Origin: a virus | Direction: 5' to 3' (one strand) | Length of the DNA: 59,013 nucleotides | Virus genome (UHGV): UHGV-0049545 | The notes under the pieces: generated by a model | Database searches by the model: none | The model's input: only the letters and a program-made list of their open reading frames with translations | Told to the model about the DNA's origin: nothing | Translations under genes and position numbers: made by a program | Shown here: one piece after another, positions 1-59,013 of the stretch | Numbering within the stretch: the first letter of the stretch is position 1 | How the letters are laid out: the number at the start of each line of letters is the position of its first letter

Positions 1-80
1 AGGCGGCAAATGTTGTAGCCGTAAGTGTCACGACCGCGGGAGACAGACCAGGACAGTGCCAGACGTTTAAGATTTTTCAT
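1..80 (-). CDS. N-terminal 26 codons (MKNLKRLALSWSVSRGRDTYGYNICR...) of a leftward gene that runs off the window start; reads in frame into 59013..58656 if the ends are joined
   Basis: ATG at 80-78 preceded by GAGGT SD (complement of 88-84). The 54-nt 5'UTR and promoter are duplicated at 56535-56612. Confidence 0.45.
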   Translation of the reverse strand, partial: MKNLKRLALSWSVSRGRDTYGYNICR

Positions 81-84
81 TTTG

Positions 85-192
85 TACCTCGTTTATGTTG
101 TTTCGTTGTCTGCGTATCCCCGCCGGGTGAGATAAATGTAATATGCACACGGAACGAGTGCAACCCCATAACCGGATTTATTTCATTTTTGC
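85..192. repeat. Copy A of a ~105-bp direct repeat (copy B at 56541-56642) covering the leftward promoter, its upstream flank and a long 5'UTR
   Basis: Aligned by eye, about 90% identical. Sequence outside the block is unrelated. Confidence 0.8.
135..163 (-). promoter_or_regulatory. Leftward sigma70-like promoter PL1: -35 TTGCAC (163-158), 17-nt spacer, -10 TACATT (140-135)
   Basis: Read on the minus strand: TTGCACtcgttccgtgtgcatatTACATT. The spacer carries the CGTTCCGTG / CGTGTGCA core shared with the rightward promoters. Confidence 0.6.
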
Positions 193-402
193 TTTCCACG
201 TCACCCCAGGGCGCGCCGCCCCGCCGTCATCCAACCGGGATCAACACCCCTGCAACCCGCGCCACGCCTGGCTCGCGGGCCTTCCCTCCCATCGGCGCCA
301 TTCCAGCGAAACCAATAAAATCAATGACTTACAAAAATCGCACCTTTTTCGGGATCCATGGGGACGCCGAAATCCGGATTTTCTATAAAAATTTTGGACT
401 TC

Positions 403-670
403 CTTACTTGGGCGATCTAGCGGGCTGAAAATTTTTAGCGGTGCGCGCTTACTTGGCCGATCCAGCGGGCTGAAACCCGGCGGCGGGCCGCGCCAGCCGG
501 GTCGGCGCCATGGCCCGGGCCGGTGGCCATGCCTGGCGATCCTCGATGTAAAATCCCTGCGGCGCCACGGGGCCATCCCGCAAAAACCATGGCCGGAGCC
601 ATACATGTTCGGGTCTTACTTGGCCGATCTAGCAGGCTGAAATTTCTTACTTGGCGATCGCGGCAGGTTG
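403..670. repeat. Iteron array: 28-bp direct repeat CTTACTTGGCCGATCYAGCRGGCTGAAA at 403-430, 448-475, 615-642 and a partial copy at 646-670; each copy contains GATC
   Basis: Read directly. GATC at 414, 459, 626, 656, plus 353 and 538. A GC-rich 139-bp spacer separates copies 2 and 3. Confidence 0.8.
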
Positions 671-687
671 TCGTTCAGTGAAAACGA

Positions 688-716
688 TTGACACACGGAA
701 CGTATGCAACTACATT
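688..716 (+). promoter_or_regulatory. Early promoter P1: TTGACA (688-693), N17, TACATT (711-716), spacer ...CACGGAACGTATGCAAC
   Basis: Consensus -35, 17-bp spacer, reasonable -10. One of four near-identical copies. First gene ATG at 758. Confidence 0.7.
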
Positions 717-757
717 TCAGCGTGACCGATACGCAAATTTAACGACGGAGAATACCG

Positions 758-1135
758 ATGAACGACGCGATTATCCTGGATGACCTGACGCCGGCCATGA
801 TGACCATGGAGACGGACGTGGAACTGCCGTCAGGTATCCGGGCTAACAGTATCACTGGCAACCTGATCGGCCTCAAGCCGGGCGAGGTCTACGTTTATGC
901 GCAGGAGCTGGACAGCAGCAAGGCGCTGGTAGACCTGCAGACCGAAGCCACGGCGCTGCGCTACAAAATGCGTAACGGCGTGTCGTCTTCCCTGCGTAAC
1001 GCCAAACGGGCCTGCAATAGTCAGTTCTCACTGGAAACGGCGCTGGTCATGTACCCGTCGGGCCGTGCGTTTATCCAGGTGGCGATCAAGCGCGTTGATG
1101 ACGGCGCCGGCACCCCGGAAGACGACGAAGTTTAA
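758..1135 (+). CDS. hypothetical early protein, C-terminus ...PEDDEV
   Basis: First ORF downstream of P1; acidic C-terminal tail. Confidence 0.55.
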   Translation: MNDAIILDDLTPAMMTMETDVELPSGIRANSITGNLIGLKPGEVYVYAQELDSSKALVDLQTEATALRYKMRNGVSSSLRNAKRACNSQFSLETALVMYPSGRAFIQVAIKRVDDGAGTPEDDEV

Positions 1136-1194
1136 TTCTGTAGGACGCGGCACCTCTTTTTTGCCGTACCACCCTTTTCACCCGGAGACACCAC

Positions 1195-1644
1195 ATGACC
1201 ACGTCAGAAGCATTCGAAGAACTGGACCTTAGCGACGGCCGTGAAGCCACGATTGCTCGTCAGTACGGCTACGATGAGCAGCGCGGGTCCATCAGGGTTG
1301 AAAACCCGAATGGCGATATTGACGCTATCAGCCGGCTTACCCGTGATGATGCCATTGCGCTGATTGCTGCGCTGCAGCGGGCGTTCGATATCCCTGACCG
1401 CGCCGCCGAACTGGAACTGCTGCTGGAGATGCGCGAAGAGACGACCCTGAACCTCATGGAGAAGTCCGTCATGGCAGGCATCGCGAACATCATGTACGAG
1501 AACGGCCTGAAACGCGCCACCATCACCCCGCAGAACGTTATGTCCGGCTTTGTGCCATCGCTGTCGATCGACGTCAGCGTGCCGGGCGTCGTCATCTACA
1601 CCCTGAACGGAGAACCGCTCAATGGAAAACCCGACACCGAGTAA
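1195..1644 (+). CDS. hypothetical protein
   Basis: ORF with upstream GGAGA, same orientation as the operon. Confidence 0.5.
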   Translation: MTTSEAFEELDLSDGREATIARQYGYDEQRGSIRVENPNGDIDAISRLTRDDAIALIAALQRAFDIPDRAAELELLLEMREETTLNLMEKSVMAGIANIMYENGLKRATITPQNVMSGFVPSLSIDVSVPGVVIYTLNGEPLNGKPDTE

Positions 1645-1966
1645 TGCCGCGCTGGCGGTGAACCGCGTTGCGGCGCCGCGCAAACGACTCGACGCTGGCC
1701 CGGCGTTCCGCTCACTGGAAGACAAATACGCCGTCGCAATTTATGCCACCCATACAGGTTCGGCCATCGTAGGCAACCGCGGTACCGGCAATGTGCTGTT
1801 CAGCTTTGGCGATCATGCGCGAGCGAAGGGTGGAAAGGCCCAGGGGTCCGAACAGGTTAGCCAGATGATCCACTACATCATCGGGCTGCTGTACTGGGCC
1901 AACACCCACATGCCCACGCCGGAAGTCGCAGCCGTACTGGCTGACATCGCCGGCGAAAAACACTAA
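1622..1966 (+). CDS. hypothetical protein
   Basis: ORF overlapping the end of the upstream gene. Confidence 0.45.
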   Translation: MENPTPSNAALAVNRVAAPRKRLDAGPAFRSLEDKYAVAIYATHTGSAIVGNRGTGNVLFSFGDHARAKGGKAQGSEQVSQMIHYIIGLLYWANTHMPTPEVAAVLADIAGEKH

Positions 1967-1978
1967 GAAGGAAATCCC

Positions 1979-2284
1979 ATGTCAAATAAAGCCGACTATT
2001 TCGATATCCTTGTAGACCTGGCTCGCCAGGAGGCGGCAAAGGCTATCGAAAAATACCCGCAGCCGAATTACACCATGCTGAAATTCTCGGAAGAGGCAGG
2101 CGAGGTGATCAAGGGCGCAGTGCATTACGCGGAGGGCCGTGATACCTGGGTCCACGTCGAAGAAGAGATCGTGCAGACCCTGGCCATGCTAATCCGCTTC
2201 CTGCGTGAAGGTGATGGCGTCAATAAAATCTACCCGCCGAAAGACCTGCGCGATGCCATGCGAGGGAACCGTGATGCCTGTTAA
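1979..2284 (+). CDS. MazG-like nucleoside triphosphate pyrophosphohydrolase (all-alpha NTP-PPase)
   Basis: About 100 aa with an EEAGEV-type EExxE metal-binding motif typical of the MazG/HisE family; GAAGGAAAT SD. Confidence 0.6.
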   Translation: MSNKADYFDILVDLARQEAAKAIEKYPQPNYTMLKFSEEAGEVIKGAVHYAEGRDTWVHVEEEIVQTLAMLIRFLREGDGVNKIYPPKDLRDAMRGNRDAC

Positions 2285-2594
2285 CTATCGGATGGAATAC
2301 GCGCTGAAGGCGCGAGAGGCGATCGACGCGCTCGGCATTTCTGCCGTTATCAATATTCTGACGAAGCATATCGGCAAGCATTCTTCTGCTGAGATGACGG
2401 AAGCAGAGGTTATCGAAGCCACTAAAATTCTTGACTTTAAAATCACGCAGTCACTGGAATGGAATAACATCCGGGCAGAAGAATGGCGTAAAGAGCGTCA
2501 GGCGGCAGAGGAACGCGACCGCTGGAATGCACAGGTGGAGAAGCGCAAGGAAGACCGCCAGCGCCGCCGTAACGAAAAGAGAGCACGCGGATGA
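2274..2594 (+). CDS. hypothetical protein with K/R/E-rich C-terminus
   Basis: ATG 2274 behind GAGGGAACC SD. The longer ORF from 2205 would overlap the upstream gene by 80 nt. Confidence 0.45.
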   Translation: MPVNYRMEYALKAREAIDALGISAVINILTKHIGKHSSAEMTEAEVIEATKILDFKITQSLEWNNIRAEEWRKERQAAEERDRWNAQVEKRKEDRQRRRNEKRARG

Positions 2595-2923
2595 ATACCG
2601 AATTACTGCAGGCGTACGCGAAGACCCGCGCTGACCGTCTCGACCAGGTGCGCAGTAAGATCGCCATCCTGAACAACATTATCGCCGACATCGAGGATGA
2701 AGCGACCCGGGTGTATACCGAAGTCCTCGGCAACACGATGGTCGACCCTGACGCTGACGAAGGCGCCTTTGTCAAGGTCGATAAAGAGTATGCCGAAATG
2801 GCGGCAGACCTGCGTAGCGCCCGGGAGACGAACCGTGTGCTGCTGGCCCATCTAACCGCCGCCCTTGTGCGTGCGCCATTCCTGAATCTGTTTGCAAACG
2901 GAGATACCCCCAATGAAAGTTAA
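2591..2923 (+). CDS. hypothetical coiled-coil protein
   Basis: ATGA overlap with the upstream gene. Confidence 0.45.
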   Translation: MNTELLQAYAKTRADRLDQVRSKIAILNNIIADIEDEATRVYTEVLGNTMVDPDADEGAFVKVDKEYAEMAADLRSARETNRVLLAHLTAALVRAPFLNLFANGDTPNES

Positions 2924-3983
2924 AGGCTTTGAGAAAGTCATTATTCTGCATCTCGGCGCGCTCTTTGGCGCCGCAAACGCTGGCGAGAAGTCGGTAAAGA
3001 GCTTCCACCGCACGCTGCTGAACACGCCGAACATGGATGAAATGTCGGTCCATGAATTCGCCGCCGGCCGCGTGAGCGATCTGCTGGCGAAGCACGAAGT
3101 GAAAGACCCGATCGGCTATAAGACGATTGGCTTTGCGCCGTACGCGGACTATGTGGGCGGCAAGTTCGCCATGGGTATCCCCGGCACTAACGCGATCGTG
3201 CTGCAGGCCGAAAAGCGTGAACGCGTGCTGCCCGGCGTCAGCGTGCGCAACGAAGTGACGAAGCGTATGGACACCTGGCGCGAGAAAGAGATCGAAGGCT
3301 GGGAGCCGACCCGGAAAGACTGGGCGCAGCTGAAAGACGATGTCGAAGCCGAAATGCTGAAAACCGCGCCTATCCGCCCGACCCGCTACAACGTGATCAT
3401 CGCCGTCCCGTACGTCTATGTGTTCACCACCAGCGCCAAGACCTCCGAAGAGATCAACTCCCTGCTGCGTGCCGCATTCGGCACCTGGCCCGTGGAACCC
3501 CTGCTGATCAATGACTTCGTGCTGCGTCAGTCAATGGAGAAGGTCGTACGCGGCAACATCGATGGTGTCACCGGCGACGACTTCATCCACATCAAGCACG
3601 ATGACGGCGACGACGTGAAGTTCAAGGACATTGACATCCACAAGGACGAAGTGGTCCTCGACTACCTGGCGCGGCATTACACGGTTCGGGCGCTGAACAT
3701 GCGGATCGACGAAGGCGAGATGCGCCCGGGCGTGGGCAACGTGTTCTTCCGCCTGACCGACAAGGCGATCATCTCCGGGATCCACATCGGCGAGGCGGAC
3801 GTTGACGCCAACTATGAAGCCACCCTGGAACGCTACAACAATGACAGCGGCACGTTCCTGACCTACATGGCCAACCTGTTCCAGACGGTGCTGTCGCTGC
3901 AGGACGTCATTGACGTCTTTCGCGATAAGATGGACATCACGGTTGAGGTCGACGCGCAGCTGGAAGACGACGACGAGGTGTGA
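2913..3983 (+). CDS. rdgC: RdgC-like recombination-associated protein, C-terminus ...LEDDDEV
   Basis: The central region aligns by eye with E. coli RdgC: ...EKRERVLPG..., ...LKDDVEAEMLKTAPIRPTRYNVIIAVPYVYVFTTSAKTSEEINSLLRAAFGTWPVEPL versus RdgC ...[60 protein letters not shown]. ATG 2913 behind GGAGA. Confidence 0.55.
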   Translation: MKVKGFEKVIILHLGALFGAANAGEKSVKSFHRTLLNTPNMDEMSVHEFAAGRVSDLLAKHEVKDPIGYKTIGFAPYADYVGGKFAMGIPGTNAIVLQAEKRERVLPGVSVRNEVTKRMDTWREKEIEGWEPTRKDWAQLKDDVEAEMLKTAPIRPTRYNVIIAVPYVYVFTTSAKTSEEINSLLRAAFGTWPVEPLLINDFVLRQSMEKVVRGNIDGVTGDDFIHIKHDDGDDVKFKDIDIHKDEVVLDYLARHYTVRALNMRIDEGEMRPGVGNVFFRLTDKAIISGIHIGEADVDANYEATLERYNNDSGTFLTYMANLFQTVLSLQDVIDVFRDKMDITVEVDAQLEDDDEV

Positions 3984-3984
3984 C

Positions 3985-4212
3985 ATGGCAGGCCGTAAAC
4001 ACGCTAAACCGAATCCCCACATCGCCGAGCATAAACGCCTGCTTGGCGCTATGGCTGTCGGCGAGTCCTTCTTCGTGAGCGGCAAGCGGCCTGCGGACCT
4101 GGGCTACGTGCGGCGCCTCGGGTACCAGCTGGGGTATAAGCTGGCGATCCGCTGGGTGCTGCGCGACCCGATTTACGGCCGCATGGGATCCCGCGTCATG
4201 AGGGTGGGCTGA
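3985..4212 (+). CDS. hypothetical basic protein
   Basis: ATG 3985, coupled to the upstream stop via GAGGTGTGAcATG. Confidence 0.4.
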   Translation: MAGRKHAKPNPHIAEHKRLLGAMAVGESFFVSGKRPADLGYVRRLGYQLGYKLAIRWVLRDPIYGRMGSRVMRVG

Positions 4213-4213
4213 T

Positions 4214-4486
4214 ATGGGCTACCTGGCGAAGAAACGGACGGCGTACTGGCAGGACAAAAAGACGGGCCAGATCATCAAGACCCGTCAGCCCGAGTCCTAT
4301 ACGCCATGCCGCGAGTGGTTCATCTATTTCCGGGAAGTCCGGCTGCTGCATAACGCGGCCGCCGGGCAGGTCTGCGCAGAGGATGCCGGCACCTGCCTGT
4401 CGTACCTGGACGACCCGTACTGGACGGAAGTCGACCTGGAAACTTTCACCTACTGGGATTTGATTTATCGCAATCCTGACGTATAG
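4214..4486 (+). CDS. hypothetical protein
   Basis: ORF; last gene of operon 1. Confidence 0.45.
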   Translation: MGYLAKKRTAYWQDKKTGQIIKTRQPESYTPCREWFIYFREVRLLHNAAAGQVCAEDAGTCLSYLDDPYWTEVDLETFTYWDLIYRNPDV

Positions 4487-4534
4487 TGATCGGGACATGG
4501 GATGAATCTTCATGCTCGGTGTTCCACTGCATTA

Positions 4535-4567
4535 AAGCCCGGCGCGCTTTGCCCGGGCTTCTTTTTT
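4535..4567 (+). terminator. Rho-independent terminator ending operon 1 (AAGCCCGG-loop-CCGGGCTT, then TTTTTT)
   Basis: 8-bp GC stem plus a T6 run, immediately upstream of P2. Confidence 0.75.
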
Positions 4568-4582
4568 GCCTGCAGAAAGCGT

Positions 4583-4611
4583 TTGACACACGAATCGTGT
4601 TCAGCTACATT
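4583..4611 (+). promoter_or_regulatory. Early promoter P2: TTGACA (4583-4588), N17, TACATT (4606-4611); spacer ACACGAATCGTGT is a perfect palindrome
   Basis: Read directly; gene ATG at 4641. Confidence 0.7.
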
Positions 4612-4640
4612 TCTCAGGAGTCCACAAAAAGGAACATCCC

Positions 4641-5408
4641 ATGAAGAAGCACTTAATGTCGTTTGGCCGCTTTGACCAGAATCGAATCGGCAAACAGACC
4701 ATCTACATTTTCCCCCTCCCACACGGCCCGCGCTGCATCGTCCGCGTCGAATACGACCCGATCGAGGAAGAGACGGCGGTACGCATCCACAACACAGAGG
4801 AACGCAGCTGGCCGGATATCGCCGACTTCGTTCCGGACCTGTCAGAATGGTTCGGGCAGCTGTATCACGCCCTCTTCAACGAGCCGGACCCCCGCTTCAC
4901 CCGCAACGGCAAACAGGTCGTTTTTCCGGCCATCATCCTCGATGTAATTCTGCATGACCGCACCGACGGCAACGGGCAGGACGAAGGGTCCGCCGACCGC
5001 CTGGCGAAGATGCTGGAGGATTTCGACCTCATCGGTGCGCCGGCGCCACGCGATACTGTATGCGCGCTGATCATGTGCGTCATGCTGGAAGAGGAATACG
5101 CCGTCGGGTCGACCCGCTGTGACCTCTGGTGGCAGCGCTCATGGCTCCAGCGCGGCCTGCTGCGCTCCGGCCTGTGCAATCCCTACTCACACCCACGCCC
5201 GCCTCTCCGCGAGCTGGCCCAGGCGCCTCGCCAGTGGCACTGGGAACGCAATGGCATCGCGTCAGACCGTCCGGATGATAACTGGGCCATGATCGAGAAC
5301 TGCTTCAACCGGTCATTCCGTGCGGCGCTGGTAGTTGACGTGTGGCAACCGTGGGCGGTGAACGGCAACGCCCTGCAGCTGATCCGGGAAGAGGACATCG
5401 AAGTATGA
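4641..5408 (+). CDS. hypothetical protein, C-terminus ...EEDIEV
   Basis: ORF behind AAAGGAA SD. Confidence 0.5.
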   Translation: MKKHLMSFGRFDQNRIGKQTIYIFPLPHGPRCIVRVEYDPIEEETAVRIHNTEERSWPDIADFVPDLSEWFGQLYHALFNEPDPRFTRNGKQVVFPAIILDVILHDRTDGNGQDEGSADRLAKMLEDFDLIGAPAPRDTVCALIMCVMLEEEYAVGSTRCDLWWQRSWLQRGLLRSGLCNPYSHPRPPLRELAQAPRQWHWERNGIASDRPDDNWAMIENCFNRSFRAALVVDVWQPWAVNGNALQLIREEDIEV

Positions 5409-5812
5409 CCGCCAGCGCAGAAGACCGGGCAAAAGCGGACTGGCTGCGCCCGTACAAAGACCACCTGCTTTTCCCGGCGACCAGCATTGCTATCGAAGTG
5501 CATGGGCCGGAGAAGAAAGAGTGCCGGGATATCGCCGAGGCTATCGACATGATCGTAACGCTCATGCTGTGCATGAAAGAACACGGCAATGACAAGGCGG
5601 CGATCCAGTCCTGCGCGCAGGCGTTAAACCGCCGCGTGGAAGACCCGTACAACAAAGTTTTCCTGACAAAAGTAATGACGGCACTCATGCCCGACGCTGT
5701 CATCCGGACCCGGGTGAAAGAGATGGCCCAGCGGGACTGGAAATCCCAGCGTCAGATGATACGTGAAGGGGTATGGCCGGCGTGGATGATGGAGGACACC
5801 GATGGAAACTAA
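5405..5812 (+). CDS. hypothetical protein
   Basis: ATGA overlap with the upstream gene. Confidence 0.45.
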   Translation: MTASAEDRAKADWLRPYKDHLLFPATSIAIEVHGPEKKECRDIAEAIDMIVTLMLCMKEHGNDKAAIQSCAQALNRRVEDPYNKVFLTKVMTALMPDAVIRTRVKEMAQRDWKSQRQMIREGVWPAWMMEDTDGN

Positions 5813-6284
5813 CGGCCACAAAAACGCTATCCAGCAATCGGACCAGATGTTCTGTTCCTGGTGCGGGAAGACGTGGGATATTAATGACCCGTACCCGCCG
5901 GAGTGTTCGGAAGAACGCCATGCGACGACCGTTTGGTATACCGGAACCGTGAAAGGAAGTAGCGCCCGTTTTCCCGCGATACCACAAAACCTTCCACGCG
6001 ATGATTCAAATACGGCGCAGGCGTATTACCTGCAGCGCCGCGGAGTCGGCTTTGTGGTCTGGGCGAATGGCCCGAAAGAAGCGTATAACTACGCCGTACG
6101 CGTTGGGATGCGACCGACATACATGCGCCGCATCGATATCCCGGACCGCGCGTACGACGTGAAGACGCCGCGTGCGGAGATAAACCCGCTGACCCTGGAG
6201 CTGGTGCGCAGCCGTTACCCGAATTTCGGTGAGGTCATCACCCCAGTCCAGTTCGTGTCGCGACAGAAGGAAAAACGGAAATGA
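5802..6284 (+). CDS. hypothetical protein with N-terminal Cys4 (CxxC...C...C) motif
   Basis: ORF; putative zinc ribbon. Confidence 0.45.
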   Translation: METNGHKNAIQQSDQMFCSWCGKTWDINDPYPPECSEERHATTVWYTGTVKGSSARFPAIPQNLPRDDSNTAQAYYLQRRGVGFVVWANGPKEAYNYAVRVGMRPTYMRRIDIPDRAYDVKTPRAEINPLTLELVRSRYPNFGEVITPVQFVSRQKEKRK

Positions 6285-6604
6285 GCAGAGTTACCAACGT
6301 CGTAGTTATGTGCGATACCCTTACCGAGCATTACGGGGTATTCCTGCGGTCCGTTGACCGCTGGTTCCGGGAACATACCGGCACCAGTCTTCGTTCCGTA
6401 GGCCACATGGCCGGCGGCGATAAAAACATGGAATGCAGCGTCTCCATTGGTGCTTTCAACCACCTGGACGTGGATGGGTTTTTCAAAGCGCTCCCGGGTT
6501 TTGTCGAAACTAAACGGATGGACGCGGACAGCGGCTTCATCCTCGTAACCGCTACCACCCAGGAGAACGAAATCATCACATGGAGGCATCAAGTTGAGTT
6601 CTGA
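6281..6604 (+). CDS. hypothetical protein
   Basis: ATGA overlap. Confidence 0.45.
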   Translation: MSRVTNVVVMCDTLTEHYGVFLRSVDRWFREHTGTSLRSVGHMAGGDKNMECSVSIGAFNHLDVDGFFKALPGFVETKRMDADSGFILVTATTQENEIITWRHQVEF

Positions 6605-7307
6605 ATACGTTGACAACCTCATCGCGCTGAAAGCCCGGGAAGCGCATGACCTGAAAGAGATAGGCGACCAGTGGCGGACACCGGACTGGCTGTTCTTCGC
6701 GCTGGACAAGCTGTTCGGCCCGCTGGTGCTCGACCTGTTCACCGATGGCCAGAACGCCAAATGCCCGCGCTACTACACCGCCGAGGACAACGCGCTGCGC
6801 CAGGACTGGGCGGGCCGGCTGAAAAGGATACAGGCGGAACTGGAGGCCGAGGCGGAAGTGTACGACGTCGCCGATCACGTCCAGCGGGTATGGGGTTTCG
6901 CTAACCCACCGTACAGCCGTAACCGTGCGGCGGAAGTGCCGCTGACCGGCATGGTCAATATCATGGCCAAGGCGGAAGAGGAACGGAAGAAAGGCGCGGG
7001 TACGGTCTGGGTGATCAAAGCGGCAACCGCTGAAACATGGTGGCCCGATACCATCGCCACGCGCACCATATTCATCAAAGGGCGCATCGGTTTCGAACCG
7101 CCGGTATGGTTCAAAGCGAAGAAGGGCGCCGCTGGCGCAACGTCCGCGGGCTTCGGCGCCGCGATAGTCATCTTCGACCCGGAAGACGAAGAAAAACATG
7201 CCCCGGAGTACATCTCCCGGGAAGCGCTCATGGATATCGGGCTTCCATGGACCACGATGATGCAGGACGTCCGCGAGAAGTGGATCGCCCAGTGGGACGA
7301 GGTGTGA
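6594..7307 (+). CDS. phage-type DNA N6-adenine methyltransferase (Dam-like), TTG start behind GGAGG
   Basis: WRTPDWLFFALDKLFGPLVLDLFTD...CPRYYTAEDNAL and NPPYS match the phage N6A-methyltransferase family signature. Confidence 0.75.
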   Translation: MSSEYVDNLIALKAREAHDLKEIGDQWRTPDWLFFALDKLFGPLVLDLFTDGQNAKCPRYYTAEDNALRQDWAGRLKRIQAELEAEAEVYDVADHVQRVWGFANPPYSRNRAAEVPLTGMVNIMAKAEEERKKGAGTVWVIKAATAETWWPDTIATRTIFIKGRIGFEPPVWFKAKKGAAGATSAGFGAAIVIFDPEDEEKHAPEYISREALMDIGLPWTTMMQDVREKWIAQWDEV

Positions 7308-7308
7308 G

Positions 7309-7572
7309 ATGAAAGAAGTTCGTGTTCATAAACGTGAGGTCAAAACCATGAAATTAACCAAAACAGTAACCCGTAACGGCAAGATCACCGAAGTGAAAAC
7401 GTTCGACGTGGAAGTCCGCCGGGATGACCACGGCGTCAAACTATGGTGCGGCGATGACTGGTATCTGGACCAGAACAAAGTCGGGAAGACGATCAACCCA
7501 GACCCTTTCACCGAGGTCGTCTGGTCAGTCGGCGAAGAGGAAGGAAAGAATGCCAAAGCCAAACGTGTATAA
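7309..7572 (+). CDS. hypothetical protein
   Basis: Coupled via GAGGTGTGAgATG. Confidence 0.45.
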   Translation: MKEVRVHKREVKTMKLTKTVTRNGKITEVKTFDVEVRRDDHGVKLWCGDDWYLDQNKVGKTINPDPFTEVVWSVGEEEGKNAKAKRV

Positions 7573-7942
7573 CGATGGCGTAATTGGCGAGCAGGTAAGC
7601 CTGGCGGACGGGTATGACCCGGACGCCTGGTACTACCATCCCGTCTTCTTCCACGCCAGTAATAACTACGATGGGTCCAATCTCGACGCGCTGCTGGACG
7701 TATACAACCTGGAGCTGAACGGCTTCTACATGGGGGAAGGCTATCCGCGAGCGCTGGAAGTACCGCTGCGAGTGGCGTACGACAACGCGAATACGGACGA
7801 GATGCGCGCCTCTGTGCTGCGTACCTGGATGCCGCGCCCGACGTCGCTTAACGGGTCCGGCTGGTTCCTCCTGTATACGGCGCCGACGGAATTCGATGGT
7901 CCGTATGCCTGTTTCGCGAGGGTCAAAGATGGCCAGAAATAA
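7550..7942 (+). CDS. hypothetical protein
   Basis: ATG 7550 behind AAGGAAAG. Confidence 0.45.
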   Translation: MPKPNVYNDGVIGEQVSLADGYDPDAWYYHPVFFHASNNYDGSNLDALLDVYNLELNGFYMGEGYPRALEVPLRVAYDNANTDEMRASVLRTWMPRPTSLNGSGWFLLYTAPTEFDGPYACFARVKDGQK

Positions 7943-8102
7943 ATACGTGGCTATGTGTTGCTACTGCAAAAAGCCAGTGCCGGCCGGCGCCGGGTATCTT
8001 GAAAGGTCTGCGTCCGGAACGTGGACTACGATCCATGCCGATTGTGCGGTCAAAAGACGCGAAGAGAAGAAGGCGCAGAATGGCATACATAAACGGCTCT
8101 AA
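7929..8102 (+). CDS. small Cys-rich protein (CCYCKK...C)
   Basis: Short ORF, tentative. Confidence 0.3.
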   Translation: MARNKYVAMCCYCKKPVPAGAGYLERSASGTWTTIHADCAVKRREEKKAQNGIHKRL

Positions 8103-9264
8103 ACCGTTCCACTATTACAACGAGTGGGACGCTAAAACCGCAGCATGGTTGCGTGAATTAATAAAACGTGGCCATCTTCAAGAAGGAATCGTCGATGAAC
8201 GATCAATCACCGAAGTCGCCCCGGAAGACCTCAAAGGCTTCGCCCAACACCATTTCTTCGCCGGGATCGGAGGCTGGCCGCTGGCCCTTAAACTCGCCGG
8301 ATGGCCGGCGTATGCGCCAGTGTGTACGGGAAGTCCGCCGTGCCAGCCTTTTAGTGTGGCTGGAAAACGAGGCGGGCGGGACGACTCCCGTCACCTGGCT
8401 CCGGCCTTTCTCGACCTCATCGCAGAGCTGCGACCTCCAGCTATTTTTGGCGAACAGGTTAGCGCAGCAATTAAAGAACTGTGGCTCGATGCTCTATTCG
8501 TTGAGCTGGAAGACGAAGGCTACACCTGCGCATCGGCAGTATTGCCAGCGTGCAGCGTCGGCGCCCCGCACAAAAGAGATCGCCTTTTCTTTGGCGCTAT
8601 CGACCTGGCCGACCTCGTCAGCGACGGACTGGAAAGGCGGCTACGCGGGTGGGCGGATAAGGAATGGCAAACTATCCGTCGACCGGCTGGACGTGGCGGC
8701 GCAGCTGGCAACATATCCAACGCCGAACACCTGCAACGATCGCAGCCCATGTCCGGACTACGCGCGGGCGGGATGGTTCCGGGAGGACGGGACGAAGAAG
8801 CACATCCGCCTGCAGGACATTGCGGGGATGGCGGGCTGGCCAACGGTGACGACGATAGACAACAACCAGGTTCGCGGGGAGGCGGGCGCAGCGGGCCATC
8901 CGGATCGGTCGACGACCCTGGGCGGCGCGGTTCGTCTTGCCAGCTACCCGACACCGCTGACGGTACCGGACTCACCGGCATCGAGGGGGCAGCTATCGGG
9001 GAGCTACCGGAAGGGCATGGAGAAGTGTACGCCTGTTCCGGACTTCCCGATCAGGATCACGGCGCATGGTCAAATGCTGACTGGCTGCTATGCCGGGATG
9101 GGAAGTTCAGGCCCGTTGAATCCGGCACATTCCCGCTGGCTAATGGGGTACCCGCCCGAGTGGTGCGACTGCGCGGATACGGAAACGCAATCGTCCCTCA
9201 AGTCGGTGCCCAGTTCATCCGAAACTTTATGGTGGGAACTGTAGATTTTCTGGAAAACGTTTGA
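8080..9264 (+). CDS. DNA (cytosine-5) methyltransferase; motifs I (FFAGIGG), IV ([12 protein letters not shown]), VIII (HKRDRLFF) and X (GNAIVPQV) are in this frame, but the target-recognition domain and motif IX ([10 protein letters not shown]) are in the +1 frame (8591-9166)
   Basis: Motifs read directly in two frames. The annotated ORF reads through but is low-complexity G/R/D/P-rich over 8600-9160. Confidence 0.6.
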
Positions 9265-9289
9265 CACACAAAACGTGTGCAGCTAGTAT
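9261..9289 (+). promoter_or_regulatory. Early promoter P3: TTGACA (9261-9266), N17, TAGTAT (9284-9289); spacer CACAC-aaaac-GTGTG palindrome
   Basis: Read directly; overlaps the 3' end of the methyltransferase gene; next ATG at 9325. Confidence 0.7.
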
Positions 9290-9324
9290 TCTAATCGAAC
9301 AACAAAACAACCTGGAGATATACC

Positions 9325-10689
9325 ATGTCAGAGAATAAAGAAATGCCGGCCAAAAACAGAATCGTTCACCCGAGAACCGAACTCCGCTGGCCGCCCTTCC
9401 ATAGCAATTTATTGAATGAAGCGTTCCTGACCTCGGTTAAAGGCGTCTTCGATGAGATGCTTGGTCGTCTTTACTACGGCGCGGATAAGCGCAAAGGCTG
9501 GGCGGCAGCTGAACCATGGCGAGAATTGACCGAGCATGAATGCCGCACCTGCATTCGCGATTCAATAGCAAAAGGCAAGCTGATCGACGCGATGAACTAC
9601 ATCATGTTCGCGCATCTCAACGGACATAAACTCCTTTCGCTGCGTAACCCGTCCATTGACGAACAGGTCAGCATTGATTCGCAAATGCGTGACCAGCTGG
9701 CGAACGCGCTGGGCGTCACAGGCCGCAGCTGGGACGAAATGCTGGCCATGGCAGGCGCGGTGAATGCGCAGGCATTCGAACATGAAAAAACGATTGAGGC
9801 GATCGCGAAAGAACTAAAACTCGACCTGGATGCCCCGGCAGATACGATTATCTCCACCGTCCATTTCCTAGTTAAGCGCTGCCAGTCCGCCGTAACGGAA
9901 GTCAGCATTACCGGATGTACTGACCCGGATGTACTGGAGAACGTTGCAAAGATGATTAAGGCGAATACTCAACCGGCGGGCTTCGCGTGGGATGGTCGTA
10001 AAGTCGGTACGTCGCCCGCTATGGCCGCGCCGTACGGCGTTACGGCGTCTAAAAAACGGCAGCAATACGAATTGTCGATGGAAGCCGATGACTCCGGTAT
10101 CCCTTCGCCGCTGTTTATCTTCCGCAGCAAGAAAGATCGGGATGACTATCTGCCGCTGCTGCGCACCTTCCTCGGCGCGCTGGAACAGGCGGCGTACGGT
10201 AAAGGCCGTGAGCGTCACGCTAACGACCTGCCGTTTGTAGAACAGCCGATCCTGACCATGGCGCATATGCTGGACAGCGACGCCGGCCTGGCGCAGCAGG
10301 TTATCAAGAAAACCGTTGAAGCGCGGTCGCTGCCGACTAAACAGGCCCGGATCAATGAACTTCGCGGGACGCTGGTGTACGCCGCAGCGATGATCCTGTT
10401 CGAAGAGATGTATGGCAAGCCGGACGCGAAACCCAGTTCGACATCCCGTTCAGTGGTTCGGGTGAAAATTTCGGACCTCCAGCCCGGCATGGTTATCCGC
10501 TTCGACCGTGATTACATTGCGGTGGTAGAAGGGCTAATAGGCACTCAAATCGGTGACGACGGCAAGATTAACTTCTGGTGGTCCGTGCGACGTGAACGAC
10601 GCGGCGTACCCAGTAAAGGCGTTGTATTCGGGCATGACACAACGTTTAACGTGGACAATGACCCTGACGAGTTAGACGGAGCATTGTAA
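9325..10689 (+). CDS. hypothetical 454-aa protein
   Basis: Long ORF behind GGAGATATACC SD. Confidence 0.55.
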   Translation: MSENKEMPAKNRIVHPRTELRWPPFHSNLLNEAFLTSVKGVFDEMLGRLYYGADKRKGWAAAEPWRELTEHECRTCIRDSIAKGKLIDAMNYIMFAHLNGHKLLSLRNPSIDEQVSIDSQMRDQLANALGVTGRSWDEMLAMAGAVNAQAFEHEKTIEAIAKELKLDLDAPADTIISTVHFLVKRCQSAVTEVSITGCTDPDVLENVAKMIKANTQPAGFAWDGRKVGTSPAMAAPYGVTASKKRQQYELSMEADDSGIPSPLFIFRSKKDRDDYLPLLRTFLGALEQAAYGKGRERHANDLPFVEQPILTMAHMLDSDAGLAQQVIKKTVEARSLPTKQARINELRGTLVYAAAMILFEEMYGKPDAKPSSTSRSVVRVKISDLQPGMVIRFDRDYIAVVEGLIGTQIGDDGKINFWWSVRRERRGVPSKGVVFGHDTTFNVDNDPDELDGAL

Positions 10690-10907
10690 TGAAAGTCCTG
10701 ATGTCTGACCTCAAGCCGGGAATGCGGGTCATCATGAAGAACCGCATCGTCGAGATAGTCGACTTAGCGAGAACGCACCGCGCGGCAAATGGACGAACGG
10801 TATATTACTGGAAGTCCGTAAGTGAACCACCGCGCATGGGCCTTAACCATTTTGTCGGTTGCGGCGATTTGATCGTCGAAGTGGAGGACAAGCATGTCAA
10901 TGCGTGA
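10689..10907 (+). CDS. hypothetical protein
   Basis: ATGA overlap. Confidence 0.4.
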   Translation: MKVLMSDLKPGMRVIMKNRIVEIVDLARTHRAANGRTVYYWKSVSEPPRMGLNHFVGCGDLIVEVEDKHVNA

Positions 10908-11214
10908 AACATGCATGGCGATTGCCGCGAAATACGCCGCAATGCCGCCGGACCCGGATTACCCGCTCTATGGGGATATGGTCCGCTTCCGGGATAAATA
11001 CAATGGCCGGGAATACTCCGGCATCGTCCTCGGGCATTGCGATGGCATTCCGATTTTCTGGAAGCCATGGCGGGTGGAAGTGCGGGTATGCCACACCGAC
11101 GGTACCGTAGCGTTTCCACCGCTGCCGGTGATGCATGTGGAAAAAGACGAAATTATTAAAGTGACCCGCGCCGACGGCAGTGGGGAATGGACCAAAGAAG
11201 GGGAACACCCATGA
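10894..11214 (+). CDS. hypothetical protein
   Basis: ORF in operon. Confidence 0.4.
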   Translation: MSMRETCMAIAAKYAAMPPDPDYPLYGDMVRFRDKYNGREYSGIVLGHCDGIPIFWKPWRVEVRVCHTDGTVAFPPLPVMHVEKDEIIKVTRADGSGEWTKEGEHP

Positions 11215-11537
11215 AAGTTAAACCCGATATCATCATTGTCCACGGCCCAAAGGGCTGCGGCAAGACATGTAACAGGTACCGTATTGCCGACTATTTTGGG
11301 ATGAACGTTATCCGGGATGATCAGTGTTGCAGTGAATGGCCATGCCCTATTTCGCTGCGTAAATCGCAGAGGGTTTTGTACCTGTGTACGACGGAAGAAA
11401 TGTTTGACCCCAGGACCATCGAGCGTATGGGTCGGTATGTAGCGGAAGGTTGGGTCATCAGGGCAATCGCATATGATAAGGCAGCGGAGGATTACCAGGG
11501 CGCAATGCGTGAAATTTGCAGGGCCGGTCACAGATAA
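11211..11537 (+). CDS. small P-loop NTPase/kinase-like protein (GPKGCGKT Walker A)
   Basis: Walker A at residues 9-16; GAAGGGGAA SD. Confidence 0.5.
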   Translation: MKVKPDIIIVHGPKGCGKTCNRYRIADYFGMNVIRDDQCCSEWPCPISLRKSQRVLYLCTTEEMFDPRTIERMGRYVAEGWVIRAIAYDKAAEDYQGAMREICRAGHR

Positions 11538-11588
11538 ATACGCTGTGATGGCACCTGACCCGAATGGCTTAGACGAGGATTTTTAATT

Positions 11589-12302
11589 ATGAAAGCAAAA
11601 CCCGAACATATCGGCAAGATCCACCTCGTATTCGACGTGGAAAACCTGTCATGCAAGACCGACGGCTATCTTCTGTCATTCGCGTGCGTCATGTTCCACG
11701 CGGACGAAGGCTGGTTCCGCGAGTTCAGCGTTACGTTAGCCAAGGGTGCCAGTAGACGCCGCCCTGGCGATATTGACCCTGAAACGGTTAAGTGGTGGGT
11801 CAGTCAGGCGATGCAAAACCCGGAAGCCGCAATGGAAGCGTTTTTCGCGAAGGAGGATGCTGAACCTGTTTCGATCGATGACGCGCGTATCACCTTCATG
11901 AGCTGGGTACACCAGGCGCTTAAAGAATACATGTATTCCCCGGGTCAGGATGAACTGGGTTACATGGGCCTCTATCAAGCATGGGAAGAATTCCACCCGC
12001 AGGTTTGGGGGCATGCACCACGCGTGGATATCATCCAACTGGAAAACGGGCTGTTTGGCGGAGAGGGAAAAGGTCCGTGGGACTTTCGGGATGAAAACGA
12101 TACCCGCACGCTAATGAACCGATGGAAACGCCTGCGACCGGGAGAAGTCGGCTTGTGGGAACTCGCTGACGCACAGGCGGAAGCGCGCTGCCCGTTAGCG
12201 CAACACACTGCCATACGGGATGCCTACCGCCAGGCGTATATGGTGATTATCGATCATGGCTGGCTGGAAAGATTCCCTCGGCTAAAACCTGAACCTGAAT
12301 AA
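11589..12302 (+). CDS. DnaQ-like DEDDh 3'-5' exonuclease
   Basis: Exo I LVFDVEN and Exo III H-x4-D (HTAIRDAYRQAY). Confidence 0.55.
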   Translation: MKAKPEHIGKIHLVFDVENLSCKTDGYLLSFACVMFHADEGWFREFSVTLAKGASRRRPGDIDPETVKWWVSQAMQNPEAAMEAFFAKEDAEPVSIDDARITFMSWVHQALKEYMYSPGQDELGYMGLYQAWEEFHPQVWGHAPRVDIIQLENGLFGGEGKGPWDFRDENDTRTLMNRWKRLRPGEVGLWELADAQAEARCPLAQHTAIRDAYRQAYMVIIDHGWLERFPRLKPEPE

Positions 12303-12314
12303 CTTAAAAAACGT

Positions 12315-12343
12315 TTGACATACGATTCGTGTGCAACTAATAT
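12315..12343 (+). promoter_or_regulatory. Early promoter P4: TTGACA (12315-12320), N17, TAATAT (12338-12343); spacer ACGATTCGT palindrome
   Basis: Read directly. Confidence 0.7.
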
Positions 12344-12345
12344 TA

Positions 12346-12372
12346 CTCCCGAAGGCAACGACGGGAGTTTTT
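12346..12372 (+). terminator. Terminator-like hairpin CTCCCG-N10-CGGGAG + TTTTT overlapping the P4 start site and containing the SD of the 12377 gene
   Basis: 6-bp GC stem plus a T5 run. It would form in read-through RNA from operon 3 but not in P4-initiated RNA. Confidence 0.5.
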
Positions 12373-12376
12373 CATT

Positions 12377-12889
12377 ATGAGCCAGATTGTTCACCGGATT
12401 GACCAGCAGATCGTTTCGAACGTGGTTAACCGCCACCACCAGTGGTTCCAGTATTACTACGAACTGAAAGCCGCGGTTGCCGCATTAATGGACGGCGAAC
12501 GCGAATACGATATCAGCTGCAGCACCTTCTACGGACTGGAAGAACTGGGGCGCTATCGCGGAATTTGTCGGGTATTCCATATCCCATATGGCATTTATCG
12601 CAGCGGCCATAGATTAGCGGATAAGCCAACGGCCAAAACTGCACCACCGCGTTACCCGTTGCTTATGGAATGGGGATTTGTGCTGGACCGTAAGATCGTC
12701 AGCGCGAAAGAGTTCATTTCCGCCTATGAAACCGGGATGAGCGCCAGGGGGCGGCAGTTAAGCCCCGGGTATATGGCGGTAAAAGAATTCGCCATGATGA
12801 GCGAGCCACCGAATTACCGGGCGATTACCGATCACCTGGGCATTAAGTCAGTAATACGCATCACTTTTAACATGAACTACGAGGGTTAA
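12377..12889 (+). CDS. hypothetical protein
   Basis: ORF behind GGGAG. Confidence 0.5.
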   Translation: MSQIVHRIDQQIVSNVVNRHHQWFQYYYELKAAVAALMDGEREYDISCSTFYGLEELGRYRGICRVFHIPYGIYRSGHRLADKPTAKTAPPRYPLLMEWGFVLDRKIVSAKEFISAYETGMSARGRQLSPGYMAVKEFAMMSEPPNYRAITDHLGIKSVIRITFNMNYEG

Positions 12890-12892
12890 CCC

Positions 12893-13240
12893 ATGATCAA
12901 AGAAAGCGAGAAAGGTTACGAAGTACCGGTACCCGGCGCGCAGGAATGTATCCATGCCCGTACGCTGGAAGAAGCGGACGGTGTGCTGGCGGGCCTGCAG
13001 GGCGCTACGGAAAAAAGCAACCCGTACAGCGACCCAACTAACGGTACCGGGGCGAAATGCCGGGCATACTGGCGCTGGGAGGCGGGCCGTAAGAAGGCGG
13101 AAGAGTACATCGAGTCGTTGCCGCTGGAGGGCGACAAGACGAACCGCCGCACCGGATTTATCTGCTGCCTGCTGTCTGCGCTGTTCGTCATCGCCGCCAT
13201 CCTGGCAGCCATGGGCGTCCTGCCTAACTGGAGCCTGTAA
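12893..13240 (+). CDS. hypothetical protein with C-terminal transmembrane anchor
   Basis: C-terminal stretch FICCLLSALFVIAAILAAMGVL. Confidence 0.45.
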   Translation: MIKESEKGYEVPVPGAQECIHARTLEEADGVLAGLQGATEKSNPYSDPTNGTGAKCRAYWRWEAGRKKAEEYIESLPLEGDKTNRRTGFICCLLSALFVIAAILAAMGVLPNWSL

Positions 13241-13242
13241 CG

Positions 13243-13452
13243 ATGGCCAGTAAGCGCAGACTGCGCCGGAAGTCATGCGAAGGGAAGCAGCGTTATCCGG
13301 ACATCCCGTCCGCTATGGCAGGCATCAGGCATGTCCAGCGGACGTACGGGTACAGCGGGCCGATGGATGCCTACCACTGCAAACTGTGTGGCAAGATCCA
13401 CATCGGCCACCGGAAAGGAATTGGCTCACATCGCCCCATGGGGAGGAAATAA
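13243..13452 (+). CDS. small basic Cys/His-rich (zinc-ribbon-like) protein
   Basis: C12, C46, C49 and several His; very basic termini. Confidence 0.4.
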   Translation: MASKRRLRRKSCEGKQRYPDIPSAMAGIRHVQRTYGYSGPMDAYHCKLCGKIHIGHRKGIGSHRPMGRK

Positions 13453-13453
13453 G

Positions 13454-14137
13454 ATGCGCGCAAAAGACCGGCATATAAAGCCGCATTTCACGGTAAACGG
13501 GCAGATCTGGTTCGCCGAAAAAGACCTGGACCCGCAGTATTTTGAGTTCTCTAAACACCCGTGCGCCCGTGTGTGGTTCGGACCGGAAGGTATTCGTCGC
13601 CTGATCGACGTGTATAACTGGTGGAAAAAGAAAGACCCGGAAAACGCCCGGATAACCGATGCCATGTTGCTCCGCCATTGCGATGCTTACCAGTTGGTAT
13701 GCGGGTATGGCCGCGCGAAGTACGGCGTTGTGCTCCGCGACCCGGTGTCTATTTTCATCCGGTATCCGGGCAGCGTGCATAGCCGTAATTGGCTAAACAG
13801 GAAGATACCGCACATGTCAAAAGACCAACGTGCAAACGCTAAACACTATCTCTTATCGGGGTATTGCCGCGTATCTAATCAGCACATGATAATCTCGCGC
13901 ATAGACCGCCCGGACTGGAGAGAGGTCTTAGCGGTTCACTTCTGCCCTCACGACCCGGAAGAAGGGATGGATCGAACTTACTCGGACGGCGCCGCAGATT
14001 ACTATCGTCGCTGCCTGTCGAAAGACAAACTGACGTTGAAGGACAAGGCGTTATACCAAATGTTCCCGGGGTCCGGTGGCGGGCATAGTCACTTCATCCC
14101 GTTATGCGAGGAATTCGACGATGTTCAAAGTGCATGA
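13454..14137 (+). CDS. hypothetical protein
   Basis: ATG behind GGGAGGAAA. Confidence 0.5.
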   Translation: MRAKDRHIKPHFTVNGQIWFAEKDLDPQYFEFSKHPCARVWFGPEGIRRLIDVYNWWKKKDPENARITDAMLLRHCDAYQLVCGYGRAKYGVVLRDPVSIFIRYPGSVHSRNWLNRKIPHMSKDQRANAKHYLLSGYCRVSNQHMIISRIDRPDWREVLAVHFCPHDPEEGMDRTYSDGAADYYRRCLSKDKLTLKDKALYQMFPGSGGGHSHFIPLCEEFDDVQSA

Positions 14138-14420
14138 ATCTGTCATCCCCCACGATATCCAGCGGAAGATAAACGAGGCCCAGTGGGACTTCATGGCCAA
14201 TATGGTCGCCGATACGGTTGCCGCGTATGGCGAGTTAGCGAAGGCGAAGGGCCATGAACGGGTTAACGCAGTAGTGACCGGGCAAACGACTTGCCTGGTG
14301 GACATGGTAAACGCAAAAACGCTGGTGCGGGTCCACGTGTCCTGCCTCATGGATGAAATCACTATCGATGTTCAGAGTAACATCGGCCACCCCAAAAACT
14401 TCAAAGGAATTAAGGCATGA
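14121..14420 (+). CDS. hypothetical protein
   Basis: ORF. Confidence 0.45.
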   Translation: MFKVHESVIPHDIQRKINEAQWDFMANMVADTVAAYGELAKAKGHERVNAVVTGQTTCLVDMVNAKTLVRVHVSCLMDEITIDVQSNIGHPKNFKGIKA

Positions 14421-15181
14421 AACTGATCTACGTTGCCGGGCCGTACCGCCCGTACACCTGCGCCGACGGCACATGGGTAGGGACGTCAATGAACATCCGC
14501 AATGCGGAAGTAACCGCGGTCAACTTAGTAAATGAACTTGGCCATCTCGGCTTGTTCCCGGTGGTACCGCACCTGAACACGCGTGGCTTCGAAAGTCAGG
14601 TAAAAAAGAATAGCGACCAGTATTTCCTGGACGGAACGATGGCCCTGCTGGAGCGTTGCGATGCCGTGCTGCTGACCATGCCAAACGCGGACGAGGTGAG
14701 TAGCGGTACAAAGGCGGAGGTCCACCGCGCGTACCAGCTGGGCATTCAGGTATACCACAGTTTTGACTCGTTACGCCGGGCCGCACAGGAAAACCAGATA
14801 GTCCGGCTGCCGATTCCGCTGACCATCCCGGACCGTACCGGACTGCAGGGAATGTATGAACTCCTGCGCCGTAACGAAGAAGAAACCCACCGGCGTTTCA
14901 TACAAATGTCTCCGGGCGCAGGTAAGGCGTGGGATACCGATGGGCCTTTGACCGTACGTGATTTCACTAATATGGAAAAACGGGTCCTGGCGACCTTAAC
15001 TGAAACCCCTATCGAAGCGGTTAACCTTCGCCCCGGCGACACTTTAAGAAGTGGCGATGTCGTCAAGAGTATCGAACAGCTTGAAGGTCTAACCATTAAG
15101 GTAAACTGGAATAACGGCACATCTGAACGCTACCATTACGCAGAAATCTTCAAAGTCGTTATGCGGCGCGTGGGGGTGTAA
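14417..15181 (+). CDS. DUF1937/DUF4406-like (nucleoside 2-deoxyribosyltransferase fold) protein with a ~140-aa C-terminal extension
   Basis: MKLIYVAGPY...CDAVLLTMPNADEVSSGTKAEVHRAYQLGIQV matches the YxAGP...cDaVlllpgw.sS.Ga..E family pattern. Confidence 0.5.
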   Translation: MKLIYVAGPYRPYTCADGTWVGTSMNIRNAEVTAVNLVNELGHLGLFPVVPHLNTRGFESQVKKNSDQYFLDGTMALLERCDAVLLTMPNADEVSSGTKAEVHRAYQLGIQVYHSFDSLRRAAQENQIVRLPIPLTIPDRTGLQGMYELLRRNEEETHRRFIQMSPGAGKAWDTDGPLTVRDFTNMEKRVLATLTETPIEAVNLRPGDTLRSGDVVKSIEQLEGLTIKVNWNNGTSERYHYAEIFKVVMRRVGV

Positions 15182-15184
15182 AGA

Positions 15185-15385
15185 ATGCTGAATGACATCA
15201 TGTTAGCGGTGGTCTGGATTCTGGGTATGGCGCTCATGGCCGGCATAACGTCAGAGGACGAGTCAGTCGGTCGGTTCTTCGCGGTTATCTTTTGGCCGCT
15301 GGCGATAATGCTGGTCTTAATCCAGTGGGGATGGGACGAGTTCAAATACCGGATGCGCCAGCGGCGTAAACGCAAATCCCAGTAA
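15185..15385 (+). CDS. small membrane protein (2 TM helices)
   Basis: Hydrophobic; basic C-terminus. Confidence 0.4.
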   Translation: MLNDIMLAVVWILGMALMAGITSEDESVGRFFAVIFWPLAIMLVLIQWGWDEFKYRMRQRRKRKSQ

Positions 15386-15418
15386 CGAAAAAGCCCGGGA
15401 AACCGGGCTTACTTTTTG
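15386..15418. terminator. Bidirectional rho-independent terminator (AAAAAGCCCGGgaaaCCGGGCTTacTTTTT) between the converging rightward early and leftward late units
   Basis: 8-bp stem flanked by an A-run and a T-run. Confidence 0.75.
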
Positions 15419-15672
15419 CACTTGTCTATCTCGGCTCGCAGTAATATCTCATACCCCTGCCGTTGGTGCCGTTCCGCTCGCAGGGCGCGCATCTGGGCGT
15501 CGATCGGCGCACCGATGGGTAAGGAGTCCACCGCGAACGCCGGCGCGTCAGGCTGGCGGATATCGCACTTCTGCAGCACCGGCACTTTGACTTCCACGAC
15601 GGCCGGCGGCGTTTCGGTTCGGGCGGAACAGCCGACAAGCAGCATGGCCATGGTTACGATCAGCTTTCTCAT
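15409..15672 (-). CDS. o-spanin (Rz1-like outer-membrane lipoprotein), lipobox LLVGC
   Basis: Signal peptide plus lipobox; overlaps the i-spanin end by 4 nt. Confidence 0.6.
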   Translation of the reverse strand: MRKLIVTMAMLLVGCSARTETPPAVVEVKVPVLQKCDIRQPDAPAFAVDSLPIGAPIDAQMRALRAERHQRQGYEILLRAEIDKCKK

Positions 15673-16061
15673 TTTGCCCGCTCCTTCCGCAGCTCGGCGT
15701 CGAAGGCATCACTGGCCGCCAGGCAGACGTCAGTACCGGTGGTACGTTCCTGCAGGACTTCATTGGCCTTGCCGTATTCCTCGCCAGCGCCCCGCTGCGC
15801 GGCTTTCTCCAGATCGGCTATACGTTGCTTGTCTTTCTCGCTTTGTACCGCCATAGACGCGATGGCTGCGTTCTGTGCCTGCAGCTGGGAAGTCAGGTTG
15901 GCATTGTGCTGCTTCACGCTGCCCAGGGTTTTATTCAGGCTATCGATGGTCGGCTGATAATGGCGCTCGGCAAGCGTGTTATGCAGCCACACCAGAGCGA
16001 AGATAACAGCGGCGGCCATGATCGCCATCACTACAGTTTTAACGGTAGGTGTGAGCATCAC
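15669..16061 (-). CDS. i-spanin (Rz-like): N-terminal TM helix plus coiled coil
   Basis: TM helix MAIMAAAVIFALVWL followed by a periplasmic coiled coil. Confidence 0.6.
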   Translation of the reverse strand: MMLTPTVKTVVMAIMAAAVIFALVWLHNTLAERHYQPTIDSLNKTLGSVKQHNANLTSQLQAQNAAIASMAVQSEKDKQRIADLEKAAQRGAGEEYGKANEVLQERTTGTDVCLAASDAFDAELRKERAK

Positions 16062-16642
16062 ACACCCCCGTATTTTTTATATGCCTTCGCCAGTTTATCG
16101 TCGTACGCGTTTTTCTTATACGCCGGGCCGTTGTACAGCTGCGCCGCCTTCGACCAGTTCTTGCTTTTGATGGCAGACACGATGGCCGGCGATGCACGCA
16201 GGAAGCGGACCAGGGTATCCAGCTGCCCGGCCTCCGAGTATTGCGCGTTAACGAATGCCTGCAGCACCGGGTATCCGCAAGTCCTCCAGTGGTAGCCCAT
16301 GATCTGAAATGCGCCCCAGCTGGCCGCCTCCAGTGCGCTTGTGCGGTCAATCTCTTTGGCCGCCCGGTCCATGTCCTGATCTTCCTTGTTCAGCGACTGA
16401 TAGCTGCCCGGTTTGGTAGCCACCAGGTCAGGCCATTTCCGCAGCGCGCCATTAGCAACGCTAACCCCAAGGTTCTCTTTCAGGCGCTGATACATCACAT
16501 GCGGCTCGTACTGAACCTTTGGCCGTTTACCATCGATAAATCCGCTACCGTTACTCTCGACTTCTGCGAATGCCCGCAGCGCCGGCACGCTGATTCCGAT
16601 CTTCGCCGCGGCCTTCTGGTACTCGTCATCTGATAGCGACAT
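16058..16642 (-). CDS. endolysin (muramidase-type, GAFQIMG motif)
   Basis: Lies between the holin-like genes and the spanins; ...AASWGAFQIMGYHW... . Confidence 0.6.
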   Translation of the reverse strand: MSLSDDEYQKAAAKIGISVPALRAFAEVESNGSGFIDGKRPKVQYEPHVMYQRLKENLGVSVANGALRKWPDLVATKPGSYQSLNKEDQDMDRAAKEIDRTSALEAASWGAFQIMGYHWRTCGYPVLQAFVNAQYSEAGQLDTLVRFLRASPAIVSAIKSKNWSKAAQLYNGPAYKKNAYDDKLAKAYKKYGGV

Positions 16643-16654
16643 GATGCTGCCCCC

Positions 16655-16987
16655 TTACGACTTGAATAGTTGCATCACATTCCCCCGCGCCCTGAATATC
16701 GCGATGAAGACGATGCAGTTAATACCGACGGTCGCCCAGTCCACAATGGCCACGCGCCCCAGCACGAACTGGAACGGTGTCCACATGTAAAAGACCATCA
16801 GCAGCATGGCGATCACCCCGCCTGCTAAACGGTGTCTCGACCCGTTCCGCTGGAAGCAGAACAGCCGTACCACGATAGACAGGCAGAGTAAAACATTGAA
16901 GATGGCGAACGTATGAATGATGAAAAGGGATGCCGGGCTATCCGGCAATGTGGTAATGATGGTATCCGAAAACGGGAAGGTAGACAT
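16655..16987 (-). CDS. holin/antiholin-like membrane protein (3 TM)
   Basis: Three hydrophobic segments; sits in the lysis cassette. Confidence 0.5.
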   Translation of the reverse strand: MSTFPFSDTIITTLPDSPASLFIIHTFAIFNVLLCLSIVVRLFCFQRNGSRHRLAGGVIAMLLMVFYMWTPFQFVLGRVAIVDWATVGINCIVFIAIFRARGNVMQLFKS

Positions 16988-17409
16988 TATTTCGGTCCTC
17001 CGATATCAGACTTCACCAGCGCACTTTTCAGCCAGGCCAGAAGCCGGTCAAGTAGCGCCTTGGTAAAATCTTTCGTCGTGATGGCCATGAGGGTTTGGAC
17101 AGCTACCGCTGCCGCGATGAAGGCGCCCATTGCGGTAGGTGCATCACTGGCACCCGACGCAAATTTATGCACGCCCCATGTTATCAATTCAGCAGCCCAG
17201 TTCGCGCAGATAATTCCGAAAAAGAAACTCACCCCGCCGAATCCGGTTTTTGCGATTAACGTTAATTCTTTGGAAGATAGGACGAAGAAGATAGCTCCCC
17301 AGAAAGCCCCGATAGCGACTCCGGGGTCAAGTCCGGCCCACCAGCCGAGGGCGCCAACACTTACCGCGCTCGCGATAAGGCCGGTGCCGGTGGTAACTGG
17401 ATCAGTCAT
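16987..17409 (-). CDS. holin-like membrane protein
   Basis: Multiple TM segments upstream of the endolysin. Confidence 0.5.
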   Translation of the reverse strand: MTDPVTTGTGLIASAVSVGALGWWAGLDPGVAIGAFWGAIFFVLSSKELTLIAKTGFGGVSFFFGIICANWAAELITWGVHKFASGASDAPTAMGAFIAAAVAVQTLMAITTKDFTKALLDRLLAWLKSALVKSDIGGPK

Positions 17410-17430
17410 AAGAATAGTCCTGTGTGTTTA

Positions 17431-18192
17431 TCACACCGTGATGCCTTTTACGGCAGCACTGGCGCGCATTCGCTGAATAAGGGTCGAGAAATTAGCGTCG
17501 GAAAGATATTCCGAGATGATCGCCACCTCACAGACCTGCATCTTACCGGGAAACTGGCGATTGTACGTTGAACCAATCCGAAGAAAATCGCCCAGGTCCG
17601 CGGGGTTCAGCGCCGGGGCATTCACGCCGCTTGTGCCTGCTGTTAGGTTGTCCACGCGTCGGGTTCGGTCGCTATTCTTTACTCGCCCCGAAATCATGTA
17701 CCATTGGTTTATGGGTGACGCGACCGCTGTCTCTGCGGCCGCACCAGTAGAGACGCCCGCCACTTGTACCGCATGGTTGAAACGGGAGATCACGTTATTA
17801 TCAGTCGTGTTTGTTCCGGTGTCGAATCCGAGGGTCGTACCGATACAGAGACCCGAACCATCAGCGCGCGCAGACTGATAATCCGAGACGACCGCGATAC
17901 CTTTCTCCTCCAGCGGTTTCACGGTAGCGACGATTGTCATATCCGCGGAATTCTTGATCGACGTTGCCAGGTAGGCGACCTGTGCACCCGTAAGCTCGAC
18001 ATAGTTGGCGCCGTAGACCGGGGATCCTATCACGGAGAGCGCCGCTTTCCCCTCGATAAGGTTGCGTACGGATGTCTCGGCGTTCACGCCAAACGAGAAG
18101 TACCCTTCCCATGCGGCGGCAAACGGAACGGATAGTTTCGCTTTCGGCGAATCCCACAAGACCGCGTTCTTATTGGTAATACGAGTAGCCAT
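17431..18192 (-). CDS. hypothetical tail/fibre-associated protein
   Basis: Position between the tailspike and the lysis genes. Confidence 0.4.
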   Translation of the reverse strand: MATRITNKNAVLWDSPKAKLSVPFAAAWEGYFSFGVNAETSVRNLIEGKAALSVIGSPVYGANYVELTGAQVAYLATSIKNSADMTIVATVKPLEEKGIAVVSDYQSARADGSGLCIGTTLGFDTGTNTTDNNVISRFNHAVQVAGVSTGAAAETAVASPINQWYMISGRVKNSDRTRRVDNLTAGTSGVNAPALNPADLGDFLRIGSTYNRQFPGKMQVCEVAIISEYLSDANFSTLIQRMRASAAVKGITV

Positions 18193-18204
18193 TACTGCCT
18201 CCGA

Positions 18205-20100
18205 TTAATAGAAATCCTGCGGGATGGTGCCCACGCAAAGGGTAAGTCGGTCGAAAGTACAGGTGTCACCGACAGCACCGCCGGCCGTGTCAAGAACGGC
18301 ACGGACCGTTAGCGCGGACACGGTAGTCGGGATCGTGACAACGGTAGACTTCCATACGAATCCACCGCGGCCACCGGACGGAGTCCCGTATGGTCGGTTA
18401 TTGGTCACTTCCGCAATCTGAACCGACCCGCAGTTCCCCCGGGTAGAGGCAGTTGGTACCCACACCCGGGCAGAAAGAATAACCGTCCGCCCTTTAAGGC
18501 GTTTCACCAACGACGCGGGAAGCTGGATTGACGCGTAAGCCTCGACAGTTTCGGTCCTCACCAGCTTCATGCCGTAAGTACCGGATTCGAAATTCGTGGT
18601 GTCTTTCTCGGCGGTACAAGCCGTAAGAGACCAGCCATCGGGGGCGGCCCCTACCCATGCCGCAAAATCAGCATTGGGGAGAAGGTTTATTCCCGCCGTC
18701 AAGCCCGCCTTATGGTCCGATGGACCCGACGGCCAGACGAAAAGATTCTTGACCAGGTCAAAGATTTTGCTGTCACCCGTGGCGTTAGGGTGGATATTGT
18801 CCATATACCAACCAGTGGGCTTCCCGGCATTCTGGAACAGCTGGAAGACGTCCACCAGGCTAAAGCCAGAAGCGATGGCCGCCTGACGCGCACCTGCACT
18901 TCGGGTAGTGCCGTTGTCGTTATCCCGCAGGGGGTTCTGTGAAACGATGATGGCGCCAGCATTCGGATGACGCTGCAGCATCGTGTACATGACCGCCAGG
19001 TCCATGCCCATGTGCGTAGACGCTGGGACGTTATTGTCAGTATTGTGGCCGTGGTTCAGGATAAGCAGGTCCGCCTGACGCGGCGCATAGGCGGCCTCAA
19101 AATACTGGCCCATTAGGTACAACGGCTGGGTACCTGCGACGGCTGCATTGTAGAAATGCAGCGTCTTACCCGCCGATCCAACCTGGATTGTCTCCGGGCT
19201 ATTGTATGCCGTTGAGGACCAGGAGTAGTAGTTCACAGTATATGCAGGGTAATTAGCGGCCAGGAACTCCGCGAGCTTATGGGTCCACTTTTTAAACACG
19301 GTTCCGGTGGATGGGTCCGTATCCTGCGTAATCCCTGTAGAATCCGAGTTAATGATAATGCAGACATCTTCCAGCGCCGCGCGCATCTTAGAGAGCAAGC
19401 CATATGCTGCCGTTTGTGGCGGAAGGTCCACCGTCACCTCACCCGGGTCGGTCCCCCCGCCACTATCTTCGCCCGCGATGGGTACAGTGAAACCGATCGG
19501 GTCGGATAGCAAAAGTTGGTCATCCGGAAAGTTGGGGTCATTTTTGATTCCGAGGTTCCCGGATGACATCTCATTTAGGTCCAGTTGCACCATCGGTGAT
19601 TCAAAGCCCCCGTCTTTTCGGATACGGCTGTGAGAGAAACCGAGCGGGTCGGTGAATACGACCATGGCTTCGTCTTCACTATCGGTGATCAGCCCTTCCA
19701 GGTCGTCGATCCTGCTGGAAATGCCGTTATACGCAGCTGCAGTTGGCTCGGAGAGCTGTACGCCTTGATCATCAAGAACCGGTGTTAACGTTCCCGCAGT
19801 GTTCGAAAATAGAAGAACAAGGTTATTATCGTCTCCGTCTATTACTTTGACGATGTATCCTTCCGGGATCCGCCCTTCCGCGATGGCGGTTTGGGCTGCG
19901 GTACCTGAAACATAAATGCGGGTCATCTCGCCGACGCGATTTTTAACTTGCTTCGCGTAAGAAGGCATAGCGCCATATCCCGGGATAGTGACATCAGTGT
20001 TTATGTCTCCGGTCATCATGCTTCTTTGCTCTACTGCGGCCTGCGCCATATCTTCCGCAGAGGCTTTCATGGATAGGTACAACGGGTCCATATCTGACAT
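18205..20100 (-). CDS. tailspike/fibre protein with SGNH (GDSL) esterase domain and C-terminal carbohydrate-binding-like domain
   Basis: NSDSTG (GDS block) ... LILNHGHNTDNN (DxxH block); beta-rich C-terminus. Confidence 0.55.
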   Translation of the reverse strand: MSDMDPLYLSMKASAEDMAQAAVEQRSMMTGDINTDVTIPGYGAMPSYAKQVKNRVGEMTRIYVSGTAAQTAIAEGRIPEGYIVKVIDGDDNNLVLLFSNTAGTLTPVLDDQGVQLSEPTAAAYNGISSRIDDLEGLITDSEDEAMVVFTDPLGFSHSRIRKDGGFESPMVQLDLNEMSSGNLGIKNDPNFPDDQLLLSDPIGFTVPIAGEDSGGGTDPGEVTVDLPPQTAAYGLLSKMRAALEDVCIIINSDSTGITQDTDPSTGTVFKKWTHKLAEFLAANYPAYTVNYYSWSSTAYNSPETIQVGSAGKTLHFYNAAVAGTQPLYLMGQYFEAAYAPRQADLLILNHGHNTDNNVPASTHMGMDLAVMYTMLQRHPNAGAIIVSQNPLRDNDNGTTRSAGARQAAIASGFSLVDVFQLFQNAGKPTGWYMDNIHPNATGDSKIFDLVKNLFVWPSGPSDHKAGLTAGINLLPNADFAAWVGAAPDGWSLTACTAEKDTTNFESGTYGMKLVRTETVEAYASIQLPASLVKRLKGRTVILSARVWVPTASTRGNCGSVQIAEVTNNRPYGTPSGGRGGFVWKSTVVTIPTTVSALTVRAVLDTAGGAVGDTCTFDRLTLCVGTIPQDFY

Positions 20101-20146
20101 CTTGCTTACCCCTCTGTTATAATCGAGCCACTATACCATGGGCCAT

Positions 20147-20929
20147 TTAGTCCGTTAAACGCAAAATCCGTAACCGGGCCCGGTTTAACGACACTGCGGC
20201 AGGAGCGGAGTGTTTAGCAAATAACGAAACCCTATCGCCTAAAGAATAGCGGCGAATCAATTCTACACTAAGGCTAATCTGCGCAGCACTAACGGCAGGA
20301 CTAACTGCCCAACTAACATCATCACCATCTTGCGGAGTAATGCCAATCCCAACGGCTATCGGCGTGTTATCCGGGATTGCGTTAACTCCTGAACGGGATG
20401 GGCGAACGACCCCTTGAAGGAGGTAAACTCCGTCCTGTGGGATTATATACTCAGTATTGCTTGTTGCATCCCAGCCATCGGACGTGTCCGCTGATATAGC
20501 GGTCAGTGGAATCCGGGTCCACGCCGTATTATCGAAAGTCCACGTACCCGGGCCGGATACCTCCAAAAAAGGTTGTGCTGGTAATGTGACAACCGGGACC
20601 ACCCATGCAGACCCGTTGTAGCGATACGACATCCCATTCGACAGGTTGTACACCGACCAGCCGGCATTCGGAGCGTAAAAGACCCACGCCCCTTCGATAC
20701 GCGCGGCCAGTCGTCCTGCCTGGCCTGCGAAATCCCCCGTCGGGGATGTGCCGACGATGTATCGGGCGCCATCAGCTGTAACCGACGGGCTGTTCGCAAT
20801 GGCCAGTACCGCCGCCCCGACGACGGTGTCCAGTTTTTTCATGTTGGCATCCATTCCGGGCTTCCACCCGCTTTCGCCTAAATCCCATCCGTAGTTCATG
20901 CCCAGGTTCGGGGCCGTTTTCTGCGCCAT
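20147..20929 (-). CDS. tail fibre protein
   Basis: Gly/Ser/Thr-rich and beta-rich; position. Confidence 0.45.
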   Translation of the reverse strand: MAQKTAPNLGMNYGWDLGESGWKPGMDANMKKLDTVVGAAVLAIANSPSVTADGARYIVGTSPTGDFAGQAGRLAARIEGAWVFYAPNAGWSVYNLSNGMSYRYNGSAWVVPVVTLPAQPFLEVSGPGTWTFDNTAWTRIPLTAISADTSDGWDATSNTEYIIPQDGVYLLQGVVRPSRSGVNAIPDNTPIAVGIGITPQDGDDVSWAVSPAVSAAQISLSVELIRRYSLGDRVSLFAKHSAPAAVSLNRARLRILRLTD

Positions 20930-20931
20930 GG

Positions 20932-23217
20932 TTATGCTCCGTAAGTGAACCCATAACTATTGCCATAGCCCGAATCGCGAGACGGGATGACGACGTTAAA
21001 GGTGTGCTGAAAATTAGTGTAGTTGCGGCGACCGTCGCGCATGGTATAAATGCGGATCTCGTAGGTGCCAGTCGACAGGGCATCCACGGGGATGTTAAAC
21101 GACGTGCCGGTGATGCCCTGCTGCTGGTACACCCTTGCGCCGCTACGCCACAGCTCGATCGTCACCGCGGTTCCGTCTTCCGGAACGATATTTCCGGCGT
21201 CCCACGGTACCTGCGTGGCCGCATCCTGCAGCAGACGGTTTCGGTTGGCCCAGGTGACGGCCAGGTAAAGGCCATTGACGTTTACCGACGCTGGCCAGTA
21301 TGCACCGCCTATCTTCACATTGGCAACCGGGTACGGCAGCTCGTACCGCCCGCGCAGGGTGATGGTATCCGTCGGAACGTTATTAATGTCCATCTGGTCA
21401 ATGGAGGTCTGCATCACCGGCCGGTATTGCACCGTCTCGCCGAACGACCGCACGGTTTCGTCAGACGGGAATGAACTGGACCCGATGAAATAAACGATGG
21501 TACCCGCTGGCCAGTTACGCGGTTGTGTGTCCATCAGGCCGCGGGTAATGGTCGCCTGCTGCGAGACGTCAGAGAAATCCGTTAACTGGATGATCTCTTC
21601 GTTGGTACCATCCGTGAGAAGCGCAAAGCTGTTCGTCTCCATGTCCGCCAGGCGGTAGCTGGCCGACGTATTCAGCTTCATCAGGGAGGTGATTTCCGGC
21701 ACCAGCGCATCGGACAACGCGGATTTCGGCGTCAGCGGCCCAACGGCGACCAGCTGCCACGATTGACCGGCTTCCGTGGTGATGTAGGAGAACAGCTGGA
21801 CCGATTGCGCGTTATCGTTGCCGCCGGTAGCAATCTCCGTCGAGAAGCCCGCGAAGGTCGGCAGGACGTCTGCAGGCAGACCAGCAGCACGAATAAGATA
21901 CCAGAACGGGTATTCCCAGGTGTGGCGGTACGGGAACAGCGTCGCCGGTTGTGCCGGGTCGACCCAGCCGTTATCCTGCGAGCCGGCGAAGGTCGCCGAT
22001 GAGCGCGAGAAGACGTCCTCCACGATGCGCAGGGATATCGAGTCATCCCCGACCGCGGCAATGCTCACCTCTTCGACACGCATGATCATGTTCGAGATGC
22101 CGTGTCTTGGCCAGTTGAAGGTAACGTTCATCCCAGGTGCGATGGCCCACGCTTCGCGGTTCACCGTCACCTCGGCAGTACACAGCTGCGCGCTGGCCAC
22201 CTGCAGGTCACGTTCGGTAAGCCGGATGGCCAGGTTTGCGTCCCGCACGCCGACATACTCTTTTGTCGTGGACACGACGCGGCCCTGTGCCTCGATGTTA
22301 GCCGGATCCTGAACGGTGACAGTCTCGTACTCTTCGTTCTCCGGGTTCGTGTACTTCGTGCTTATCTCGTTGTACGTTTCGCCCAGCGCTTTCCGGGTAA
22401 AGGATTTCAGGCTGGCGTTATCCGGATTGATGGTCAGGGCCGATGGCTCACCAGCGCGAATAAGTTTAATCGTCCACAGCCCGGAACGCGGGTCGAGATA
22501 CGTCACGGCGTTAATGCACGACTTCACATCATCAATGAAGGTGTAGAGGTCTTTGTCGTCATCCCAGACGAAGGACAAGCCGAAGCCCTCGTTATACAGG
22601 GTCTGCGCGGCAGAAAGATACGCGGCGTCATCGATCGTGGATGGCGCGTACCCCAGACCCCATTCCGTATTCACCAGCCCTTCGCGGATGATGTGCGCCG
22701 GGTTCATGTTATCGCCAATGTAGCAAAGTTCAGGGTGCCAGTCGGCCCAGAAGCAGCTGACTTTGAACGACACGTCTTTCAGGTAGGCGTTGTTCCCGAT
22801 GTAGTGGTCATGCATCAGCGCGACCGCCAGCCCACGGTAATTCAGGCCGAGGTCCGGCACCGTAACCCGTGGCTTCCAGTTGTACCCTTTGGAGAGGAAC
22901 CAGGCGACAATGGCCGGCGCGGAATACGACCCATCGGAACCAACGCCGATACAGCGCTGCCCCCATCCGCCGAAGCCGATTTCCACCAGCCCTTTCACGC
23001 CGCCTTCCGAGGTATCCCCGCCAAACAGGCCGGTATTGTCCACCGCCACAAGCGCCTGTGACCCGTCGCCCGGGTTTTCCACGTTGCCGGACCAGGCGAC
23101 CTTATCGGCCCACCAGATCTCCTGCAGTTTGGCGATCGGCCCATGGCAAATGGCGAAATGCAGGCCGATGTTGTACTTATAGCCGACGACCGATTTTTTC
23201 TTGCTTTTCCCGCCCAT
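20932..23217 (-). CDS. central tail fibre / host-specificity-like protein (761 aa)
   Basis: Large beta-rich protein in the tail-tip region. Confidence 0.5.
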   Translation of the reverse strand: MGGKSKKKSVVGYKYNIGLHFAICHGPIAKLQEIWWADKVAWSGNVENPGDGSQALVAVDNTGLFGGDTSEGGVKGLVEIGFGGWGQRCIGVGSDGSYSAPAIVAWFLSKGYNWKPRVTVPDLGLNYRGLAVALMHDHYIGNNAYLKDVSFKVSCFWADWHPELCYIGDNMNPAHIIREGLVNTEWGLGYAPSTIDDAAYLSAAQTLYNEGFGLSFVWDDDKDLYTFIDDVKSCINAVTYLDPRSGLWTIKLIRAGEPSALTINPDNASLKSFTRKALGETYNEISTKYTNPENEEYETVTVQDPANIEAQGRVVSTTKEYVGVRDANLAIRLTERDLQVASAQLCTAEVTVNREAWAIAPGMNVTFNWPRHGISNMIMRVEEVSIAAVGDDSISLRIVEDVFSRSSATFAGSQDNGWVDPAQPATLFPYRHTWEYPFWYLIRAAGLPADVLPTFAGFSTEIATGGNDNAQSVQLFSYITTEAGQSWQLVAVGPLTPKSALSDALVPEITSLMKLNTSASYRLADMETNSFALLTDGTNEEIIQLTDFSDVSQQATITRGLMDTQPRNWPAGTIVYFIGSSSFPSDETVRSFGETVQYRPVMQTSIDQMDINNVPTDTITLRGRYELPYPVANVKIGGAYWPASVNVNGLYLAVTWANRNRLLQDAATQVPWDAGNIVPEDGTAVTIELWRSGARVYQQQGITGTSFNIPVDALSTGTYEIRIYTMRDGRRNYTNFQHTFNVVIPSRDSGYGNSYGFTYGA

Positions 23218-23423
23218 CAGTTATCTCCGTTGACGCGCTTCTCGGCGGCCTGGCAAGCACGTTCCGCCAGTGGGCAGCCGGTCGCCCGCATGACCTCTAC
23301 CGGAGTGCCGTTCTTAATGAAATCCCGAAAGTCCAGTCCGTGTTTTGCGAACCAGTCGCGAGCGCCATTAACGCAAAGACCCGCCGTCGGCAGGTCCGTA
23401 GGTAATACGCGGATGTCACTCAT
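23217..23423 (-). CDS. small tail-module protein
   Basis: ATGA overlap with the upstream gene at 23420-23423. Confidence 0.4.
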   Translation of the reverse strand: MSDIRVLPTDLPTAGLCVNGARDWFAKHGLDFRDFIKNGTPVEVMRATGCPLAERACQAAEKRVNGDN

Positions 23424-23647
23424 TTCTTGATCTCCGTTGTCCGTTGCCCGCCCATCCATAACAGGTTAGGCGATTTCACACGCACCGTCCCGAAGACTAC
23501 CGGGATAGACCGTCCGGCATCGACCGTCGGCACGTCGACCGTCTGCGGTGACTGGTTAGCGCTGGATGTTTTGGCCCGCGGAGTCAGGGCGTAACTGGCC
23601 AGCGACATCGCGACGGAAATGATTATGTAAATGACCCAATCTGGCAT
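23420..23647 (-). CDS. small membrane-anchored tail-module protein
   Basis: ATG 23647 behind AGGGGG SD; N-terminal TM helix. Confidence 0.4.
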   Translation of the reverse strand: MPDWVIYIIISVAMSLASYALTPRAKTSSANQSPQTVDVPTVDAGRSIPVVFGTVRVKSPNLLWMGGQRTTEIKK

Positions 23648-23655
23648 GGCGCCCC

Positions 23656-24504
23656 CTAGAACTGGTTTGCATTGAACGGGTTTTTGATAGGGATATTGGC
23701 ACATCCGCCATAATTATCCGCGTTATTAAACACGTTTTTACACGCATCGAAGGTGTGGAGGCAACCTTTCGATACCGAAACCGGACGGCCCGCGGTCATA
23801 TCCGCGATCGGCGCGATGATATTCAGCGTCCAGTTGCGGCCGCCGTTGTTCACCGCAGACGAGATCGCCCGGATTTCGGTCAGGCCGTTCTTCAACGTGA
23901 TGCGGAAGATGCCGCCAGCCAGGGTGGCTTCGGTCAGCCCTCGGTCCTCGCTTGTTAGCGTAACGGATACCGTCATCGAATTAGCGACCGCCGTGGACGA
24001 ACCGGTCTCCGAATGCAGCGACTTATCCGCTGAACAGGCGCGACCGTAAAGGGCGTGCGGGCATCCGCGCTGGTACTTACGCCGCAGACCGATGTTCAGC
24101 TGCGATGTGCTTATGGACTCGCAGGCCAGTTCCACCTCGGACGACTCTATCATGTTGCCGGACAGGACGCGCCCGGTCCAGATCATCCGCAGGTCATCAT
24201 CGCCAGCATGGCCGCGGTAGATATTCAGCGTCGTTACCCGGCTTGGCGCGCGGGTCACTACCAGTCCGGTAATATCAATATCCTCCCGTGCCGTCACCGT
24301 CAGCGTCTGCTTATCCAGTGATCCCGATGTAACGATATCGCTGTGCTTTATCGGGAAAGGTGTCCATGGGCGGCCTCCGTAGATAGTGAGGTCCAGGGCG
24401 GCGACATAACGGTACGCATTCGTCGCTGCATCCCCGTAAATGAACTCGTAAAAATACAGCGGTTTCCCGCTGTCAACGCTATCTTCCAGTTGAGGGTATG
24501 ACAC
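23656..24504 (-). CDS. tail tip / baseplate-hub-like protein (282 aa)
   Basis: Position after the tape measure and the 929-aa protein. Confidence 0.45.
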   Translation of the reverse strand: MSYPQLEDSVDSGKPLYFYEFIYGDAATNAYRYVAALDLTIYGGRPWTPFPIKHSDIVTSGSLDKQTLTVTAREDIDITGLVVTRAPSRVTTLNIYRGHAGDDDLRMIWTGRVLSGNMIESSEVELACESISTSQLNIGLRRKYQRGCPHALYGRACSADKSLHSETGSSTAVANSMTVSVTLTSEDRGLTEATLAGGIFRITLKNGLTEIRAISSAVNNGGRNWTLNIIAPIADMTAGRPVSVSKGCLHTFDACKNVFNNADNYGGCANIPIKNPFNANQF

Positions 24505-24507
24505 GTT

Positions 24508-27297
24508 TTACTCCTGGACTGTGATAAAGGCCGTCTGCAATTCGGCGATGCCGCGAGCACGCCATGTAAGTTCAATCGAATCACTGGCCTGCCGTACGCG
24601 GTACATCAGGCTGATCCGCATTATGTCCGTCTTCTTGAGCGCACTGAAAAGCTCGCGGTCCAGTGTGATTGTCGACACCCCGACTGACGTTGTAATGCCG
24701 GCCGCCGCTGCACAGTACATGGTGCCACTAAATGTCTCAATCATCAGCGCGATACTCGGGTCGTCAAGCAATATTTCTTCGTCAATGACCGCATTCCGCT
24801 CCACCCGTAACTGATTCGGTGCCGGCATATCGGCGGCCACCGTCAGGTCGTGGGACCATGATGGCACCCAGCAGGCCACCTGCGAGCCACGCAGCGCGTA
24901 GAATACCGCGAGGATGTCGATAACTTCATCATACGTGAATGCGGTCCACTGCGCCTGGAATGTACGGCGCCCGGCGTTCTCCGCATACCCCGGCGTAACA
25001 GCCGAGTTGTAATAGTCGATCAGGTCGTACTGCCAGGCATCGGCCACCGTGACTGCGGATACCCAGTTGGGCTTACGGGTGATGACCATGCGGGTATCGC
25101 CATTCCGTTCGAAGGTCATCCGCGTCATGTAGTTGGACGGCATCTGCGGCCAGGTTGGCCAAATCGCCGGGTTAAGCACCGCCGCCCGCCGGATATACGC
25201 CGCCCAGCGATGACCCTGTTCCGCGATAAACGAGATCAGGTCGGTGTACGATGATACGGCCGGCACGGTGAACGTGTCGGTCTGCGGCAGGATCGTGAAA
25301 CCGACCTGCGCTTCGATCGTGGTGGAAATCGCCCGGGAAGACGACAGGTCATTATTCAGCAGGCCATACTGCACCGGCATAACATCCGACCCTCGCGGTA
25401 CCGGGAACGTCAGCGAATCGCGCAGCATAACCGTCGACCCGGATATCCGCAGCACGTTAAGCAGCTGGCGTTCATCACCCGATACGAGGTAGAGCGCTTT
25501 CACTGCTCCCCAGGTAGCCGGCGGTTCTTTGTCCATGATCAGGGTGGTATCGCCGACTTTCCCGGCTACCCGCGTGCGGGATGCCATGTGCCACTGCGGA
25601 ACAAGCATTGGCCGCCACTGGCGCTTCCGGATGATTGCCTGGTACTGCGCAGCCTCGTCGGCGGTCGTCAGCGTATGGCGCATGGACAACGCCCGGCGCG
25701 GTTTAGTGCGACGGGACAAGCGCTGCTCTTTGCCACTGGCCGCCGTGATGATCTGCGTGGAAAATTCAAACGACTCGGTCATGCCGTCTTTCCAGTTTGG
25801 CTGCAGCGGCCACATAGACCGACCATAGATAAACCCGCCGGACTGGTCTGCCGATAGTCCTTCCGCCGAGTCCAGTAGCCCCGTGATCCACATCCGCGCC
25901 TTCGCCCGCGTGGCGGTGTAGTTATTGTTCGACTGCCCACACCAGTTATACAGGTCCACCATGGCATTCAGTAGCTCCGCATGCCAGCGCCCTTGCCATT
26001 TAAGGTTCGCCGGGTCCGGGCTGAATGTGCCGGCCATTACGCCGCTGGTCACGTAGGTAAAGTCGAACATCTGGACGCACTTTTCTACCACGCGCGCCAC
26101 TTCGGTAGACAGGCCACCGGCGGCATTATTGGGCCGCTGCAGCTTATCCACCGCGATCGCCGCCTGCAGCGCCACCGCCAGCAGCCCCGGCTCATAAACA
26201 GGCGTCGGGAATGAGCCGTCGGTATTCAGGCGGTTCGGGACGGTGAACCAAAGTTTAGGCAGTGTAGCCGTATCGCCCTCCTGGTACCCCAGAACGGCCG
26301 CTTTCCGGATCGCCGCGCTCCAGGCGTTTGCGATGCCCGGGTTCGACGGGATCCAGTTGCGGTCATTGGCGAACCAGCGTAGCGCATTCGTCGCGATGTT
26401 CCGCGCCTGCGTCTTGAGGCTGGAGTTATTCGTCAGTCGAGCGATATCCGCGGCATCCCGCATCGCCACCAGCTGATCGAGCGTGCCTCTTGAGTCCAGT
26501 GGGCCGCTCCATCCGAACGTATTGGCGGCGCCGTAATTCGTCGACCCGGGCGCGTCGAAATAGAACACCGGAACGAACAGGCCAGTCACCCGTGTCGGGT
26601 ATCTAGCGTTCCATGCTTCCTGCGCGGCCTGCATCAGCGTCAGCACGTTGCCCGTCGCCGTGGTATTTCCCTGTGCGGCCCATTGGCTCCCGATCTGCTT
26701 TCCGACATATGCCGGGGACCGCCAGCCATTATCCCCCGGGGTGAACTGCGTTATTACCGGCACGGCGCCGGGGGTATACCACAGGCCGCTGTATTGCATC
26801 GTGCCTTTGACCTGATTTACCGTAGCGTCCCGCCCTTTCGTCCAGGCATTCTCCCCCATCACATCGGAGCCGATCGAGAAGGCTTCATACGCATCGCGGA
26901 AAGCACGGTTTTCCGAGTCCGTATCGGTACTCGGCTCAATCTCCACCGTCGGGGCGATACGGTATGCGTCACCGGGCTGCACCACGTCGCCATTGCCCAA
27001 CGTGAAGTTATGGCGGACGCCGACAAGGTAGTGCGGAATAAACGGCCCTGTTTCTGACGACTGGCCACGGTAGAGATAGGAAATTGCCGCAGTCAGGATG
27101 CGATTGGCCAGCTGTACCGCCGCCGGGTGGGGAACGATACGGCTCGCCCGCAGAAGCCCCGTCACCATCCGGAACTGTTCCGACGACGTTCCCGCCGCCG
27201 GATTAATGCCCGATGCGTCAGTCGTCGAATCGGTAAGGCTGTGCGCTACCAGTCCATCGCTGCTGACCAGTGCATCATTGTCAGTTAAGCCCGCCAT
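24508..27297 (-). CDS. large distal tail protein (929 aa)
   Basis: Immediately downstream of the tape measure gene. Confidence 0.5.
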   Translation of the reverse strand: MAGLTDNDALVSSDGLVAHSLTDSTTDASGINPAAGTSSEQFRMVTGLLRASRIVPHPAAVQLANRILTAAISYLYRGQSSETGPFIPHYLVGVRHNFTLGNGDVVQPGDAYRIAPTVEIEPSTDTDSENRAFRDAYEAFSIGSDVMGENAWTKGRDATVNQVKGTMQYSGLWYTPGAVPVITQFTPGDNGWRSPAYVGKQIGSQWAAQGNTTATGNVLTLMQAAQEAWNARYPTRVTGLFVPVFYFDAPGSTNYGAANTFGWSGPLDSRGTLDQLVAMRDAADIARLTNNSSLKTQARNIATNALRWFANDRNWIPSNPGIANAWSAAIRKAAVLGYQEGDTATLPKLWFTVPNRLNTDGSFPTPVYEPGLLAVALQAAIAVDKLQRPNNAAGGLSTEVARVVEKCVQMFDFTYVTSGVMAGTFSPDPANLKWQGRWHAELLNAMVDLYNWCGQSNNNYTATRAKARMWITGLLDSAEGLSADQSGGFIYGRSMWPLQPNWKDGMTESFEFSTQIITAASGKEQRLSRRTKPRRALSMRHTLTTADEAAQYQAIIRKRQWRPMLVPQWHMASRTRVAGKVGDTTLIMDKEPPATWGAVKALYLVSGDERQLLNVLRISGSTVMLRDSLTFPVPRGSDVMPVQYGLLNNDLSSSRAISTTIEAQVGFTILPQTDTFTVPAVSSYTDLISFIAEQGHRWAAYIRRAAVLNPAIWPTWPQMPSNYMTRMTFERNGDTRMVITRKPNWVSAVTVADAWQYDLIDYYNSAVTPGYAENAGRRTFQAQWTAFTYDEVIDILAVFYALRGSQVACWVPSWSHDLTVAADMPAPNQLRVERNAVIDEEILLDDPSIALMIETFSGTMYCAAAAGITTSVGVSTITLDRELFSALKKTDIMRISLMYRVRQASDSIELTWRARGIAELQTAFITVQE

Positions 27298-27300
27298 TCA

Positions 27301-30300
27301 TCACCCCAGAATTTGTTTAACGGCCTGTTTGTTGGCCTTGATGAAGTTAAGGACTACTTTACTATTTTCCGGAGCACTTAGCCCAGCGGCGACAACCGAT
27401 GCCGAATCTATCGCATTGATGACCCGGATATCCTGCAGATTAGATGATCCGGAACCACTGCCGCTACCGCTACCCTGGTTCATTATATTATTCGGGTCAT
27501 CTTTGGACAGAATCTGTTCGCCTTTCTGCGCGATGATTGGCACCTCATCTGATTTAAGCCCGGGCAGACCGCCATCATGGAAGCGCGGCGCCCCGACAAA
27601 CAAAGACGGGCTGACGGAGTTTTTCCGCTGCTGGCCGCCCGTCGTTTTGCTGCCGACCATGCCACCGTTGTGTTTAGCCGCTACACCGCCCATGGACGTT
27701 GCTGCTGCACCGATGCCGCCGCCTATCCCCGCCAGGGAGTTCAGTATCATCTGCTGCAGGATCGCCTGCGCAATCTTCATCAGGAAGTCCGCGAAGAACT
27801 TAGTAACTGTAGCGCCGAGACTGCGGAACGCATCGCCGAGGGACATCGTGCCGCTAAGGACTTGGACAAGGCTATCCGTAACCGACTGTAGCCCAGTCGC
27901 CAGCCCATCCAGAACGCCCTGCACCACCGTACTATCCATCTGGGTGAATGTGCCGGTGACGTCATTCAGCCCCGCGCGGATCTGCGCAATTTTGGCCATG
28001 AGCGCCGCATAGTCTTCCGGCGACAACACATTGCGGAACTTCTGCGCCAGCTGGTCCAGGGTATCCGCTGACTGCTGCAGGTTCACGTTCATCGTCGTAT
28101 ACAGCTCGGACGTCTGCTTCACCGCCTCATCTTCGGAGATAATGCCCGCCTGACGCTTGGCGTTAATCTCGTCCAGCAGGTTTTTCTTCGTTTCCTGAAC
28201 CGCATTAAGCTGGTCTTCCACGCGCTTGATTTCTTCCAGCTTCGCCTGCGTGGTGGCGTATTCGAGATTTCGCTTGCGCAGGTCTTCGAACTTGCCCGCC
28301 AGTTCCGCCCCGCCCGAACCGAGTTTGTTCGCCTTGGCGATCAGCTGGTCATACTGCGTATTAACGGCCTGCAGTTTCGCCTGCAGTCGGTCGTCAAACG
28401 AGGCATTCGGGTCGACCTTTGACTGCTTGACGCCAACGGCATCATCCAGTTTTTCATACTGAGAGGTCAGCGCGGCCAGTGCGTTTTCCTCGCGCTTCGC
28501 CGCATTCGCCCTGCCCTTGCTGCCGTTTTCCATGGCGTTATAGGAATCCGTCTCGGCTTTCTTCCGCGCGGCCACAATCGCGTCGAGGCGCTTGATCATC
28601 GCCGCCCCTTCGTTACCGCCGATGCCCTTCGCACGCTGATACTGCGGCGCGAATTCCTCGTCAATGAGTTTCAGCCGGCCGGGAAGGTTTTTACGCTGCA
28701 ATGCTTTCTGCGCGGCAATGCCAGCCTTCTTGGCCTGTTCTTCCATCTTGGCCAGGTCTTTCGTCATGCCTTTGATGTCACGGTCACGCTGGGTGACACC
28801 GGTTTCGGGGTCCGCGGTGAACTGGAATTCAGGGTTCTGGATCGCCTTTATCATCTCGGGCAGTGTGGCGATCTGCCGTTTGATAGCGGCTACCGCCGTC
28901 TGGTTAATACGGATCATGTTGTTGTTCATGTCCGCCCATTTCTTCTCGACGTCATCCCAGACCTTGCCCGTGGACTCCAGGAAGTCGCGGTGTTCTTTCG
29001 TCAGGTCTTCGGCGAGGTTGTCCACCCAGCTCGCCAGTGTTTCTCCGACGCCCGGGATCAGGCGCAATACTTCCGCAATCCAGCCCATGATCATCTTCGT
29101 GGCGTCAGCGAATTGTGTCGTGACCGGGCGCACCCAGCCGATCAGGATGTCGTACAGCATCGTAGGGATTGACTCCCCGACAGCCAGTAGCTGATTGCCC
29201 AGGTTTTTGTAATCCCGGATGACCTCGTCAACGCCCTGCCGGAAGGTCGACGACTGGTCGTACATGATCGACCCGATGTCATACGCGATAAGCGCTGCGC
29301 CGACAAACGGGATAACGCGCAGAAGCCCGCGTAACGCGACGCCAAGGAGTCCGACCGCGCCTTCTGCGGTAGCAAGACCTGTCGCCCATGTCATAAGGCC
29401 CGTATAAACCGCCCGGATAAGCGTCACGCCCCCTTTCAGCACAGGCAACATTGTACGGATAGACCCGACTAACCCCAGGACCATCCGCGTTATTTTAAGG
29501 CCGGCCAGAACGCCGAGCACCGTGATAACCGTGTCCAGGTTGTCAATCAGGTAGACCAGTGTATCGGCCACGGTGCTAAATGCTGCCCCCAGTTTTACCG
29601 CGGCCTCCTGTCCGTCCGGGCTGTTAAGGAAGTCCGTGACCTTCTGCAGCAGGTTGACGTAGGCGTCGATATATCCTGAGTCCGCTAACGCCAGCTGGAA
29701 CATCGTCATGGCGTTACGGGTACGCGCTTCCATTGCGTCTACGCCTTTGCTTGCGGTTTCCAGTTGGGCATCAATAGCCTTGGCTTGTTCACGGGCGAAG
29801 TTGATAACCGCTTCACCTGAAACCTCGCCGTTTTCCATCGCCTTCATCAGCTGCGCCGTGGTCATGTTCATACCTTTTGCGAACAGCGCCACCGCCCCGG
29901 GTAAACGTTCGCCCAGCTGGCCGCGCAGTTCTTCGGCGTAAACCTGCCCTTTCGACAGCATCTGTTCCAGTGCGCGGAAAATACCGTTCATGTCATCCGC
30001 GGAGAGGTGGAAAACACGACCGGCTTTCGCCACGCTTTCGAATATGAATTTTGAGTCCTGCAACGACAGACCGACGGCTTTCGCCGCTACCGCGAACCGG
30101 GTATACGAGTTCGATACCACGCCGATATCAATGCCCAGTTTGTCCGACAGCCCTAGCATATATCGCCATTCGTCGTTAAGGGCCGCCTGGCTTTCCCCAA
30201 CAACGGTGGAGATCTTAACCAGGGCTTGCTGGCGCATCTTATACGCATTCACCGCACCGGACGCCTGATTAAGTGCGCCCTGCACACCAACATATGCCGT

Positions 30301-31614
30301 GGCCAGCCCCCGGACCTCGCCGCGGATACGCTGCAGCATTGATAACGTGGTTCGTCCCTCATCGCGGAAAAGAGAGAAGGCTTTTGAACCGTCGCGCGTG
30401 GCACCCGCGTTATTCCGCAATGCTTGCGTTAGGGAGTTTATAGAACTGGTGGTCTGACGGCTCGTAGAAATCAACGCTTGTTCTGCGCTGTTCAAATTAC
30501 GGGTATCAATGCCCGCCGCCCGCAAAGCCGATTGTGTCGTACGCGCAGCGGTCCCGGTATCCCGCAATGACCGGGCGGCCGCCGCAAGTCTCTGCTGTGC
30601 CGCCTGCATCCGGACCGACAATTCGCCGGTGTCCGTTGTAGCAGTTCGCATCTGCTGCGCTAAACCCTGTACCGCCCCCATTGCTGTGCGGTATTCCGCC
30701 CGCGCTGCCCGGATCGCTGCCACCTGCTGACGGTACATATCGATCTGCTGCGCCATGGCCGAAACGCTCTTATTCGCGTCATTCAGCTGGCGGATCTTAC
30801 CTGTGATATCGGTAATCTTTTTGCCGCTATTCGCTATCTCCGTCGCAAGGGTTGTCACCTGCTGCTGCAGGCCAGACAGCGTCCGGCGCGCAGCGTCTGA
30901 CGGGCTTACGATTTGCTGGATTTGCGACGCCAGCGGCCCCATCTGCGATGTGGTGGTCTGTACGACCCGGCCAAGGGTTGAATACCCTTTTGCCGCCGCC
31001 AGTGCCTGCTGCGCTTGCTGCTGCAGACCCTGTATGACTTTATTTTGGGCTGCCGCCGCAGGCGCGGTGGCGATGATGTTTTCCTGCTGCTGCAGTACCT
31101 TGTTAACGCTCGCCACGCTGTTAACGATACTGGACTGCGCGGCACCGAGATTTTTTGTCTCAATGCCGTATCGCTGCAGTTCTTTGGTAGTCCGGCTCAC
31201 CTGCGCCGCCCGCGACGCCTCGGTGCGCTCTGCACGCTCTACCTGCCGGTTAACACGGGCGAGTTCGGCTTCCTGTTTTTTCGTTACCTTCGCGGCGGAG
31301 TCATACGCTTGCTGCAGCTGCGCCTGCTTGGCCCGCAAGGCTTCCGTCTTTTGCGCCGCTTCAACCATCGTGGCATTCTGGCGTTTGTACAGCTCCACAA
31401 GGGCATTCAGCTTTAACAGCTGCTGCCCGGCCTGCTCAAGTTTTTTGTACGAGGCTTCCAGCTGACGCGTCGAGACTTCGCCCCGTTCTGCCGCTTTACG
31501 CTGGTCGTCCTGCGCCTTCGCCATTGCTTCAATCGCGGAGGCCACGGCTTTAAGGGGTTTCTGGCTGAAATCCCTCGCCCGGATCCTTAGTTCGACGTCT
31601 TTGCTGTTAGCCAT
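27301..31614 (-). CDS. tail tape measure protein (1437 aa)
   Basis: Size, A/Q/L-rich coiled-coil composition with a G-rich hydrophobic centre, position after G/GT. Confidence 0.8.
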   Translation of the reverse strand: MANSKDVELRIRARDFSQKPLKAVASAIEAMAKAQDDQRKAAERGEVSTRQLEASYKKLEQAGQQLLKLNALVELYKRQNATMVEAAQKTEALRAKQAQLQQAYDSAAKVTKKQEAELARVNRQVERAERTEASRAAQVSRTTKELQRYGIETKNLGAAQSSIVNSVASVNKVLQQQENIIATAPAAAAQNKVIQGLQQQAQQALAAAKGYSTLGRVVQTTTSQMGPLASQIQQIVSPSDAARRTLSGLQQQVTTLATEIANSGKKITDITGKIRQLNDANKSVSAMAQQIDMYRQQVAAIRAARAEYRTAMGAVQGLAQQMRTATTDTGELSVRMQAAQQRLAAAARSLRDTGTAARTTQSALRAAGIDTRNLNSAEQALISTSRQTTSSINSLTQALRNNAGATRDGSKAFSLFRDEGRTTLSMLQRIRGEVRGLATAYVGVQGALNQASGAVNAYKMRQQALVKISTVVGESQAALNDEWRYMLGLSDKLGIDIGVVSNSYTRFAVAAKAVGLSLQDSKFIFESVAKAGRVFHLSADDMNGIFRALEQMLSKGQVYAEELRGQLGERLPGAVALFAKGMNMTTAQLMKAMENGEVSGEAVINFAREQAKAIDAQLETASKGVDAMEARTRNAMTMFQLALADSGYIDAYVNLLQKVTDFLNSPDGQEAAVKLGAAFSTVADTLVYLIDNLDTVITVLGVLAGLKITRMVLGLVGSIRTMLPVLKGGVTLIRAVYTGLMTWATGLATAEGAVGLLGVALRGLLRVIPFVGAALIAYDIGSIMYDQSSTFRQGVDEVIRDYKNLGNQLLAVGESIPTMLYDILIGWVRPVTTQFADATKMIMGWIAEVLRLIPGVGETLASWVDNLAEDLTKEHRDFLESTGKVWDDVEKKWADMNNNMIRINQTAVAAIKRQIATLPEMIKAIQNPEFQFTADPETGVTQRDRDIKGMTKDLAKMEEQAKKAGIAAQKALQRKNLPGRLKLIDEEFAPQYQRAKGIGGNEGAAMIKRLDAIVAARKKAETDSYNAMENGSKGRANAAKREENALAALTSQYEKLDDAVGVKQSKVDPNASFDDRLQAKLQAVNTQYDQLIAKANKLGSGGAELAGKFEDLRKRNLEYATTQAKLEEIKRVEDQLNAVQETKKNLLDEINAKRQAGIISEDEAVKQTSELYTTMNVNLQQSADTLDQLAQKFRNVLSPEDYAALMAKIAQIRAGLNDVTGTFTQMDSTVVQGVLDGLATGLQSVTDSLVQVLSGTMSLGDAFRSLGATVTKFFADFLMKIAQAILQQMILNSLAGIGGGIGAAATSMGGVAAKHNGGMVGSKTTGGQQRKNSVSPSLFVGAPRFHDGGLPGLKSDEVPIIAQKGEQILSKDDPNNIMNQGSGSGSGSGSSNLQDIRVINAIDSASVVAAGLSAPENSKVVLNFIKANKQAVKQILG

Positions 31615-32304
31615 CGCTCAAGCCCTTAATCAGTTTTTTGTAGTGCGGGCCACCTTTCTTCCCGTTCATGACGGAGGCCAGTAGCGCCTGCAGTAACGTG
31701 CTTTCCGTCACCAGGTGCATATTCACACGGCGCCGGGCAATCTTGATTTCAGACCACAGGTACCCCAGCGGGTAACGGCGTGCGTCTGGGTGTCCCTGAG
31801 ACATCAGGAAGGACACGCCTTCCCGCAGCTCATTGTGAAACCGGATTACTTTTTCCCTTTTGCTGTAGACGCGGGTGTCCGGCTTGCCTTTGTCTCCCTC
31901 ATCAGGTCCATGGCCTTTCGTAGCATCTTTTTTATATCTTCAACGTCCGAGAAGGTCAGGCGGCCAACGGCTTTCAGCGCGTCAATCTGGGCGGTCAGCG
32001 GCAGGCGCTGGGCTTTCTCCAGGTTGGCTTCGTCATCCGCCGCCAGCGCGATAATGTGGGCTACCAGGCCGGGAGCATCGTTAATCAGGCCCATGGCGAA
32101 TTTGCCCATGGCCACGTAGGAAAGGTCGCTGCCGCCGTGGGTTTCATAGAGGTCGAAGAGCCCTTCCAGGTCGTCATAGTGAACGCGGACGATCTTCGAA
32201 ATGTCCTGGAAGGACAGGCCGCGGACCTCGAATGTCATATCGCCTTTTTTAGCGCGCTTAATGGTGATCTCTTCGGTATCCGGGGTGAAATCTGACAGTG
32301 ACAT
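31607..32304 (-). CDS. G-T fusion chaperone made by a -1 programmed frameshift near 31849-31861
   Basis: The -1 frame is open across the G stop and continues to 31607 (+81 codons), overlapping the tape measure start, as in lambda G/GT. Confidence 0.5.
31846..32304 (-). CDS. tail assembly chaperone G-like
   Basis: 152 aa between the major tail and tape measure genes; ends ...AKGKK on a slippery run. Confidence 0.65.
   Translation of the reverse strand: MSLSDFTPDTEEITIKRAKKGDMTFEVRGLSFQDISKIVRVHYDDLEGLFDLYETHGGSDLSYVAMGKFAMGLINDAPGLVAHIIALAADDEANLEKAQRLPLTAQIDALKAVGRLTFSDVEDIKKMLRKAMDLMRETKASRTPASTAKGKK
31849..31861 (-). other. Candidate -1 slippery sequence AAAAGGGAAAAAG (mRNA sense) at the last codons of G
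   Basis: Codons gca-aaa-ggg-aaa-aag-taa read directly. Confidence 0.5.
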
Positions 32305-32350
32305 GGGGTTTATCCTCTTCGTTGGTTGACGTCGTTAATGTAGCACGTCA

Positions 32351-32388
32351 GCAGAAAAGCATAAAAGAAAAGCGCCCGTAGGCGCTTT
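32351..32388 (-). terminator. Leftward partial terminator after the major tail protein gene (AAAGCGCC-cgta-GGCGCTTT then UCUUUUAUGCUUUUCU in the mRNA)
   Basis: 8-bp stem plus a U-rich tract on the minus strand. Confidence 0.55.
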
Positions 32389-32410
32389 CCGGTGTGACTG
32401 CGGTCTGCTC

Positions 32411-33550
32411 TTACGAGAAGGTCGCGGTTTGCGATACTGCGGACTTGCCGTTCGCCAGCGTTGCGGTAACTTTGGCGGTGCCGGCCGTCGCGCGGTTCAG
32501 CGTGGTGGTCGCCAGGCCGGTGCTCGCGGTAGACGCGCTCGCCGGGGTAACGGTAGCGCCTGTGTCCGTGGTGAAGTTCACGGTTTCGCCCTGAACCACG
32601 GTCCCGTTGCCGTCACGAACCGTAGCGGTAGCCACGATACCAGCGCCGCCGGACGCTGCCGAAGTGCTCGCCAGTGACACAGACACGGTACGCAGCGTCG
32701 CCGGGTCAACGGTTGCCGCGGACGGCAGCACGTCAATGTACAGGCGCTGGGTGATGTTGTTCAGCTGCAGCGCTTCGAACGAGAACGACATCACGTTCCA
32801 GTCGTCGCCTTTCAGTGCGTAATCCCCGTCCGGGCGCAGCGCCACTTTCGGGAAGTAGTAGTTTTTGTTGGTACCGACCGGGTTATCCGCGATGTAACGC
32901 AGGGCGCCGTAAATCTGATTGGTCTTGCCGATCACCATGTTGCGGTTCTGCGCAGCGATATCACACTGGATGATCATCTGCTTGTTGCCCGCGAACTCGG
33001 TGGAGTCCGGCTCGATGTAGATCCGGCCCTGCGCCAGGTCCAGCTCGTAGTTGCCAGCGGCGGTGACTACGGTCACGCCCGGCAGGGTGCTAATGTCACC
33101 TACGCCCGGGACGATTTCAGCGTCGCCATCCGCCACGCCCACCACAACGTTATCCACGTTGAACAGGCCCGTCGGGGTGTCGTCGCTGGTACCGATCTGG
33201 TAATACTTGCCACGCAGTACCGGCTTGAACACTTCCTTGACGCCGGTCTGGTCGGTCAGGGTCATGTTCACCAGGTCGCCAAGGAACCACAGCGCCAGGT
33301 TCTCTGCCGCGATGTTGTCGCAGGTGAAAGTCCCGGTCATGCCGGCTTCCAGCAGGACGGAGGCGTCTTTTACGCGCAGGCCGTAATCCGACGCATAGTG
33401 GTCCAGGTTTTCCGTATCCGTGGTGATCGTGAATTCCGGGCCGTTGCCGAAGTACATTTCGCCAGTCTTGCGGTTAGAGTTCGGCAAGAACTTATCGAAA
33501 TAGGTTTTCCCACGTCCGATCGTATAGTCGTTCTGGAAATCGCTTTGCAT
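32411..33550 (-). CDS. major tail protein (V-like) with C-terminal Ig-like domain
   Basis: Position; the C-terminal ~100 aa is a T/A/S/G-rich beta sandwich (Big_2-like), as in lambda gpV. Confidence 0.7.
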   Translation of the reverse strand: MQSDFQNDYTIGRGKTYFDKFLPNSNRKTGEMYFGNGPEFTITTDTENLDHYASDYGLRVKDASVLLEAGMTGTFTCDNIAAENLALWFLGDLVNMTLTDQTGVKEVFKPVLRGKYYQIGTSDDTPTGLFNVDNVVVGVADGDAEIVPGVGDISTLPGVTVVTAAGNYELDLAQGRIYIEPDSTEFAGNKQMIIQCDIAAQNRNMVIGKTNQIYGALRYIADNPVGTNKNYYFPKVALRPDGDYALKGDDWNVMSFSFEALQLNNITQRLYIDVLPSAATVDPATLRTVSVSLASTSAASGGAGIVATATVRDGNGTVVQGETVNFTTDTGATVTPASASTASTGLATTTLNRATAGTAKVTATLANGKSAVSQTATFS

Positions 33551-33563
33551 CTTTCATCTCCTG

Positions 33564-34067
33564 TTAGGGATTCCGAATATCTACTTTTAGTCCTACCCTA
33601 ATAGGCAGGAAGAAAAACGCCGTGTCCGATAGTCCTTCCTCGGGCGGACGAACAACCGGCTGTGCGAGTGTCAGTGTAGCAATCATTCCCTTCAACCGAT
33701 AGACCCCCGGGAATTCCGGGTTTCCGTTTTCATCCTTCGAGATGAGCATTGACAGCCGCTTTTCCACGACGGCCACGATGTCGTAGATCGGGTCCGTTGG
33801 ATTGCGCGCGTCGTCTGCGCACCACCCCTGAACCAGCAGCACCCAGTCATCCATCCGGACGGTCTGTTCCTCGTTAGCGAATTTCCCGTAGTCGGTTGCT
33901 TTCGCTTCCAGAATAGACAGGAATGGCATCTTTGCCACGTATTCCGCGCCGAATCGGTCCCGACCGCGGTACACCTTTCCCCGGAAGTCATACGGATACC
34001 CGTTATCCGGGGAAATGCCTTCCAGGAAATCCGTTAATGCTTTCAGCACATCGAGGCGCTTACTCAT
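33564..34067 (-). CDS. tail terminator (U-like)
   Basis: Gene order only. Confidence 0.4.
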   Translation of the reverse strand: MSKRLDVLKALTDFLEGISPDNGYPYDFRGKVYRGRDRFGAEYVAKMPFLSILEAKATDYGKFANEEQTVRMDDWVLLVQGWCADDARNPTDPIYDIVAVVEKRLSMLISKDENGNPEFPGVYRLKGMIATLTLAQPVVRPPEEGLSDTAFFFLPIRVGLKVDIRNP

Positions 34068-34684
34068 GATAACCTCTCGAAATTACGGAAAAACTCCGTC
34101 GCCACCATGTCAGCAATTTGCGGCCCGACCTTCTCGGCCACCTCCGAGAATACCTGGTCTACCGAAGGGCCATACAGCAACGCTACCTTGCCCGGGACCA
34201 GCCATGATTTATGCTGCGTCCGTTTATTCGATAACGACTCCCCGGCGGAAAGTCTTACGGCAAGGCCGATGTTGTAGTTGTCTTCGGAAAGGCTGGCGCC
34301 TTTTTTCAGCCTGACGAGAAAAGCGTTTTTCAGGTACGTGGTCTTACCACGCTTCACCCGAACAGACACCCCTTCCTTTCGCCGGCTGTTCACGACGCTG
34401 TTACTCGTCACGAACCGGGCCAGGGAGGTTGCCCGTTTACGTCCGGTGATGGTGGCTTCGAGGTTGGTTCTGGTGGCGCGCTTGGTGACTTTCAGGCGGT
34501 CGGGGTTGAGATACCCGGATGGGAAGGCCACCTCGTTCAGCATGTTTTTCTTGACCAACGACATGCCGGTGCGCGATGCGACGGTGTTGATGGCCATCTG
34601 CATCGCCAGTTCGGTTATTTCCGGAAGCCGCTTGAGGTAATCACGCAGCTCCAGGTCGCCCACGGAAATAACGTTAACGGCCAT
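34064..34684 (-). CDS. tail completion (Z-like)
   Basis: Gene order only. Confidence 0.4.
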   Translation of the reverse strand: MAVNVISVGDLELRDYLKRLPEITELAMQMAINTVASRTGMSLVKKNMLNEVAFPSGYLNPDRLKVTKRATRTNLEATITGRKRATSLARFVTSNSVVNSRRKEGVSVRVKRGKTTYLKNAFLVRLKKGASLSEDNYNIGLAVRLSAGESLSNKRTQHKSWLVPGKVALLYGPSVDQVFSEVAEKVGPQIADMVATEFFRNFERLS

Positions 34685-35049
34685 CAGTTCTTCCTCGACA
34701 CCTGCCAGATCACTTCGACCGGACCGGCAATCGGTTCCTGCGTCTGCAGCACCAGGCCAACGTTGCCGTATCCTTCCGCCGTGATGATAATCACGTCACC
34801 GCCTTCCAGCGTGACGCCTTTCGCCTGCAGCTCGTCCTGCATAAAAACGATTCGCTCGATGCCATCGATAATCTGGGCGTAACCGCCGCTATCCAGATCG
34901 CCGACCAGCTGCATCTTGTTGTGCCAGCGAACGCTAAGACCGTCGACGATGACTTCCTGCGAATAGCTTTCATACCGCGCAGATACAGACAGGGACGCGT
35001 GAACGTCCCTGCGTGCCTTCGCTTTGATTGCCGCGAAGTTAGAGGCCAT
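34684..35049 (-). CDS. head-tail joining (FII-like)
   Basis: ATG 35049 behind AGAGGT; the longer ORF would overlap the upstream gene. Confidence 0.4.
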   Translation of the reverse strand: MASNFAAIKAKARRDVHASLSVSARYESYSQEVIVDGLSVRWHNKMQLVGDLDSGGYAQIIDGIERIVFMQDELQAKGVTLEGGDVIIITAEGYGNVGLVLQTQEPIAGPVEVIWQVSRKN

Positions 35050-35050
35050 A

Positions 35051-35320
35051 TCAGACCTCTTCGTCCGCTGCGCCAGCCTTACCGCCTTTTTTGGTGGTGG
35101 CCTTCGCGTCAGACTTTTCTTCCTGCGCAGGCGCTTTTTCTTTCGCCGCCTGGTCTTCCGCATCGACTTCGATGATCGGACGGTCAAGGGCGCCCGGGTT
35201 CATGCTGTTAATGGCGTCCAGCTCTTTCTGGGTGAAGTTGAAGATTTCACCGATCGCCGGGCGGATACGCTGGCCGTCGCGGAAAACGATGACCGTCTGG
35301 ACTACTTTACGTTGTGGCAT
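35051..35320 (-). CDS. hypothetical head-module protein in the lambda FI position, C-terminus ...AADEEV
   Basis: ORF. Confidence 0.4.
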   Translation of the reverse strand: MPQRKVVQTVIVFRDGQRIRPAIGEIFNFTQKELDAINSMNPGALDRPIIEVDAEDQAAKEKAPAQEEKSDAKATTKKGGKAGAADEEV

Positions 35321-35330
35321 AATCTCTGTC

Positions 35331-35361
35331 CTTTAAATTGGCCCGCCATTATTGACGGGCC
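35331..35361 (-). terminator. Leftward hairpin (GGCCCG-N10-CGGGCC + AAUUUAAA) after the major capsid gene
   Basis: 6-bp GC stem; weak U tract. Confidence 0.4.
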
Positions 35362-35370
35362 TGCAGGTGG

Positions 35371-36435
35371 TTACGGAACGACGGTCAGCAGGAACGACGC
35401 ATTCGGGTCTGCCGGGACCATCAGCGGTGCGCCCTGAGTCATCAGGTATTCCACGCTCGGATCCTCTTCTTCCCACATTTTCGGGAAGTATTCCAGCGCC
35501 CGATAGCCGGCCGCTTTATCCATGATTGCACCGAAGCACTTAACGCCTTCGATCGCAGACGAGATGCCCATGATGGCCTTCTGGTTCATCAGGTACTGTT
35601 CCTGATTTTTCCAGTCGCGGAATTTCTGAGTATTAACCCAGAAACGCATACGGCCGGCTCCGTTGATACCTACCAGTTCACCCATGAGCTGAACGCCTTC
35701 GACATCGTCCCACAGACGGGTCAGGTTAGAGTCGGAACCTCGGATATTGCCATCCATCAGGCCGTCTTTGCCCCACAGGTCTGCGCCGCCGACTTTAACG
35801 AACTGGTCCCATGCGTCGCCGCCGAACACGTAATCGCGGATCACCGTGCCGGAAAGGGACTTATCGGACACCAGGCGCTGACCATCGCGCAGGTCGGCGA
35901 TCATGTCCATCAGGGTAACGCCGGGGGCGGTCCAGTCGGAAGTCATGGTCAGCGCCGCATCACGGCCAAAGTCTACGCGGGTTTTCGGGTAATCCTGCCC
36001 TTCCACGTCAACATAGCCGTACTGCGCAGCCTGCGCGGCCATCCACTCCCAGGTGTTTTCATGCATCGCGCGGTGCTTCATCAGCAGGAATGCGATAACG
36101 CGGTCACGACGCTGCTCGTTAGAGAGGCTACCGGTACCGAGCGCTTCGCCTGGTTGACGCGGAACAACCATGTTCGGGTCGATGACGTGCTTCGGTTTCA
36201 CGTAAGCCGGTTTGAAGGTCTTGGTGTTGTAACCCTGTTCCTTGATCACACGGCCTTGCGCGGTAGGTGCGACAAACGGCGCGACGCGGGTAACGTCCTG
36301 GATGACCTTATCAAACGCGATCTGGTCTTCCTCGAAGTTAATCTGGCGCGGGAACCACTGCAGGAAGAACGCCGGCAGGGACTTAACCTTGCGTTGCACT
36401 CCCATCAGGACGGTAGTTTCGTACAATCCAGCCAT
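35371..36435 (-). CDS. major capsid protein (lambda E-like)
   Basis: 354 aa; sits after the decoration-protein gene in lambda order. Confidence 0.7.
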   Translation of the reverse strand: MAGLYETTVLMGVQRKVKSLPAFFLQWFPRQINFEEDQIAFDKVIQDVTRVAPFVAPTAQGRVIKEQGYNTKTFKPAYVKPKHVIDPNMVVPRQPGEALGTGSLSNEQRRDRVIAFLLMKHRAMHENTWEWMAAQAAQYGYVDVEGQDYPKTRVDFGRDAALTMTSDWTAPGVTLMDMIADLRDGQRLVSDKSLSGTVIRDYVFGGDAWDQFVKVGGADLWGKDGLMDGNIRGSDSNLTRLWDDVEGVQLMGELVGINGAGRMRFWVNTQKFRDWKNQEQYLMNQKAIMGISSAIEGVKCFGAIMDKAAGYRALEYFPKMWEEEDPSVEYLMTQGAPLMVPADPNASFLLTVVP

Positions 36436-36447
36436 TTCTGCTGCTCC

Positions 36448-36837
36448 TTAGTACAGGTTGCCGATGTGGATGTTCGTACGTTCGAACACCGCCTGACGTT
36501 TCAGCAGAGTGTCGACTGCTGCCGGCCATACGAGTGCTTCGTGGTTGAACACACCACCGATGTAATACGGTGCGTAGGTTCCCACGACACCAGCTTCGTT
36601 AGCGATACCGATGGCCGTCGCTTCCGGGGCGTCCGGAGTGGTCGGGTCAAACGGTACCAGTTTGCCAGCTGCGTTTTTGGCGATGACCTGATAACGCGCA
36701 AACGCGACTGCGACTTCACCGCCGTCGGTTACGATATCAGCTTCACCAGCAAACAGCTGAGTGGGTTCCCACGAACCGAGGTCGCCGTTGCCAGCGAGAT
36801 AGTTCGGGAGGCTTGCCATCAGGGAGATCAAAGACAT
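36448..36837 (-). CDS. head decoration protein (D-like)
   Basis: 129 aa immediately upstream of the capsid gene. Confidence 0.55.
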   Translation of the reverse strand: MSLISLMASLPNYLAGNGDLGSWEPTQLFAGEADIVTDGGEVAVAFARYQVIAKNAAGKLVPFDPTTPDAPEATAIGIANEAGVVGTYAPYYIGGVFNHEALVWPAAVDTLLKRQAVFERTNIHIGNLY

Positions 36838-36849
36838 GTTAGTCGCCTC

Positions 36850-37260
36850 TTACTTAGTGAACGAGTCGCCAGCTACAGCGGCCATCGCAGCCATCAGGCC
36901 ATCACCTTTGCCGGGTTCAGCCTGCTGTTCGTTTTCCGCACCCATATTCGGGTGGTCGGCGTTATCCATCACCGTCTTGAACGGGCTGTCCGCCCCTTTT
37001 TCCGGCTGATTGGTGGCCGCCGCTGGTGCCGGAGCCTGCTCGACTGCAGAAGCGCCCAGCATGGTTTCAGCATCGGCAACACTCATTGCGGTATTGAACG
37101 CAATATGTGACGCCAGCTTTGAACGGCCTTTCGCCGCTTCGCATCCCAGAATACCGGAAATGCGATTACGTTCCGCCGTAGTCGCTGCCGCGGTCGCCGT
37201 GGCCGTTGCTTCGGCTGCTGCATCTTGACGGGCAGCGTCCATTTGTTCTTGGGTAAACAT
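36850..37260 (-). CDS. nested in-frame scaffold gene (Nu3-like, 136 aa) from internal ATG 37260 with AGGAG SD
   Basis: Internal Met311 is preceded by AGGAGCAAACGCG; the C-terminal domain is helical and A/Q/E-rich. Confidence 0.4.
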   Translation of the reverse strand: MFTQEQMDAARQDAAAEATATATAAATTAERNRISGILGCEAAKGRSKLASHIAFNTAMSVADAETMLGASAVEQAPAPAAATNQPEKGADSPFKTVMDNADHPNMGAENEQQAEPGKGDGLMAAMAAVAGDSFTK

Positions 37261-38190
37261 CGCGTTTGCTCCTGGTTGTTCATCCGAGCCACCGGACGGC
37301 CCGTTTAGGAATTCAGCCACTGCCTTAGCCGGCGTTGTGACCGCATCTATTAGTCCGAGGGCCAGTGCTTCTGGGGCGTTATAGCATAATGCCTCGGTGT
37401 CACGCACGACTTTCGGATCTAAATTTCGGTTTTGTGCGACAAGATTGACGAAGTCTTCACGCATGGTGTCGACATCTGCCTGCCAGCGGGCCTTTGTCTC
37501 ATCGGAAAGCGATTCGAACGGGTTGCCGTCGGCTTTGTGCGCACCGGATTTAATAATACTAACCTTAACGCCGAAGTCTTCCAACATCTTACTGATATCG
37601 ACGTGCATCGAGATAACCCCGATGGACCCGGCGCCGCCCGACGGGATGACCGCCATTTTCGTCGCTGCGCTGCCCAGGGCGTACGCTGCAGAGTACGCGT
37701 TGGAGTCCACGACGGAGAACGATGGCTTCACTGCGCGTGACGCGAAAATCTCGTTCGCCAGCTCAAAACATCCCGCTGCTTCACCGCCGTTAGAGTTCAC
37801 GTCGAAAATAATAGCTTCCACGTCAGGATCTGCCAGTGCGGCGTTCATCTGCGAGCGGATGAAATTGTAGCCTGTCACGTAGCCATAGTAATAGCCGCCA
37901 TAGCGGTTAATCAGGGAGCCGTGGATCGGGATGATGGCGAAGCCGCCGGAAAAGGCGAAAGGTTTATTTCCGCTCGACGGCGCCATGCCGTACGCTGCGC
38001 ATAAATTGCGATTGCGCTCCGCGGCGATACGTTCTTCGGCATCGAGGTCAAAATCGTCCTCATCGGCGCTCATCTGGAACACCGACTGGATATTCAGCAG
38101 GAAGTTGGTGTCGCTTTCACGGACAGCTACCGGCGACCCGTTCATGCGCTGAACCGCTTGCATTAAGCTGGATCGAACATGTGCATTCAT
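36850..38190 (-). CDS. prohead protease, S49/ClpP family (lambda C-like), with A/T/Q-rich scaffold-like C-terminus
   Basis: GGEAAG... serine-peptidase S49 region; position after the portal gene. Confidence 0.75.
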   Translation of the reverse strand: MNAHVRSSLMQAVQRMNGSPVAVRESDTNFLLNIQSVFQMSADEDDFDLDAEERIAAERNRNLCAAYGMAPSSGNKPFAFSGGFAIIPIHGSLINRYGGYYYGYVTGYNFIRSQMNAALADPDVEAIIFDVNSNGGEAAGCFELANEIFASRAVKPSFSVVDSNAYSAAYALGSAATKMAVIPSGGAGSIGVISMHVDISKMLEDFGVKVSIIKSGAHKADGNPFESLSDETKARWQADVDTMREDFVNLVAQNRNLDPKVVRDTEALCYNAPEALALGLIDAVTTPAKAVAEFLNGPSGGSDEQPGANAMFTQEQMDAARQDAAAEATATATAAATTAERNRISGILGCEAAKGRSKLASHIAFNTAMSVADAETMLGASAVEQAPAPAAATNQPEKGADSPFKTVMDNADHPNMGAENEQQAEPGKGDGLMAAMAAVAGDSFTK

Positions 38191-39851
38191 TGGTTCTGTT
38201 CCTTATCAGGGTTATCGGTCGCCGACGAGGAAGATGATGTCGTCTCTGCGCCTTCGACAACTTTACCTGAAAAATCCAAATCCAGCGATTTAATCAGATT
38301 TTCTTCCCGCGCGCGCTGCTCAAACACCGAACGGAAATCGCCACCCAGGCGCGCAATTTCGGCTTCGTACGTTGACAGGCCATTCTTGATACGCAGGATC
38401 GCGGCTTCGGTTTCTTTCTTCTCGTCAATCTGGCCACGGCTGGCACCGATCCATTCAGCGTTGCAAATCGCATCACGGAACATCGGGTCGTAAAAGTCAC
38501 GCCAGGTCTTGCCCGGTGGCAGCGGCACATTGCCGGCGTTAATCTCTTCTTCCAGCCACAGCGTATAGACCATGGACGCGAAACGGTCGGCTACCAACTT
38601 CTTACGGCTCTCCATGAATTTCCACGTTTCCGCCATCGACGCACGCGCAGAACTGTAGTTCGTCTTCGTGTAGTCGCGGCTGAACTGCTCATAGGAAAGA
38701 CCGAGAGCCGCGGCGATATTGCGCAGCAGCGATTCTTCATAGTCGGTACCGACGCCGCCGGGTGTGCCGGCTGGTTTCAGGTTGAACTTCGTTCCCGGAA
38801 AGAGGTGCGGGACTTTAACGCCGTCGATCGTGATGTTCTTCGACGCGGCGACATACTCGGCCATACTCGCCATGTAGGCATTGAAGTATTCCGAAAAGGC
38901 GGTCTGCCCCATGCCCAGTTGCGAGAAGACTTCATGCGTCGGCAGCTCGGATTCGATAACGGCGGCATACGTCGCATTAACGATGGCATTCTGCAGGGTG
39001 ACTTCCTGGAAATTGCGGGTCATCCGCATCTGCTTCAACGCCGACACCATCTCGCTGATACCACGGGTCTGCCCGGGCAGCAGCTGTTCGATGATGTGGA
39101 TAATGCGCCGGCGGCCCCAGTCGAATCGCGCAGGCTCGCGCTTCCAGCGCCACTGGCCTTCAATGTTGGTGTAGTCTCCCGGGAAGGCTTCGCGGAACCA
39201 GTACGCCTGCGGGGCGCCATACTCGTCAATCTCGACGCCCTTACGGATCCGGTCGGTATCCGTCTGCATGTCCGGATTCGACAGACGGTAGGGCGAGATG
39301 AACTGAATGGCGGTACCGAATGGGCGGCGGCCTAACGCGCCACGTCCGGTAGACTTGACCCACTCGGCAGACCCCAGCACTTCCCCGGTCATCAAAAATC
39401 CGCCGACCGCGAGGCGAACCAGGCCGGTAAACGTATTGACGCGCCGGGCGTCGAACCAGTTTTCCGGTGACTCTGCCGCCATATTGAACCGCGATTCGAC
39501 GATAGACTGGAATTCCTCTGCCCAGCCGTCCGGGGCGCCAAGCACCAGGGAATTCGGTTTGGCGTTCAGCTTGTACTGCGACCCGACAATGCTGTCACGG
39601 TGGATCGCCACGGCGCCAAAGGCGTAGCCGTCGTTCTGCACCATGTCCTGCGCGCGGGCATCGGCCATGTCCTTATCGCGGGCGATCTGCTGGTCAGGCG
39701 AGATTATCGCAGGATTCCAGTTGAAGGTTTCTCGGGTGTTTCGTTCAGCGCCCTCAAGGCCGCCGCCCGCTGCAGGTTTCGCCGGAGAGGCGTCGACCGT
39801 AGCAACCGCGGTTTTCTTGCGCGCGCGAGCGGCTTTCTTGACTTCGCTCAT
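38187..39851 (-). CDS. portal protein (lambda B-like)
   Basis: Size and position; ATGA overlap with the W-like stop at 39851-39848. Confidence 0.7.
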   Translation of the reverse strand: MSEVKKAARARKKTAVATVDASPAKPAAGGGLEGAERNTRETFNWNPAIISPDQQIARDKDMADARAQDMVQNDGYAFGAVAIHRDSIVGSQYKLNAKPNSLVLGAPDGWAEEFQSIVESRFNMAAESPENWFDARRVNTFTGLVRLAVGGFLMTGEVLGSAEWVKSTGRGALGRRPFGTAIQFISPYRLSNPDMQTDTDRIRKGVEIDEYGAPQAYWFREAFPGDYTNIEGQWRWKREPARFDWGRRRIIHIIEQLLPGQTRGISEMVSALKQMRMTRNFQEVTLQNAIVNATYAAVIESELPTHEVFSQLGMGQTAFSEYFNAYMASMAEYVAASKNITIDGVKVPHLFPGTKFNLKPAGTPGGVGTDYEESLLRNIAAALGLSYEQFSRDYTKTNYSSARASMAETWKFMESRKKLVADRFASMVYTLWLEEEINAGNVPLPPGKTWRDFYDPMFRDAICNAEWIGASRGQIDEKKETEAAILRIKNGLSTYEAEIARLGGDFRSVFEQRAREENLIKSLDLDFSGKVVEGAETTSSSSSATDNPDKEQNQ

Positions 39852-40117
39852 CTGAAAATAAACCTCGCTGGGCGACTCGGCGTGCCGAAGAAGGCTCTGC
39901 ACGGGTCGGGTGAGTTAATTGCGTTCTGCAGTCGCAGAATATACGCCCACAGGCTCTGGCGGTTGGCCGCCGTATACTCTACGCGTTCGCCGTTCTGATC
40001 CACCACAACACGCACCGAACCACCGACGTTCAGCTGGTTATAGGCGTCCATAGCGTCATTCAGCCATTGTTGGTACTTGGCTCGGCATTCATCTGGGGTC
40101 ATGGTGGTCATCCTCAT
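39848..40117 (-). CDS. head-tail joining protein W-like
   Basis: 89 aa between the terminase and portal genes. Confidence 0.5.
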   Translation of the reverse strand: MRMTTMTPDECRAKYQQWLNDAMDAYNQLNVGGSVRVVVDQNGERVEYTAANRQSLWAYILRLQNAINSPDPCRAFFGTPSRPARFIFR

Positions 40118-42189
40118 GCTAACATTTCGGCCAGTTGCGCAAAACTATAACCTGTATCTGGTTTTTCTGCGATGGCCTCCTGTTTATCTATTGTGACCAC
40201 CAGCGGGTTTTTATCCCACTCGTCCGCCCAGACGGGCGGGTTATCCCAGTCTATTGCTTCCATCGCGAGGACACGCCCGCTGATACACATCCCGATCAGA
40301 TAGTAACTCAAGTCCCACGTTTCATTTCGGGTACCCTGCGGGCATTGCCAGCCTTTTTCGTCGCGATGCTCGGCGCACATCTCGCCATACGCGTAGTCCG
40401 GAAGCCACGTAGGGAAATGATACATGCCTTTTCCGGGAACCGTTACATCCAGTCGGCCGTTAAGCATGTCTTTCACCATATTCGAGTTTATCATCAGCAC
40501 CGGGACGTCGCCGCGCGCGATCGCGTTTTTGTCCTTCCGGTTAGAATCCGGCGTCGCGATATGGGTACGCGGGCTTTTCGGCATCGGGTCGCCTTTGACC
40601 AGAATGAATCGCCCGTTTTTCCCCTCGCGGCGCAGCTTACGATAATACTCGTACGCATTGGCCGTTACGCCTGCTGCACCGCCGGAGTCACAGGCTGTCA
40701 TCTTGACCTGCATCACGCGACTAGGGTCATCGGCCAGCGGATAGGTCTTCATCATGACCTGCTTCTCGATCAAATCCCAGTCCTCCAGGTACGCCGCCGG
40801 GCTTAACTTCTCCCGCTCGCCGTCTATATCGAGACGTTCGGATTTGATGATGTTGAACCGGTCAATCAGGTAAATATCGAACGGGTACCCCGGCGCCACG
40901 CCGAATACGGCCACTTCAAAGCGGTGTTTCTGGACGTCCACCGTCGCCGCCAGGAAACGCACGGCGGGTGGTACTGTTTTTTCCGCCCACGGCTCGGCCC
41001 GCGCTTTCAACATTTCCGGAACACGAACCGACTCGATCGACTTCGGCACATAGGGTTCGCCCATGTCGTTGTTCCAGAATTTTTTCAGTGACTCTTCCGA
41101 CATCGTGCGCTCATAGTCGTCGGACGCATCGAGGTAGTTCAGCACCAGCGTCTGCCATGAGATAAACGCCGCCGCCGTTCCGCGTAGCCAGAAGGACGCG
41201 AATGTCGCCCGAAGCGGCTCGCCGACCAGTTGCCCTTTCTCGTTTACCGTACATCCTTCCGGTACCCACATGCCCCACAAATTCATCTCGTACTTCTCTT
41301 CCGGCGCGATTTCGCAGCCGCAGCATGGGCAGACCATTCGGGCCGTTTCTGCTTTTTCCAGGTTCGTGAGCGTTCGCCCATCTGCGGACTTGGTGTCCCA
41401 CTTCATCAGCTGGAACGTTCCTTCGAAATACTGGTCGCAATGGGGGCATGGCCATTTCCAGCGCCGGCGGTCGCCGCGGTTGTAAAGTCCGACGATGCCG
41501 TCGCACGGCGGCGCTTCATGCGGCGTTTTCTTGATCCAGTTTGGGTCTTTTACCGGGCGGGACGGCGACGATTCTGCCGCGCACATGGCAAACGACCCGA
41601 AGGTCGTTGTACGTTTTGACGCGAGGTCAAAGGCGTTACCATCACCGCCGATGTCATCGTCTATACGGTCATAGTCGGTGATGATAATACGGCCCACTGG
41701 CCTCCCCGCCAGTTCCGTAACCGATGGGTAACTAAGCGTCAGGATGATCCCGGTGGTGTAGTGTTTGTCGAATTTGTTATCGGCATCACGGTTCTTCATC
41801 AGCATGGCGCCCACTTCCGGACTGTGCCGGTGGAGTCGGTCCACGCGTCGCATGGAGAAGTCGCGTGCGGCGGTAGAAGTCGGGCAGAACACCATGATAT
41901 CCATGGGATCCACTTTCACCGAATAGGTAATGCCGTTGAGGATCAGCGCATCCGTTTTCCCGCTCTGCGCCGGGCCGACAAACGCCATTTTGTTGTAGTG
42001 GCGGCTGTTCAGCGTGTTCATCGGCTCGACCATGTATGGTGTGGTCATGTTGAGCCAAGGCCCGACATATGCGCCGGGCTGGTTCACGTAACGGTATTTG
42101 GCGGCCGCCTCGGCGACCGTCATGCGCATTGGCGGCCGCAGCTGGCTGGCGACCGACCGGATGATGTGGTTTAACGATTTAAACTTCAT
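40114..42189 (-). CDS. terminase large subunit (lambda gpA-like)
   Basis: ATG 42189 behind GGAGGAAG; size and order. Confidence 0.75.
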   Translation of the reverse strand: MKFKSLNHIIRSVASQLRPPMRMTVAEAAAKYRYVNQPGAYVGPWLNMTTPYMVEPMNTLNSRHYNKMAFVGPAQSGKTDALILNGITYSVKVDPMDIMVFCPTSTAARDFSMRRVDRLHRHSPEVGAMLMKNRDADNKFDKHYTTGIILTLSYPSVTELAGRPVGRIIITDYDRIDDDIGGDGNAFDLASKRTTTFGSFAMCAAESSPSRPVKDPNWIKKTPHEAPPCDGIVGLYNRGDRRRWKWPCPHCDQYFEGTFQLMKWDTKSADGRTLTNLEKAETARMVCPCCGCEIAPEEKYEMNLWGMWVPEGCTVNEKGQLVGEPLRATFASFWLRGTAAAFISWQTLVLNYLDASDDYERTMSEESLKKFWNNDMGEPYVPKSIESVRVPEMLKARAEPWAEKTVPPAVRFLAATVDVQKHRFEVAVFGVAPGYPFDIYLIDRFNIIKSERLDIDGEREKLSPAAYLEDWDLIEKQVMMKTYPLADDPSRVMQVKMTACDSGGAAGVTANAYEYYRKLRREGKNGRFILVKGDPMPKSPRTHIATPDSNRKDKNAIARGDVPVLMINSNMVKDMLNGRLDVTVPGKGMYHFPTWLPDYAYGEMCAEHRDEKGWQCPQGTRNETWDLSYYLIGMCISGRVLAMEAIDWDNPPVWADEWDKNPLVVTIDKQEAIAEKPDTGYSFAQLAEMLA

Positions 42190-42748
42190 CGTCTTCTTCC
42201 TCCGCGAACCGTCTTTCCAGGGTATTCGCGAGGTCATCCAGTATTGAATCCACCGATGACTGCACCACGTTGCGCTGCGCTTCGGTAAGCCCTACCTGCC
42301 GCGATAATGTGTCGGGGATCAGCAGCAGACTCATTCGCAGCGTTTTGATTGCTTCGCCGAATACGCTGACCACGTCTTCCGTTGGCCACAGGTTCCCTGC
42401 GCGCAGGTCATACTCCTGCTTCGCGCGCTGGCCGTTCCAGAACTCCTTCGACAGCTCTTTGGGCAGGTCTTTGAAGTTCATGCGGCGCAAATACGTCTCG
42501 ACGTCGTACAGTGGTTTCACCAGGTACGGCGCGACTTCGTGGACCGCGTAAATTGGGTACCCGCCGCGCTCCCCGACGGGTGGGATATCCATGATCTTCG
42601 GTGTGATGTCCCGGCGCTCCATGCGGAACAGCTTCGCCAGTTGCGTTATGTTGCACCCCTGAAAAATCATCGCCTCGGTATCAGCGTCCGGCGCATTCGA
42701 TCGCCGATTGCGGGTCGCCAGCGGGGCGGTCTTAGTCGTCTTCGTCAT
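42179..42748 (-). CDS. terminase small subunit (Nu1-like HTH), C-terminus ...EEEDDEV
   Basis: N-terminal ...CNITQLAKLFRMERRDITP... HTH; position. Confidence 0.5.
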   Translation of the reverse strand: MTKTTKTAPLATRNRRSNAPDADTEAMIFQGCNITQLAKLFRMERRDITPKIMDIPPVGERGGYPIYAVHEVAPYLVKPLYDVETYLRRMNFKDLPKELSKEFWNGQRAKQEYDLRAGNLWPTEDVVSVFGEAIKTLRMSLLLIPDTLSRQVGLTEAQRNVVQSSVDSILDDLANTLERRFAEEEDDEV

Positions 42749-44303
42749 CCCATAGCTCCGTTTTCTTAGCCTTCATGCGCTTAGTTATGCGGCCTTTGAT
42801 GCGGTTTAGCAAATCAAAAAAAGCATCTTGCACATCACCCTTAGTATTTAGCGCTTCGATGACGGTGCCGTCGACAGTGTCGATCAGCTCCTTGGTTTTC
42901 GGATGGCGGATCATCGCTTTCATCTGGTAAACCGTTACCGGGTGCTTCTGGCCCTGACGCGCCAGGCGGCCATTGAATTGCAGAAACCGTTCAAGCGACC
43001 ACGGGTTATCGACGTATACGATGATGTGACCACCGTGCTGCAGGTTAAGTCCATGGCCGGCGGACTGTGGGTGCGCCGCCAGTAGCTTTATCTTTCCGGC
43101 ATTCCACTTCTTAATCGCCTTGCCGTCATCATCCATGACGACCAGACCCCTTTTCCCGAACCGCTCCTGCAGGCGGGCCAGGGTCGGCTTAAAGTGATAG
43201 GCCAGGAAGACGTTTTCCCCCTCCAGGGTGCTGTCAAGTAACTCTTCCAGCGCATCGAATTTCAGGTCGTGAATTCGATAAGCATCTTTCTGCTTCACCA
43301 CTTTGTCGTCACTGGTGATCCCGACGATTTTGGTGTCGTAGATAAATCCGGACGCCAGCTGCAGCAACTTGTCCTGCAGGGCCGCCGCCTGCTCGGCTTC
43401 AATCGTCACCGGGTCATCCAGATATTCGTCGAATTCGTCGGGCATGATTTCGACAAGGGATTCTTCTTCCATCTGGCGGTACAGGTCCGCGGAATGCGGG
43501 TCTAGTTCTACCGGTAGCGGTACCAGCGTTGGCTTTTCGACGTCAAGATAATCTTCCGCCTTCATCACCATGACGATGTCGGAGATTTTGCGGATGATTT
43601 CTTCCTCGGCACCATTGCGTAACTTGAACTTGAAATTGTACTTGTTTTGGATGAAATAGTTTTCCTGATACCCGGTGATCGTGGTGCCAAAGCGCTCGCC
43701 TTCGTCCAGCAGGTACGTCTGCGCGAAAATGCCCATGTACCCTTCGGCGGCAGGGGTGGCAGTCAGCTCCACCAGGTAGTTTATGTACGGCCGGCAGCGG
43801 CGTAGCAGCTTGAACCGTTGCGAGGTATGCGACTTGAACATGCTGGACTCGTCCAGGATAACCATGTCGTATGGCCATTTCTTTTTGAACAGTGTACACA
43901 GCCACGCGAGGTTATCCACGCTCACCGTGTAGAAATGGCAGTCCTCGCGTGCGGCGCGCTCGCGTTGTGCTGCATCGCCATCGATGACCGATATCTTCCA
44001 GAAACAGAGGTGCCCCCATTCCTCGAATTCGCTTGGCCAGCCCACTTTCGCAACGCGCTTTGGCCCGACGATCAGCACTTTGTTAACTTTCCCGTCGACG
44101 ATACGGTCCAGTGCGGCAGTGGCGGCCATCACGGTCTTGCCCAGTCCAAGGTCGACGAACAGGCCACAGAACGGCGTGTCTTTGATGAAGTCGACGCCGT
44201 CGTCCTGATAGCCGTGCATGTCCGACCGCTGGTGAATCACGTTGCGCTGGCAATACGCGATTGCCTTACTCAAAGGCGATAAGGTAGTTCTTAAAGTCTT
44301 CAA
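42732..44303 (-). CDS. SNF2/DEAD-family helicase, C-terminus ...WDDEDD
   Basis: Walker A DLGLGKT, DESS box. Confidence 0.75.
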   Translation of the reverse strand: MKTLRTTLSPLSKAIAYCQRNVIHQRSDMHGYQDDGVDFIKDTPFCGLFVDLGLGKTVMAATAALDRIVDGKVNKVLIVGPKRVAKVGWPSEFEEWGHLCFWKISVIDGDAAQRERAAREDCHFYTVSVDNLAWLCTLFKKKWPYDMVILDESSMFKSHTSQRFKLLRRCRPYINYLVELTATPAAEGYMGIFAQTYLLDEGERFGTTITGYQENYFIQNKYNFKFKLRNGAEEEIIRKISDIVMVMKAEDYLDVEKPTLVPLPVELDPHSADLYRQMEEESLVEIMPDEFDEYLDDPVTIEAEQAAALQDKLLQLASGFIYDTKIVGITSDDKVVKQKDAYRIHDLKFDALEELLDSTLEGENVFLAYHFKPTLARLQERFGKRGLVVMDDDGKAIKKWNAGKIKLLAAHPQSAGHGLNLQHGGHIIVYVDNPWSLERFLQFNGRLARQGQKHPVTVYQMKAMIRHPKTKELIDTVDGTVIEALNTKGDVQDAFFDLLNRIKGRITKRMKAKKTELWDDEDD

Positions 44304-44637
44304 AATTGTCCACCCATGTCACGTTAGCCCCTTTGGCTTTCATCTGCCGATGGCGGTTGCGCTGCTGCAGCGTTGGTTCTTCGCCAGGGCGCTTGAATTC
44401 CACAAAAAGCACAACGCCGTTCCGGATAAAAACGCGATCCGGAACGGCCTTTTTCCCGGGTGCCGTGAACTTCGACACCCACCAGCCGCGGCCCTGCGCA
44501 TACTCGCAGCAGCGGCATTCGACCTTCGATTCCCTGACGACAGGGGTTGTCCATTCTGGCATTAGCGGTTTCTCCGTGTAGGGAACACCGACCATCTTGG
44601 CCTTCGGTTTAACGCCTGTTCCGTCATGGTGGACCAT
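44266..44637 (-). CDS. VRR-NUC domain nuclease
   Basis: ...PDRVFIRNGVVLFVEFKRPGEEPTLQQ... . Confidence 0.65.
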   Translation of the reverse strand: MVHHDGTGVKPKAKMVGVPYTEKPLMPEWTTPVVRESKVECRCCEYAQGRGWWVSKFTAPGKKAVPDRVFIRNGVVLFVEFKRPGEEPTLQQRNRHRQMKAKGANVTWVDNFEDFKNYLIAFE

Positions 44638-45092
44638 TTAACGTTCCCCGGTTCGTAATTCCCGTCATTGTCTATTCGGTCAATCGTAAGCCCGGGTTTC
44701 CATGTGCTGCCCACGTCGTCCTTAAAGGCCGAATAGCTTTCCCGCCAGCGGTCACAAACGGTTATCCCTCTTGCACCGTAGTAACAGTAATCCGGGTCGG
44801 TTTCACGGTGACATCGCGCCTTCATGGAACGCCAAACGTCATATAGCTTTTCCCCGCACCCACCGTGTTTCGTTTTCATGGTCCGCATACGATCTCGGGA
44901 AGATTCACGTCGCAAACACCCGCAGCTTTTCTTTCGGCCAGCTTTCAGCTCACGGGTACCAGCTAGTGTTTTTTGACCACATTCGCATTTACAGACCCAT
45001 TTTCTCGGGTTAAGCCGGGATGACGGGATGTCGGATAGGCAAATAACCGTAAGTCGGTTGAACGTTTTACCTGATAAGTCGTTGTTTTTCAT
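44562..45092 (-). CDS. HNH-family endonuclease with zinc ribbon (free-standing, between PolA and VRR-NUC)
   Basis: GKTFNRLTVI...WVCKCECG...CGC and ...IDRIDNDGNYEPGNVKW. Confidence 0.55.
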   Translation of the reverse strand: MKNNDLSGKTFNRLTVICLSDIPSSRLNPRKWVCKCECGQKTLAGTRELKAGRKKSCGCLRRESSRDRMRTMKTKHGGCGEKLYDVWRSMKARCHRETDPDYCYYGARGITVCDRWRESYSAFKDDVGSTWKPGLTIDRIDNDGNYEPGNVKWSTMTEQALNRRPRWSVFPTRRNR

Positions 45093-45097
45093 GGGGA

Positions 45098-47140
45098 TTA
45101 GTCCTTCCTATAAAAGTATCCGGACCATCCGGCGGCGCCAAGCGGTAATCCGGGCGCCCATGGCAGTTCAGCCGCCATGCAGCTGATCAGGTCAGCAAGG
45201 GTTAACGGGCTATCTTCCGGGACTTCGGTGACGATCTCATCGTGGATATGCATGACGATCTTAAAGCCCATCCGGTGTGCCTTCTTCATCCCTTCGGCGA
45301 GGACGTCACGCGCCAGGGCCTGGACGATGTTTTCCACAAGTTTCCCACCGTGGCTGAACACCTTGCCCCAGGACGAACCATTAGCTTTTTCGATTTTTCC
45401 TTCGTACTGGAAGTTCAGTGTGGTGTACTTCTCGCCTTTACGTTTACCGCTCTGAACCGTCATCTGGCGTTCTACGATGCGCGGGCGGAAGTAGTACATC
45501 TTGCGGCCTGACGGTAGCTTAATAGTCAGGAATGGCTTTGTGTATTCGATGGTCAGACACTTCCACTTCACCGGGCGATGCGTACGGATAACCTGGAAGA
45601 CACAGTTTTCCAGCTGTTTCCATGCCTCCACGATTTCCGGGCAAAGTTCACGAAACGCTTTCACCGAATCCGCGGCTTCTTTCTGGGTCATGTGAACGCC
45701 CATGTTCTCCGCGTATCCCCACAGCCCGGTTTTCTTCCCATCGTCGCCAAGGTGGCCGCCACCAAGGCGATAACCTGCACCGAGTGTGGCGGGTTTCGCT
45801 TTAGTACGATGAGGGATTGTCTCCTCGTATGGCAATCCGAGCCAGTGGGCCGCAAACGATCGATACAGGTCATGTTTTATAGCCAGCGTATCCATGAACC
45901 ATTTGCAGTCTGTCAGCCACCCGATCACGACCGATTCGATCGAAGCAAGGTCGGCAACGATAAACTTGTGACCGGGAGAGGGGATAAACGCAGACCGGAT
46001 GCAGCCGACAAGGGCATCCATCGGTTCCCCGGCGAACAGCGCCAGGTTATCCAGTTCCCTGTTCGCGATGAACCGGTTCGCGATAGTGAGGTCTTCAACG
46101 GCTTCCAGGAATTTTGGAGTACGTGGCAGGTTTTGCGTCTGGATCTTTCGTCCCGCCCAGCGGTTCGTCCGGCTGGCACCGGCGAACTGCAGAGAGTAGC
46201 GGAATCTACCATCGTGGCCCGCCGCATTTTTCATCGTCCGGTATTTGGCAACCGAGTTTTTTGCGCTATTAAGCCGGAGGCTAAGAATGGGAATGGCTTC
46301 GCTATCAATGCCGTTCTCTTCCTGCTCCCTGATAACCTTCTCGACCGTGTCTTTTCTAAGGTCGTCAAACGGATAGCCGCGTTCGCGTAACCACGGGAGC
46401 AATTGTGAGACGGAATTAGGGTTTTGAAGGCCGGTCAGGTCTTTCATCTCTTCGATGATTTGCGGTTTGCGCATGTCCGCCAGGTCCAGTGCGGCCTGCG
46501 CGAATTCAGTATCGATCATTACGCCGCGGTCATTGATAAGCTGGTCAAGCGCGTATAAGTCCCACTCCTGCGGCAGTATGGGGTACTTGATGAGCCGATT
46601 TTTAATCAGCATTTCAGTTTCGACGTCGCGAACGTTATACCGACAGAACCCCCACCACTCTTCGGGATCCGTTAGCTCGTTACGCCACTCAAAAGGGTTA
46701 TTTTTGGTGACGCGTTGAGGCATGCAGAACATCCGTATCAACCGCTTGCCATCCGGGTCTTTCAGCTGGTCTTCTTTCAGCCCAATCTGCTTACCTACCT
46801 GCAGAAGATCGCCAGCAAAGCCCAGCATGTAGGCCAGAACCATCGTGCATCGCCAGGATTTATACGGGGTTTTCAGGCCAAGAACTCGGCGGGTCATCAC
46901 CCTTTCGAATTGCGCGTTGAAAGCCCACTTCTCCACGTGGGGGTCAAGCAGCGCTTCTTTCAGCTCTGCCGGCATCTTCGCGCCACGGGATAGGTCGGCA
47001 TGCTGTACCTTGCCGTTGTTAACAGAATATGCTGCCATCAGGATTTTAGCATCCGGGCAGCGTGAATAACGGTCCAGGCCTTGCTTCGTCAAATCGACGC
47101 GCGCCCGGCTTTCGTAGTCAAGGTTAATAATATCGGCCAT
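45098..47140 (-). CDS. DNA polymerase I family (PolA) with 3'-5' exonuclease motifs
   Basis: Exo I LDYES; palm motifs. Confidence 0.85.
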   Translation of the reverse strand: MADIINLDYESRARVDLTKQGLDRYSRCPDAKILMAAYSVNNGKVQHADLSRGAKMPAELKEALLDPHVEKWAFNAQFERVMTRRVLGLKTPYKSWRCTMVLAYMLGFAGDLLQVGKQIGLKEDQLKDPDGKRLIRMFCMPQRVTKNNPFEWRNELTDPEEWWGFCRYNVRDVETEMLIKNRLIKYPILPQEWDLYALDQLINDRGVMIDTEFAQAALDLADMRKPQIIEEMKDLTGLQNPNSVSQLLPWLRERGYPFDDLRKDTVEKVIREQEENGIDSEAIPILSLRLNSAKNSVAKYRTMKNAAGHDGRFRYSLQFAGASRTNRWAGRKIQTQNLPRTPKFLEAVEDLTIANRFIANRELDNLALFAGEPMDALVGCIRSAFIPSPGHKFIVADLASIESVVIGWLTDCKWFMDTLAIKHDLYRSFAAHWLGLPYEETIPHRTKAKPATLGAGYRLGGGHLGDDGKKTGLWGYAENMGVHMTQKEAADSVKAFRELCPEIVEAWKQLENCVFQVIRTHRPVKWKCLTIEYTKPFLTIKLPSGRKMYYFRPRIVERQMTVQSGKRKGEKYTTLNFQYEGKIEKANGSSWGKVFSHGGKLVENIVQALARDVLAEGMKKAHRMGFKIVMHIHDEIVTEVPEDSPLTLADLISCMAAELPWAPGLPLGAAGWSGYFYRKD

Positions 47141-47206
47141 GGTGTCCTCTTATGAGAAAGCCCGCACTAGGCGGGCTTCCGGTTTCAATGCCCGACGGGC
47201 TGGGGG

Positions 47207-47827
47207 TTAAACGTCGTCGTCTTCATCGCCGGCGTCGTCGTCTTCCCAGTCTTCGTCGTCATCCCACGCGTCGGAGGTATCAACACGACCTTCGCCGAAC
47301 GGTTCGTCATCTTTACGCTTCAAAACGGAGATCAGGTTAGCGTTTACGCGTTTGCCGTATTTGTTATCCTGGGTCCAGGGTCGGATAACCATGGACACCC
47401 AGCAACCGCCGTAAATCTCTTCTTCAATCTCAGCCTTAGTCGTTAATTCCTCGCGCTCGATGTTAAAGACTTCGGGCTTTTTGCTTTCGCGCGCAGAGAG
47501 AACCCACATGCCAGCGCATTCCGGTTTGTCCGGGAAATCAACATCGCCGTCTTTCAGGAACAACATGGCCGGCGCCACTTTGAGCGGACCAGCTTTGTGG
47601 TTCTTTTTGGCGACTTCGATCTGCTCTTTCAGCAGCTGGTAAATCTCTTTGTGCGTTTTCTTCGGCAAAAGCCCGACGATACCGTATTTCGGCTCGCCTT
47701 CGCCGTCTCCGCCGTATGGGGCGCCCAGGTGCGGATATGAAGCGCGTACGTTGGAAACTTTGATGTGACCGCTCTTATACAGAACGCCGTTTTTAACTTT
47801 CTTCGCAGGAACTAATTTTTCAGCCAT
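47207..47827 (-). CDS. DUF2815-family single-stranded DNA-binding protein, C-terminus ...DDAGDEDDDV
   Basis: OB-fold family that co-occurs with DUF2800 and PolA. Confidence 0.6.
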   Translation of the reverse strand: MAEKLVPAKKVKNGVLYKSGHIKVSNVRASYPHLGAPYGGDGEGEPKYGIVGLLPKKTHKEIYQLLKEQIEVAKKNHKAGPLKVAPAMLFLKDGDVDFPDKPECAGMWVLSARESKKPEVFNIEREELTTKAEIEEEIYGGCWVSMVIRPWTQDNKYGKRVNANLISVLKRKDDEPFGEGRVDTSDAWDDDEDWEDDDAGDEDDDV

Positions 47828-47841
47828 TTCTCTACTCCGGG

Positions 47842-47877
47842 TTACGAATTTACGGGTTTACCATCTTACCGATTTAC
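47842..47877 (-). repeat. Five TTAC tetranucleotides at exactly 8-bp phase (47842, 47850, 47858, 47866, 47874); in the mRNA, GUAA(A)xxxx x5 immediately 5' of the SD/ATG of the SSB-like gene
   Basis: Read directly. Confidence 0.8.
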
Positions 47878-49223
47878 ACTTCATCGTCGTCATCTTCGTC
47901 GTCATAGGCGCCGGAATATTTCTGATCCAGTGGTGGCCGCTTATCAGTCAGCGGTACCAGGGTCGGCTTACCTTCCGGCTTCCATACGACGCTTTCGATG
48001 ACCATTGGCGCGCCGGCGCGTGACAGTCCAAGTTTATCCCGAAGGACTTCTTCCATCTGCGCCGGCGAGCGCAATTCCGTTTTCATATAGTCTTTTTCGT
48101 CAAGGCCAAGGAAATCATACAGCTCCCTGGCCTTTTCGACATTGGTATGTGCACGGTTAGAGCGTGATTCCACCAGCTTATGCCCGGGAACCGGCTTACC
48201 GTCTTTCGCGGCCCGCTCCAGCTCCAGGTCCAGGCGGGCGAACCAGTTTTCAATCACTTTGCGGTAAGGCAGTATCTTGGCCATCTCGGCAACGGACAGA
48301 TCGCCGAACTTCGCCTTCCGCATTTTGTATTCGTCCGCCAGGGCGGCGCGTAACTGCGACATCTCATAGTCTCCGAATTCAGTGTCCAGGAATTCGAGGT
48401 CGGCACCGACGGCGCATTCCATCATGTACGCCACAGCTGCGCAATTATGCGCGGCCCGGCACCACCGGCACCCTTTCAGCGTCGCCTTGCGTTTGGCTTT
48501 GAGTGACCAGGCGGCCGCTGCACGCTCGCGGATGAACTCGGCGAAGTCAAGCAATTCGTCGACCGTCACTTCCCAAACGTCGAAATGCTCAAGCCTCGGT
48601 TGTGCGATCCGGATGATGACCCGGTCAAACTCGTACTCATCGCTGAATGCGCGGTACGCCCCGTATGCATAGAGCAACGCCTGGGGGTTGCCTTCCGCGA
48701 AAACCTGGACGCCGGTTCCGTATTTCAGGTCGGTAACAATCAGCACTCGATCGCGAATGATGATGTTATCCGCGGTACCGCCCTGCGGGAGAAACGGCAC
48801 TACTTCGGCATCCGGGTCTTCCTCCAGCTCGTCAGCGTTGGCCGGCGGCATCAGGTCTGTGAACCAGACCCGGATTTCCGTCAGCATCATGCCTTCTTCG
48901 AACCGACACCAGTCAACATAATCCTGAACATAGTCGATCATGGAGCGGGTGACGACAATCTCATGCCGAACGCCTTTTTCCTCGACGACCTGCGTAGTTC
49001 CGATAAGATGCGTCGGTCGGATGTCCGTTTTCAGCCACTGCTCGGCGATGCCATGGGCGACGGTTCCTTCCGCCGCTTCATAGCTGCACTCGTCCTCTTC
49101 GAAAAGGTTGGCCAGCAGACTTCCGCCGCAGGCCGTCCACATCGCAGAGGCAGACGGCGCGAAAATAGAATGTCCGCCGCCGGCAAACTCCTGCATAACA
49201 CGAACCAGGAAAGACTTACTCAT
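47874..49223 (-). CDS. PD-(D/E)XK nuclease, DUF2800/Cas4-like with C-terminal Cys cluster, C-terminus ...DDEDDDDEV
   Basis: ...CRWCRAAHNCAAV... four-Cys cluster. Confidence 0.65.
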   Translation of the reverse strand: MSKSFLVRVMQEFAGGGHSIFAPSASAMWTACGGSLLANLFEEDECSYEAAEGTVAHGIAEQWLKTDIRPTHLIGTTQVVEEKGVRHEIVVTRSMIDYVQDYVDWCRFEEGMMLTEIRVWFTDLMPPANADELEEDPDAEVVPFLPQGGTADNIIIRDRVLIVTDLKYGTGVQVFAEGNPQALLYAYGAYRAFSDEYEFDRVIIRIAQPRLEHFDVWEVTVDELLDFAEFIRERAAAAWSLKAKRKATLKGCRWCRAAHNCAAVAYMMECAVGADLEFLDTEFGDYEMSQLRAALADEYKMRKAKFGDLSVAEMAKILPYRKVIENWFARLDLELERAAKDGKPVPGHKLVESRSNRAHTNVEKARELYDFLGLDEKDYMKTELRSPAQMEEVLRDKLGLSRAGAPMVIESVVWKPEGKPTLVPLTDKRPPLDQKYSGAYDDEDDDDEV

Positions 49224-49566
49224 CCGGGTAGCCTTTTATGGCACGTAAAATTCGTTCAACGCCTACTTCATCGATTGTCTTTTTAACCGCCATTGCGCCG
49301 GCCCTTCCATAGTTGTTCCGTTTCAGGTTATAGCGGGATTTCGCTAACAGGTCGAAACGGAAATCGGTGAAACGGTATCCGGATCCAACGTGGGTGACGA
49401 CGAAACGGAATTCCCCATTAATCCGCCGGCCGTTCTGGCCACGCGCGGGGGAAGTTACTCTGAATAAGGGGTTACGGTCGCCGATTTCAAAGCGGAACTC
49501 TGCCCACATAGGGACTTCCTCCTCGCCTTTAATTGTCATCGCTATCGCCGTTCCAAACTTATTCAC
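49216..49566 (-). CDS. hypothetical protein
   Basis: ORF; first gene of the leftward replication block. Confidence 0.45.
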   Translation of the reverse strand: MNKFGTAIAMTIKGEEEVPMWAEFRFEIGDRNPLFRVTSPARGQNGRRINGEFRFVVTHVGSGYRFTDFRFDLLAKSRYNLKRNNYGRAGAMAVKKTIDEVGVERILRAIKGYPDE

Positions 49567-49580
49567 AATAACCTCTCTGC

Positions 49581-49603
49581 TAAAACGGCCCCCGCAGGGG
49601 CCG
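49581..49603 (-). terminator. Leftward terminator-like hairpin (CGGCCCC-N4-GGGGCCG + UUUUA) after the 49621 gene
   Basis: 7-bp GC stem; short U-run. Confidence 0.4.
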
Positions 49604-49620
49604 AGTTACACGATCGAAGA

Positions 49621-50013
49621 TTAAACGTCGTCTTCTTCGGAGTTGCCTTCGTCCTCTTCCGGTTCGGCCAGTTTGGCTTCACACAGGTCAAAGATCGCGT
49701 CGAAGTGTTCTTCTTTCGCTTCGGCGATTTTGGCCAGGCCGAATTTCGCGGTGATCTTTTTGGCTTCCGGGGCGCCAAAGCGGTCTTTCACCGCTACAAC
49801 CGCAGCGACTACTTCGTCTTTGGTGTGTTTCGGCTTGTCTGCCGCAGCAGTGGATTTGCCTTTGGCGGTGGTTTTACCTTTGGCGGTGGTCTTACCGGCG
49901 CCAGCGTCTTCACCTGCTGCAGCGGAAGAAGCGCCGCCATTAGCCAGCAGCTGTTCCAGCAGGGAGTTGGTTTTTTGTTGTTCGGCCAGCAGCTGTTCAA
50001 AAATACCTGACAT
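49621..50013 (-). CDS. hypothetical low-complexity K/A/T-rich protein with tandem KTTAKG repeats, C-terminus ...EEDDV
   Basis: ORF. Confidence 0.45.
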   Translation of the reverse strand: MSGIFEQLLAEQQKTNSLLEQLLANGGASSAAAGEDAGAGKTTAKGKTTAKGKSTAAADKPKHTKDEVVAAVVAVKDRFGAPEAKKITAKFGLAKIAEAKEEHFDAIFDLCEAKLAEPEEDEGNSEEDDV

Positions 50014-50047
50014 AGTTAAATCCTCGTTCGGTTAATTTGGGTTTGTC

Positions 50048-50094
50048 GTGTTGACGGTTTGGAGTATGGCCATTGCTGCATCGCGTGTCAACAC
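50048..50094. promoter_or_regulatory. Inverted repeat GTGTTGAC...GTCAACAC (31-bp spacer) in the divergent 49621/50243 control region; candidate operator. A TTGACAC... -35 reads on the minus strand at 50094-50088.
   Basis: Read directly. Confidence 0.45.
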
Positions 50095-50242
50095 TTTCGC
50101 AAAAATATTTTCGGTGCATATTGGTTTTTTCGGGGATCATTGTGGAATGGCTCAGGGTCGCCGGGAATCGCCCCCTTTACTTTGTAGCAGCGCGAGACTA
50201 ATATCCGTTTTACTTACACGCACACACACGCGAGGACCATCT

Positions 50243-50524
50243 ATGAAATTTCCACCGTGGGCTATTAAAGACCACTCCCTGAGACCGCGTTACCTCGCTG
50301 GTATCGCTGCCCTGGAGGTAGACCCGGACGGCAACCTTACCAAACTGGCGAAGGCGGCTGGCGTAAATTACGACACTATGATCTGGAATATCCGCAACAC
50401 CGTTTCCGGGCAGATGGCCGTCAAAATTTGTGAGGCCGCTAAAACTTCTGGCATCCGACCACATTGGTTCACTAACCCGGACTGGATAAAAATCGACCCG
50501 GATACAGGGGAAATTCTTGAATGA
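50243..50524 (+). CDS. putative HTH DNA-binding regulator (Cro/YdaS-like, 93 aa)
   Basis: ...DGNLTKLAKAAGVNYDTMIWNIRN... HTH; ATG 50243 behind GAGGACC. Confidence 0.45.
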   Translation: MKFPPWAIKDHSLRPRYLAGIAALEVDPDGNLTKLAKAAGVNYDTMIWNIRNTVSGQMAVKICEAAKTSGIRPHWFTNPDWIKIDPDTGEILE

Positions 50525-53109
50525 ACTACTGGAACGAATACGGAATAGCGCTGTGGGAAAACGGCTTCACCGTCGTTCCCATCATTCCGCCTGACTCGCC
50601 CAGGCCAAAAGCAGGAAAACGGCCTGCGTTCGAAGACTGGCAGAAAATCGAGAACACCCGTGGCCAGATTAACGGTTTCGCGAAGAAATACGCGTCATCC
50701 GGCATCGGCATCCTGACCAAGCACACCCCGGCGGTAGACATTGACGTCTACGACAAAGACGGGGTTAAGCACATGATGGCCATTGTCGAAAAGAAAATCG
50801 GCGCCGGCCCGGTTCGTGTTGGCCGTCAACCTAAAAAACTGGTGCTTTGCCATACCGACGAGCCGTTCAAAAAGGTCAAGTCCGCCACCTGGGAAGATGA
50901 CTTCGGCCAGCGCCATGCCGTCGAAATCCTCGGTGATGGCCAGCAGTTCGTCGCCTTCGGTATACACCCGGATACGCGCAAGGAATACACATGGATCACC
51001 GATGATACCCCTGTGAACTGCGCGGCCGCCATGGACCTGCCTGAAATCACGCTGGAGATCGCCCGCGATATCGCCGATGCGTTCGACGCCTATGCCGAAA
51101 AACAGGGATGGATGAAAGTCGCACGGGCCATTAACGGACGGGCGGCGGAAGGCGAAGCGGACGATGACGACTGGGCGGCAATGGCCACCGTCACCAAGTG
51201 GGACGGCACCTACGACGAGCTGCGCGATATCGTCATGAAATACCCTGACCCGGAGAACTATGAAAACTGGATCCGGGTAATGGCAGCGCTGCAGGTGTCA
51301 TGCCGCGATCAGGATGAAGCGAAAGAGATCGCCCGCGACTGGTCCATGCAGGCGGATAACTATGACGAGTCGGAATTCGAGTACAAGTGGGAAAAAGGCT
51401 TCACCCATGATGCCCAGACGCTGGTGACAATCGGCACCATCATCAAAACGGTCCACGAAATCGAAGAGAAGGAAGCCCGGGAACAGGTTTCCGAGTTCAC
51501 CGAGGCATTCAACGAAGTCACCACCATGGCGGACTGGAAAGCCTGGGCAGACGACTTCCGTAAGCTGCGGGTTTTCGGCATTGAGCGCCAGCCGACTATT
51601 GACGCGGCCAAGAAAGCCTACAAACGCCTGAACGAAAGCGCGCTGACCAACAAAGCCGTTAAAGAGTACCTCAGTTTCGACTTTTCCCGTGCGGATACAC
51701 CTAACTGGCTGAAAGAATACGTTTTTGCACAGGCCCAGGACGCCTTTGTCAGCCGGAAAACCGGGGTTTTACTGTCAAAAGGCGCCTTCGATTCGTCCCA
51801 TGGGCGTGATATCGGCGACGTGGAAGGCGGTTTATCACCGAATAAGTTCGCCACGGACGTCGTAAAAATCCCGATTATTCACGACGTTATGTACTATCCG
51901 GAGATGCATGGCGGCATGCAGGAGACGAAATGGACGCAAAAAGAAGGTCTTTTGGGGCCGGAATTCTTCTATGACGACTCCGGATTGCTACGTTTGAACA
52001 CGTTTTCGCCTGAAAGCATCCCAAAAGCAGCGGAAAAACTGTCAAAACTGGACAAAAAAGCCATTTCTATCGTCAAAGACCTCTTTATCGTGCTGTTTCC
52101 TGACACGAAAGAGCGGACGTACGTCATGGACTGGCTGGCGCACATCGTCCAGCACCCGACAAAGCGCATCAACTATTCGCTGCTCATCCGCGGGGCGCAC
52201 GGTTCGGGTAAATCCACGATCGGGGTGCTTATGCGCGAAATGCTGGGGGCGCAGAACATCGGGTACGTCTCTAACTCCGTGATGAATGGCCGTTTCACCG
52301 ACTGGGCGGAAGGCCACATCCTGAAAATCGTGGAAGAGGTGTATGACAAAGGCGATCGGTACAGCGCCGTCGATAAGCAGAAGGAATTTATCTCGAACGA
52401 CCGCTTCCAGGTGGAAGGGAAAGGCGTCAAGCCGCGTGACGTGGTGAATACCAGCTCGAAATTAATGTTCACCAACCACATCAACGCGCTGCCGCTGGAC
52501 GAGAACCAGCGCCGCTACCTGGTCGTCTCCACGCAGGCAGAAAACCATCTCGATATGGACCGCGTTTACGGGTCGGCAAAGGAACGCGAGAAGTTCTTCT
52601 CTAACGTCTATAGGGCTATCGAAAATCACGGTCCTGCCATTAAGAAATGGTTCCTCGAATGGGAGATCTCCCCGGACTTCAACCATAAGGGCCATGCCCC
52701 GCAGGACACCCGTGCTTTCCAGGTAATGATGGAGGCTTCCAGCGACGGCGTCGGCGAGATGTTAGCCACCATGATCAGGGAGAACGAGACACTGGGCGTG
52801 TGCAAAGACATTATTTTCTCGCCCGCTTTAAAGGACGCTTTTATGGAGATGCCGGACGTCGAAATGCCGAAGACGAACCGACTAAAAAACCTCCTCCTGG
52901 ACCTCGGTTTTGAGCCGGGTGGACTGCTAAAAATCGATGGCGTTACCGGCCGGTGCTTCACCAGAAGAAACGTGAGAGCGGCAAAAGGTGAAGACGGAAA
53001 GCTAAACACTGAATGGGCGCGGAAAACGCTAAACGCCCACAATGAACTTGTTGAATCGAAAATCGGGAAACACAAAACCGCGTTCGATGATGAAGACGAT
53101 GAGGTTTGA
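50521..53109 (+). CDS. primase-helicase: N-terminal bifunctional prim-pol domain plus D5-like P-loop helicase (GAHGSGKST), C-terminus ...DDEDDEV
   Basis: Domain motifs read directly; 862 aa. Confidence 0.8.
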   Translation: MNYWNEYGIALWENGFTVVPIIPPDSPRPKAGKRPAFEDWQKIENTRGQINGFAKKYASSGIGILTKHTPAVDIDVYDKDGVKHMMAIVEKKIGAGPVRVGRQPKKLVLCHTDEPFKKVKSATWEDDFGQRHAVEILGDGQQFVAFGIHPDTRKEYTWITDDTPVNCAAAMDLPEITLEIARDIADAFDAYAEKQGWMKVARAINGRAAEGEADDDDWAAMATVTKWDGTYDELRDIVMKYPDPENYENWIRVMAALQVSCRDQDEAKEIARDWSMQADNYDESEFEYKWEKGFTHDAQTLVTIGTIIKTVHEIEEKEAREQVSEFTEAFNEVTTMADWKAWADDFRKLRVFGIERQPTIDAAKKAYKRLNESALTNKAVKEYLSFDFSRADTPNWLKEYVFAQAQDAFVSRKTGVLLSKGAFDSSHGRDIGDVEGGLSPNKFATDVVKIPIIHDVMYYPEMHGGMQETKWTQKEGLLGPEFFYDDSGLLRLNTFSPESIPKAAEKLSKLDKKAISIVKDLFIVLFPDTKERTYVMDWLAHIVQHPTKRINYSLLIRGAHGSGKSTIGVLMREMLGAQNIGYVSNSVMNGRFTDWAEGHILKIVEEVYDKGDRYSAVDKQKEFISNDRFQVEGKGVKPRDVVNTSSKLMFTNHINALPLDENQRRYLVVSTQAENHLDMDRVYGSAKEREKFFSNVYRAIENHGPAIKKWFLEWEISPDFNHKGHAPQDTRAFQVMMEASSDGVGEMLATMIRENETLGVCKDIIFSPALKDAFMEMPDVEMPKTNRLKNLLLDLGFEPGGLLKIDGVTGRCFTRRNVRAAKGEDGKLNTEWARKTLNAHNELVESKIGKHKTAFDDEDDEV

Positions 53110-53121
53110 AACGGTCGAAAT

Positions 53122-53146
53122 AAAAAGGGGGCGAAAGCCCCTTTTT
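53122..53146. terminator. Bidirectional terminator AAAAAGGGGGCgaaaGCCCCTTTTT between the primase gene and the 53146 gene
   Basis: Hairpin flanked by an A-run and a T-run. Confidence 0.7.
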
Positions 53147-53673
53147 CATTTTGTGATGCTGAATGGGTACCGGGCGTTCAGGTGGTTTACGGTCAGTGTT
53201 ACGCTAGGGTAAAAAAGTTGAAGGGCGGGGAGCGTAGTATCCACCTTTGCAACACTTTTACGGGATAGCGTCCCTTGTGGGAGGAACGTTTTAGCTTCCA
53301 CAGCCCGCAAGCTCATGCCGTGTGCCTTCGCGGAAATGACGATTTCCATGAAAATGCGATATCTAAGCGCCCGTATGTACGCTTCTACCTCTTCCTGGTC
53401 CAGGTGGTATTGTGGCATAACGCGGCTCGATGCTACTGTGCGGGCGTTGAAGCCATTCCGCATTGAAACTTTTATTTGAAATAGCAGACCTTCCGATACC
53501 GCAAGTCTTATGACTGATTCAAGGCCATAGCGGTCCATGTCCACCCCCCGTTTAATCCTATCCAGGTCGCGTTTGCGTCTGGTCTTGGGCTGGCTATCGG
53601 CGGCCGTAAATTTCAAATTTTTTAGCGCGGAAATTATCTCATTTCTGACGGCTAAAACCACTGGATGTCTCAT
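53146..53673 (-). CDS. hypothetical protein next to the repeat-rich noncoding region (start uncertain: 53673 ATG or 53760)
   Basis: ORF. Confidence 0.4.
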   Translation of the reverse strand: MRHPVVLAVRNEIISALKNLKFTAADSQPKTRRKRDLDRIKRGVDMDRYGLESVIRLAVSEGLLFQIKVSMRNGFNARTVASSRVMPQYHLDQEEVEAYIRALRYRIFMEIVISAKAHGMSLRAVEAKTFLPQGTLSRKSVAKVDTTLPALQLFYPSVTLTVNHLNARYPFSITK

Positions 53674-53953
53674 GATAACCTCGGTGTTGTGATTCTTGGT
53701 CAAATTTTGGCACGATGTACAACACTTTTCAACCCTAAAAATGTTGACTTTTATGTACATTTCCGGCGTTTTTGTTGTAGGTCTTGGTCAAGGTAACAAT
53801 CCAACCTGACGGCAATACCATGTTATACAAAGGAAAATCACCAAAAAAAGTAACATAACAAACCGACCTTTACTCGGCGCCGTTATTATAAATAAATACA
53901 CACTCGTTCTTTGTGAATTTTATTCGACTTACTGTATATTATCCCTTTTATTT

Positions 53954-54052
53954 GTTACCTTTGTTACTTTAAGAGAATAACAGTAGAAGAAACAGTAAGA
54001 TAGCGAGGAAACAAAGTGGGTAACAAAGGCGGTAACGAAGATGCTCGTTACC
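53954..54052. repeat. Cluster of GTTACC/GGTAAC hexamers (53954, 53963, 54019, 54031, 54047) with AACAGTA(A/G) repeats, next to a very AT-rich stretch 53880-53950
   Basis: Read directly. Confidence 0.7.
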
Positions 54053-54794
54053 TGACAGCTGCATCAGCACTGGTCCGGCTGCACCAGAGCACCGCCCCAA
54101 AATGTAATGCAATCAATCGGTTGCGGGGCTAAAACGGCCTTTAGGGCACCACCCCTGGAACGCAAAATCACGTCTGCCCTACGGGCAAAACTCGAAAAAA
54201 CGCCTGTAAATCATGAATTTCCGAAGTGGGGCTATGGGGATTTCGCCGCATTTTCTTCCACCGCGGCTCTGCGCACCCCCGGCACACCGGACCCCCTCGG
54301 AAGTACCTTTTTGAATTCGATCCGGATTCCTTCTCCAGCGCCACGGAGACGGGCGCAGCCTCGATCATGGTACACCCCTACAGCATACCCCCACGATAGC
54401 CGCGCCTGACCCCCATAGCGGCGGCATAATCGGCATACCTCCACCCGGTCACACGGTCACATAGCCACCCCGACACAAAAACACCCCCGATCACTACGAT
54501 CAGCGGCCTCATTGAACCTGCATCATGTGCATTGATACGGTCACACCCGGACAGCGCCTATAACACCCGCCCCGTGTGCAATACAGCAAGACCACAGCAC
54601 GCTATAACACCCCCGCCACTATGCCGGGGTGCACCTATAACATGTGCAAATAAACGGGCTTTAAAACGCTGTGTAGGACGGCGTAAAGGGGGGAGTCTTT
54701 GCAACTGGTCGGGTGCAACTTCTTTTCATCCACTGGCCACGCCAGCGGCCTTAACGATGGTCCGCGATCCTTTGGTTCGGGTTTATCGCAGACG

Positions 54795-54820
54795 TAAAAA
54801 AGCCCGCTCAACGGCGGGCC
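54795..54820 (-). terminator. Leftward rho-independent terminator ending the 59013->54847 operon (GCCCGC-N6-GCGGGC + UUUUUU)
   Basis: Stem plus a T6 run on the minus strand. Confidence 0.7.
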
Positions 54821-54846
54821 TTTTGGGGAGGGAATACGGCGGGCGG

Positions 54847-55170
54847 TTAATCATTCATGGTGCATAGGGGCGATTCTTCCAGACACTCACCCATCACGTG
54901 ATCGTAATTGTCGACCGTGTCCGATGGCATGCCGACATAGTAAAAATCCACGGTCCCGGGGATAGCCGCGAAGATGTAAGCCTGCGATACCGCCCACAGA
55001 TCCGCCGCCGTCATAGGGTCGCCGTCAAAGTCGGCCATCTCCGCCTCAGCATGCGCGATCATTGCATTGTTGCGGATATCGTCCGGCGTCGCCCCGCTCA
55101 CCGTTACCACAATCGGATCGGACGGGTCGCGCATATCATTACAGATCAGAATTGTCAGACGTTTTTTCAT
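54847..55170 (-). CDS. hypothetical protein
   Basis: ATG 55170 has the best SD; the longer ORF runs to 55197. Confidence 0.4.
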   Translation of the reverse strand: MKKRLTILICNDMRDPSDPIVVTVSGATPDDIRNNAMIAHAEAEMADFDGDPMTAADLWAVSQAYIFAAIPGTVDFYYVGMPSDTVDNYDHVMGECLEESPLCTMND

Positions 55171-55480
55171 TTTTCTTACCCTTGTTAAGACCTTCATTCA
55201 GTAGCGCGCGGAACTGCGCGGCGTGCTGTTCCCGCCCGGCTTTCTTGGCGCGTTGTAGTGCCCTGATCACCCTCGGGTCATCCCTAAGCGGTTCACTTTT
55301 GGCGTCCCTGTAACCTTCCATAACGCCGATATGATAGGCCGCCATTACCGCCTCTCTGATTTGCCCGCGCATATCTTCCACGTCATCCGCGCTATTCACC
55401 GTAGCGACCGGCTTTTGTAGGTTATCGTCCTTGTACAGCAGGACTACTGACCCTTTCACGTCCGTTTTAAAGTTACTCAC
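55139..55480 (-). CDS. hypothetical protein
   Basis: ORF. Confidence 0.45.
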   Translation of the reverse strand: MSNFKTDVKGSVVLLYKDDNLQKPVATVNSADDVEDMRGQIREAVMAAYHIGVMEGYRDAKSEPLRDDPRVIRALQRAKKAGREQHAAQFRALLNEGLNKGKKNEKTSDNSDL

Positions 55481-55683
55481 ATCTCACCCCCTACACCGTC
55501 CAGCGGTTCCCCGCGCTTACAGCTGATCGCGAACAATGCCGCCTTCTCCGGGAACTGTGCAACGGACTTGATGCAATCGCTATACGACAAATCGCCGTCG
55601 ATCACGTAGTCATCACAATCGGACGCCAGCGCGCCCGGGTTAACCGTGCACAGGGTTACAACTAAAAACCATACGGAAGCCAT
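55477..55683 (-). CDS. small secreted Cys-containing protein (signal peptide MASVWFLVVTLCTVNPGALA|SD)
   Basis: ATG 55683 behind AAAGGGG; signal peptide. Confidence 0.5.
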   Translation of the reverse strand: MASVWFLVVTLCTVNPGALASDCDDYVIDGDLSYSDCIKSVAQFPEKAALFAISCKRGEPLDGVGGEM

Positions 55684-55696
55684 GATAAAACCCCTT

Positions 55697-55822
55697 TTAC
55701 TTTTTGAATTTACGACCGCTTGCGCGGAGTTTACGACGGTATTCACAGGAAATGACGATAACCATTGCGGCGAACATCACCGCCGGAAAAATGATTTCCA
55801 CGACATCACGGAAAGCGAACAT
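55697..55822 (-). CDS. unlisted 41-aa membrane peptide MFAFRDVVEIIFPAVMFAAMVIVISCEYRRKLRASGRKFKK
   Basis: ATG 55822 five nt after AGGGGG; single TM helix plus basic tail; below the ORF-track size cut-off. Confidence 0.35.
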   Translation of the reverse strand: MFAFRDVVEIIFPAVMFAAMVIVISCEYRRKLRASGRKFKK

Positions 55823-55831
55823 ACATACCCC

Positions 55832-56089
55832 CTAGAAAAAAGATTTAAGTAGCGCCGGTAAAACCGGATTTTTGCGAATAGTTAGCACTTTGAGACGGTC
55901 CCGCCCCTCAGTGGTCCAGATAGTGACCGTCCAGGCGCGGGCCTTGTCATCCCACGATAGATCGGCATCCACCCGCGTAAAGCGAAGATCGCCCGCCGCT
56001 TTAAAGCCTTTTGCCGTGATATGCCCGATCCACTTCTCCGCCGCGTAGCGAGCTTGCGCCCGGCGAATATCGTTAGCCCGCATATTCAA
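55832..56089 (-). CDS. hypothetical protein
   Basis: ORF. Confidence 0.45.
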   Translation of the reverse strand: MNMRANDIRRAQARYAAEKWIGHITAKGFKAAGDLRFTRVDADLSWDDKARAWTVTIWTTEGRDRLKVLTIRKNPVLPALLKSFF

Positions 56090-56534
56090 TCCCCGCGATG
56101 CAGTGGAAAGGCAGCGAATGGTTATAGTGGGTATCGCGGGTCAGGCCGTGGCGCATATCCCACAACGCATTAAGGCGCATTAAAGCCGGGTAGATCTTTA
56201 TATCGGCCTGAGAGGCGATTAGGGTCATCCCGCCCGCCGTAGTGATTTTGACGGGCTTCACCATAAGCGCTTTACCGGATACCGCTTTCACCCCGGCGGC
56301 GTCCTTGCGTGCGACTGCTTTCCAGTCACGCAGTGATTTAACAGTTTTCTTCACCTGGCGGCGGTAAACGCTGTTACCGCGTACAGACCACAGGGATCGG
56401 AGGATATGCGCATAAAACGCCACCTTTGCGGCGCTGTATTCGGCGTCCGTTGCGTAGTCAGCGCGGTGTACGTGTGACGGGCGGCGGTTATCGGCGACGG
56501 CGTTAATTTTTGCGGTAATTTCGTCATGTGACAT
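56073..56534 (-). CDS. hypothetical protein (MSHDEITAKINAV...)
   Basis: ATG 56534 behind GAGGT, downstream of PL2. Confidence 0.5.
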   Translation of the reverse strand: MSHDEITAKINAVADNRRPSHVHRADYATDAEYSAAKVAFYAHILRSLWSVRGNSVYRRQVKKTVKSLRDWKAVARKDAAGVKAVSGKALMVKPVKITTAGGMTLIASQADIKIYPALMRLNALWDMRHGLTRDTHYNHSLPFHCIAGIEYAG

Positions 56535-56540
56535 TTTGTG

Positions 56541-56642
56541 TACCTCGTTTGTTGTTGTTTGCGTATCCCCGCCGGGTGAGATAAATGTAATATGCACACG
56601 TAATGAGTGCAACCCCTTAAACCCGATTTATTTCATTTTCGC
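56541..56642. repeat. Copy B of the ~105-bp promoter/5'UTR direct repeat
   Basis: Aligned with 85-192. Confidence 0.8.
56584..56612 (-). promoter_or_regulatory. Leftward promoter PL2: TTGCAC (56612-56607), N17, TACATT (56589-56584)
   Basis: Copy B of the duplicated promoter block; minus strand reads TTGCACtcattacgtgtgcatatTACATT. Confidence 0.6.
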
Positions 56643-56660
56643 GGTTCGGGTATGAGCGCC

Positions 56661-56686
56661 AATAAAAAAGGCGGCTTATCGCCGCC
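56661..56686 (-). terminator. Leftward terminator (GGCGGC-ttatc-GCCGCC + UUUUUU) right after the 56676 gene and just upstream of PL2
   Basis: Stem plus a T6 run on the minus strand; the stop codon lies in the loop. Confidence 0.65.
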
Positions 56687-56888
56687 CTTCTTTGATCCAG
56701 TCTAACAGGGCGTCGCCCTGGTCCTGTGAGGGCCAGATAAGCCCACAGCAGACTCCGCCCGCCACCGTGTAAAGTATCGGGCGGAACAGGCCGCCACCGT
56801 CACCCGCGATTATGGCGATCACGGTAAAGCCAGCGATCAGGCCACACGCGGAGAACTTTACGACGGCCTTTTTTGCGTCGTTATTCAT
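56676..56888 (-). CDS. small membrane protein
   Basis: Two hydrophobic segments. Confidence 0.45.
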   Translation of the reverse strand: MNNDAKKAVVKFSACGLIAGFTVIAIIAGDGGGLFRPILYTVAGGVCCGLIWPSQDQGDALLDWIKEGRR

Positions 56889-57076
56889 GATTTCGACGCC
56901 CCCTTACATTCAACGATACAGAAAGAATCACGGCGCAACGTTTTATCAGCGAAGATCCCGCTGTCGCCGTATCGCTCGACCCATTCTTGCGCGCGTTCAC
57001 GCGACCAGGTGATGCAATGCACTGCAAGCGCGTTATTCTTCTCAATCACTTTAAATTCCATATTCATCACTCCCAC
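56885..57076 (-). CDS. hypothetical protein
   Basis: ORF. Confidence 0.4.
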   Translation of the reverse strand: MGVMNMEFKVIEKNNALAVHCITWSRERAQEWVERYGDSGIFADKTLRRDSFCIVECKGASKS

Positions 57077-57819
57077 GGCCCGACGATATCCAGCGGATGA
57101 TCGCCCACGGCGTTCAGGTGCCCGGACCTCATCCAGACGTTATATCCACGCGGCCGCATCACCCCGCGAAACATCTTCCAGGCGCTACCCTTGCATGGGA
57201 ACGTATACGGAACGGATCCGTTATCAATGCTGTCAATAGTCACCCGCGTGCCGTTGCGCGTGACATAGTCGCCGGGGGCGGTAATAACAGTCGGCGCGGT
57301 CTCGCCTTTCTTGTAAACGTCTGCCCTGGCTGCCAGCGCATCGGAGGCGGCCCGGAGGGCCTCCGCCTTGCTGTTGAATTCTTGAGGTTTAGCGCCTGCT
57401 ATTTCCACACAAAAGAGACCGCCGCGCCCGGTAGACCAGGACACTCGCCCTACTTGCTCGCCGCGAAACATGAGGGCGGCGACTACGCCCATAGCCGGGC
57501 GGCATTCAACGACAGCCCAGCAAGCGCCCGCCGATACGACTCCCCGGCGGTCCGCCTGCCCATCGTTTGCCGTGAGCGCTTTTGCGTAATTATCGAGGTC
57601 GTCGGGGTGTTCCTGTCTCAGCGCTTCCCGCATATCTGACAGGGTGTTACCCGTAGCCGGGACCCTCCGTCCTGCCTGGTCAAAAAGGGCTTTCACCTGA
57701 TCGCCGGGCATCACCGCGATCCGGTCATTCCAGGCATCAGCGCGGCGGCTAACCTCATCAGATACAAGATTGCCAGTAGCGAGCGCCGCATATTCATGCG
57801 ATTCTATTTTGAGTTTCAT
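57067..57819 (-). CDS. paralogue 1 of the MK(L/I)KIE(S/T)HKYA family (250 aa)
   Basis: Conserved 5' ~30 nt. Confidence 0.5.
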   Translation of the reverse strand: MKLKIESHEYAALATGNLVSDEVSRRADAWNDRIAVMPGDQVKALFDQAGRRVPATGNTLSDMREALRQEHPDDLDNYAKALTANDGQADRRGVVSAGACWAVVECRPAMGVVAALMFRGEQVGRVSWSTGRGGLFCVEIAGAKPQEFNSKAEALRAASDALAARADVYKKGETAPTVITAPGDYVTRNGTRVTIDSIDNGSVPYTFPCKGSAWKMFRGVMRPRGYNVWMRSGHLNAVGDHPLDIVGPWE

Positions 57820-57821
57820 AA

Positions 57822-58187
57822 TTAGGCCCCCACGGTTTTTATTGAGATAACGCGAACATTTACAGGCGGTAAAATCGACCCATCTAACAGCGGCCCCCCA
57901 GTGTTACGGGCTTTAATGTTAGCGATCACGTTTTTAAGATGTTCGTATGAATCCACGGTCCCGGAATAGCGGCGATTCAGGCCAGCGAAACGAGGATCGT
58001 TATAATACGCCTCCACTGTTACGACCCGGCGGAATGGAAGCGCTTTAGGGAATAACGCCGCGCGGGCCTCGTTTACAGACGTAACCGACGGGGCGCGGAG
58101 TACAGCCGCGCGGGATGAATTTTTGCCCGTTAAATAAACGCGATTTAATTCCGGCGCATATTTATGCGATTCAATTTTAATTCTCAT
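57822..58187 (-). CDS. paralogue 2 of the MK(L/I)KIE(S/T)HKYA family (121 aa)
   Basis: Conserved 5' ~30 nt. Confidence 0.5.
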   Translation of the reverse strand: MRIKIESHKYAPELNRVYLTGKNSSRAAVLRAPSVTSVNEARAALFPKALPFRRVVTVEAYYNDPRFAGLNRRYSGTVDSYEHLKNVIANIKARNTGGPLLDGSILPPVNVRVISIKTVGA

Positions 58188-58201
58188 GGCCTGTACTCCC
58201 G

Positions 58202-58456
58202 CTATTCGTTTTCGTCCGTGACCGTTTCGATCACCGCTATAACGTTATAATCTCCCGGATAAAAGGGGTATTTCTTGAGGTCTTCAACGTCCAGATCACC
58301 CGTTTGGTCGGCGTACCATTCTTTTTTGGCGGCCAATACCGCGGCCTCTTCATCGTCCGCCATTACGCGGCGGACACTGGTAATCGAAGCGTCATAGCTG
58401 TCAGAAAGGACAACGGCAAACCGTTTCGGCGCATATTTATGCGTTTCAATTTTCAT
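58202..58456 (-). CDS. paralogue 3 of the MK(L/I)KIE(S/T)HKYA family (84 aa), acidic C-terminus
   Basis: Conserved 5' ~30 nt. Confidence 0.5.
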   Translation of the reverse strand: MKIETHKYAPKRFAVVLSDSYDASITSVRRVMADDEEAAVLAAKKEWYADQTGDLDVEDLKKYPFYPGDYNVIAVIETVTDENE

Positions 58457-58458
58457 GA

Positions 58459-58659
58459 TCAGGCACCTTGCAAAATTAAAGTGAAAATATTATTGGAACA
58501 ACCGATCAAACGTCCGGTTTTACGTTCACGCAAATAAATAGTCATACGACCAAAACACGGACGGCGTTCAATTCGGCAACGTTTTAAAACGCGGCGGACG
58601 TCCGCCCCGATATAAACGCCTATGATGAAATAGCCAATAAAAATTATGGTCATCATCAT
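58459..58659 (-). CDS. small hydrophobic protein
   Basis: Short ORF; weak. Confidence 0.3.
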   Translation of the reverse strand: MMMTIIFIGYFIIGVYIGADVRRVLKRCRIERRPCFGRMTIYLRERKTGRLIGCSNNIFTLILQGA

Positions 58660-59013
58660 TCGACCTCGCTTACATACCAGCCCACCGTTTCACCCCGGCG
58701 GCGCCCTTTTGCGATATAATCGCGCTCAACCTCCAGCCCGATAGCCTCAGCAATGCGGATCATGCAATCAAGGCCGCACGCACCATCAAGTGAAACGCGC
58801 TCGCCTTTTTCGTGGTAACTCATGCCGTAAAAACAATTATCATGGTTAGCAGGGCGCGGCGCACCTTCCAGCGGGAAAACGTAGCTGGCGCGATCTTTCA
58901 GCGCCAATAATTCAGGCTGATAGTTAGCCTCGATCCACTGGGCAAATACGGTGCCCAACATATCGTACCCGCCGCCCATACATTTAAAGCGGTCCCCGGT
59001 TGACGTGTCATCC
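58656..59013 (-). CDS. hypothetical protein; frame is open upstream to the window end and in phase with the 80..1 fragment
   Basis: No stop between 58979 and 59013; codon phase matches. Confidence 0.4.
   Translation of the reverse strand, partial: DDTSTGDRFKCMGGGYDMLGTVFAQWIEANYQPELLALKDRASYVFPLEGAPRPANHDNCFYGMSYHEKGERVSLDGACGLDCMIRIAEAIGLEVERDYIAKGRRRGETVGWYVSEVE

Follow-up and report, generated by a model that had tools for sequence, protein, structure and literature searches.

The window analyzed here (UHGV-0049545, the whole stretch of 59,013 nt) represents, in circularly permuted form, the complete genome of a Yonseivirus (Casjensviridae, Chi-like phages), a siphophage of Klebsiella, and shares 93-95% nucleotide identity with phages PIN2, SAKp02, Soft, and Salado. 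On the minus strand of its left end lies the 5' part of gene A1 (positions 1-80), which encodes a 145-residue protein, continues across the window junction at 59013-58656, and has homologues at the same position in Chivirus. Upstream of A1 is found copy A (82-192, minus strand) of a block whose second copy, copy B, is located at 56536-56642 on the same strand. Since both window ends are contiguous in phage SAKp02, the sequence is circularly permuted, and the two copies lie 2,564 bp apart instead of 56 kb. By reference to the cos ends annotated in phage Seifer, the physical end of the genome falls at 54277-54278 (no strand), and both blocks point toward this genome end, at a distance of ~4.9 kb for copy A and ~2.3 kb for copy B.

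Each copy precedes a cluster of leftward genes. Cluster A totals seven small genes over ~2.4 kb: the rest of A1 and six small ORFan genes occupy 56676-59013 (minus strand, delineated from the ORFs), and the last gene encodes a conserved 70-residue membrane-like protein (56888-56676). An intrinsic terminator read directly in the sequence closes the cluster (56661-56686, minus strand), comprising the stem GGCGGC-GATAA-GCCGCC (56686-56670) followed by TTTTTTATT. The preliminary description had pointed to a strong leftward terminator before copy B; indeed, this element is kept in 11/11 aligned B copies and ends 18 nt upstream of the block. Cluster B (54847-56534, minus strand, ~1.7 kb from the ORFs) consists of gene B1 (153 residues, 56534-56073) and about five more small genes. 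It ends with a second intrinsic terminator, also read directly, GCCCGC-CGTTGA-GCGGGC followed by TTTTTT (54796-54819, minus strand), and the Seifer annotation places a terminator at the equivalent position. The consensus scan did not call these two clearest minus-strand terminators, the stem of cluster A being listed. Pfam analysis of the cluster-encoded proteins did not return any family match, and these proteins are typical early-region ORFans. The gene content of cluster A is mosaic among relatives.

Aligned on the minus strand, copies A (81-192) and B (56535-56642) agree in 100 of the 105 columns without gaps (95%); identity is 87% once 10 indel columns are counted, and drops to 28-29%, the random level, in the 100 nt that flank the blocks on each side. 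The block is therefore duplicated between unrelated flanks, as first described. A 53-nt core pattern matches exactly two sites in the window, A and B, and none in 100 shuffles, and a 67-nt repeat family detected in the window matches the block pair at 94%. An assembly or collapse artefact, put forward at the outset as what might refute the duplication, has practically no chance of explaining the pair. Nothing beyond the location of the copies near both window ends speaks for it, and it is countered by the five substitutions and 10 indel columns that separate the copies, by the window ends joining seamlessly in SAKp02, and by 22 independently sequenced relatives that carry two diverged copies at the same positions.

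The anatomy of the block was established from an alignment of 21 copies from 11 genomes, and from a later tally of 28 distinct copies including IMG/VR contigs. From 5' to 3', the unit comprises an upstream box, an A/T tract, a -35 hexamer, a 17-nt spacer, a -10 hexamer, 7 nt, the CCCGGCGGGG segment, an A/C-rich leader, the Shine-Dalgarno (SD) sequence AAACGAGG, and the ATG. The upstream box, delineated on the copy A side by alignment with the copies of relatives (GGGGTGACGTGGAAAGC, 191-207, minus strand), corresponds to GGGGTGACGYGGAAAGC at ~-75 and is present in both copies of most relatives, but absent from copy B of the window and of Seifer. The A/T tract AAAAATGAAATAAAT covers ~-62 to -48 (176-190 on the minus strand in copy A, 56626-56639 in copy B), and its position and composition suggest a UP-element-like distal subsite. 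The -35 hexamer TTGCAC (158-163 in copy A and 56612-56607 in copy B, minus strand) is found in 27 of the 28 tallied copies. It is separated by 17 nt from the -10 hexamer TACATT (135-140 and 56589-56584, minus strand), which reads TACATT or TATGTT in relatives. Transcription is predicted to start at ~128 for copy A and ~56577 for copy B. Both copies thus display the features of a sigma-70-type promoter, with 4/6 matches for TTGCAC, an N17 spacer, and 4/6 matches for TACATT including A2 and T6. This moderate overall match (8/12) explains why a simple scan with a 9/12 threshold did not call the block promoters; the rightward promoters of the window, among them that at 688-716, reach 10/12. Each copy is located 47-50 nt 5' of the first ATG of a co-directional cluster, copy A in a divergent gap and copy B after the terminator, and promoter-to-gene position and direction are the same in 10 annotated relatives. 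The motifs given in the preliminary description, TTGCAC-N17-TACATT, a leader of ~47 nt, and GAGGTACA(C)AAAATG at the start codons, can all be read in both copies.

The leader begins, at the predicted 5' end of the transcript, with a CCC-GGCG-GGG mini-hairpin (118-127 in copy A and 56567-56576 in copy B, minus strand) of 3 bp in the predicted fold. In Yonseivirus, this hairpin with its GGCG loop starts 7 nt after the -10 hexamer; in phage Season12 (Chivirus) and in the Serratia phage JS26 a CCC-UUCG-GGG sequence occurs 6 nt after it, the stem being kept and the loop different. Among the 28 copies, 25 have CCCGGCGGGG and three, all of them Yonseivirus B copies, have CCGGGCGCGG, which amounts to a compensatory C3/G8 to G3/C8 swap keeping the third pair, with no single-change intermediate. 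Folding predictions give the 3-bp stem for the two leaders of the window and not for the variant leader; in the leaders of the other genera, a further GC hairpin, stronger than the first, is present. With 3 bp, a single covariation event, and a predicted 5' end, the CCC/GGG element is possibly a 5'-terminal stem-loop with an mRNA-stabilizing role. The ensuing A/C-rich leader (81-117 in copy A, minus strand) folds no better than shuffles (z +0.9), as do the predicted folds of the leaders in general apart from the 5' mini-hairpin (z 0 to +1.9). An Rfam covariance-model search across the window did not return any family at gathering score, and a structured leader or riboswitch was rejected on the folding results. 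Leader length varies among copies through 8-nt indels, indicating that no precise RNA architecture is required. The SD sequence, AAACGAGGT at 86-94 in copy A and its counterpart read at 56542-56550 in copy B (minus strand), lies 7-9 nt before each ATG; GAGGTACAAAATG (A) and GAGGTACACAAAATG (B) run up to the start codons, at 80-78 and 56534-56532. Within the window, this SD context is found in the two blocks only. Phage JS26 uses an SD motif of its own five times.

The pair is not a peculiarity of the window. Exactly two copies are present, at the same two positions, in 22/22 related Klebsiella phage (Yonseivirus) records, and further IMG/VR contigs also carry two copies. Within Yonseivirus, identity amounts to 88% between A copies, 84% between B copies, and ~81% between A and B; since A-A and B-B are closer than A-B, the duplication predates the genus. 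Phage Season12 (Chivirus) and the Serratia phages Smarc5 and JS26 (Dunedinvirus) each have a pair of similar promoter-leader blocks of their own, one block where the first cluster begins and the other directly behind a conserved gene of ~213 nt. In Chivirus, 110 records match at 201 places, and the complete genomes among the matches listed, which include Chi and YSD1, have two places each. Hence, the claim that the block is a promoter/5'UTR unit heading two leftward operons finds support in the pairs of all 22 genomes and of three other groups. The within-genome A-B identity across the four groups is 0.87, 0.71, 0.85, and 0.68, and the A-A and B-B identities between genera are 0.47-0.72, against 0.51 for shuffled sequences. 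Over long times, A and B thus change in concert, whether by slow conversion or through tracking of a common regulator, and it is between genera only that concerted evolution or co-evolution is visible. Inside Yonseivirus, conversion is at most patchy: A and B are 81.2% identical when taken from one genome and 80.1% when taken from different genomes (permutation p = 0.07), and strong ongoing concerted evolution is not supported, the signs being local patches only, such as TATCTCA in both window copies only and a flipped spacer core in both PIN2 copies. The only hits of a 33-nt degenerate pattern are viral contigs that are Yonseivirus-like, an AT-rich contig that is unrelated, and, among 596 Gb of genomes, a single contig of Iodobacter, a size at which ~2 matches by chance are estimated. 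The comparison with related phages proposed earlier, which was meant to show whether the block is a mobile promoter cassette, speaks against this idea: a widely mobile cassette was rejected because the block is absent outside the lineage in viral and bacterial collections, and, being confined to one lineage at fixed positions, it is not a roaming element. It may nevertheless assist local recombination.

The spacer of each copy is filled by a quasi-palindrome, TGCAC-N9-GTGCA (144-162 in copy A and 56593-56611 in copy B, neither strand being assigned), the left arm of which overlaps the -35 hexamer. Counting both blocks, six promoter-like sites of the window carry this palindrome, the other four being plus-strand promoters. 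The rightward promoter P_R1 (688-716; TTGACA-N17-TACATT) has the same spacer palindrome, and its leader has GATACGCAAA in common with the block leader. Repeat comparison identifies three others, with CACACGA-A-TCGTGTT (4583-4611), CACACAAAACGTGTG (9261-9289), and CATACGA-T-TCGTGTG (12315-12343) in their spacers. The preliminary description stated that the blocks share the operator core of the rightward promoters in inverted orientation; this is literally true in the window, but the orientation is without meaning, as the site is a quasi-palindrome and the 9-bp core enclosed by its perfect arms is exactly reverse-complemented in 6/28 copies of the relatives (five A and one B; TCGTTCCGT versus ACGGAACGA). 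This core flip looks like a small inversion of the hairpin-loop type. The palindrome center lies 11 nt from the -35 start in the Yonseivirus rightward and the Chivirus promoters and 10 nt from it in the leftward blocks. Klebsiella rightward sites are of the CACACGA-N-TCGTGTG type and Chivirus sites of the GTACGC-C-GCGTAT type; an ACG-N3-CGT core is common to the two genera and their differences affect the two half-sites symmetrically, which suggests a co-evolving dimeric regulator. A site between the -35 and -10 hexamers with a normal 17-nt spacer is in the position of a repressor. The spacer palindrome is most likely the putative operator of a dimeric, probably phage-encoded repressor. The likeness among the six spacers could also reflect, in part, common descent rather than function, and the JS26 spacer does not contain a clean palindrome.

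Candidates for this regulator were sought in the early region. Pfam, PHROGs, and NCBIfam analyses of 22 early-region proteins were uninformative, as was a PDB sequence search with three candidates, and single-sequence AlphaFold models of two candidates were not usable (pLDDT of 49 and 46). The Seifer annotation lists a "transcriptional regulator" and an "HTH containing protein", the window homologues of which did not return any Pfam, NCBIfam, or PDB match and yielded low-confidence models only, and the ORF at 1195-1644 of the window yields a weak HTH_PafC match (16.7 bits for a cutoff of 32). As to known binding sites, that of NtrC (TGCAC-N7-GTGCA) resembles the arms of the block with the wrong spacing (N9 in the blocks), and sites of the LacI/GalR type and of CRP presumably do not fit the palindrome.

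Expression data come from a relative. The 13 leftward genes gp01-gp13 of phage JS26 make up the arm equivalent to clusters A and B, and its blocks precede gp13 and gp05. Strand-specific RNA-seq places gp01-gp13 in the early cluster, at 5 min, and the rightward DNA-metabolism arm in the "mid" cluster, not the early one (PMC8754663), so that one shared regulator need not mean shared timing. A Tn-seq preprint on JS26 reports that the genes of the leftward arm are small, non-essential, and highly expressed within 5 min, and that transposon orientation follows gene direction; it also argues that, of the two ends of the cos genome, that with gp01-gp13 is the first to enter the cell (10.64898/2025.12.19.695335). 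Early, strong, and leftward transcription of the equivalent arm has thus been shown in a relative, and, given synteny and shared architecture with JS26, early leftward transcription would be expected for the arm of the window.

The sequence comparisons show that the block is duplicated, how it is built, that it is conserved and syntenic, and that its palindrome is shared. We are fairly confident that A and B are paralogous units of a host sigma-70-type early promoter and a short leader, with a shared operator-like spacer. The promoter of the unit would be formed by the A/T-rich upstream tract, the -35 TTGCAC, the 17-nt spacer, and the -10 TACATT, and its leader would expose a small GC hairpin first, then an open A/C-rich stretch, and a strong SD last. 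Copy A would start the ~2.4-kb cluster of accessory genes, the transcript of which would end at the intrinsic terminator, and copy B, 40 nt further along, would then start the next ~1.7-kb cluster, running toward the cos end. Having the same promoter and the same translation-initiation context, clusters A and B would be expressed alike and independently. Copy B could fire once the first ~2.3 kb of DNA is inside the cell, and a repressor bound to the spacer palindromes would shut off the six promoters together. For this phage, we infer the start sites, the dependence on sigma-70, the regulator, the role of the hairpin, and the DNA-entry argument. The terminate-and-restart arrangement proposed in the preliminary description holds in Yonseivirus and Smarc5 but not in JS26 and Season12, which are devoid of an obvious terminator before copy B.

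Phage regulatory duplications of a related kind have been described in T4-type phages as PeSLs (promoter-early stem-loop cassettes), in which a terminator of the stem-loop type is associated with an early promoter resembling those of sigma-70, an A/T-rich region, and an SD; they adjoin small non-essential ORFans, insulate modules transcriptionally, and offer homology for recombination (Arbiol et al. 2010, PMC2839356; Comeau et al. 2014, PMC4122927). The block pair is likewise a repeated composite next to small ORFans in a variable region. It could accordingly be read as a PeSL-like pair of direct repeats bracketing a hyperplastic cluster, at which the phage RecT/exonuclease would swap, delete, or excise (as a mini-circle) the genes between the blocks, promoter activity existing while conservation would be driven by modular shuffling. 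We regard this as unlikely, although several observations fit. Copy B has the terminator-promoter-SD order of the described PeSLs (PMC2839356, PMC4122927), and the genes between and after the blocks are mosaic, in contrast to the constant blocks and 213-nt last gene, with a different first gene directly abutting the SD in PIN2, MAG26fr, and OU509537. The patches common to both copies of the window and of PIN2 may represent A/B exchanges, to which can be added an A-type long leader in copy B of S9a and a B-type short leader in copy A of MAG26fr; over long times, moreover, the A-B likeness within a genome exceeds that of orthologues between genera. However, the PeSL-type order is lacking in copy A, which is without a terminator, and in copy B of JS26 and Season12, and only two copies exist (six with the looser rightward promoters), at fixed syntenic positions in the four groups and family-wide, instead of being dispersed among many ORFans. 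No loss of the interval by A x B recombination is seen among the 22 records and the IMG/VR contigs, nor any other deletion product among the compared genomes. Gene replacements have a block at only one of their two boundaries, the excess of A-B likeness within over between genomes is weak, and the block does not occur outside the lineage in the collections searched. The operator-like palindromic spacer and the conserved leader are not PeSL features either, and the host of the blocks is a Chi-like siphovirus and not a T4-like myovirus.

A second reading places the selected function in the RNA, the hairpin and A/C-rich leader stabilizing the early mRNAs or binding a phage or host factor, with the promoter incidental to the duplication. 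The ompA-type 5' hairpins are 5'-terminal stem-loops acting as mRNA stabilizers, and the block resembles them by its GC hairpin, placed a few nt from where the transcript is predicted to begin, the rest of the leader being open. We see this reading as possible, without finding it likely. The CCC-tetraloop-GGG element at 6-7 nt after the -10 hexamer in Yonseivirus, Chivirus, and JS26, the pair-keeping swap of the three B copies, the second hairpin of other genera, and the SD context identical in both copies and unique to the blocks all argue for it. Yet, compared with ompA-type elements, the Yonseivirus hairpin is only 3 bp long, with a marginal energy and a predicted 5' end; it is not formed in the predicted fold of the variant leader, and the covariation amounts to one event. 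The whole leader does no better than shuffles and has no Rfam match, and conservation is at least equal upstream of the start, in the A/T tract, the -35 hexamer, and the spacer. More improbable still is that the blocks are delayed-early or middle promoters needing an activator or a modified RNA polymerase and co-activated with the four rightward ones. Their sub-optimal 8/12 match to the consensus, the conserved upstream box GGGGTGACGYGGAAAGC at ~-75, and a palindrome shared with promoters of the DNA-metabolism arm (a "mid" arm in JS26) would agree with such a dependence. The equivalent JS26 arm, however, is highly expressed already at 5 min, the palindrome occupies the repressor position, and the Seifer annotation does not contain any RNA polymerase. 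MerR-type spacer activators need a spacer of 19-20 nt.

The paralogous early promoter units that we favor can be compared with two classical arrangements. In lambdoid phages, the leftward and rightward early promoters PL/OL and PR/OR are bound by CI and Cro. Here also, the promoters of both arms carry one (quasi-)palindromic site over the -35/-10 region, suited to one dimeric HTH protein. In contrast, each promoter has one site instead of three tandem operators, and there are six promoters, two of them tandem on one arm. The role would be early shut-off and not lysogeny. The Seifer annotation is devoid of a repressor/integrase lysogeny module, although one record of the KPN group lists a "viral integrase family 4". 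In phages T7 (A1/A2/A3) and T5 (pre-early/early), promoters of the host RNA polymerase near the first-entering end drive small host-takeover genes within minutes. The blocks resemble them as several similar promoters near the first-entering end, the entry argument for the Chi-like family being that of the JS26 preprint (10.64898/2025.12.19.695335). They differ in that they transcribe toward the genome end and not away from it, and in that each block heads its own cluster with a terminator in between, the leader and SD being duplicated as well.

A more far-reaching reading, which we hold to be doubtful as a whole, would be that the immediate-early arm of the Casjensviridae is run by a dedicated, co-evolving control module. 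It would combine a genus-specific dimeric regulator, with its palindromic site at a fixed position in every early or middle promoter; a CCC-tetraloop-GGG tag on both early transcripts, recognized by a host or phage factor for stabilization or processing; and copies kept alike by slow gene conversion that would also serve as excision points of a swappable accessory cassette. If true, a lytic phage family would here possess a regulatory circuit of a new kind, beyond a duplicated promoter.

Taken as paralogous promoter units, the pair is a family-wide but ordinary phage regulatory duplication that should not surprise a specialist. Our literature search did not find any paper mentioning these promoters. 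Since it is an expected kind of feature, its value is practical and not conceptual. Phages of the Chi-like group, Yonseivirus among them, are being isolated for possible therapeutic use against Klebsiella and Salmonella, and their transcription program is essentially undescribed. The present analysis offers a map of the early arm with two promoters, two terminators, a shared operator-like site, and a leader expected to give strong early expression. For engineering purposes, it indicates insertion sites and native expression signals, and it may guide the search for the regulator that switches the early genes off. It is also of use for annotation, as several of the ORFs that GenBank records place across the block are probably spurious. 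A coding or promoter role of the plus strand was considered and rejected: the ORF at 143-388, which begins within copy A, is without a counterpart at copy B, the plus-strand hexamers are poor, and the gene predicted in JS26 in the equivalent gap is devoid of RNA-seq reads (PMC8754663).

Two short sites in the promoter-leader block, read on the minus strand, vary between its copies. In the spacer, a 9-bp core is replaced by its exact reverse complement in five of the 14 A copies and one of the 14 B copies, while the flanking 5-bp arms TGCAC/GTGCA are perfect. Core and arms together occupy residues 144-162 (copy A) and 56593-56611 (copy B) of the window, with counterparts in the relatives L006, L009, L017, L019, and L023. 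The flipped core looks like a small inversion of the hairpin-loop type, either recurring or spread by recombination. The -10 hexamer (135-140 and 56584-56589 in the window) also exists in two forms here and in relatives, TACATT or TATGTT, differing by CA versus TG. None of the 28 distinct block copies, IMG/VR contigs included, exhibits a TATATT or TACGTT intermediate, though the consensus is nearer to TATATT.

At its upstream end, the block in most relatives carries a box GGGGTGACGYGGAAAGC in copy A and copy B alike. A deletion has removed this box from copy B of the window and of Seifer, and the window retains it only at copy A (191-207). The box is similar to CGGGGTGACGCGAACAAC, a leader segment present in many A copies; GGTGACGCGG is also found 5' of copy B in the Chivirus Season12 (about 6538-6550). 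The box may be left over from a tandem duplication, or may be a second site for a protein. In three related records, GenBank hypothetical ORFs overlie block and box, namely Soft gp15 (3936-4109), MAG26fr orf011 (3909-4115), and SAKp02 WMI32133 (8347-8571), and are probably over-annotations.

The leader of the first rightward promoter, P_R1 (residues 717-760), shares GATACGCAAA exactly with the block leader, which makes P_R1 a remoter paralogue of that promoter-leader unit. In Serratia phage JS26, a 22-nt leader/Shine-Dalgarno motif, TAAACCGAACGCTTAGGAGTTC, precedes five early-cluster genes (positions 2965, 4236, 4854, 6067, and 6307), a reuse reminiscent of the start-associated sequences of some mycobacteriophages. 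In contrast, AAACGAGGT occurs only twice in the window, where the motif is not reused.

Between block A and P_R1, a GC-rich gap of 490 bp is filled by 28-nt iteron-like repeats that share the core CTTACTTGG (403-430, 448-475, and 615-642), followed by a partial fourth copy at about 645-660. The same core, as CAAGTAAG / TACTTGAG, recurs 4-6 times in the corresponding gap of Chivirus (Season12, 3771-4004) and of the Serratia phages Smarc5 (2991-3252) and JS26 (6727-7030). The array may serve as a replication origin or bind a regulator. JS26 gp14, a gene predicted in the equivalent gap, received zero RNA-seq reads (PMC8754663).

In the leftward cluster headed by copy A, three consecutive minus-strand genes (58456-58202, 58187-57822, and 57819-57067) open with a shared N-terminal motif, MK(I/L)(K)IE(S/T)H(K/E)YA, visible in the DNA as repeats at positions 57781, 58149, and 58424. 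The three genes resemble tandem paralogues whose C-terminal portions have diverged.

Lastly, matches in the phage collection place Chi-like enterobacterial phage sequence inside records whose names assign them to phages of Listeria, Staphylococcus, or Enterococcus (OR847699.1, GU169904.1, and OR844954.1 among them); these records are probably mislabelled or contaminated.

Follow-up and report, generated by a model that had tools for sequence, protein, structure and literature searches.

A promoter module with an embedded symmetric dyad in chi-like phages and its candidate role as a shared operator

Background

The operators of lambdoid phages (OR and OL of lambda, 434 and P22, read by Cro and CI) are dyad sites of 14-19 bp that overlap the -35 element and spacer of strong sigma-70 promoters, and they are bound by small dimeric proteins with a lambda-repressor-like helix-turn-helix (HTH), one protein serving divergent promoters. 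In phage P1, one operator is present at many dispersed promoters, so that a single protein, C1, switches many operons together; the operators there are 17 bp long and lack symmetry, and the role of C1 is to maintain lysogeny. C proteins and XRE antitoxins (C.AhdI, C.BclI, HigA and HipB) are small XRE-fold dimers that bind palindromes overlapping their target promoters, and they regulate their own operon via one or two adjacent sites. T4-type phages reportedly carry promoter-early stem-loop (PeSL) cassettes, which Arbiol et al. are said to have proposed in 2010 as mediators of modular shuffling.

The window considered here is the whole 59,013-nucleotide stretch of viral DNA that was analysed (UHGV-0049545). 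It is from a Klebsiella phage of the genus Yonseivirus (Casjensviridae, chi-like), a relative of Salmonella phage Chi. The chi-like group is reported to be virulent (PMC4342425). The present analysis identified no CI or integrase module. The arrangement resembles the lambdoid one in its dyads over the -35 and spacer, and the candidate binder has the same fold, yet there is one operator per promoter instead of the tripartite OR1-3, and the predicted binding sites are dispersed over six promoters spanning ~20 kb and a promoter-less array on the cos side. Recurrence of one site at dispersed promoters is shared with P1; here, however, the site is symmetric and the candidate protein XRE-like, on which grounds a C1-type operator and repressor was rejected, and the likely role is temporal shut-off within a lytic cycle. 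Unlike the C proteins, the candidate would act on six distant operons, and its own promoter lacks a clear dyad. The likeness to PeSLs lies in repeated early-promoter modules that border variable gene blocks, with mosaic breakpoints at module edges and a stem-loop at one module (P4), but no symmetric operator has been described in PeSLs and the other three rightward modules have no stem-loop. The shared promoter-operator layout is conserved across the phage family and ordinary in kind; the module seems not to have been described previously for chi-like phages.

Anatomy of the promoter modules

The initial annotation reported four near-identical rightward modules, at 688, 4583, 9261 and 12315, each with a perfect -35 element, a 17-bp spacer that forms a dyad and a fair -10 element, and mentioned a core shared by leftward promoters. 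All four coordinates were borne out, as were the elements, and the leftward promoters do share a core, TTGCAC-17-TACATT (163 to 135 and 56612 to 56584). The modules are as follows.

680 to 721, plus strand: P1 module, with the UP-like stretch GAAAACGA, -35 TTGACA at 688-693, spacer CACGGAACGTATGCAAC, -10 TACATT at 711-716 and dyad CACACG-GAA-CGTATG at 692-706
4575 to 4616, plus strand: P2 module, with -35 TTGACA at 4583-4588, spacer CACGAATCGTGTTCAGC, -10 TACATT at 4606-4611 and dyad CACACG-AAT-CGTGTT at 4587-4601, which holds a perfect 13-bp palindrome, ACACGAATCGTGT
9253 to 9294, plus strand: P3 module, with -35 TTGACA at 9261-9266, spacer CACAAAACGTGTGCAGC, -10 TAGTAT at 9284-9289 and dyad CACACA-AAA-CGTGTG at 9265-9279
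12307 to 12348, plus strand: P4 module, with -35 TTGACA at 12315-12320, spacer TACGATTCGTGTGCAAC, -10 TAATAT at 12338-12343 and dyad CATACG-ATT-CGTGTG at 12319-12333
135 to 172, minus strand: leftward promoter PL1, with -35 TTGCAC (163 to 158), a 17-bp spacer and -10 TACATT (140 to 135)
144 to 162: PL1 dyad, 19 bp, TGCAC-N9-GTGCA, which takes in most of the -35
56584 to 56621, minus strand: leftward promoter PL2, with -35 TTGCAC (56612 to 56607) and -10 TACATT (56589 to 56584)
56593 to 56611: PL2 dyad

The -35 hexamer matches the consensus at six of six bases in P1-P4 and at four of six in PL1 and PL2, the -10 elements (TAnnnT in P1-P4) each match at four of six, and the spacer has the optimal length of 17 bp in all six promoters. 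A MerR-type activator promoter, in which a dyad also lies in the spacer, requires an over-long spacer of 19-20 bp that has to be untwisted for activity, and was rejected on the count of length. When positions are numbered from the first T of the -35, the rightward dyad (CACACG-N3-CGTGTG) covers positions 5-19, so that it takes in the final two bases of the -35 together with most of the spacer, and is centred on position 12. The dyads of PL1 and PL2 represent its fullest form, TGCAC-N9-GTGCA.

Chance is a poor explanation for these sites. The degenerate module pattern occurs at exactly four sites with no mismatch, none being added at up to three mismatches, where shuffled sequences gave an expectation of 0.01. 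A 42-nt weight matrix, built from P1-P4 themselves, scored these at 57.6-62 bits across the genome and the next best site at 8.6. Within positions 1-17000 the four are the top-scoring sigma-70-like sites (10 of 12), and generic promoter-like sites in that interval are not enriched (9 found, 9.8 expected). The dyad CACACG-N3-CGTGTG occurs six times at one mismatch or fewer, as against 0.23 expected, and exact TGCAC-N9-GTGCA three times as against 0.1.

Each rightward copy precedes one operon, as the initial annotation held, with start codons at 758, 4641, 9325 and 12377 lying 29-41 nt downstream; over all six promoters the distance to the first start codon of the gene block is 29-55 nt. The operons are predicted to run from 758 to 4486 for P1 (its first gene encodes a 125-aa DUF7609 protein), 4641 to 9264 for P2, 9325 to 12302 for P3 and 12377 to 15385 for P4, the P3 -35 overlapping the stop codon of the preceding methylase ORF, which ends at 9264. 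Leftward, PL1 is predicted to serve an operon from the ATG at 79 across the window junction to 56676, and PL2 one from 56534 to 54847. Judged by these features, P1-P4 look like genuine sigma-70 promoters, their activity being predicted.

Conservation and symmetry across chi-like phages

Modules of this kind were found in relatives, where a search had been proposed. Chi, Enc34 and PibeRecoleta have six such promoters each, four pointing one way and two the other, and JC01, with the same divergent layout, has seven (four and three). All four phages keep the spacer half-sites, ACAC occupying positions 6-9 and GTGT positions 15-18. Among 29 promoters from five genera, the spacer positions A8 (28/29), C9 (26/29), G15 (25/29), T16 (29/29) and T18 (28/29) match the -10 element in conservation. 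Information content mirrors about position 12, the consensus bases 6-11 are complementary to bases 18-13, and on that axis 77.8% of cells pair, a share that drops to 8-12% if the partner is slid by 1 or 3. Sliding by 2 still leaves 61-65% complementary; purines and pyrimidines alternate within the half-sites, and the symmetry is therefore in part a matter of composition. Each phage genus has its own consistent version of the outer positions and the central triplet, and the inner CG pairs are missing from JC01.

These data bear on an explanation without a dedicated regulator, in which the conserved spacer is intrinsic to the promoter (by RNA polymerase contacts, for example, or as an alternating purine-pyrimidine tract whose flexibility and sensitivity to supercoiling suit linear DNA that has just been injected) and the copies are alike by common descent and gene conversion. 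The half-sites are indeed alternating tracts (ACACACG, CGTGTG) with the slid pairing just given, covariation does not exceed that of shuffles (0.198 versus 0.180, with 101 of 500 shuffles as high), near-consensus promoters need no factor, and no regulator has been pinned down. Against this, a mirror-symmetric information profile and consensus are not expected of RNA polymerase contacts, and the dyads of PL1 and PL2 are offset by 1 bp from both hexamers and still intact. An orthologous sigma-70 promoter in the same genomes also serves as a control: upstream of the gp4 homologue, the window and Chi have the hexamers TTGACA and CATACT in common, but this promoter has no dyad and its spacer is unrelated between the two. 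The same dyads also stand outside promoters in every genus examined, as described below, and we regard an intrinsic spacer as unlikely.

A promoter-less dyad array beside cos

The degenerate fragments that the initial annotation placed at 54570-54720 are real; they are better described as an operator-like dyad array adjoining cos, made up of three to four similar dyads without a promoter.

54513 to 54717, no strand assigned: operator-like dyad array, between cos (54266-54277) and the terminator of the PL2 operon
54513: array member TGAAC-N9-GTGCA
54564: array member CACCCG-CCC-CGTGTG(CA)
54630: array member TGCAC-N9-GTGCA, exact
54700: array member TGCAA-N8-GTGCA

Equivalent arrays occupy the same place in Seifer, Chi (four copies of GATATACGCGGCGTGCGT), Enc34, PibeRecoleta and JC01. 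In every genus examined the cos-side dyads lack a -10 and often a -35, and their half-sites have the flavour of the genus's own. The array probably binds the same protein as the promoter dyads. The sites in the window thus comprise six promoters and an array, and the four that had been counted, although correct, are too few.

Proposed mechanism

We favour, with moderate confidence, the reading that the six operons, all non-structural, start at host sigma-70 promoters that carry an operator for a dimeric phage protein, which shuts them off jointly. Each promoter would be a copy of one module, four rightward and two leftward, consisting of an A-rich UP-like stretch, the -35, the 17-bp spacer and the -10, with an embedded two-fold symmetric site of the ideal form TGCACACG-N3-CGTGTGCA. 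The centre of this site would lie about 24 bp upstream of the predicted start; the site reaches from the 3' part of the -35 across most of the spacer, and may act as the operator of a dimeric, sequence-specific DNA-binding protein. It has the features of operators of dimeric HTH repressors, namely two-fold symmetry, half-site centres about one helical turn apart and overlap with the core promoter. Because the -35 is consensus, the spacer optimal and the -10 acceptable, the promoters should fire unaided, and the operator geometry favours repression: bound protein would most likely exclude RNA polymerase, and once accumulated it would shut off all six operons together. The earlier suggestion that a single protein co-regulates all these operons, off or on, agrees with the conserved palindrome, and its case is strengthened by the 29 promoters of five genera, with the off direction as the one that we would predict.

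The candidate binder

The most likely binder would be the following Cro/XRE-like protein.

50243 to 50524, plus strand: candidate operator-binding protein of 93 aa, homologue of Chi gp3, directly upstream of the primase gene

It was one of three regulators named in the initial annotation and alone stays plausible. The 69-aa zinc-ribbon protein was rejected, having no detectable Chi homologue and no hit to a DNA-binding family, as was the 53146 protein, a non-orthologous insert absent from Chi and Seifer. The 93-aa protein has a lambda-repressor/Cro-like HTH fold, and its best structural matches include C proteins and XRE-type antitoxins; gp3 found no match in Pfam, and the PHROG family to which it belongs has no known function. 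Homologues occur in every chi-like genus that tblastn recovered (142 records). The putative recognition-helix residues Y, T, W and N are conserved in genera with the ACG-N3-CGT core and changed in JC01 and JS26, the spacers of which also differ. The gp3 leader carries a conserved element, ACACGC(G/A)CACA, which in Enc34 is a near copy of the operator; the leader in the window has no proper dyad. Seifer has a Chi-type gp3 (84% identical to that of Chi, 52% to that of the window) and promoters identical to those of the window, so gp3 does not follow the outer and central operator positions that differ between genera, and it is compatible as the binder only if what it recognises is the shared core, A-Y-A-C-G and C-G-T-R-T. 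That one small Cro-like phage protein reads the palindrome at all six promoters and at the cos array, as a functional part of a circuit found throughout the Casjensviridae, is a possibility that we hold as doubtful. If it were true, the array might serve for nucleation or as a sink and so determine when global shut-off occurs, and it might couple that shut-off to events at cos (end protection, circularisation, packaging).

Alternatively, a host transcription factor of the Enterobacterales could bind the dyad, with no phage protein involved, and the phage would thereby sense the state of its host. In favour of this, no phage DNA-binding protein could be assigned with certainty, phages of Klebsiella, Salmonella, Hafnia and Providencia have their core half-sites in common, and the swap of gp3 in Seifer left the operators unchanged. 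However, the genus-specific central and outer positions, together with the loss of the inner CG pairs in JC01, suggest co-evolution with a phage-borne factor, and the perfect 19-bp palindrome appeared in no Enterobacterales genome among the roughly 80 matches listed, out of 98 in a scan of 185,579 species genomes, a weak negative. We know of no enterobacterial regulator with the consensus of this dyad, and consider a host factor improbable.

Timing of the operons

JS26, a Serratia/Prodigiosinella phage (Casjensviridae, Dunedinvirus), is the sole relative with RNA-seq, which is strand-specific and gives temporal classes (PMC8754663) that transfer to the window only by synteny. Like the window, JS26 has a leftward cos-proximal cluster, then a rightward DNA-metabolism cluster, and a gp3-like gene before the primase; unlike it, most of its promoters have other spacer sequences. 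Its leftward cluster (gp01-13/14) falls in the early class (5 min) and the homologous rightward cluster (gp15-45) in the middle class (20 min); these papers report no promoter or operator motif (PMC8754663; preprint 10.64898/2025.12.19.695335). The label "early" that had been given to the rightward operons is therefore doubtful. The JS26 data suggest that the genome end next to cos enters the cell first. If one operator sits on both early (PL) and middle (P1-P4) classes, it cannot by itself explain the difference in timing. The positional homologue of gp3 in JS26, gp83, belongs to a middle-late, essential replication cluster, from which it follows that the binder would be made later than its proposed targets.

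Module edges, terminators and hairpins

The modules are invariant and syntenic in seven Yonseivirus genomes, even beside an unrelated upstream flank, as for P3 in Seifer, where homology resumes about 14 nt before the -35. They might be mainly recombination linkers bordering exchangeable gene blocks, kept for their part in modular shuffling, the dyad being incidental. Homology within Yonseivirus breaks exactly at the upstream module edge (P3 in Seifer, P1 in L002, the P4 flanks), PL2 sits in a duplicate, about 100 bp long, of the PL1 block, and P4 carries a conserved stem-loop. Such a role leaves the mirror-symmetric conservation and the cos-side arrays unexplained, and across the five genera the modules have diverged too far for recombination. 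A linker role can coexist with the operator model and is no true alternative to it, and as an account of the dyad we find it about as improbable as a host factor.

Terminators lie at the ends of gene blocks, and two structures indicated by the initial annotation were confirmed by folding.

4535 to 4566, plus strand: intrinsic terminator with a U-run after it, which closes the P1 operon immediately before P2 (-17.6 kcal/mol, z -2.6)
12345 to 12373, plus strand: terminator-like hairpin (12345-12368) with U5, overlapping the P4 start region (-12.8 kcal/mol in read-through RNA from P3)

That the dyad itself acts as a nucleic-acid hairpin, either as an N4-type cruciform or single-stranded hairpin promoter or as an RNA processing site in read-through transcripts, is very hard to credit: P2 does offer a perfect 6-bp stem with a 3-nt loop and P2-P4 lie inside a continuous rightward transcription unit, but cells are unpaired in 14 of 29 promoters at positions 5-19, 9 of 29 at 7-17 and 9 of 29 at 10-14, two-sided changes occur only at pairs 10-14 (two sequences) and 11-13 (seven sequences) with overall covariation that does not rise above that of shuffles, annotations of related 58-60-kb genomes show no virion RNA polymerase gene, and the cos-side array sits past the terminator of the PL2 operon.

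RNA begun about 7 nt after the P4 -10 would lack the 5' arm of the hairpin at 12345 and fold at only -3 kcal/mol, and in Chi, Enc34 and PibeRecoleta the homologous promoters are likewise followed by the conserved ACTCCCGAAGG...GGGAG element.

Genome identity and layout

Over its first 13 kb the window shares about 93% identity with the Klebsiella phages PIN2, SAKp02, Soft, Seifer and KPN N137, whose record taxonomy places them in the Casjensviridae, genus Yonseivirus, among the relatives of Salmonella phage Chi. The cohesive end of Chi is a 12-nt sequence, GGTGCGCAGAGC (PMC4342425), that has a single exact match in the window, at 54266-54277 on the minus strand, which indicates that the window is a complete, circularly permuted genome. 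Proceeding rightward from this site (cos), the following regions are encountered.

54847-56534 and, spanning the window junction, 56676 to 79, minus strand: two leftward operons, the first features after cos
500 bp between the leftward operons and the rightward block: intergenic region
758-15385, plus strand: rightward block of about 45 small genes
15409-50013, minus strand: lysis, structural and replication genes
50243-53109, plus strand: pair encoding a 93-aa protein and a primase

Probable promoters of the rightward block

Inspection of the sequence confirmed the four near-identical promoter modules listed in the initial annotation, which are here termed P1 to P4 and have −35 elements that start at 688, 4583, 9261 and 12315. 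The degenerate module pattern matches the window at these four places and at no others with up to three mismatches (0.01 expected from shuffles). P1-P4 are also the highest-scoring sigma-70-like sites (10/12) within 1-17000, where promoter-like sites overall are not above chance (9 versus 9.8 expected). The weight-matrix search that had been proposed was run on the window with a 42-nt matrix, trained on the same four sites that it then scored; P1-P4 reach 57.6-62 bits and everything else at most 8.6. Every module sits 29-41 nt ahead of the start codon that opens a run of co-oriented genes.

The suggestion that a terminator or terminator-like hairpin separates some of the blocks was borne out: a good terminator is located at 4535-4566, at the end of the P1 block (−17.6 kcal/mol), and a hairpin with U5 at 12345-12373, at the end of the P3 block. 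No terminator precedes P3, where the −35 and the stop codon of the preceding methylase ORF overlap. The hairpin with U5 has −12.8 kcal/mol in read-through RNA; RNA started at P4 would lack the 5′ arm of this hairpin and reach −3 kcal/mol. The element can be viewed as a compact terminator/promoter overlap in which the terminator would be available to read-through RNA. A bidirectional terminator (15391-15410) closes the P4 block. The hairpin ACTCCCGAAGG...CGGGAG with its U-run directly after the P4 −10 (12344-12373) is kept across genera, namely in Chi (reverse complement, 47000 and 44945) and in Enc34 (locus L029, reverse complement, 8054 and 6726).

A palindrome shared with probable leftward promoters

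When positions are numbered from the first T of the −35, positions 5-10 of the module (CACACG) are complementary to positions 19-14 (CGTGTG), forming a spacer dyad with its axis at position 12. With at most one mismatch the dyad occurs six times in the genome (0.23 expected), and the additional copies led to two leftward promoters, TTGCAC-17-TACATT, located at 163->135 (PL1) and 56612->56584 (PL2) within a duplicated block of about 100 bp. Here the dyad is a complete 19-bp palindrome, TGCAC-N9-GTGCA, that takes in most of the −35; exact copies in the window number three (0.1 expected), at PL1, PL2 and 54630. Judged by their sequence, all six sites (P1-P4, PL1 and PL2) are very probably real promoters.

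The 500-bp divergent region between PL1 and P1 also contains, at 403-665, three full and one partial direct repeats, CTTACTTGG(C/G)CGATC(T/C)AGC(G/A)GGCTGAAA, which look like iterons. The inner part of the repeat exists as two coordinated alleles in Yonseivirus, GGCCGATC in the window and Seifer versus CAAAAAG in Soft, N98 and two further loci (L004 and L007), which suggests that a binding protein, for example an origin protein or a regulator, co-evolves with the repeat. The repeat allele does not follow the allele of the gp3-like gene that is discussed below.

Conservation among chi-like phages

The four rightward modules are near-invariant and syntenic in all seven Yonseivirus loci (7/7). 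Where neighbouring genes have been exchanged, homology restarts some 12-15 nt before the −35, as seen for P3 in Seifer, for P1 in locus L002 and for the P4 flanks, so that the module is a conserved unit at mosaic borders. The architecture recurs in more distant genera, as four other phages illustrate.

Promoters with a spacer dyad in other chi-like phages (phage; number and orientation; −35 and spacer)
Chi; 6 (4 one way, 2 the other); TTGAC(A/G) YACG-YCG-CGTRTA
Enc34; 6 (4+2); TTGACA YACG-YGR-CGTGTA
PibeRecoleta; 6 (4+2); TTGACA CACG-YCR-CGTATGTA
JC01; 7 (4+3); TTGACA CAC-N5/6-RGTGTRTA

An alignment of 29 promoters from five genera shows that spacer positions are as conserved as the −10 (A8 in 28/29, C9 in 26/29, G15 in 25/29, T16 in 29/29 and T18 in 28/29). 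Information content is mirror-symmetric at position 12 (1.37, 0.94, 1.61, 1.37, 0.67, 0.46 / centre 0.37 / 0.57, 0.64, 1.28, 1.79, 0.98, 1.61), and all six consensus pairs around this axis are complementary. Across the 29 promoters 77.8% of cells pair about position 12, and sliding the partner by 1 or 3 lowers this value to 8-12%; a slide of 2 still leaves 61-65%, because the half-sites alternate purine and pyrimidine. Covariation between the half-sites does not exceed that of shuffles among the 29 promoters, and this, together with the conservation of the half-sites themselves, fits better with reading by a protein than with an RNA or DNA hairpin, a possibility rejected on the pair counts over the same promoters.

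The sigma-70 promoter before the gp4 homologue served as a control. In the window it reads TTGACA-CGCGATGCAGCAATGGC-CATACT (50091->50063) and in Chi TTGACA-GTGATTCGGCGTTTGGGC-CATACT; the hexamers are kept, and the spacers are unrelated and contain no dyad. The leader of this gene (50040-50093) carries a sequence of its own, GTCGTGTTGACGG, that is kept in the window, SAKp02, Seifer, Chi and Enc34, has a few changes in JC01 and PibeRecoleta, and in the window forms an 8-bp inverted repeat with the −35 of the gp4-homologue promoter.

In a pattern scan of IMG/VR the module was nearly confined to chi-like contigs, and the few other matches look like chance or a separate promoter family. Four seemingly unrelated viral contigs of 4-145 kb (L036, L047, L051 and L069) share an identical promoter-like GAAAGAAAGTAC TTGACA TACGGGTCGTATTGTTA TATAAT that fits the search pattern, with one copy per returned stretch; it probably belongs to another phage group.

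Dyads beside the cohesive end

The degenerate module fragments previously noted at 54570-54720 are real, and they belong to a cluster of operator-like dyads (54513, 54564, 54630 and 54700) in the non-coding stretch that separates cos from the PL2-operon terminator. No −10 elements were found in this cluster. Operator-like dyads occupy the same non-coding cos-side position in every genus examined, each with its local half-site flavour.

Cos-side dyads in other phages (phage; dyads; position where noted)
Seifer; two; 57828 and 57944
Chi; four copies of GATATACGCGGCGTGCGT; 59147-59345
Enc34; two
PibeRecoleta; at least two
JC01; three copies of TGA(C/T)ACAC-N5-7-ATGTGTCA

In Chi the right arm of the promoter at 54171, CGTATATCA, when reverse-complemented, matches the array half-site TGATATACG exactly. 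The dyad therefore exists independently of a promoter context, and these promoter-less arrays provide the strongest argument that it would be a protein-binding site and not a feature read by RNA polymerase. On balance, the sequence evidence leans somewhat towards the dyad being an operator for a dedicated DNA-binding protein that acts on these promoters.

It is possible that a host factor binds the dyad; in a one-genome-per-species scan, none of the roughly 80 listed among 98 stretches matching the perfect palindrome came from Enterobacterales, and only unrelated taxa were represented. In a scan of genome contigs (loci L072-L151), individual Cloacimonadota MAGs and individual Sanguibacter genomes each contain many copies of the perfect palindrome TGCACACG-N3-CGTGTGCA, which suggests a repeated bacterial element unrelated to the window phage. 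A MerR-type activation mechanism is unlikely, given that the spacer already measures 17 bp.

On the opposite side of cos, the window (53790-54030) contains several direct and inverted copies of GTTACAAG or GTAACAAAGG, the position of which is kept in Chi (1-613) and Seifer (1-553) despite a differing adjacent gene. A terminase (cosB-like) or origin site is better sought in this repeat than in the dyads; the direct repeats at the genome end of phage JS26 are unrelated to it.

Timing

Strand-specific RNA-seq and Tn-seq data are available for JS26, which belongs to the family and matches the window in gene layout. In this phage the early class (5 min) comprises the leftward cluster next to cos (gp01-13/14) and the middle class (20 min) the rightward cluster gp15-45; the structural genes form the late class, and the replication cluster, including the gp3-like gene and primase, is middle-late and essential (PMC8754663; preprint 10.64898/2025.12.19.695335). 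By synteny, P1-P4 would drive a middle block and PL1 and PL2 an early one, and the description of the rightward promoters as early in the initial annotation is consequently doubtful, with the timing transferred by synteny only. Most JS26 promoters have spacers that differ from the window module; the one before gp15 has a perfect dyad, TTGCAC-TCGTCGCGAGTATCGAC-TAGATT. As both classes carry the same operator in the window, the operator alone cannot set the early-to-middle order. The order of DNA entry, proposed by the JS26 authors (PMC8754663; preprint 10.64898/2025.12.19.695335), may contribute to timing, and the operator is better suited to a common shut-off than to ordering classes.

Candidate binding proteins

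The annotation of Chi lists two putative regulators, gp1 and gp3 (Chi genome note). The gp3 homologue in the window (50243-50524, 93 aa) is matched in 142 phage records across chi-like genera. It has no Pfam match, falls in a PHROG family without assigned function, and gave in a profile search a weak match only, to the TetR-type HTH of MtrR (E 0.065). AlphaFold returned a best model with pLDDT 92, the remaining four models lying near 50. The putative recognition helix, Y-x-T-L-L-W-x-x-x-N, is kept in genera that share the ACG-N3-CGT core and is changed in JC01 and JS26, whose spacers differ too. A conserved ACACGC(G/A)CACA element lies just before the Shine-Dalgarno sequence in the gp3 leader (window 50215-50236), and in Enc34 it is close to a copy of the operator (TTTACACACGCACATGTAC versus TTGACACACGCGGCATGTAC).

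Seifer (MH817999 933-3793, locus L015) represents a clean natural mosaic in which only the gp3-like gene and primase are of the Chi type. Its gp3 is 84% identical to that of Chi and 52% to that of the window, its primase is 61% identical to the window's, and for nearly every other shared gene the identity to the window is about 57-100% (mostly above 80%). The Seifer promoters are identical to those of the window despite the Chi-type gp3, so that a role for gp3 as binder requires it to recognise the core half-sites that the two genera share; reading of genus-specific operator positions is ruled out by this mosaic, with which shared-core reading is compatible. From the sequence comparisons and the predicted fold, the gp3 homologue is put forward tentatively as the operator-binding protein.

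The 93-aa HTH protein stays as a candidate from the regulators named in the initial annotation, and two others were rejected. The 204-aa protein at 53146-53760 (minus strand) is absent from Seifer and Chi, where non-homologous genes fill its slot, and no Chi homologue was detected for the 69-aa zinc-ribbon protein (13243), which also lacks a relevant family match. In the window the 204-aa ORF takes up the gp1 slot; the proteins found there differ without homology between Chi, Seifer and the window, and a shared regulator cannot come from this position. The ORF has no family match and lies in an AT-rich island (52-54 kb, GC 0.49 versus 0.56), and its slot holds unrelated HTH proteins in Chi and Seifer (gp1 in both); it looks like a replaceable gene of the moron type. 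Three further candidates were set aside: the 56676-56888 product, a "putative DNA binding protein" in the Soft annotation, has a hydrophobic, membrane-like sequence; the conserved 75-aa protein encoded after the exonuclease (3986-4212), which by eye resembled a winged helix, has a confident model with an alpha-beta fold and no HTH match; and no homologue of gp30, an essential wHTH protein in JS26, was detected in the window. Pfam and PHROG searches with 19 proteins from the early and regulatory regions yielded nothing useful.

Proposed regulation and significance

In the proposed mechanism, host sigma-70 holoenzyme would recognise the six promoters upon their entry into the cell. The palindrome centred near −24 would then be bound by a phage protein acting as a dimer, the likeliest being the Cro-like 93-aa protein made alongside the replication genes; this would occlude the −35 and spacer and turn down the six operons together, and the same protein would bind the cos-side array. 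The shared dyad suits the idea that one DNA-binding protein switches these operons off or on, with shut-off as the favoured direction.

No description of the module was found in the searchable literature (Seuratvirus, Casjensviridae, Chi, Yonseivirus, Enc34 and motif strings; subscription papers were beyond reach). The new details are the conservation throughout the family, the divergent 4+2 layout and the cos-side array without promoters; in kind, the arrangement of phage promoters and embedded operator is conventional. Among candidates for therapy against Klebsiella and Salmonella, chi-like phages (Casjensviridae) are common. On the control of their expression, the Chi genome note mentions just two putative regulators, and the JS26 studies define temporal classes without cis elements. 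The module offers a predicted regulon (six operons and the cos-side array) with a named candidate protein, as well as ready-made strong, probably switchable promoters for engineering chi-like phages, and it would help to explain the shut-down of the early and middle programmes.

A shared acidic tail

The same acidic tail, (E/D)DD(E)V, is present on three unrelated proteins, encoded at 758-1135, 47207-47827 (minus strand) and 49621-50013 (minus strand). These are a DUF7609 protein, which is the first gene product after P1, an SSB-like 206-aa protein, and the 130-aa gp4 homologue; the tail may serve all three as a docking motif. In JS26 the counterpart of the DUF7609 protein, judged by position and sequence motif, is gp28, which is essential in that phage.

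Follow-up and report, generated by a model that had tools for sequence, protein, structure and literature searches.

In single-chain C5-cytosine DNA methyltransferases a "small domain" separates motif VIII from motif X, and the motif X helix packs back onto the catalytic domain. Those of the Bacillus phages SPR, phi3T and rho11s are multispecific, single-chain enzymes whose target-recognition domains (TRDs) were mapped experimentally. Methyltransferases of this type made of two polypeptides have also been described. M.EcoHK31I, a YGGCCR C5-methyltransferase of E. coli HK31, was reported by Lee, Kam & Shaw in 1995 (as described in PMC2836561, PMC3404938); its alpha polypeptide carries motifs I–VIII and X, its beta polypeptide carries motif IX, and both are needed (PMC2836561; PMC3404938). 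M.AquI is naturally split in the variable region, with motifs I–VIII in alpha and IX–X in beta (PMC3404938). Split methyltransferases also serve in targeted methylation (PMC2836561).

We analyzed a C5-methyltransferase locus in virus genome UHGV-0049545; the window is the whole stretch of 59,013 nucleotides. An earlier note on this DNA had described one enzyme broken over two reading frames, whose function would need a +1 change at a T-run and a compensating −1 change near 9164–9172. The T-run, CTTTTCTTTGG, was present at 8584–8594, and the frame-1 motifs, the WPTP-type modules of the +1 frame and the motif-IX-like string were all found where the note had placed them. A need for these changes is not supported: both frames are free of stops, in this genome as in nearly all relatives (see below). 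The methylase gene is neither broken nor frameshifted; it most probably consists of two almost completely overlapping genes, a catalytic half (alpha) and a putative DNA-recognition half (beta), whose features are listed in the table. The +1 domain had been delimited at 8591–9166, which is correct as to its presence and too short as to its extent, as this frame is open as a single ORF from 8168 to 9244. Beta starts 115 nt inside alpha and spans 89% of it, giving a same-strand overlap of ~1,050 nt. A Dam-type adenine methylase gene was observed 1.3 kb upstream of the locus.

Table. Features of the alpha/beta locus, in positions of the window. Triplets are mismatch counts at alpha codon positions 1/2/3; frame A is frame 1 and frame B is the +1 frame.
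Feature	Position	Strand	Basis or remark
Alpha ORF, frame A, 394 aa	8080..9264	+	ATG at 8080, stop at 9262-9264
Shine-Dalgarno-like AAGGA	8183..8187	+	7 nt ahead of beta ATG; AAGGA-N7-ATG at 8183-8197
Beta ORF, frame B, 349 aa	8195..9244	+	ATG at 8195; wholly inside alpha; putative recognition/small-domain subunit
Beta leader, over alpha motifs I-VI	8195..8446	+	Unconserved as protein, kept open; pLDDT about 40-55
Alpha motif I FFAGIGG, AdoMet-binding loop	8254..8274	+	Aligned to M.HhaI LFAGLGG; invariant in alignments A1 and A3
Alpha motif IV, catalytic Cys	8329..8364	+	Aligned to M.HhaI GFPCQAFSISG; P-C-Q-P-F-S invariant
Alpha motif VI FGEQV, ENV-type	8446..8460	+	Aligned to M.HhaI FMENV
Beta helix and beta-hairpin, dual-coding zone over alpha VI-VIII	8447..8572	+	Best-predicted part of beta, pLDDT 79-89
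Alpha motif VIII HKRDRLFF, QxRxR-type	8569..8592	+	Aligned to M.HhaI QKRERIYM; frame-A selection
Alpha spacer, G/D/A/R-rich, predicted disordered	8593..9066	+	pLDDT 25-40; no amino-acid selection, kept stop-free
Beta module 1, type B	8606..8713	+	Module clustering; frame-B selection
Beta module 2, type H	8714..8836	+	Module clustering; missing from KPN N137
Beta module 3, type E	8837..8944	+	Module clustering; missing, with module 2, from phage Soft
Beta module 4, type C, always terminal, with conserved segment	8945..9112	+	Module clustering
Alpha conserved segment, dual-coding zone with beta	9067..9111	+	Frame-A substitution pattern 105/70/181
Beta motif-IX-like string	9116..9163	+	Frame-B selection 227/64/104
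Beta C-terminal tail ending WWEL, over alpha motif X	9164..9244	+	Not selected as protein; 9164-9219 shows a frame-A pattern
Alpha motif X, start of C-terminal helix	9166..9219	+	Frame-A selection 79/137/449; likeness to M.HhaI FGNSVV by eye

Alpha was assigned to the C5-methyltransferases by several methods. PF00145 matched its residues 83–174 (Pfam, E=2.3e-18), phmmer and hhalign aligned it to M.HhaI residues 72–171, hhalign gave E=8e-15 over M.HhaI residues 2–171, and its structural model matched M.HhaI and M.HaeIII at E of about 1e-6 (Foldseek). More than 7,192 homologues were found, and phrog_363 covered the full length. Motifs IV (PCQ), VI (ENV) and VIII (QxRxR) are colinear as in C5-methyltransferases. 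Motifs II–III were absent between I and IV in the hhalign alignment, which shows a 36-residue gap opposite M.HhaI 33–68; a motif-II-like YYNEWD, a weak match, precedes motif I. AlphaFold2 (AF2) predicted a folded N-domain, then a disordered spacer, then a C-terminal helix (residues 373–393, pLDDT 71–79). The low-complexity middle of frame 1, described in the earlier note as rich in G, R, D and P, corresponds to residues 174–329 (33 G, 15 D, 15 A and 14 R of 156). It is followed by a segment with invariant W330, D334, W335, R339, D340 and R344 (alignment A3) and by the motif X string at 9181–9219, which was aligned by neither Pfam nor hhalign. TRD, motif IX and motif X do not occur together in one chain after motif VIII; frame 1 is unselected there and predicted disordered. 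Because the region between motif VIII and the C-terminal segment is unconstrained and predicted disordered, alpha has no candidate target-recognition domain.

The +1-frame protein had 989 word-index homologues, and the beta profile matched 21,641 representatives of 50%-identity clusters. An open +1 frame of this kind is far beyond chance. Homologue support for the WPTP repeats, on which the earlier reading depended, is massive. Database proteins of 349 aa matched beta at 95–98% identity, and phrog_1008 matched residues 6–334. The start codon lies about 84 codons ahead of the first conserved residue. Conserved residues were seen in the helix-hairpin (L89, G97 and Y101 invariant; W105, T110 and P111 conserved to 90% or more), in the conserved part of the terminal module (G292, G297 and G306 invariant; R287, L295, T296, A300 and M302 conserved to 90% or more) and in the motif-IX-like string (L308, P310, R314, W315, G318 and W323 invariant). 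Motif IX was also the only part of M.HhaI that the beta profile matched (RKLHPRECARVMGYPDSYK 272–290), weakly and over 19 columns (hhalign, E=0.19). The profile had no PDB sequence match even at E<=10, beta had no Pfam or NCBIfam family, and its AF2 model, predicted alone with low confidence (mean pLDDT 53.8), had no meaningful Foldseek match.

Between motif VIII and motif IX, beta is built of WPTP-headed modules. Three such repeats had been noted earlier; they are real, and a fourth had been missed. When modules were clustered with strict thresholds (single linkage had merged everything), at least 20 recurrent types were distinguished, and the 196 beta proteins showed 123 architectures. Relatives are told apart by the presence or absence of entire modules, for example, BHEC in this phage, BEC in KPN N137 and BC in phage Soft, and the indels between them are multiples of 3. 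A search for DNA-level repeats under the modules gave only chance-level matches of 10–15 nt, and the repetition is one of protein motifs only.

Several candidate single-chain forms were considered and rejected. A spliced hybrid (alpha 1–171, beta 8594–9163 and alpha 9166–end) and the two C-terminal pieces gained no PF00145 coverage with Pfam, the match remaining at profile positions 66–161 of 324; a canonical character of motifs IX and X was not confirmed in this way. PF00145 was present in only 2 among the 120 beta hits listed (P0039 and P0060), and both were chimeras of frame 1 and the +1 frame that had a beta-like region in frame with PF00145 and no motif X. Long beta proteins owed their length to read-through into Dam or DUF2800/PD-(D/E)XK genes lying downstream.

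We then considered how widely the two frames are kept. From IMG/VR, 80 loci were chosen by the alpha N-domain only (55–95% identity), of which 76 were uncut by a contig end. In 74 of these 76, alpha ran uninterrupted through GNA[IV] and 0.7–1.2 kb of the +1 frame was open, although the loci, being phylogenetically related, are not fully independent observations. Roughly nine in ten of the +1 ORFs at the 74 double-open loci matched the motif-IX pattern. The third frame (frame C) was full of stops, with ORFs of about 100–200 nt. Stops in alpha were seen in the spacer of the metagenomic relative L005 and in the N-domain of L058 and L083. Stop avoidance was assessed by synonymous-codon shuffles across 72 loci, which are phylogenetically related: the beta frame had 6 stops inside the alpha N-domain (103 expected) and the alpha frame had 14 inside the beta centre (230 expected). 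The control frame at these loci had 332 and 369 stops, with 327 and 363 expected. In the window alone, no stop occurred in the beta leader (2.8 expected, P=0.011) or in the alpha spacer (3.4–3.9 expected, P about 0.01).

The same two-frame layout was found in independently sequenced Klebsiella phages at 92–96% identity, in E. coli Kagunaviruses and in a P2-like prophage, and neither frame was interrupted in the window or in any close relative. These observations bear on whether compensating sequencing indels, a decayed gene or a phase-variable gene in this genome could account for the locus, as the earlier note had suggested. The T-run does lie at the first switch point, and Pfam sees only motifs IV–VIII in frame 1. 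Nevertheless, the same layout recurs in all these phages and at 74 of 76 diverse IMG/VR loci, indels between relatives remove whole modules in multiples of 3, and both frames show strong avoidance of stops. An artefact or decay has practically no chance of being correct and is already refuted by the comparative data.

The selection along the locus was examined with blastn mismatches counted by codon phase, irrespective of frame. These counts replaced protein-guided codon alignments of the centre, which are uninformative at such divergence because module number varies. Frame A was selected at 8125–8440 (1395/1124/3062, where the most variable position is alpha position 3, i.e., beta position 2). 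The pattern was mixed at 8441–8529 (436/376/591, flattened) and returned to A at 8530–8619 (207/135/438). It was that of B at 8620–9024 (190/49/46), where substitutions fell on alpha position 1 and selection was on frame B only (P=1e-31). It was A at 9067–9114, B at 9115–9163 and A again at 9164–9219. Both frames were conserved together at 8441–8529 and 9025–9114, and these two short stretches appear to be dual-coded. Phages of Pseudomonas, Rhodobacter, Xanthomonas and Burkholderia and N15 phages shared 75–84% nucleotide identity over 9046–9220, a level to be expected if the second frame constrains synonymous sites. The counts support the proposal that the coding information of a complete C5-methyltransferase is divided over two frames, and the switch points proposed in the earlier note lie near those found here (frame A to ~8620, and back at 9164). 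Since selection alternates A/B/A and yet each frame stays open where it is unselected, two polypeptides fit the pattern better than one recoded chain.

Two programmed ribosomal frameshifts (+1 near 8584–8594 and −1 near 9164–9172) might nevertheless yield a single polypeptide, which would make a canonical single-chain enzyme out of motifs I–VIII, the WPTP region plus motif IX, and motif X. The alternation of selection between frames A, B and A matches precisely the needs of a spliced product of this kind, and the CUU-U in CGC CUU UUC resembles the prfB slip site, which would count in its favour. We consider this very improbable. Recoding leaves unexplained that the +1 frame is already stop-free over ~400 nt ahead of the supposed shift site and that frame 1 stays open for ~470 nt past it; such stop-free, unselected stretches argue against it, as a recoded single chain would not require them. 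In frameshift genes of the prfB and dnaX types the zero frame closes soon after the site, whereas both frames here are open for ~1 kb. The T-run under RLFF is not conserved, relatives having RLWFVG, RAYWVA or RLYFVA. No X XXY YYZ heptamer occurs at 9140–9180, and a scan of 7900–9400 found no Rfam element. The joint conservation of both frames in the two stretches above also speaks against recoding, and the spliced product would have about 8 residues between motif IX and GN, compared with 16 in M.HhaI. Besides, the +1 frame has a conserved start signal of its own. An SD followed by ATG was found near motif I in frame B at 58 of 81 loci, 41–71 nt ahead of the motif, compared with 23 loci for frame C and 1 for frame A; when only 5-mer SDs were counted, the numbers were 29, 3 and 0. 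Programmed recoding had been among the causes offered in the earlier note, and the unconserved T-run, the lack of a slippery heptamer or Rfam element and the SD+ATG of the +1 frame all count against it.

Another possibility is that alpha alone is the active methyltransferase and beta an accessory, regulatory or unrelated overprinted protein. Alpha has motifs I, IV, VI, VIII and X, annotation pipelines name it "DNA cytosine methyltransferase" by itself, and the family or fold link of beta to methyltransferases is a weak motif IX match, with nothing more detected. We regard this as unlikely, given that the alpha region between motif VIII and the C-terminal segment is unconstrained and predicted disordered, that beta is under purifying selection exactly where the TRD and motif IX would fall, and that a nested beta with motif IX is required in the M.EcoHK31I precedent.

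We think it probable that the locus encodes one C5-cytosine DNA methyltransferase from two nested same-strand genes. In this model, alpha would provide the AdoMet-binding and catalytic domain (motifs I, IV, VI and VIII), cross a disordered spacer of ~155 residues whose sequence is irrelevant, and close with the conserved segment and the motif X helix. Beta would be translated from its own SD and ATG, read through an unconserved leader of ~84 residues over alpha motifs I–VI, and then supply the conserved helix-hairpin, four WPTP-headed variable modules as the target-recognition region, and motif IX, the part equivalent to the small domain. We infer that the two polypeptides would associate into an active heterodimer, as experiments have demonstrated for M.EcoHK31I. 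Together with the upstream Dam-type methylase, the enzyme may protect phage DNA from host restriction.

A more far-reaching and tentative reading, which we consider possible rather than likely, is that a huge family of orphan C5-methyltransferases from phages and prophages (at least 21,000 50%-identity clusters) is obligatorily encoded by two nested genes of ~1 kb. Beta would then be a cassette array whose shuffled WPTP modules are interchangeable TRDs for multispecific anti-restriction methylation, and the alpha spacer would tolerate any cassette content because its own sequence is irrelevant. If true, the overlap would rank with the longest conserved ones known between same-strand genes of prokaryotic viruses. 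In any case, the statistics make this locus a very strong example of a long and ancient same-strand overlap, in which each frame alternates between being selected and merely being kept open.

The layout also affects annotation. Alpha is the annotated frame in PGAP, KPN N137 and Soft, and beta in PIN2; the GenBank records of K1ind1 and fKuEco01 annotate both nested CDSs, and PHROGs has a separate family for each frame. Because pipelines call one ORF of the two, thousands of database entries represent half an enzyme. The earlier warning that the single long ORF is misleading holds in so far as this ORF is half the enzyme only; the ORF itself is taken here as a real product, alpha. Conversely, the "hypothetical protein" family with ASLSARQAK and WPTP consists for the most part of +1-frame translations of a methylase gene. 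We found no description in the literature of "Mte8", the K1ind1 label of the nested ORF, and no paper on the nested layout of this phage methylase family. Klebsiella and E. coli phages with the locus probably modify cytosines, which would affect their host range and their behaviour in sequencing and restriction, and is relevant to the genomics of phage therapy. A modular recognition subunit is suggested that could be re-engineered, a prospect based on the existing use of split methyltransferases for targeted methylation (PMC2836561).

The nested two-gene layout is kept in thousands of phages, and M.EcoHK31I is the one studied precedent; a single curiosity is thereby extended to a widespread phage lineage. 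Compared by its published description rather than by sequence, M.EcoHK31I is likewise a two-polypeptide C5-methyltransferase, its beta is encoded wholly within the alpha gene but out of frame with it, and this beta also has an N-terminal stretch before its core. A corresponding division of motifs is tentatively proposed here, with I, IV, VI and VIII confirmed in alpha, X assigned to alpha by eye and by frame-A selection, and IX assigned to beta by invariant residues and the weak hhalign match. There are also differences. In M.EcoHK31I the TRD is assigned to alpha and beta is small, whereas here the variable region is selected in the beta frame only; M.EcoHK31I belongs to a type II restriction-modification pair, whereas the phage methylase is an orphan; and alpha here lacks motifs II–III between I and IV. 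M.AquI shares the natural two-polypeptide split within the variable region, but its motif X is in beta, whereas here X is assigned to alpha and the nested genes overlap for ~1 kb. The enzymes of SPR, phi3T and rho11s are similar in being phage-borne, with tandem exchangeable modules of ~30–45 aa that are gained or lost as a whole; the modules described here belong to a nested subunit of their own, and that they set specificity is a hypothesis. Finally, in lambda Rz/Rz1 a second gene is also embedded in the +1 frame and the two products work together, as proposed here for alpha and beta. Rz1, however, is a short, new protein, whereas the two frames of this locus overlap by about 1,050 nt and, as we propose, together rebuild one ancient enzyme fold.

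The genome belongs to a Klebsiella siphophage of the genus Yonseivirus, with about 95% identity to PIN2, KPN N137 and SAKp02 and about 92% to Soft. Its cytosine methylase locus is best explained as a predicted nested alpha/beta C5-methyltransferase. The frame-1 ORF (frame A) yields from its ATG the 394-aa alpha protein, in which HKRDRLFF is followed by a 156-residue G/D/A/R-rich stretch, a 15-residue segment and an 18-residue C-terminal segment, whereas the +1 frame (frame B) carries four WPTP-type modules and a motif-IX-like segment. This bears out the earlier note, which had seen a methylase with its catalytic motifs in frame 1 and the WPTP modules and motif IX in the +1 frame; the +1 stretch it named is indeed open, and the opening reaches much further than was noticed. 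The Pfam match in frame 1 covered motifs IV-VIII only, and a Pfam search of the +1 frame found no family.

Features of the nested methylase locus and its surroundings
Feature	Position	Strand	Frame
237-aa ORF, Dam-like	6594-7307	+	
68-aa ORF	7896-8102	+	
Frame-1 ORF	7999-9264		frame 1
Alpha start (ATG)	8080		frame 1
YYNEWD, motif-II-like	8113-8130		
+1-frame opening	8168-9244		+1 frame
AAGGA, 7 nt before beta ATG	8183-8187		
Beta start (ATG)	8195		+1 frame
Beta leader	8195-8446		+1 frame
Alpha FFAGIGG	8254-8274	+	frame 1
Alpha, between motifs I and IV	8275-8328		frame 1
Alpha motif, 12 residues	8329-8364	+	frame 1
Alpha FGEQV	8446-8460	+	frame 1
Alpha HKRDRLFF	8569-8592	+	frame 1
Alpha spacer	8593-9066		frame 1
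Overlap of beta motif IX with alpha C-terminal segment and motif X	9046-9220		both
Beta motif-IX-like segment, 16 residues	9116-9163	+	+1 frame

Two neighboring ORFs were also observed. Pfam assigns the 237-aa ORF to Dam (PF05869, E=2.5e-33), so that the phage carries adenine and cytosine methylases within about 1.5 kb; in relatives this ORF is annotated as "phosphoadenosine phosphosulfate reductase" or as "DNA adenine methylase". The 68-aa ORF, which runs 23 nt into alpha, had no Pfam match and shows CxxC...HxxC spacing (MCCYCKKP...IHADCAV), possibly that of a small zinc-binding protein.

Mismatches by frame-A codon position, from frame-agnostic blastn of 8080-9264 against all loci (A1 = B3)
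Region	A1/A2/A3	Constrained frame
8125-8440	1395/1124/3062	A
8441-8529	436/376/591	flattened
8530-8619	207/135/438	A
8620-9024	190/49/46	B (P=1e-31)
9025-9066	36/29/25	flat
9067-9114	105/70/181	A
9115-9163	227/64/104	B
9164-9219	79/137/449	A

The phase of these mismatches implies that protein-level information passes from frame A to frame B and back to A, and the switch points agree with those of the earlier note. In two short zones, both frames seem to be under constraint at once. The beta leader and the alpha spacer showed no protein-level selection, yet both are kept open. The overlap zone keeps 120-175 nt at 75-84% DNA identity across phages of Pseudomonas, Rhodobacter, Xanthomonas, Burkholderia, Ralstonia, Edwardsiella and E. 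coli (N15), which is unusually high for hosts so distant.

Stop codons are actively excluded from both frames. When synonymous codons of the selected frame were shuffled and stops counted in the other frames, the window had no stop in frame B of the N-domain (2.8 expected, P=0.011) and none in frame A of the centre (3.4-3.9 expected, P about 0.007-0.015). Across 72 loci, 6 stops were observed versus 103 expected in the former (zero-stop loci, 68 versus 15) and 14 versus 230 in the latter (70 versus 7.4), and the control frame agreed with expectation in both tests (332 versus 327 and 369 versus 363, respectively).

The same layout was found in relatives. Both frames are open end to end in PIN2, N137 and Soft, although PIN2 is annotated in the +1 frame and the other two in frame 1. 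Sizes differ by multiples of three, through the loss of complete +1-frame modules (module 2 in N137; modules 2 and 3 in Soft). Two fully open frames also occur in a P2-like prophage at about 40-50% protein identity. A compact form is present in the E. coli Kagunaviruses K1ind1 and fKuEco01 (alpha, 274 aa; beta, 230 aa; single module), in whose GenBank records the two nested CDSs are already labelled "C-specific methylase" and "Mte8-like protein". Among 80 IMG/VR loci, picked from at least 594 relatives solely by the frame-1 N-domain, frame A was open through GNA[IV] in 74 of the 76 not cut by a contig end; in the same 74, frame B was open from about 50-120 nt past the match start to about 10-70 nt before the A stop, and roughly nine in ten of these frame-B ORFs matched W[LVM]MG.P (motif IX). 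Frame C, the third frame, had ORFs of only 100-200 nt there. In each of the two loci that depart from this pattern (L058 and L083), one stop interrupts the N-domain of alpha, and a metagenomic relative (Ga0634391_85750) with an open +1 frame has one frame-1 spacer stop at about 3230, just before WRDADWLFCRDGKW; these could be errors, decay, or cases in which alpha is made differently. An error specific to this genome is ruled out by the open frames in relatives and by length changes of whole modules. The reading in the earlier note holds in part: the split across frames stands, while the causes proposed for it do not.

Several variant loci were seen. No recognizable GNAIVPQ motif X closes the alpha frame of Komagataeibacter phage phiKX2 (about 1700-1900), whose beta is intact; only part of that beta is annotated, as a hypothetical protein. 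In Klebsiella phage Seifer (H19/H20, MH817999 44104-45705), the methylase-region match is in three pieces with an "endonuclease VII" gene annotated beneath, possibly an inserted mobile nuclease. Some beta ORFs (P0071, P0072, P0240 and P0253) continue into the next gene and so appear fused to Dam (PF05869) or DUF2800/PD-(D/E)XK, and P0039 and P0060 are alpha-to-beta chimeras switching frame at different places; these are either real fusions or assembly or gene-calling artefacts.

Programmed recoding, also suggested earlier, would make a single chain by a double frameshift. For such a product, neither the +1 frame ahead of the first shift nor frame 1 between the two shifts would have to be open, but both openings are strongly maintained. 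Besides, the RLFF T-run is not conserved among relatives, and neither a slippery heptamer near 9160 nor an Rfam element was found. The start signals point to frame B having its own translation start: between -120 and +45 nt relative to motif I, a Shine-Dalgarno (SD) sequence plus ATG occurred in frame B in 58 of 81 loci (29 with a 5-mer SD), versus 23 in frame C (3) and 1 in frame A (0). The starts cluster at -41, -59 and -71. In the window, AAGGA stands 7 nt ahead of ATG 8195, and for close relatives gene callers yield exactly the 349-aa beta protein that begins there. Together with stop avoidance, these observations favor two predicted polypeptides over a recoded chain.

Alpha aligned with M.HhaI residues 2-171 (hhalign, E=8e-15), and phmmer covered motifs IV-VIII. 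Its AF2 model shows an alpha/beta N-domain (pLDDT 60-83) followed by a spacer (residues 195-369, pLDDT 25-40) and, last, a C-terminal helix (373-393, pLDDT 71-79). Foldseek matches, spanning some 170 columns, included M.HhaI, M.HaeIII and DNMT1. The hhalign alignment leaves a 36-residue gap opposite M.HhaI motifs II-III (residues 33-68), and YYNEWD upstream of motif I is a weak match, 5/6 identical to M.HhaI YSNEWD; judging from the sequence, the N-domain seems permuted. Beta (mean pLDDT 53.8) is best predicted at residues 81-125, a helix and hairpin (79-89) overlapping alpha motifs VI-VIII. Searches of PDB, Pfam and NCBIfam gave no match to beta; in PHROGs it matched phrog_1008, "DNA methyltransferase" (alpha, phrog_363). 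The only match of its profile to M.HhaI (hhalign) was 19 residues against motif IX RKLHPRECARVMGYPDSYK, weak (E=0.19) but correctly positioned. The profile matched 21,641 cluster representatives (7,507 at E<=1e-30), mostly beginning at profile positions 5-15. [quoted passage not shown] On this scheme, the large domain would be the product of frame A and the small domain that of frame B.

In the variable region of beta, modules some 30-45 aa long stand in tandem, each beginning with W/Y-P-T-P. Among 196 beta proteins, at least 20 recurrent types formed 123 architectures (B-H-E-C in the window; BEC, BC, BHC, BXEC and others in relatives), with types A, C and D always terminal. Multispecific Bacillus phage methylases have tandem TRDs, which the module array resembles; we regard this as a lead.

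A literature search found no paper on a nested layout in this phage family. In M.EcoHK31I, whose beta coding sequence sits wholly within that of alpha in a different frame, alpha carries motifs I-VIII, X and a predicted TRD and beta carries motif IX; neither subunit suffices by itself (PMC2836561, PMC3404938). Set beside this published description, the present locus has the nested architecture in common but differs in that the whole variable region lies in beta, the beta ORF covers 89% of alpha, and motifs II-III are missing from alpha between I and IV. Our preferred explanation is that the locus represents a new form of the M.EcoHK31I type of enzyme, one that would be very widespread.

Follow-up and report, generated by a model that had tools for sequence, protein, structure and literature searches.

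A shared acidic C-terminal tail on DNA-metabolism and packaging proteins of a Klebsiella phage: a candidate docking motif for one phage-encoded hub

The window analysed here (the whole 59,013-nt stretch, UHGV-0049545) is a near-complete Yonseivirus (Casjensviridae) genome of a Klebsiella phage. Comparisons with Pfam, PHROGs and PDB served as a check on gene functions. The C-termini of its 95-ORF gene set were screened with a strict rule requiring a terminal valine, a penultimate Asp or Glu, and at least three acidic residues among the five preceding the valine. Nine proteins carried such a tail, compared with 0.06 expected from within-protein shuffling (maximum of 3 in 20,000 trials) and 0.045 predicted at termini from the frequency of the same 6-mer inside proteins. 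Two weaker cases (ending in WDEV and NPDV) and one variant (the SNF2 helicase, WDDEDD) brought the total to 12, such that the carriers represent about a tenth of the phage proteome. The acidic tail capped by valine is real and far above chance expectation. Direct translation reproduced all eleven C-termini listed in the first-pass annotation, and Pfam searches of the carriers placed the tails past the domain boundaries.

The gp2.5-type (T7-type) ssDNA-binding protein (SSB) is encoded on the minus strand at 47207..47827 (206 aa; PF10991) and matched the Enc34 ORF6 protein (PDB 5ODJ) with E=3e-103. Its acidic tail spans approximately residues 187-206 and ends ...DWEDDDAGDEDDDV, with DEDDDV at the C-terminus. 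On the same strand, the DUF2800 PD-(D/E)XK-type exonuclease (47874..49223; 449 aa) extends beyond a Pfam domain that stops at residue 430 into the tail ...GAYDDEDDDDEV (C-terminus DDEDDDDEV). A 130-aa phrog_7721 protein without assigned function (49621..50013, minus strand), labelled 'putative RecT' in phage Soft and matching no family in the Pfam check, ends ...EEDEGNSEEDDV (C-terminus SEEDDV). The primase-helicase (Prim-Pol, PriCT_2 and D5-like DUF5906; 50521..53109, plus strand; 862 aa) ends ...TAFDDEDDEV, and a terminator hairpin follows its gene. The family A DNA polymerase PolA (45098..47140, minus strand; 680 aa) has no tail and an invariant end, AAGWxGYFYRKD.

Three further carriers are encoded on the minus strand. 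The SNF2-family helicase (42732..44303) has the variant tail ...ELWDDEDD, in which an aromatic residue and an acidic run lack a terminal aliphatic residue. The terminase small subunit TerS (DUF1441; 42179..42748; 189 aa) ends ...RRFAEEEDDEV. The DUF7443 protein (35051..35320; 89 aa) ends ...GKAGAADEEV after a linker rich in Lys and Gly; its gene directly follows the major capsid gene, which is the lambda FI position. The plus strand encodes the remaining carriers: a DUF7609 protein (758..1135; 125 aa; ...GAGTPEDDEV), with the next gene not close; an RdgC-like recombination-associated protein (2892..3983, with the true start probably near 2913; ...DAQLEDDDEV); a 255-aa phrog_6886 protein without assigned function (4641..5408; ...LIREEDIEV), for which the Pfam check matched no family; and a Dam-family N6-adenine DNA methyltransferase (6594..7307; PF05869) with the short tail ...AQWDEV. 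RefSeq relatives of the Dam-like protein carry the label PAPS reductase. A 90-aa phrog_7587 protein (4214..4486, plus strand) ending ...IYRNPDV is no more than a possible, weak member.

Orthologues in Chi and Enc34 retain the tails at 50-80% protein identity and end in V. In the same set of proteins, Serratia phage Smarc1 has L at the end, Aeromonas phage BUCT551 has I and BcepNazgul has GL. The DUF2800 exonuclease follows this series (V in Chi and Enc34, L, I, then DDGL in Nazgul), as do the primase (PFDDEDEV in Chi and Enc34, AFEDVDDEL, DYDDEEI and YAGCGL) and TerS (DDDEV in Chi and Enc34, DKDEEL, DDEEI and DDDPAAGL). SNF2 orthologues end in WDDEE or WDDEED in Chi and Enc34, respectively, and in FDDDDL, EEDDEI and TAAGL in the other three phages. 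The FI-position protein ends in AEDEV (Chi), ADDEV (Enc34), KKEEDL (Smarc1), DADDDL (P2-71), NDDEI (BUCT551) and ASASGL (Nazgul), and the 49621..50013 protein in EEDDV, EEEEV, EGDGL, DDDDL and NDDDI in the first five of these. RdgC ends in DDDEV (Chi), EDDEV (Enc34), PEDDEL (Smarc1) and VEDDM (P2-71). Dam ends in WDEI in Chi and Enc34 and SFDDL in P2-71, and the BUCT551 N6-A methyltransferase ends in EEEEI. For the remaining proteins the ends are ADDDEV (Chi) and DDDDEV (Enc34) for 758..1135, EEDVEI (Soft), EGEVEI (Chi) and EEDVEI (Enc34) for 4641..5408, and NPDI in both Chi and Enc34 for 4214..4486.

The switch extends across each proteome. In Smarc1, L-ended tails occur on the primase, DUF2800, SSB, SNF2, TerS, FI-position protein, RdgC, a C-methylase and several small proteins; in BUCT551 an acidic run plus I ends 11 of 74 CDS; and in Nazgul six orthologues end in GL. 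IMG/VR loci include genomes that are uniformly I, L, F/PF, LV, LA or VI. All 118 full-length SSB homologues in the database have a terminal acidic run closed by L, I, V or M, and in the most distant loci endings are still common only to SSB and DUF2800 (e.g. PLA/PLA, DLV/ALV). Among 37 metagenomic loci dereplicated at 55% SSB identity, the last residue was the same in 73% of within-genome acidic-tail pairs compared to 25% after shuffling, and the observed value of 0.73 exceeded the maximum of 5000 shuffles (0.43); these shuffling tests correct only partly for shared ancestry. The terminal residues of SSB and DUF2800 were identical in 12 of 25 clusters (4.0 expected, p=5e-5), those of SSB and TerS agreed in 11 of 19 (p=7e-4), and primase and TerS also agreed (p=8e-4). 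The same test gave nothing with PolA and TerL as control proteins. Both V and I endings occur in the Chi/Enc34 clade, so that any receptor would be less than strictly specific, and as several P2-71 orthologues, including TerS, helicase and DUF2800, are without a tail, the tail is dispensable for individual proteins.

Tail codons overlap the Shine-Dalgarno (SD) sequence or start of the following gene in six genes. The SD overlap reported previously is correct: GAGGTGTGAnATG occurs at 3975-3987 and 7299-7311, where GAGGTG forms the last codons of 2892..3983 and 6594..7307 and also the SD of the following gene. GAGGTCTGATATG lies at the end of 35051..35320, the 4641..5408 stop codon overlaps the next start (GTATGA), and, by collinearity with phage Soft, the TerL ATG lies within the TerS tail codons (GAT GAA) and the TerS start overlaps the SNF2 tail codons. 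These arrangements favor the view that the tails are a nucleotide-level by-product of purine-rich GAR/GAG-GTG gene ends serving as the SD or start context of the next gene. However, five tails (SSB, DUF2800, primase, 49621..50013 and 758..1135), including the longest ones, precede 46-66 nt gaps or terminators, and the tail is absent from most tightly coupled genes of the genome. Amino acids are kept while codons vary between tails and between orthologues, with terminal valine encoded by GTT, GTG, GTA and GTC and the acidic residues likewise by mixed codons, and the V-to-L and V-to-I switches alter the first codon base in all proteins together. Coupling, suggested earlier as a partial cause, therefore stands as a side-effect in six genes but cannot account for the five uncoupled tails; as a sole explanation the by-product is refuted by the orthologue comparison, and we give it next to no credence. 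As codons differ and five tails have no gene immediately downstream, we conclude that the tails are a protein-level feature. The first-pass annotation had also raised codon or SD drift, to be judged from orthologues. The tails are kept at about 60% identity in Chi and Enc34, and the distant lineages switch V to L, I or GL across all tail-bearing proteins, a stronger result than expected. Drift was rejected, as this concerted switch is beyond its reach while a shared co-evolving receptor would suffice.

We propose that the tail is a short linear docking motif at the extreme C-terminus, consisting of W, F or Y, 3-9 Asp/Glu residues and a final aliphatic residue whose free carboxylate would be part of the motif. 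The proposed users act on DNA (SSB, DUF2800, primase-helicase, SNF2 with its variant tail, TerS, the FI-position protein, RdgC, Dam and others) and would include several proteins without assigned function. All of the tails would compete for a single phage-encoded receptor site, predicted to be a basic surface with a small hydrophobic pocket, on a hub gathering replication, recombination, DNA modification and packaging enzymes at the same DNA intermediates. Concerted evolution of the terminal residue argues for one co-evolving phage-encoded receptor, and we regard this change, read from sequence comparison, as decisive evidence for what would be shared docking. A shared trans-acting docking motif with a co-evolving receptor is probable. 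The model as a whole, in which the motif docks on one phage-encoded hub, most likely SSB, appears to be the best explanation, at somewhat better than even odds; from these comparisons we infer binding in trans, a single receptor and its identity. The concerted orthologue ends support the earlier proposal that the SSB-tail principle extends to many replication, recombination and packaging proteins, and the joint change in distant lineages supports its one common docking site, at which binding is predicted only. No published description of the shared tail was found in the literature. The T7 gp2.5/gp4 tail principle would be widened from 2 proteins to about 10, newly covering a small terminase, a head-module protein, RdgC and a Dam methylase, and one shared docking site would coordinate phage DNA transactions.

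C-terminal sequences determine proteolysis in bacteria, and the motif lies at the very end of each protein with the free carboxylate apparently involved, so the tail could instead be a stability signal or degron through which a host or phage protease times how long DNA-metabolism proteins persist. The C-terminal degrons known from bacteria are non-polar, as in ssrA-like LAA, and not acidic, the tail is present on early, middle and late proteins, and in T7 the tail of the SSB family is an established interaction element; we rate a degron as very improbable. A common receptor would also be dispensed with if the tail acted in cis, either by mimicking DNA with its acidic residues and folding back on the DNA-binding surface of its own protein or by serving as a solubility or anti-aggregation tag. 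Every carrier binds or processes DNA, Enc34 SSB without its tail binds dsDNA as well as ssDNA (PMC5686142), and, according to work cited in PMC5686142, ssDNA and the tail of T7 gp2.5 compete for that protein's own groove. Action in cis cannot explain one last residue on 9-12 unrelated proteins that switches together between lineages, and we consider it improbable as the full account; cis and trans roles can coexist. Only slightly less improbable is docking on a host protein, in which case the hijacked hub could be a replisome component, a chaperone, RNA polymerase or a protein that the host SSB C-terminus binds. Tails of some metagenomic relatives are close or identical to the bacterial SSB tip (DDDIPF on the L088 SSB, DDFPF or DSMPF on L061-L063 primases, DDDMAF on L059-L063 SSB). 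On the other hand, the IPF found at the host tip is missing from the V-, I- and L-ended tails, and the concerted ends differ among phages whose Enterobacterales hosts are closely related (V in Klebsiella, Salmonella and Hafnia phages, L in the Serratia phage, a mix in the Proteus phage), which conserved host pockets would not drive.

The most serious rival to the SSB is the DNA polymerase, around which the same motif would hold the replisome and recombination proteins. Here T7 provides the experimental precedent: gp5-thioredoxin has basic patches to which the tails of gp2.5 and gp4 bind, and the gp2.5 tail binds the polymerase basic patch and the helicase (PMC12339929, PMC4124056). The two T7 tails, carried by 2 of 52 CDS, share a ...DF ending (...EDGDF and ...NDTDF, respectively), and the PolA gene of the window adjoins that of SSB. 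PolA is never tailed, but its C-terminus is invariant across the family, which makes the missing tail uninformative; the C-terminus of a family A polymerase is probably not free to bear one. Moreover, tails are still present and still covary in loci where a non-homologous ORF with weak PolB similarity takes the place of PolA (L030, L041, L050, L057-L064 and L067), nothing explains why TerS, Dam or the FI-position head protein would bind a polymerase, and the covariation scan brought out no column of PolA. We consider the polymerase an unlikely receptor, albeit the second candidate; the probability left over after SSB and polymerase goes to another phage protein or a host protein.

Crystals of the Enc34 homologue show the SSB tail docked on the adjacent molecule, and for that reason the gp2.5-type SSB is the leading receptor candidate, although as a specific assignment it is tentative and falls somewhat short of even odds. 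In the Enc34 SSB crystal (77% identical) the C-tail lies in the neighbour's concave sheet, burying 842 A2, with similar contacts in two other DUF2815 crystals and in the T7 gp2.5 crystal; the last 11 residues of Enc34 SSB, including the terminal motif, are disordered (PMC5686142). Persistence of the tails alongside the PolB-like enzyme was also counted in favor of SSB, as were the endings that SSB and DUF2800 alone still have in common in the most distant loci. The candidate site is its own concave beta-sheet, the ssDNA groove, where SSB tails would join neighbouring SSB molecules, an enzyme tail would tether its enzyme to SSB, and displacement of the tail by ssDNA would provide a hand-off or SSB-eviction step. 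The DUF2800-exonuclease/SSB pair may be the core from which the system grew, resembling an exonuclease that loads its annealing protein. Counting against an SSB hub, the reason for TerS, the head-module protein and the methylase to bind an SSB is not obvious. AF2 of the window SSB (90-sequence alignment) gave a core pLDDT >90 and a tail pLDDT of 54-65 and did not dock its own tail confidently, and a search of the SSB, PolA, DUF2800, VRR-NUC, SNF2, primase, TerL and TerS alignments for columns covarying with the terminal residue singled out no receptor.

Like T7, this phage has a T7-type OB-fold SSB and a primase-helicase with disordered acidic tails and the same terminal hydrophobic residue, and its SSB belongs to the same structural family as gp2.5 (PF10991; 5ODJ). 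The T7 tail mediates replisome protein contacts and competes with ssDNA on SSB (PMC12339929, PMC4124056, PMC5686142). In contrast to the 2 tailed T7 proteins there are 9-12 here, including an exonuclease, SNF2 helicase, TerS, head-module protein, RdgC, Dam and proteins without assigned function; the end is an aliphatic V, I or L that switches by lineage rather than an aromatic residue; and the polymerase, which is the T7 receptor, is only a candidate. The bacterial SSB tip (DDDIPF) is likewise an acidic run with a hydrophobic end and free carboxylate, a universal docking peptide that organizes many genome-maintenance enzymes around one hub. It is nearly invariant, whereas the last residue here varies by lineage, and sequence matches to it were confined to some of the metagenomic relatives (e.g. 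the L088 SSB). In bacteria the peptide is on SSB only, with a pocket on each partner; here the partners are tailed too, which implies few receptors. The T4 sliding clamp gp45 binds C-terminal motifs of gp43, gp33 and gp55, such that one C-terminal peptide on several phage proteins and one hub link replication to late transcription; that motif is hydrophobic rather than acidic, on fewer proteins, and the hub is a clamp, which this phage does not encode. In eukaryotes, many proteins dock acidic motifs in the basic cleft of RPA70N (DBD-F), among them PrimPol with its C-terminal RPA-binding motifs (PMC8210275). Unlike the phage system, to which it is not homologous and in which binding is predicted only, RPA has an OB domain reserved for protein interactions, and the motifs of its partners are amphipathic helices inside the protein, not extreme C-termini. 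Short acidic motifs of DNA-metabolism proteins nevertheless enter an OB-fold basic cleft of an ssDNA-binding protein, and with a Prim-Pol-family primase among its partners RPA is the closest analogue of the SSB-as-hub model.

The replication module core (47207-53109) encodes a gp2.5-type SSB, a DUF2800 exonuclease, two small proteins, a regulator and a Prim-Pol/D5-type primase-helicase. C-termini were surveyed in a 95-ORF gene set built from the strand blocks of the genome, and direct translation reproduced every C-terminus listed in the first-pass annotation. A strict tail was defined as a terminal V, a penultimate D/E and at least three D/E among the five residues preceding V. Nine proteins carried a strict tail, and 11 ended in (D/E)V. 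Within-protein shuffling gave an expectation of 0.06 strict tails (maximum of 3 in 20,000 trials), and the internal frequency of the same 6-mer gave 0.045. Chance or composition was thereby ruled out as the origin of the tails.

The SSB (47207-47827, minus strand) matched PF10991 (E=7e-30), PDB entries 5ODJ/5ODK for Enc34 ORF6 (E=3e-103) and the DUF2815 structures 4KLK and 4JG2; it ended ...DWEDDDAGDEDDDV, i.e. DEDDDV. At least 10 non-SSB proteins of the window carried a tail themselves. These included the DUF2800 nuclease assigned with Pfam and PHROGs (47874-49223, minus strand), the primase-helicase (50521-53109, plus strand; FDDEDDEV by direct translation), the DUF1441 terminase small subunit TerS (42179-42748, minus strand; RRFAEEEDDEV), an RdgC-like protein (2892-3983, plus strand), a Dam-family methyltransferase (6594-7307, plus strand; AQWDEV), a DUF7609 protein (758-1135, plus strand) and two proteins without a Pfam family (4641-5408, plus strand; 49621-50013, minus strand). 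The SNF2 helicase (42732-44303, minus strand) ended in the variant WDDEDD, without the final V. No virion structural or lysis protein carried a tail; the sole head-module carrier was a small DUF7443 protein (35051-35320, minus strand) whose gene lies directly after the major capsid gene, which is the lambda FI position in the head operon. The tails lay C-terminal to the Pfam domain boundaries, and in most of them an aromatic residue stood 4-12 positions from the C-terminus, e.g. AFDDEDDEV, GAYDDEDDDDEV, AQWDEV and RRFAEEEDDEV.

The first-pass annotation had allowed that part of this pattern might be translational coupling. That was correct for some junctions but limited in reach, as the five most acidic tails were uncoupled. 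Junctions of the form GAGGTG/GAGGTC-TGA-n-ATG were present at three genes (2892-3983, 6594-7307 and 35051-35320), and the same three had a Shine-Dalgarno (SD) element, scored as GGAG/GAGG 4-12 nt upstream of the downstream start codon. Collinearity with the annotation of phage Soft placed the TerL start within the tail codons of TerS, the TerS start over the SNF2 tail, and the stop codon of 4641-5408 over the next start. No such SD element was found for the SSB, DUF2800, primase, 49621-50013 and 758-1135 genes; these encode the five most acidic tails and are followed by 46-66-nt gaps or terminators. Because the element was lacking for five carriers, translational coupling cannot define the tail feature. 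The terminal V was specified by four different codons in the window, and synonymous differences were found between orthologues. Uncoupled tails, mixed codons and the residue switches between orthologues described below exclude that SD or codon effects alone account for the tails.

The first-pass annotation proposed that the SSB-tail principle had been generalised to many proteins sharing a common docking site, and named the comparison of orthologues as a check. Orthologous C-termini from complete genomes taken at increasing distance supported this proposal. Every tail was retained in Chi and Enc34 (primase ~60% identical), ending in V and occasionally in I. The same orthologues of Serratia phage Smarc1 (37% identical) were acidic-tailed but ended in L: primase DVDDEL, DUF2800 SMDDDL, SSB DDDEDGL, SNF2 FDDDDL, TerS DKDEEL, the FI-position protein KKEEDL and RdgC PEDDEL. 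Its cytosine methylase and several small proteins likewise had L-ended acidic tails. Aeromonas phage BUCT551 had an acidic run plus I at the end of 11 of its 74 CDS, among them primase, DUF2800, SSB, SNF2, TerS, the FI-position protein, an N6-A methylase and an exoribonuclease. Six orthologues in BcepNazgul (31% identical) ended in GL with weaker acidity, and the tail set of Proteus phage P2-71 was partial and mixed.

Two further features of the endings were observed. The protein encoded by 4641-5408 ends EEDIEV and its 97% identical orthologue in Soft (L001, 9518-10312) ends EEDVEI, so that V and I are swapped at positions -3 and 0; from these sequences, V and I appear to be interchangeable at the terminus within this clade. 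There was also a second tail type, consisting of an aromatic residue followed by one to four acidic residues with no terminal aliphatic (WDDEDD, WDD, WDDE, EW). It was found at 42732-44303 (minus strand) in the window and in compared loci L029, L035, L038, L040 and L011 (P2-71), recurring on the SNF2 helicase, DUF2800 and primase; SSB and TerS of the same genomes kept aliphatic-ended tails. The two types may represent two binding modes or two receptor sub-sites.

Sampling was then widened to 80 IMG/VR loci around SSB homologues, which were searched with HMMs for 11 families and dereplicated at 55% SSB identity to 27 clusters. The terminal residues were uniform within a genome and different between genomes, with all-I, all-L, GL, F/PF/AF, LV, LA/PLA and VI loci all represented. 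SSB and DUF2800 agreed in their terminal residue in 12 of 25 cases (4.0 expected, p=5e-5), and SSB and primase in 9 of 21 clusters (4.3 expected, p=0.012). Agreement was also significant for SSB-TerS (p=7e-4), primase-TerS (p=8e-4) and DUF2800-TerS (p=9.5e-4), and PolA and TerL showed none in the same dereplicated clusters. When two strictly acidic tails of one genome were compared, 73% of 115 pairs had the same last residue, versus 25% after shuffling (maximum 43%). All full-length SSB homologues in the database (n=118) had a C-terminal acidic run capped by L (66), I (39), V (10) or M (4), and V was confined to relatives at least 71% identical. The pattern extends to many uncultivated phages with a DUF2800-DUF2815 module. 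SSB and the DUF2800 exonuclease were the only proteins whose endings still matched in the most distant loci, which fits an ancestral exonuclease-annealase coupling.

As the last residue was uniform within a genome and varied between genomes, independent drift in ten unrelated proteins would not produce the pattern, and gene conversion among the tails was excluded by their differing codons. The simplest explanation for endings that are alike within and different between genomes would be selection by one receptor with a lineage-dependent pocket. Many receptors would be expected to freeze the motif, as for the bacterial SSB tip; the last residue has changed, which argues for few. The residue differs between phages of closely related Enterobacterales; co-evolution of the receptor with the phage is therefore more likely than with the host. 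Taken at the level of sequence, a shared C-terminal docking motif read by what would be one co-evolving phage-encoded receptor is well supported.

Among candidate receptors, SSB itself is a realistic possibility, to which we give somewhat less than an even chance. The acidic tail in the crystal of Enc34 SSB (77% identical) lies in the concave seven-stranded sheet of a neighbouring molecule, burying 842 Å2, and similar tail contacts occur in two further DUF2815 crystals and in that of T7 gp2.5, although the last 11 residues of Enc34 SSB are disordered (PMC5686142). In T7, the tail and ssDNA compete for the groove of SSB (cited in PMC5686142). The T7 system also supplies experimental precedent for docking on the polymerase (PMC12339929, PMC4124056), which here would be the tail-less family A enzyme PolA (45098-47140, minus strand). 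Bearing on this alternative are loci L030, L041, L050, L057-L064 and L067, where the gene after SSB, at the PolA position, is a 580-690-aa ORF missed by the PolA HMM, with weak family B polymerase as its best Pfam matches, under the curated cut-off. The remaining module (DUF2800, SSB, VRR-NUC, SNF2 and primase) is retained in these loci, and tails are present also where this PolB-like ORF replaces PolA. Their persistence counts for SSB and against the polymerase as the only receptor, and we regard the polymerase as unlikely. The endings that SSB and DUF2800 alone share in the most distant loci likewise favour SSB.

The remaining probability falls to another phage protein or a host protein. Some uncultivated relatives that have T7-type SSBs bear tails mimicking the bacterial SSB tip: the SSB of L088 ends DDDIPF, the SSBs of L059-L063 end DDDMAF, and primases among L059-L063 end DDFPF, DSMPF or DDELAF, which suggests that tails in these lineages target host SSB-interaction pockets. 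A TPR or PDZ domain, as in carboxylate-clamp EEVD-TPR or class III PDZ receptors, was found by Pfam and PHROGs in none of the tail-bearing proteins or the few neighbours searched. The 116-aa protein at 49216-49566 was rejected as a hub, since Smarc1, P2-71 and Nazgul all lack a match to it. Reading the tails as C-terminal degrons of the ssrA/ClpXP type is disfavoured because they combine strong acidity with just one aliphatic residue at the terminus and lack a non-polar LAA-like tripeptide. A divergence-stratified covariation scan of eight protein families against the terminal residue singled out no receptor: its only stand-out was the trivial self-match of SSB's own terminal column, with DUF2800 columns ~147-179 as mild outliers, and a column scan within SSB alone was confounded by divergence. 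An AF2 monomer of the window SSB (90-sequence alignment) had a core pLDDT >90 and a tail pLDDT of 54-65, and did not place the tail in cis with confidence.

Acidic C-terminal tails have a long-established role in holding together the replisomes of T7, T4 and E. coli. To our knowledge, such tails have been ascribed to SSB and, in T7, to the helicase as well. We found no description in the full-text literature of shared tails in Casjensviridae, Chi-like or DUF2815/DUF2800 phages, for which the Enc34 SSB tail is the sole one described (PMC5686142). The window SSB has the T7-type (gp2.5-like) OB-fold and belongs to the same structural family, the window primase-helicase carries an SSB-type tail (FDDEDDEV versus DEDDDV), and by analogy the tails may work like those of T7. 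However, only gp2.5 (...EDGDF) and gp4 (...NDTDF) share the tail in T7 (2 of 52 CDS), whereas here it is found on ~10 proteins per genome, including those with packaging, methylation and RdgC functions, has an aliphatic terminal residue and switches in a concerted, lineage-specific manner. The T7-like device was thus already known; its extension to ~10 proteins, the aliphatic end and the concerted switching would be new. The polarity is also reversed relative to the bacterial SSB-Ct interactome, in which SSB alone carries the peptide and each partner a pocket, as there are at least 10 non-SSB carriers here. The bacterial tip D-D-D-[IL]-P-F is unmatched in the window, where tails end (D/E)V without Pro-Phe, and was matched only in some of the distant relatives from metagenomes (L088, L061-L063). 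A eukaryotic analogue of SSB as a hub would be RPA70N, whose basic cleft accepts acidic motifs from many partners, the PrimPol C-terminus among them (PMC8210275).

A broader reading, which we put forward tentatively and consider rather doubtful, is that one phage-encoded hub, probably SSB, joins replication, recombination, DNA methylation and packaging in one DNA factory, its client proteins being addressed by a C-terminal tag used across the proteome. The tag's last residue (V, I, L, GL or F) would be a lineage barcode that has to change jointly in ~10 genes and the receptor. If so, incompatible barcodes would also hinder the exchange of gene modules and cross-talk between relatives that infect the same cell. 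The tail device marks ~10% of the phage proteome and is not confined to replication: packaging (TerS and the head-module protein), DNA methylation and the control of recombination by an RdgC-type protein are also covered. Joint switching of the last residue amounts to a covariation experiment performed by nature. It leads one to expect a single receptor pocket and points to the residues for mutagenesis, so that the wiring of a phage DNA-transaction network becomes testable with short peptides. The finding provides a sequence rule for placing phage proteins of unknown function, such as DUF7609, DUF7443, phrog_6886 and phrog_7721, in DNA-metabolism networks. It also suggests peptide inhibitors of phage replication and limits on how chimeric Klebsiella and Salmonella phages could be engineered for therapy.

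The window is a near-complete, circularly permuted Klebsiella siphophage genome of 59,013 bp (genus Yonseivirus, family Casjensviridae), with 92-96% nucleotide identity to phages SAKp02, Soft and KPN N98/N137. The last 30 and first 30 nt of the linear Soft genome match contiguously at 54236-54277, indicating that the window is a copy of a cos-type genome that runs across the junction; the first base of the 12-nt cos overhang GCTCTGCGCACC is at 54266. The SSB-PolA spacer (47141-47206) is 66 nt long, is in the same frame as both genes and contains two stop codons, and in Soft a terminator is annotated at the equivalent site. Directly 3' of the primase stop codon, at 53110-53150, lies a GC-rich hairpin with a T-run after it (GGGGGCGAAAGCCCCTTTTT). 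The Dam-family gene at 6594-7307 (plus strand) is named 'phosphoadenosine phosphosulfate reductase' in RefSeq relatives; as it matches Pfam Dam (PF05869, E=2.5e-33) and a PHROG DNA methyltransferase family, that name is probably wrong. A 176-aa ORF (44562-45092, minus strand), annotated as an HNH endonuclease in Soft, separates PolA from the VRR-NUC endonuclease gene. Because the endonuclease gene directly follows PolA in Chi and Enc34, with no intervening ORF, this ORF would appear to be a mobile HNH element inserted specifically in Yonseivirus.
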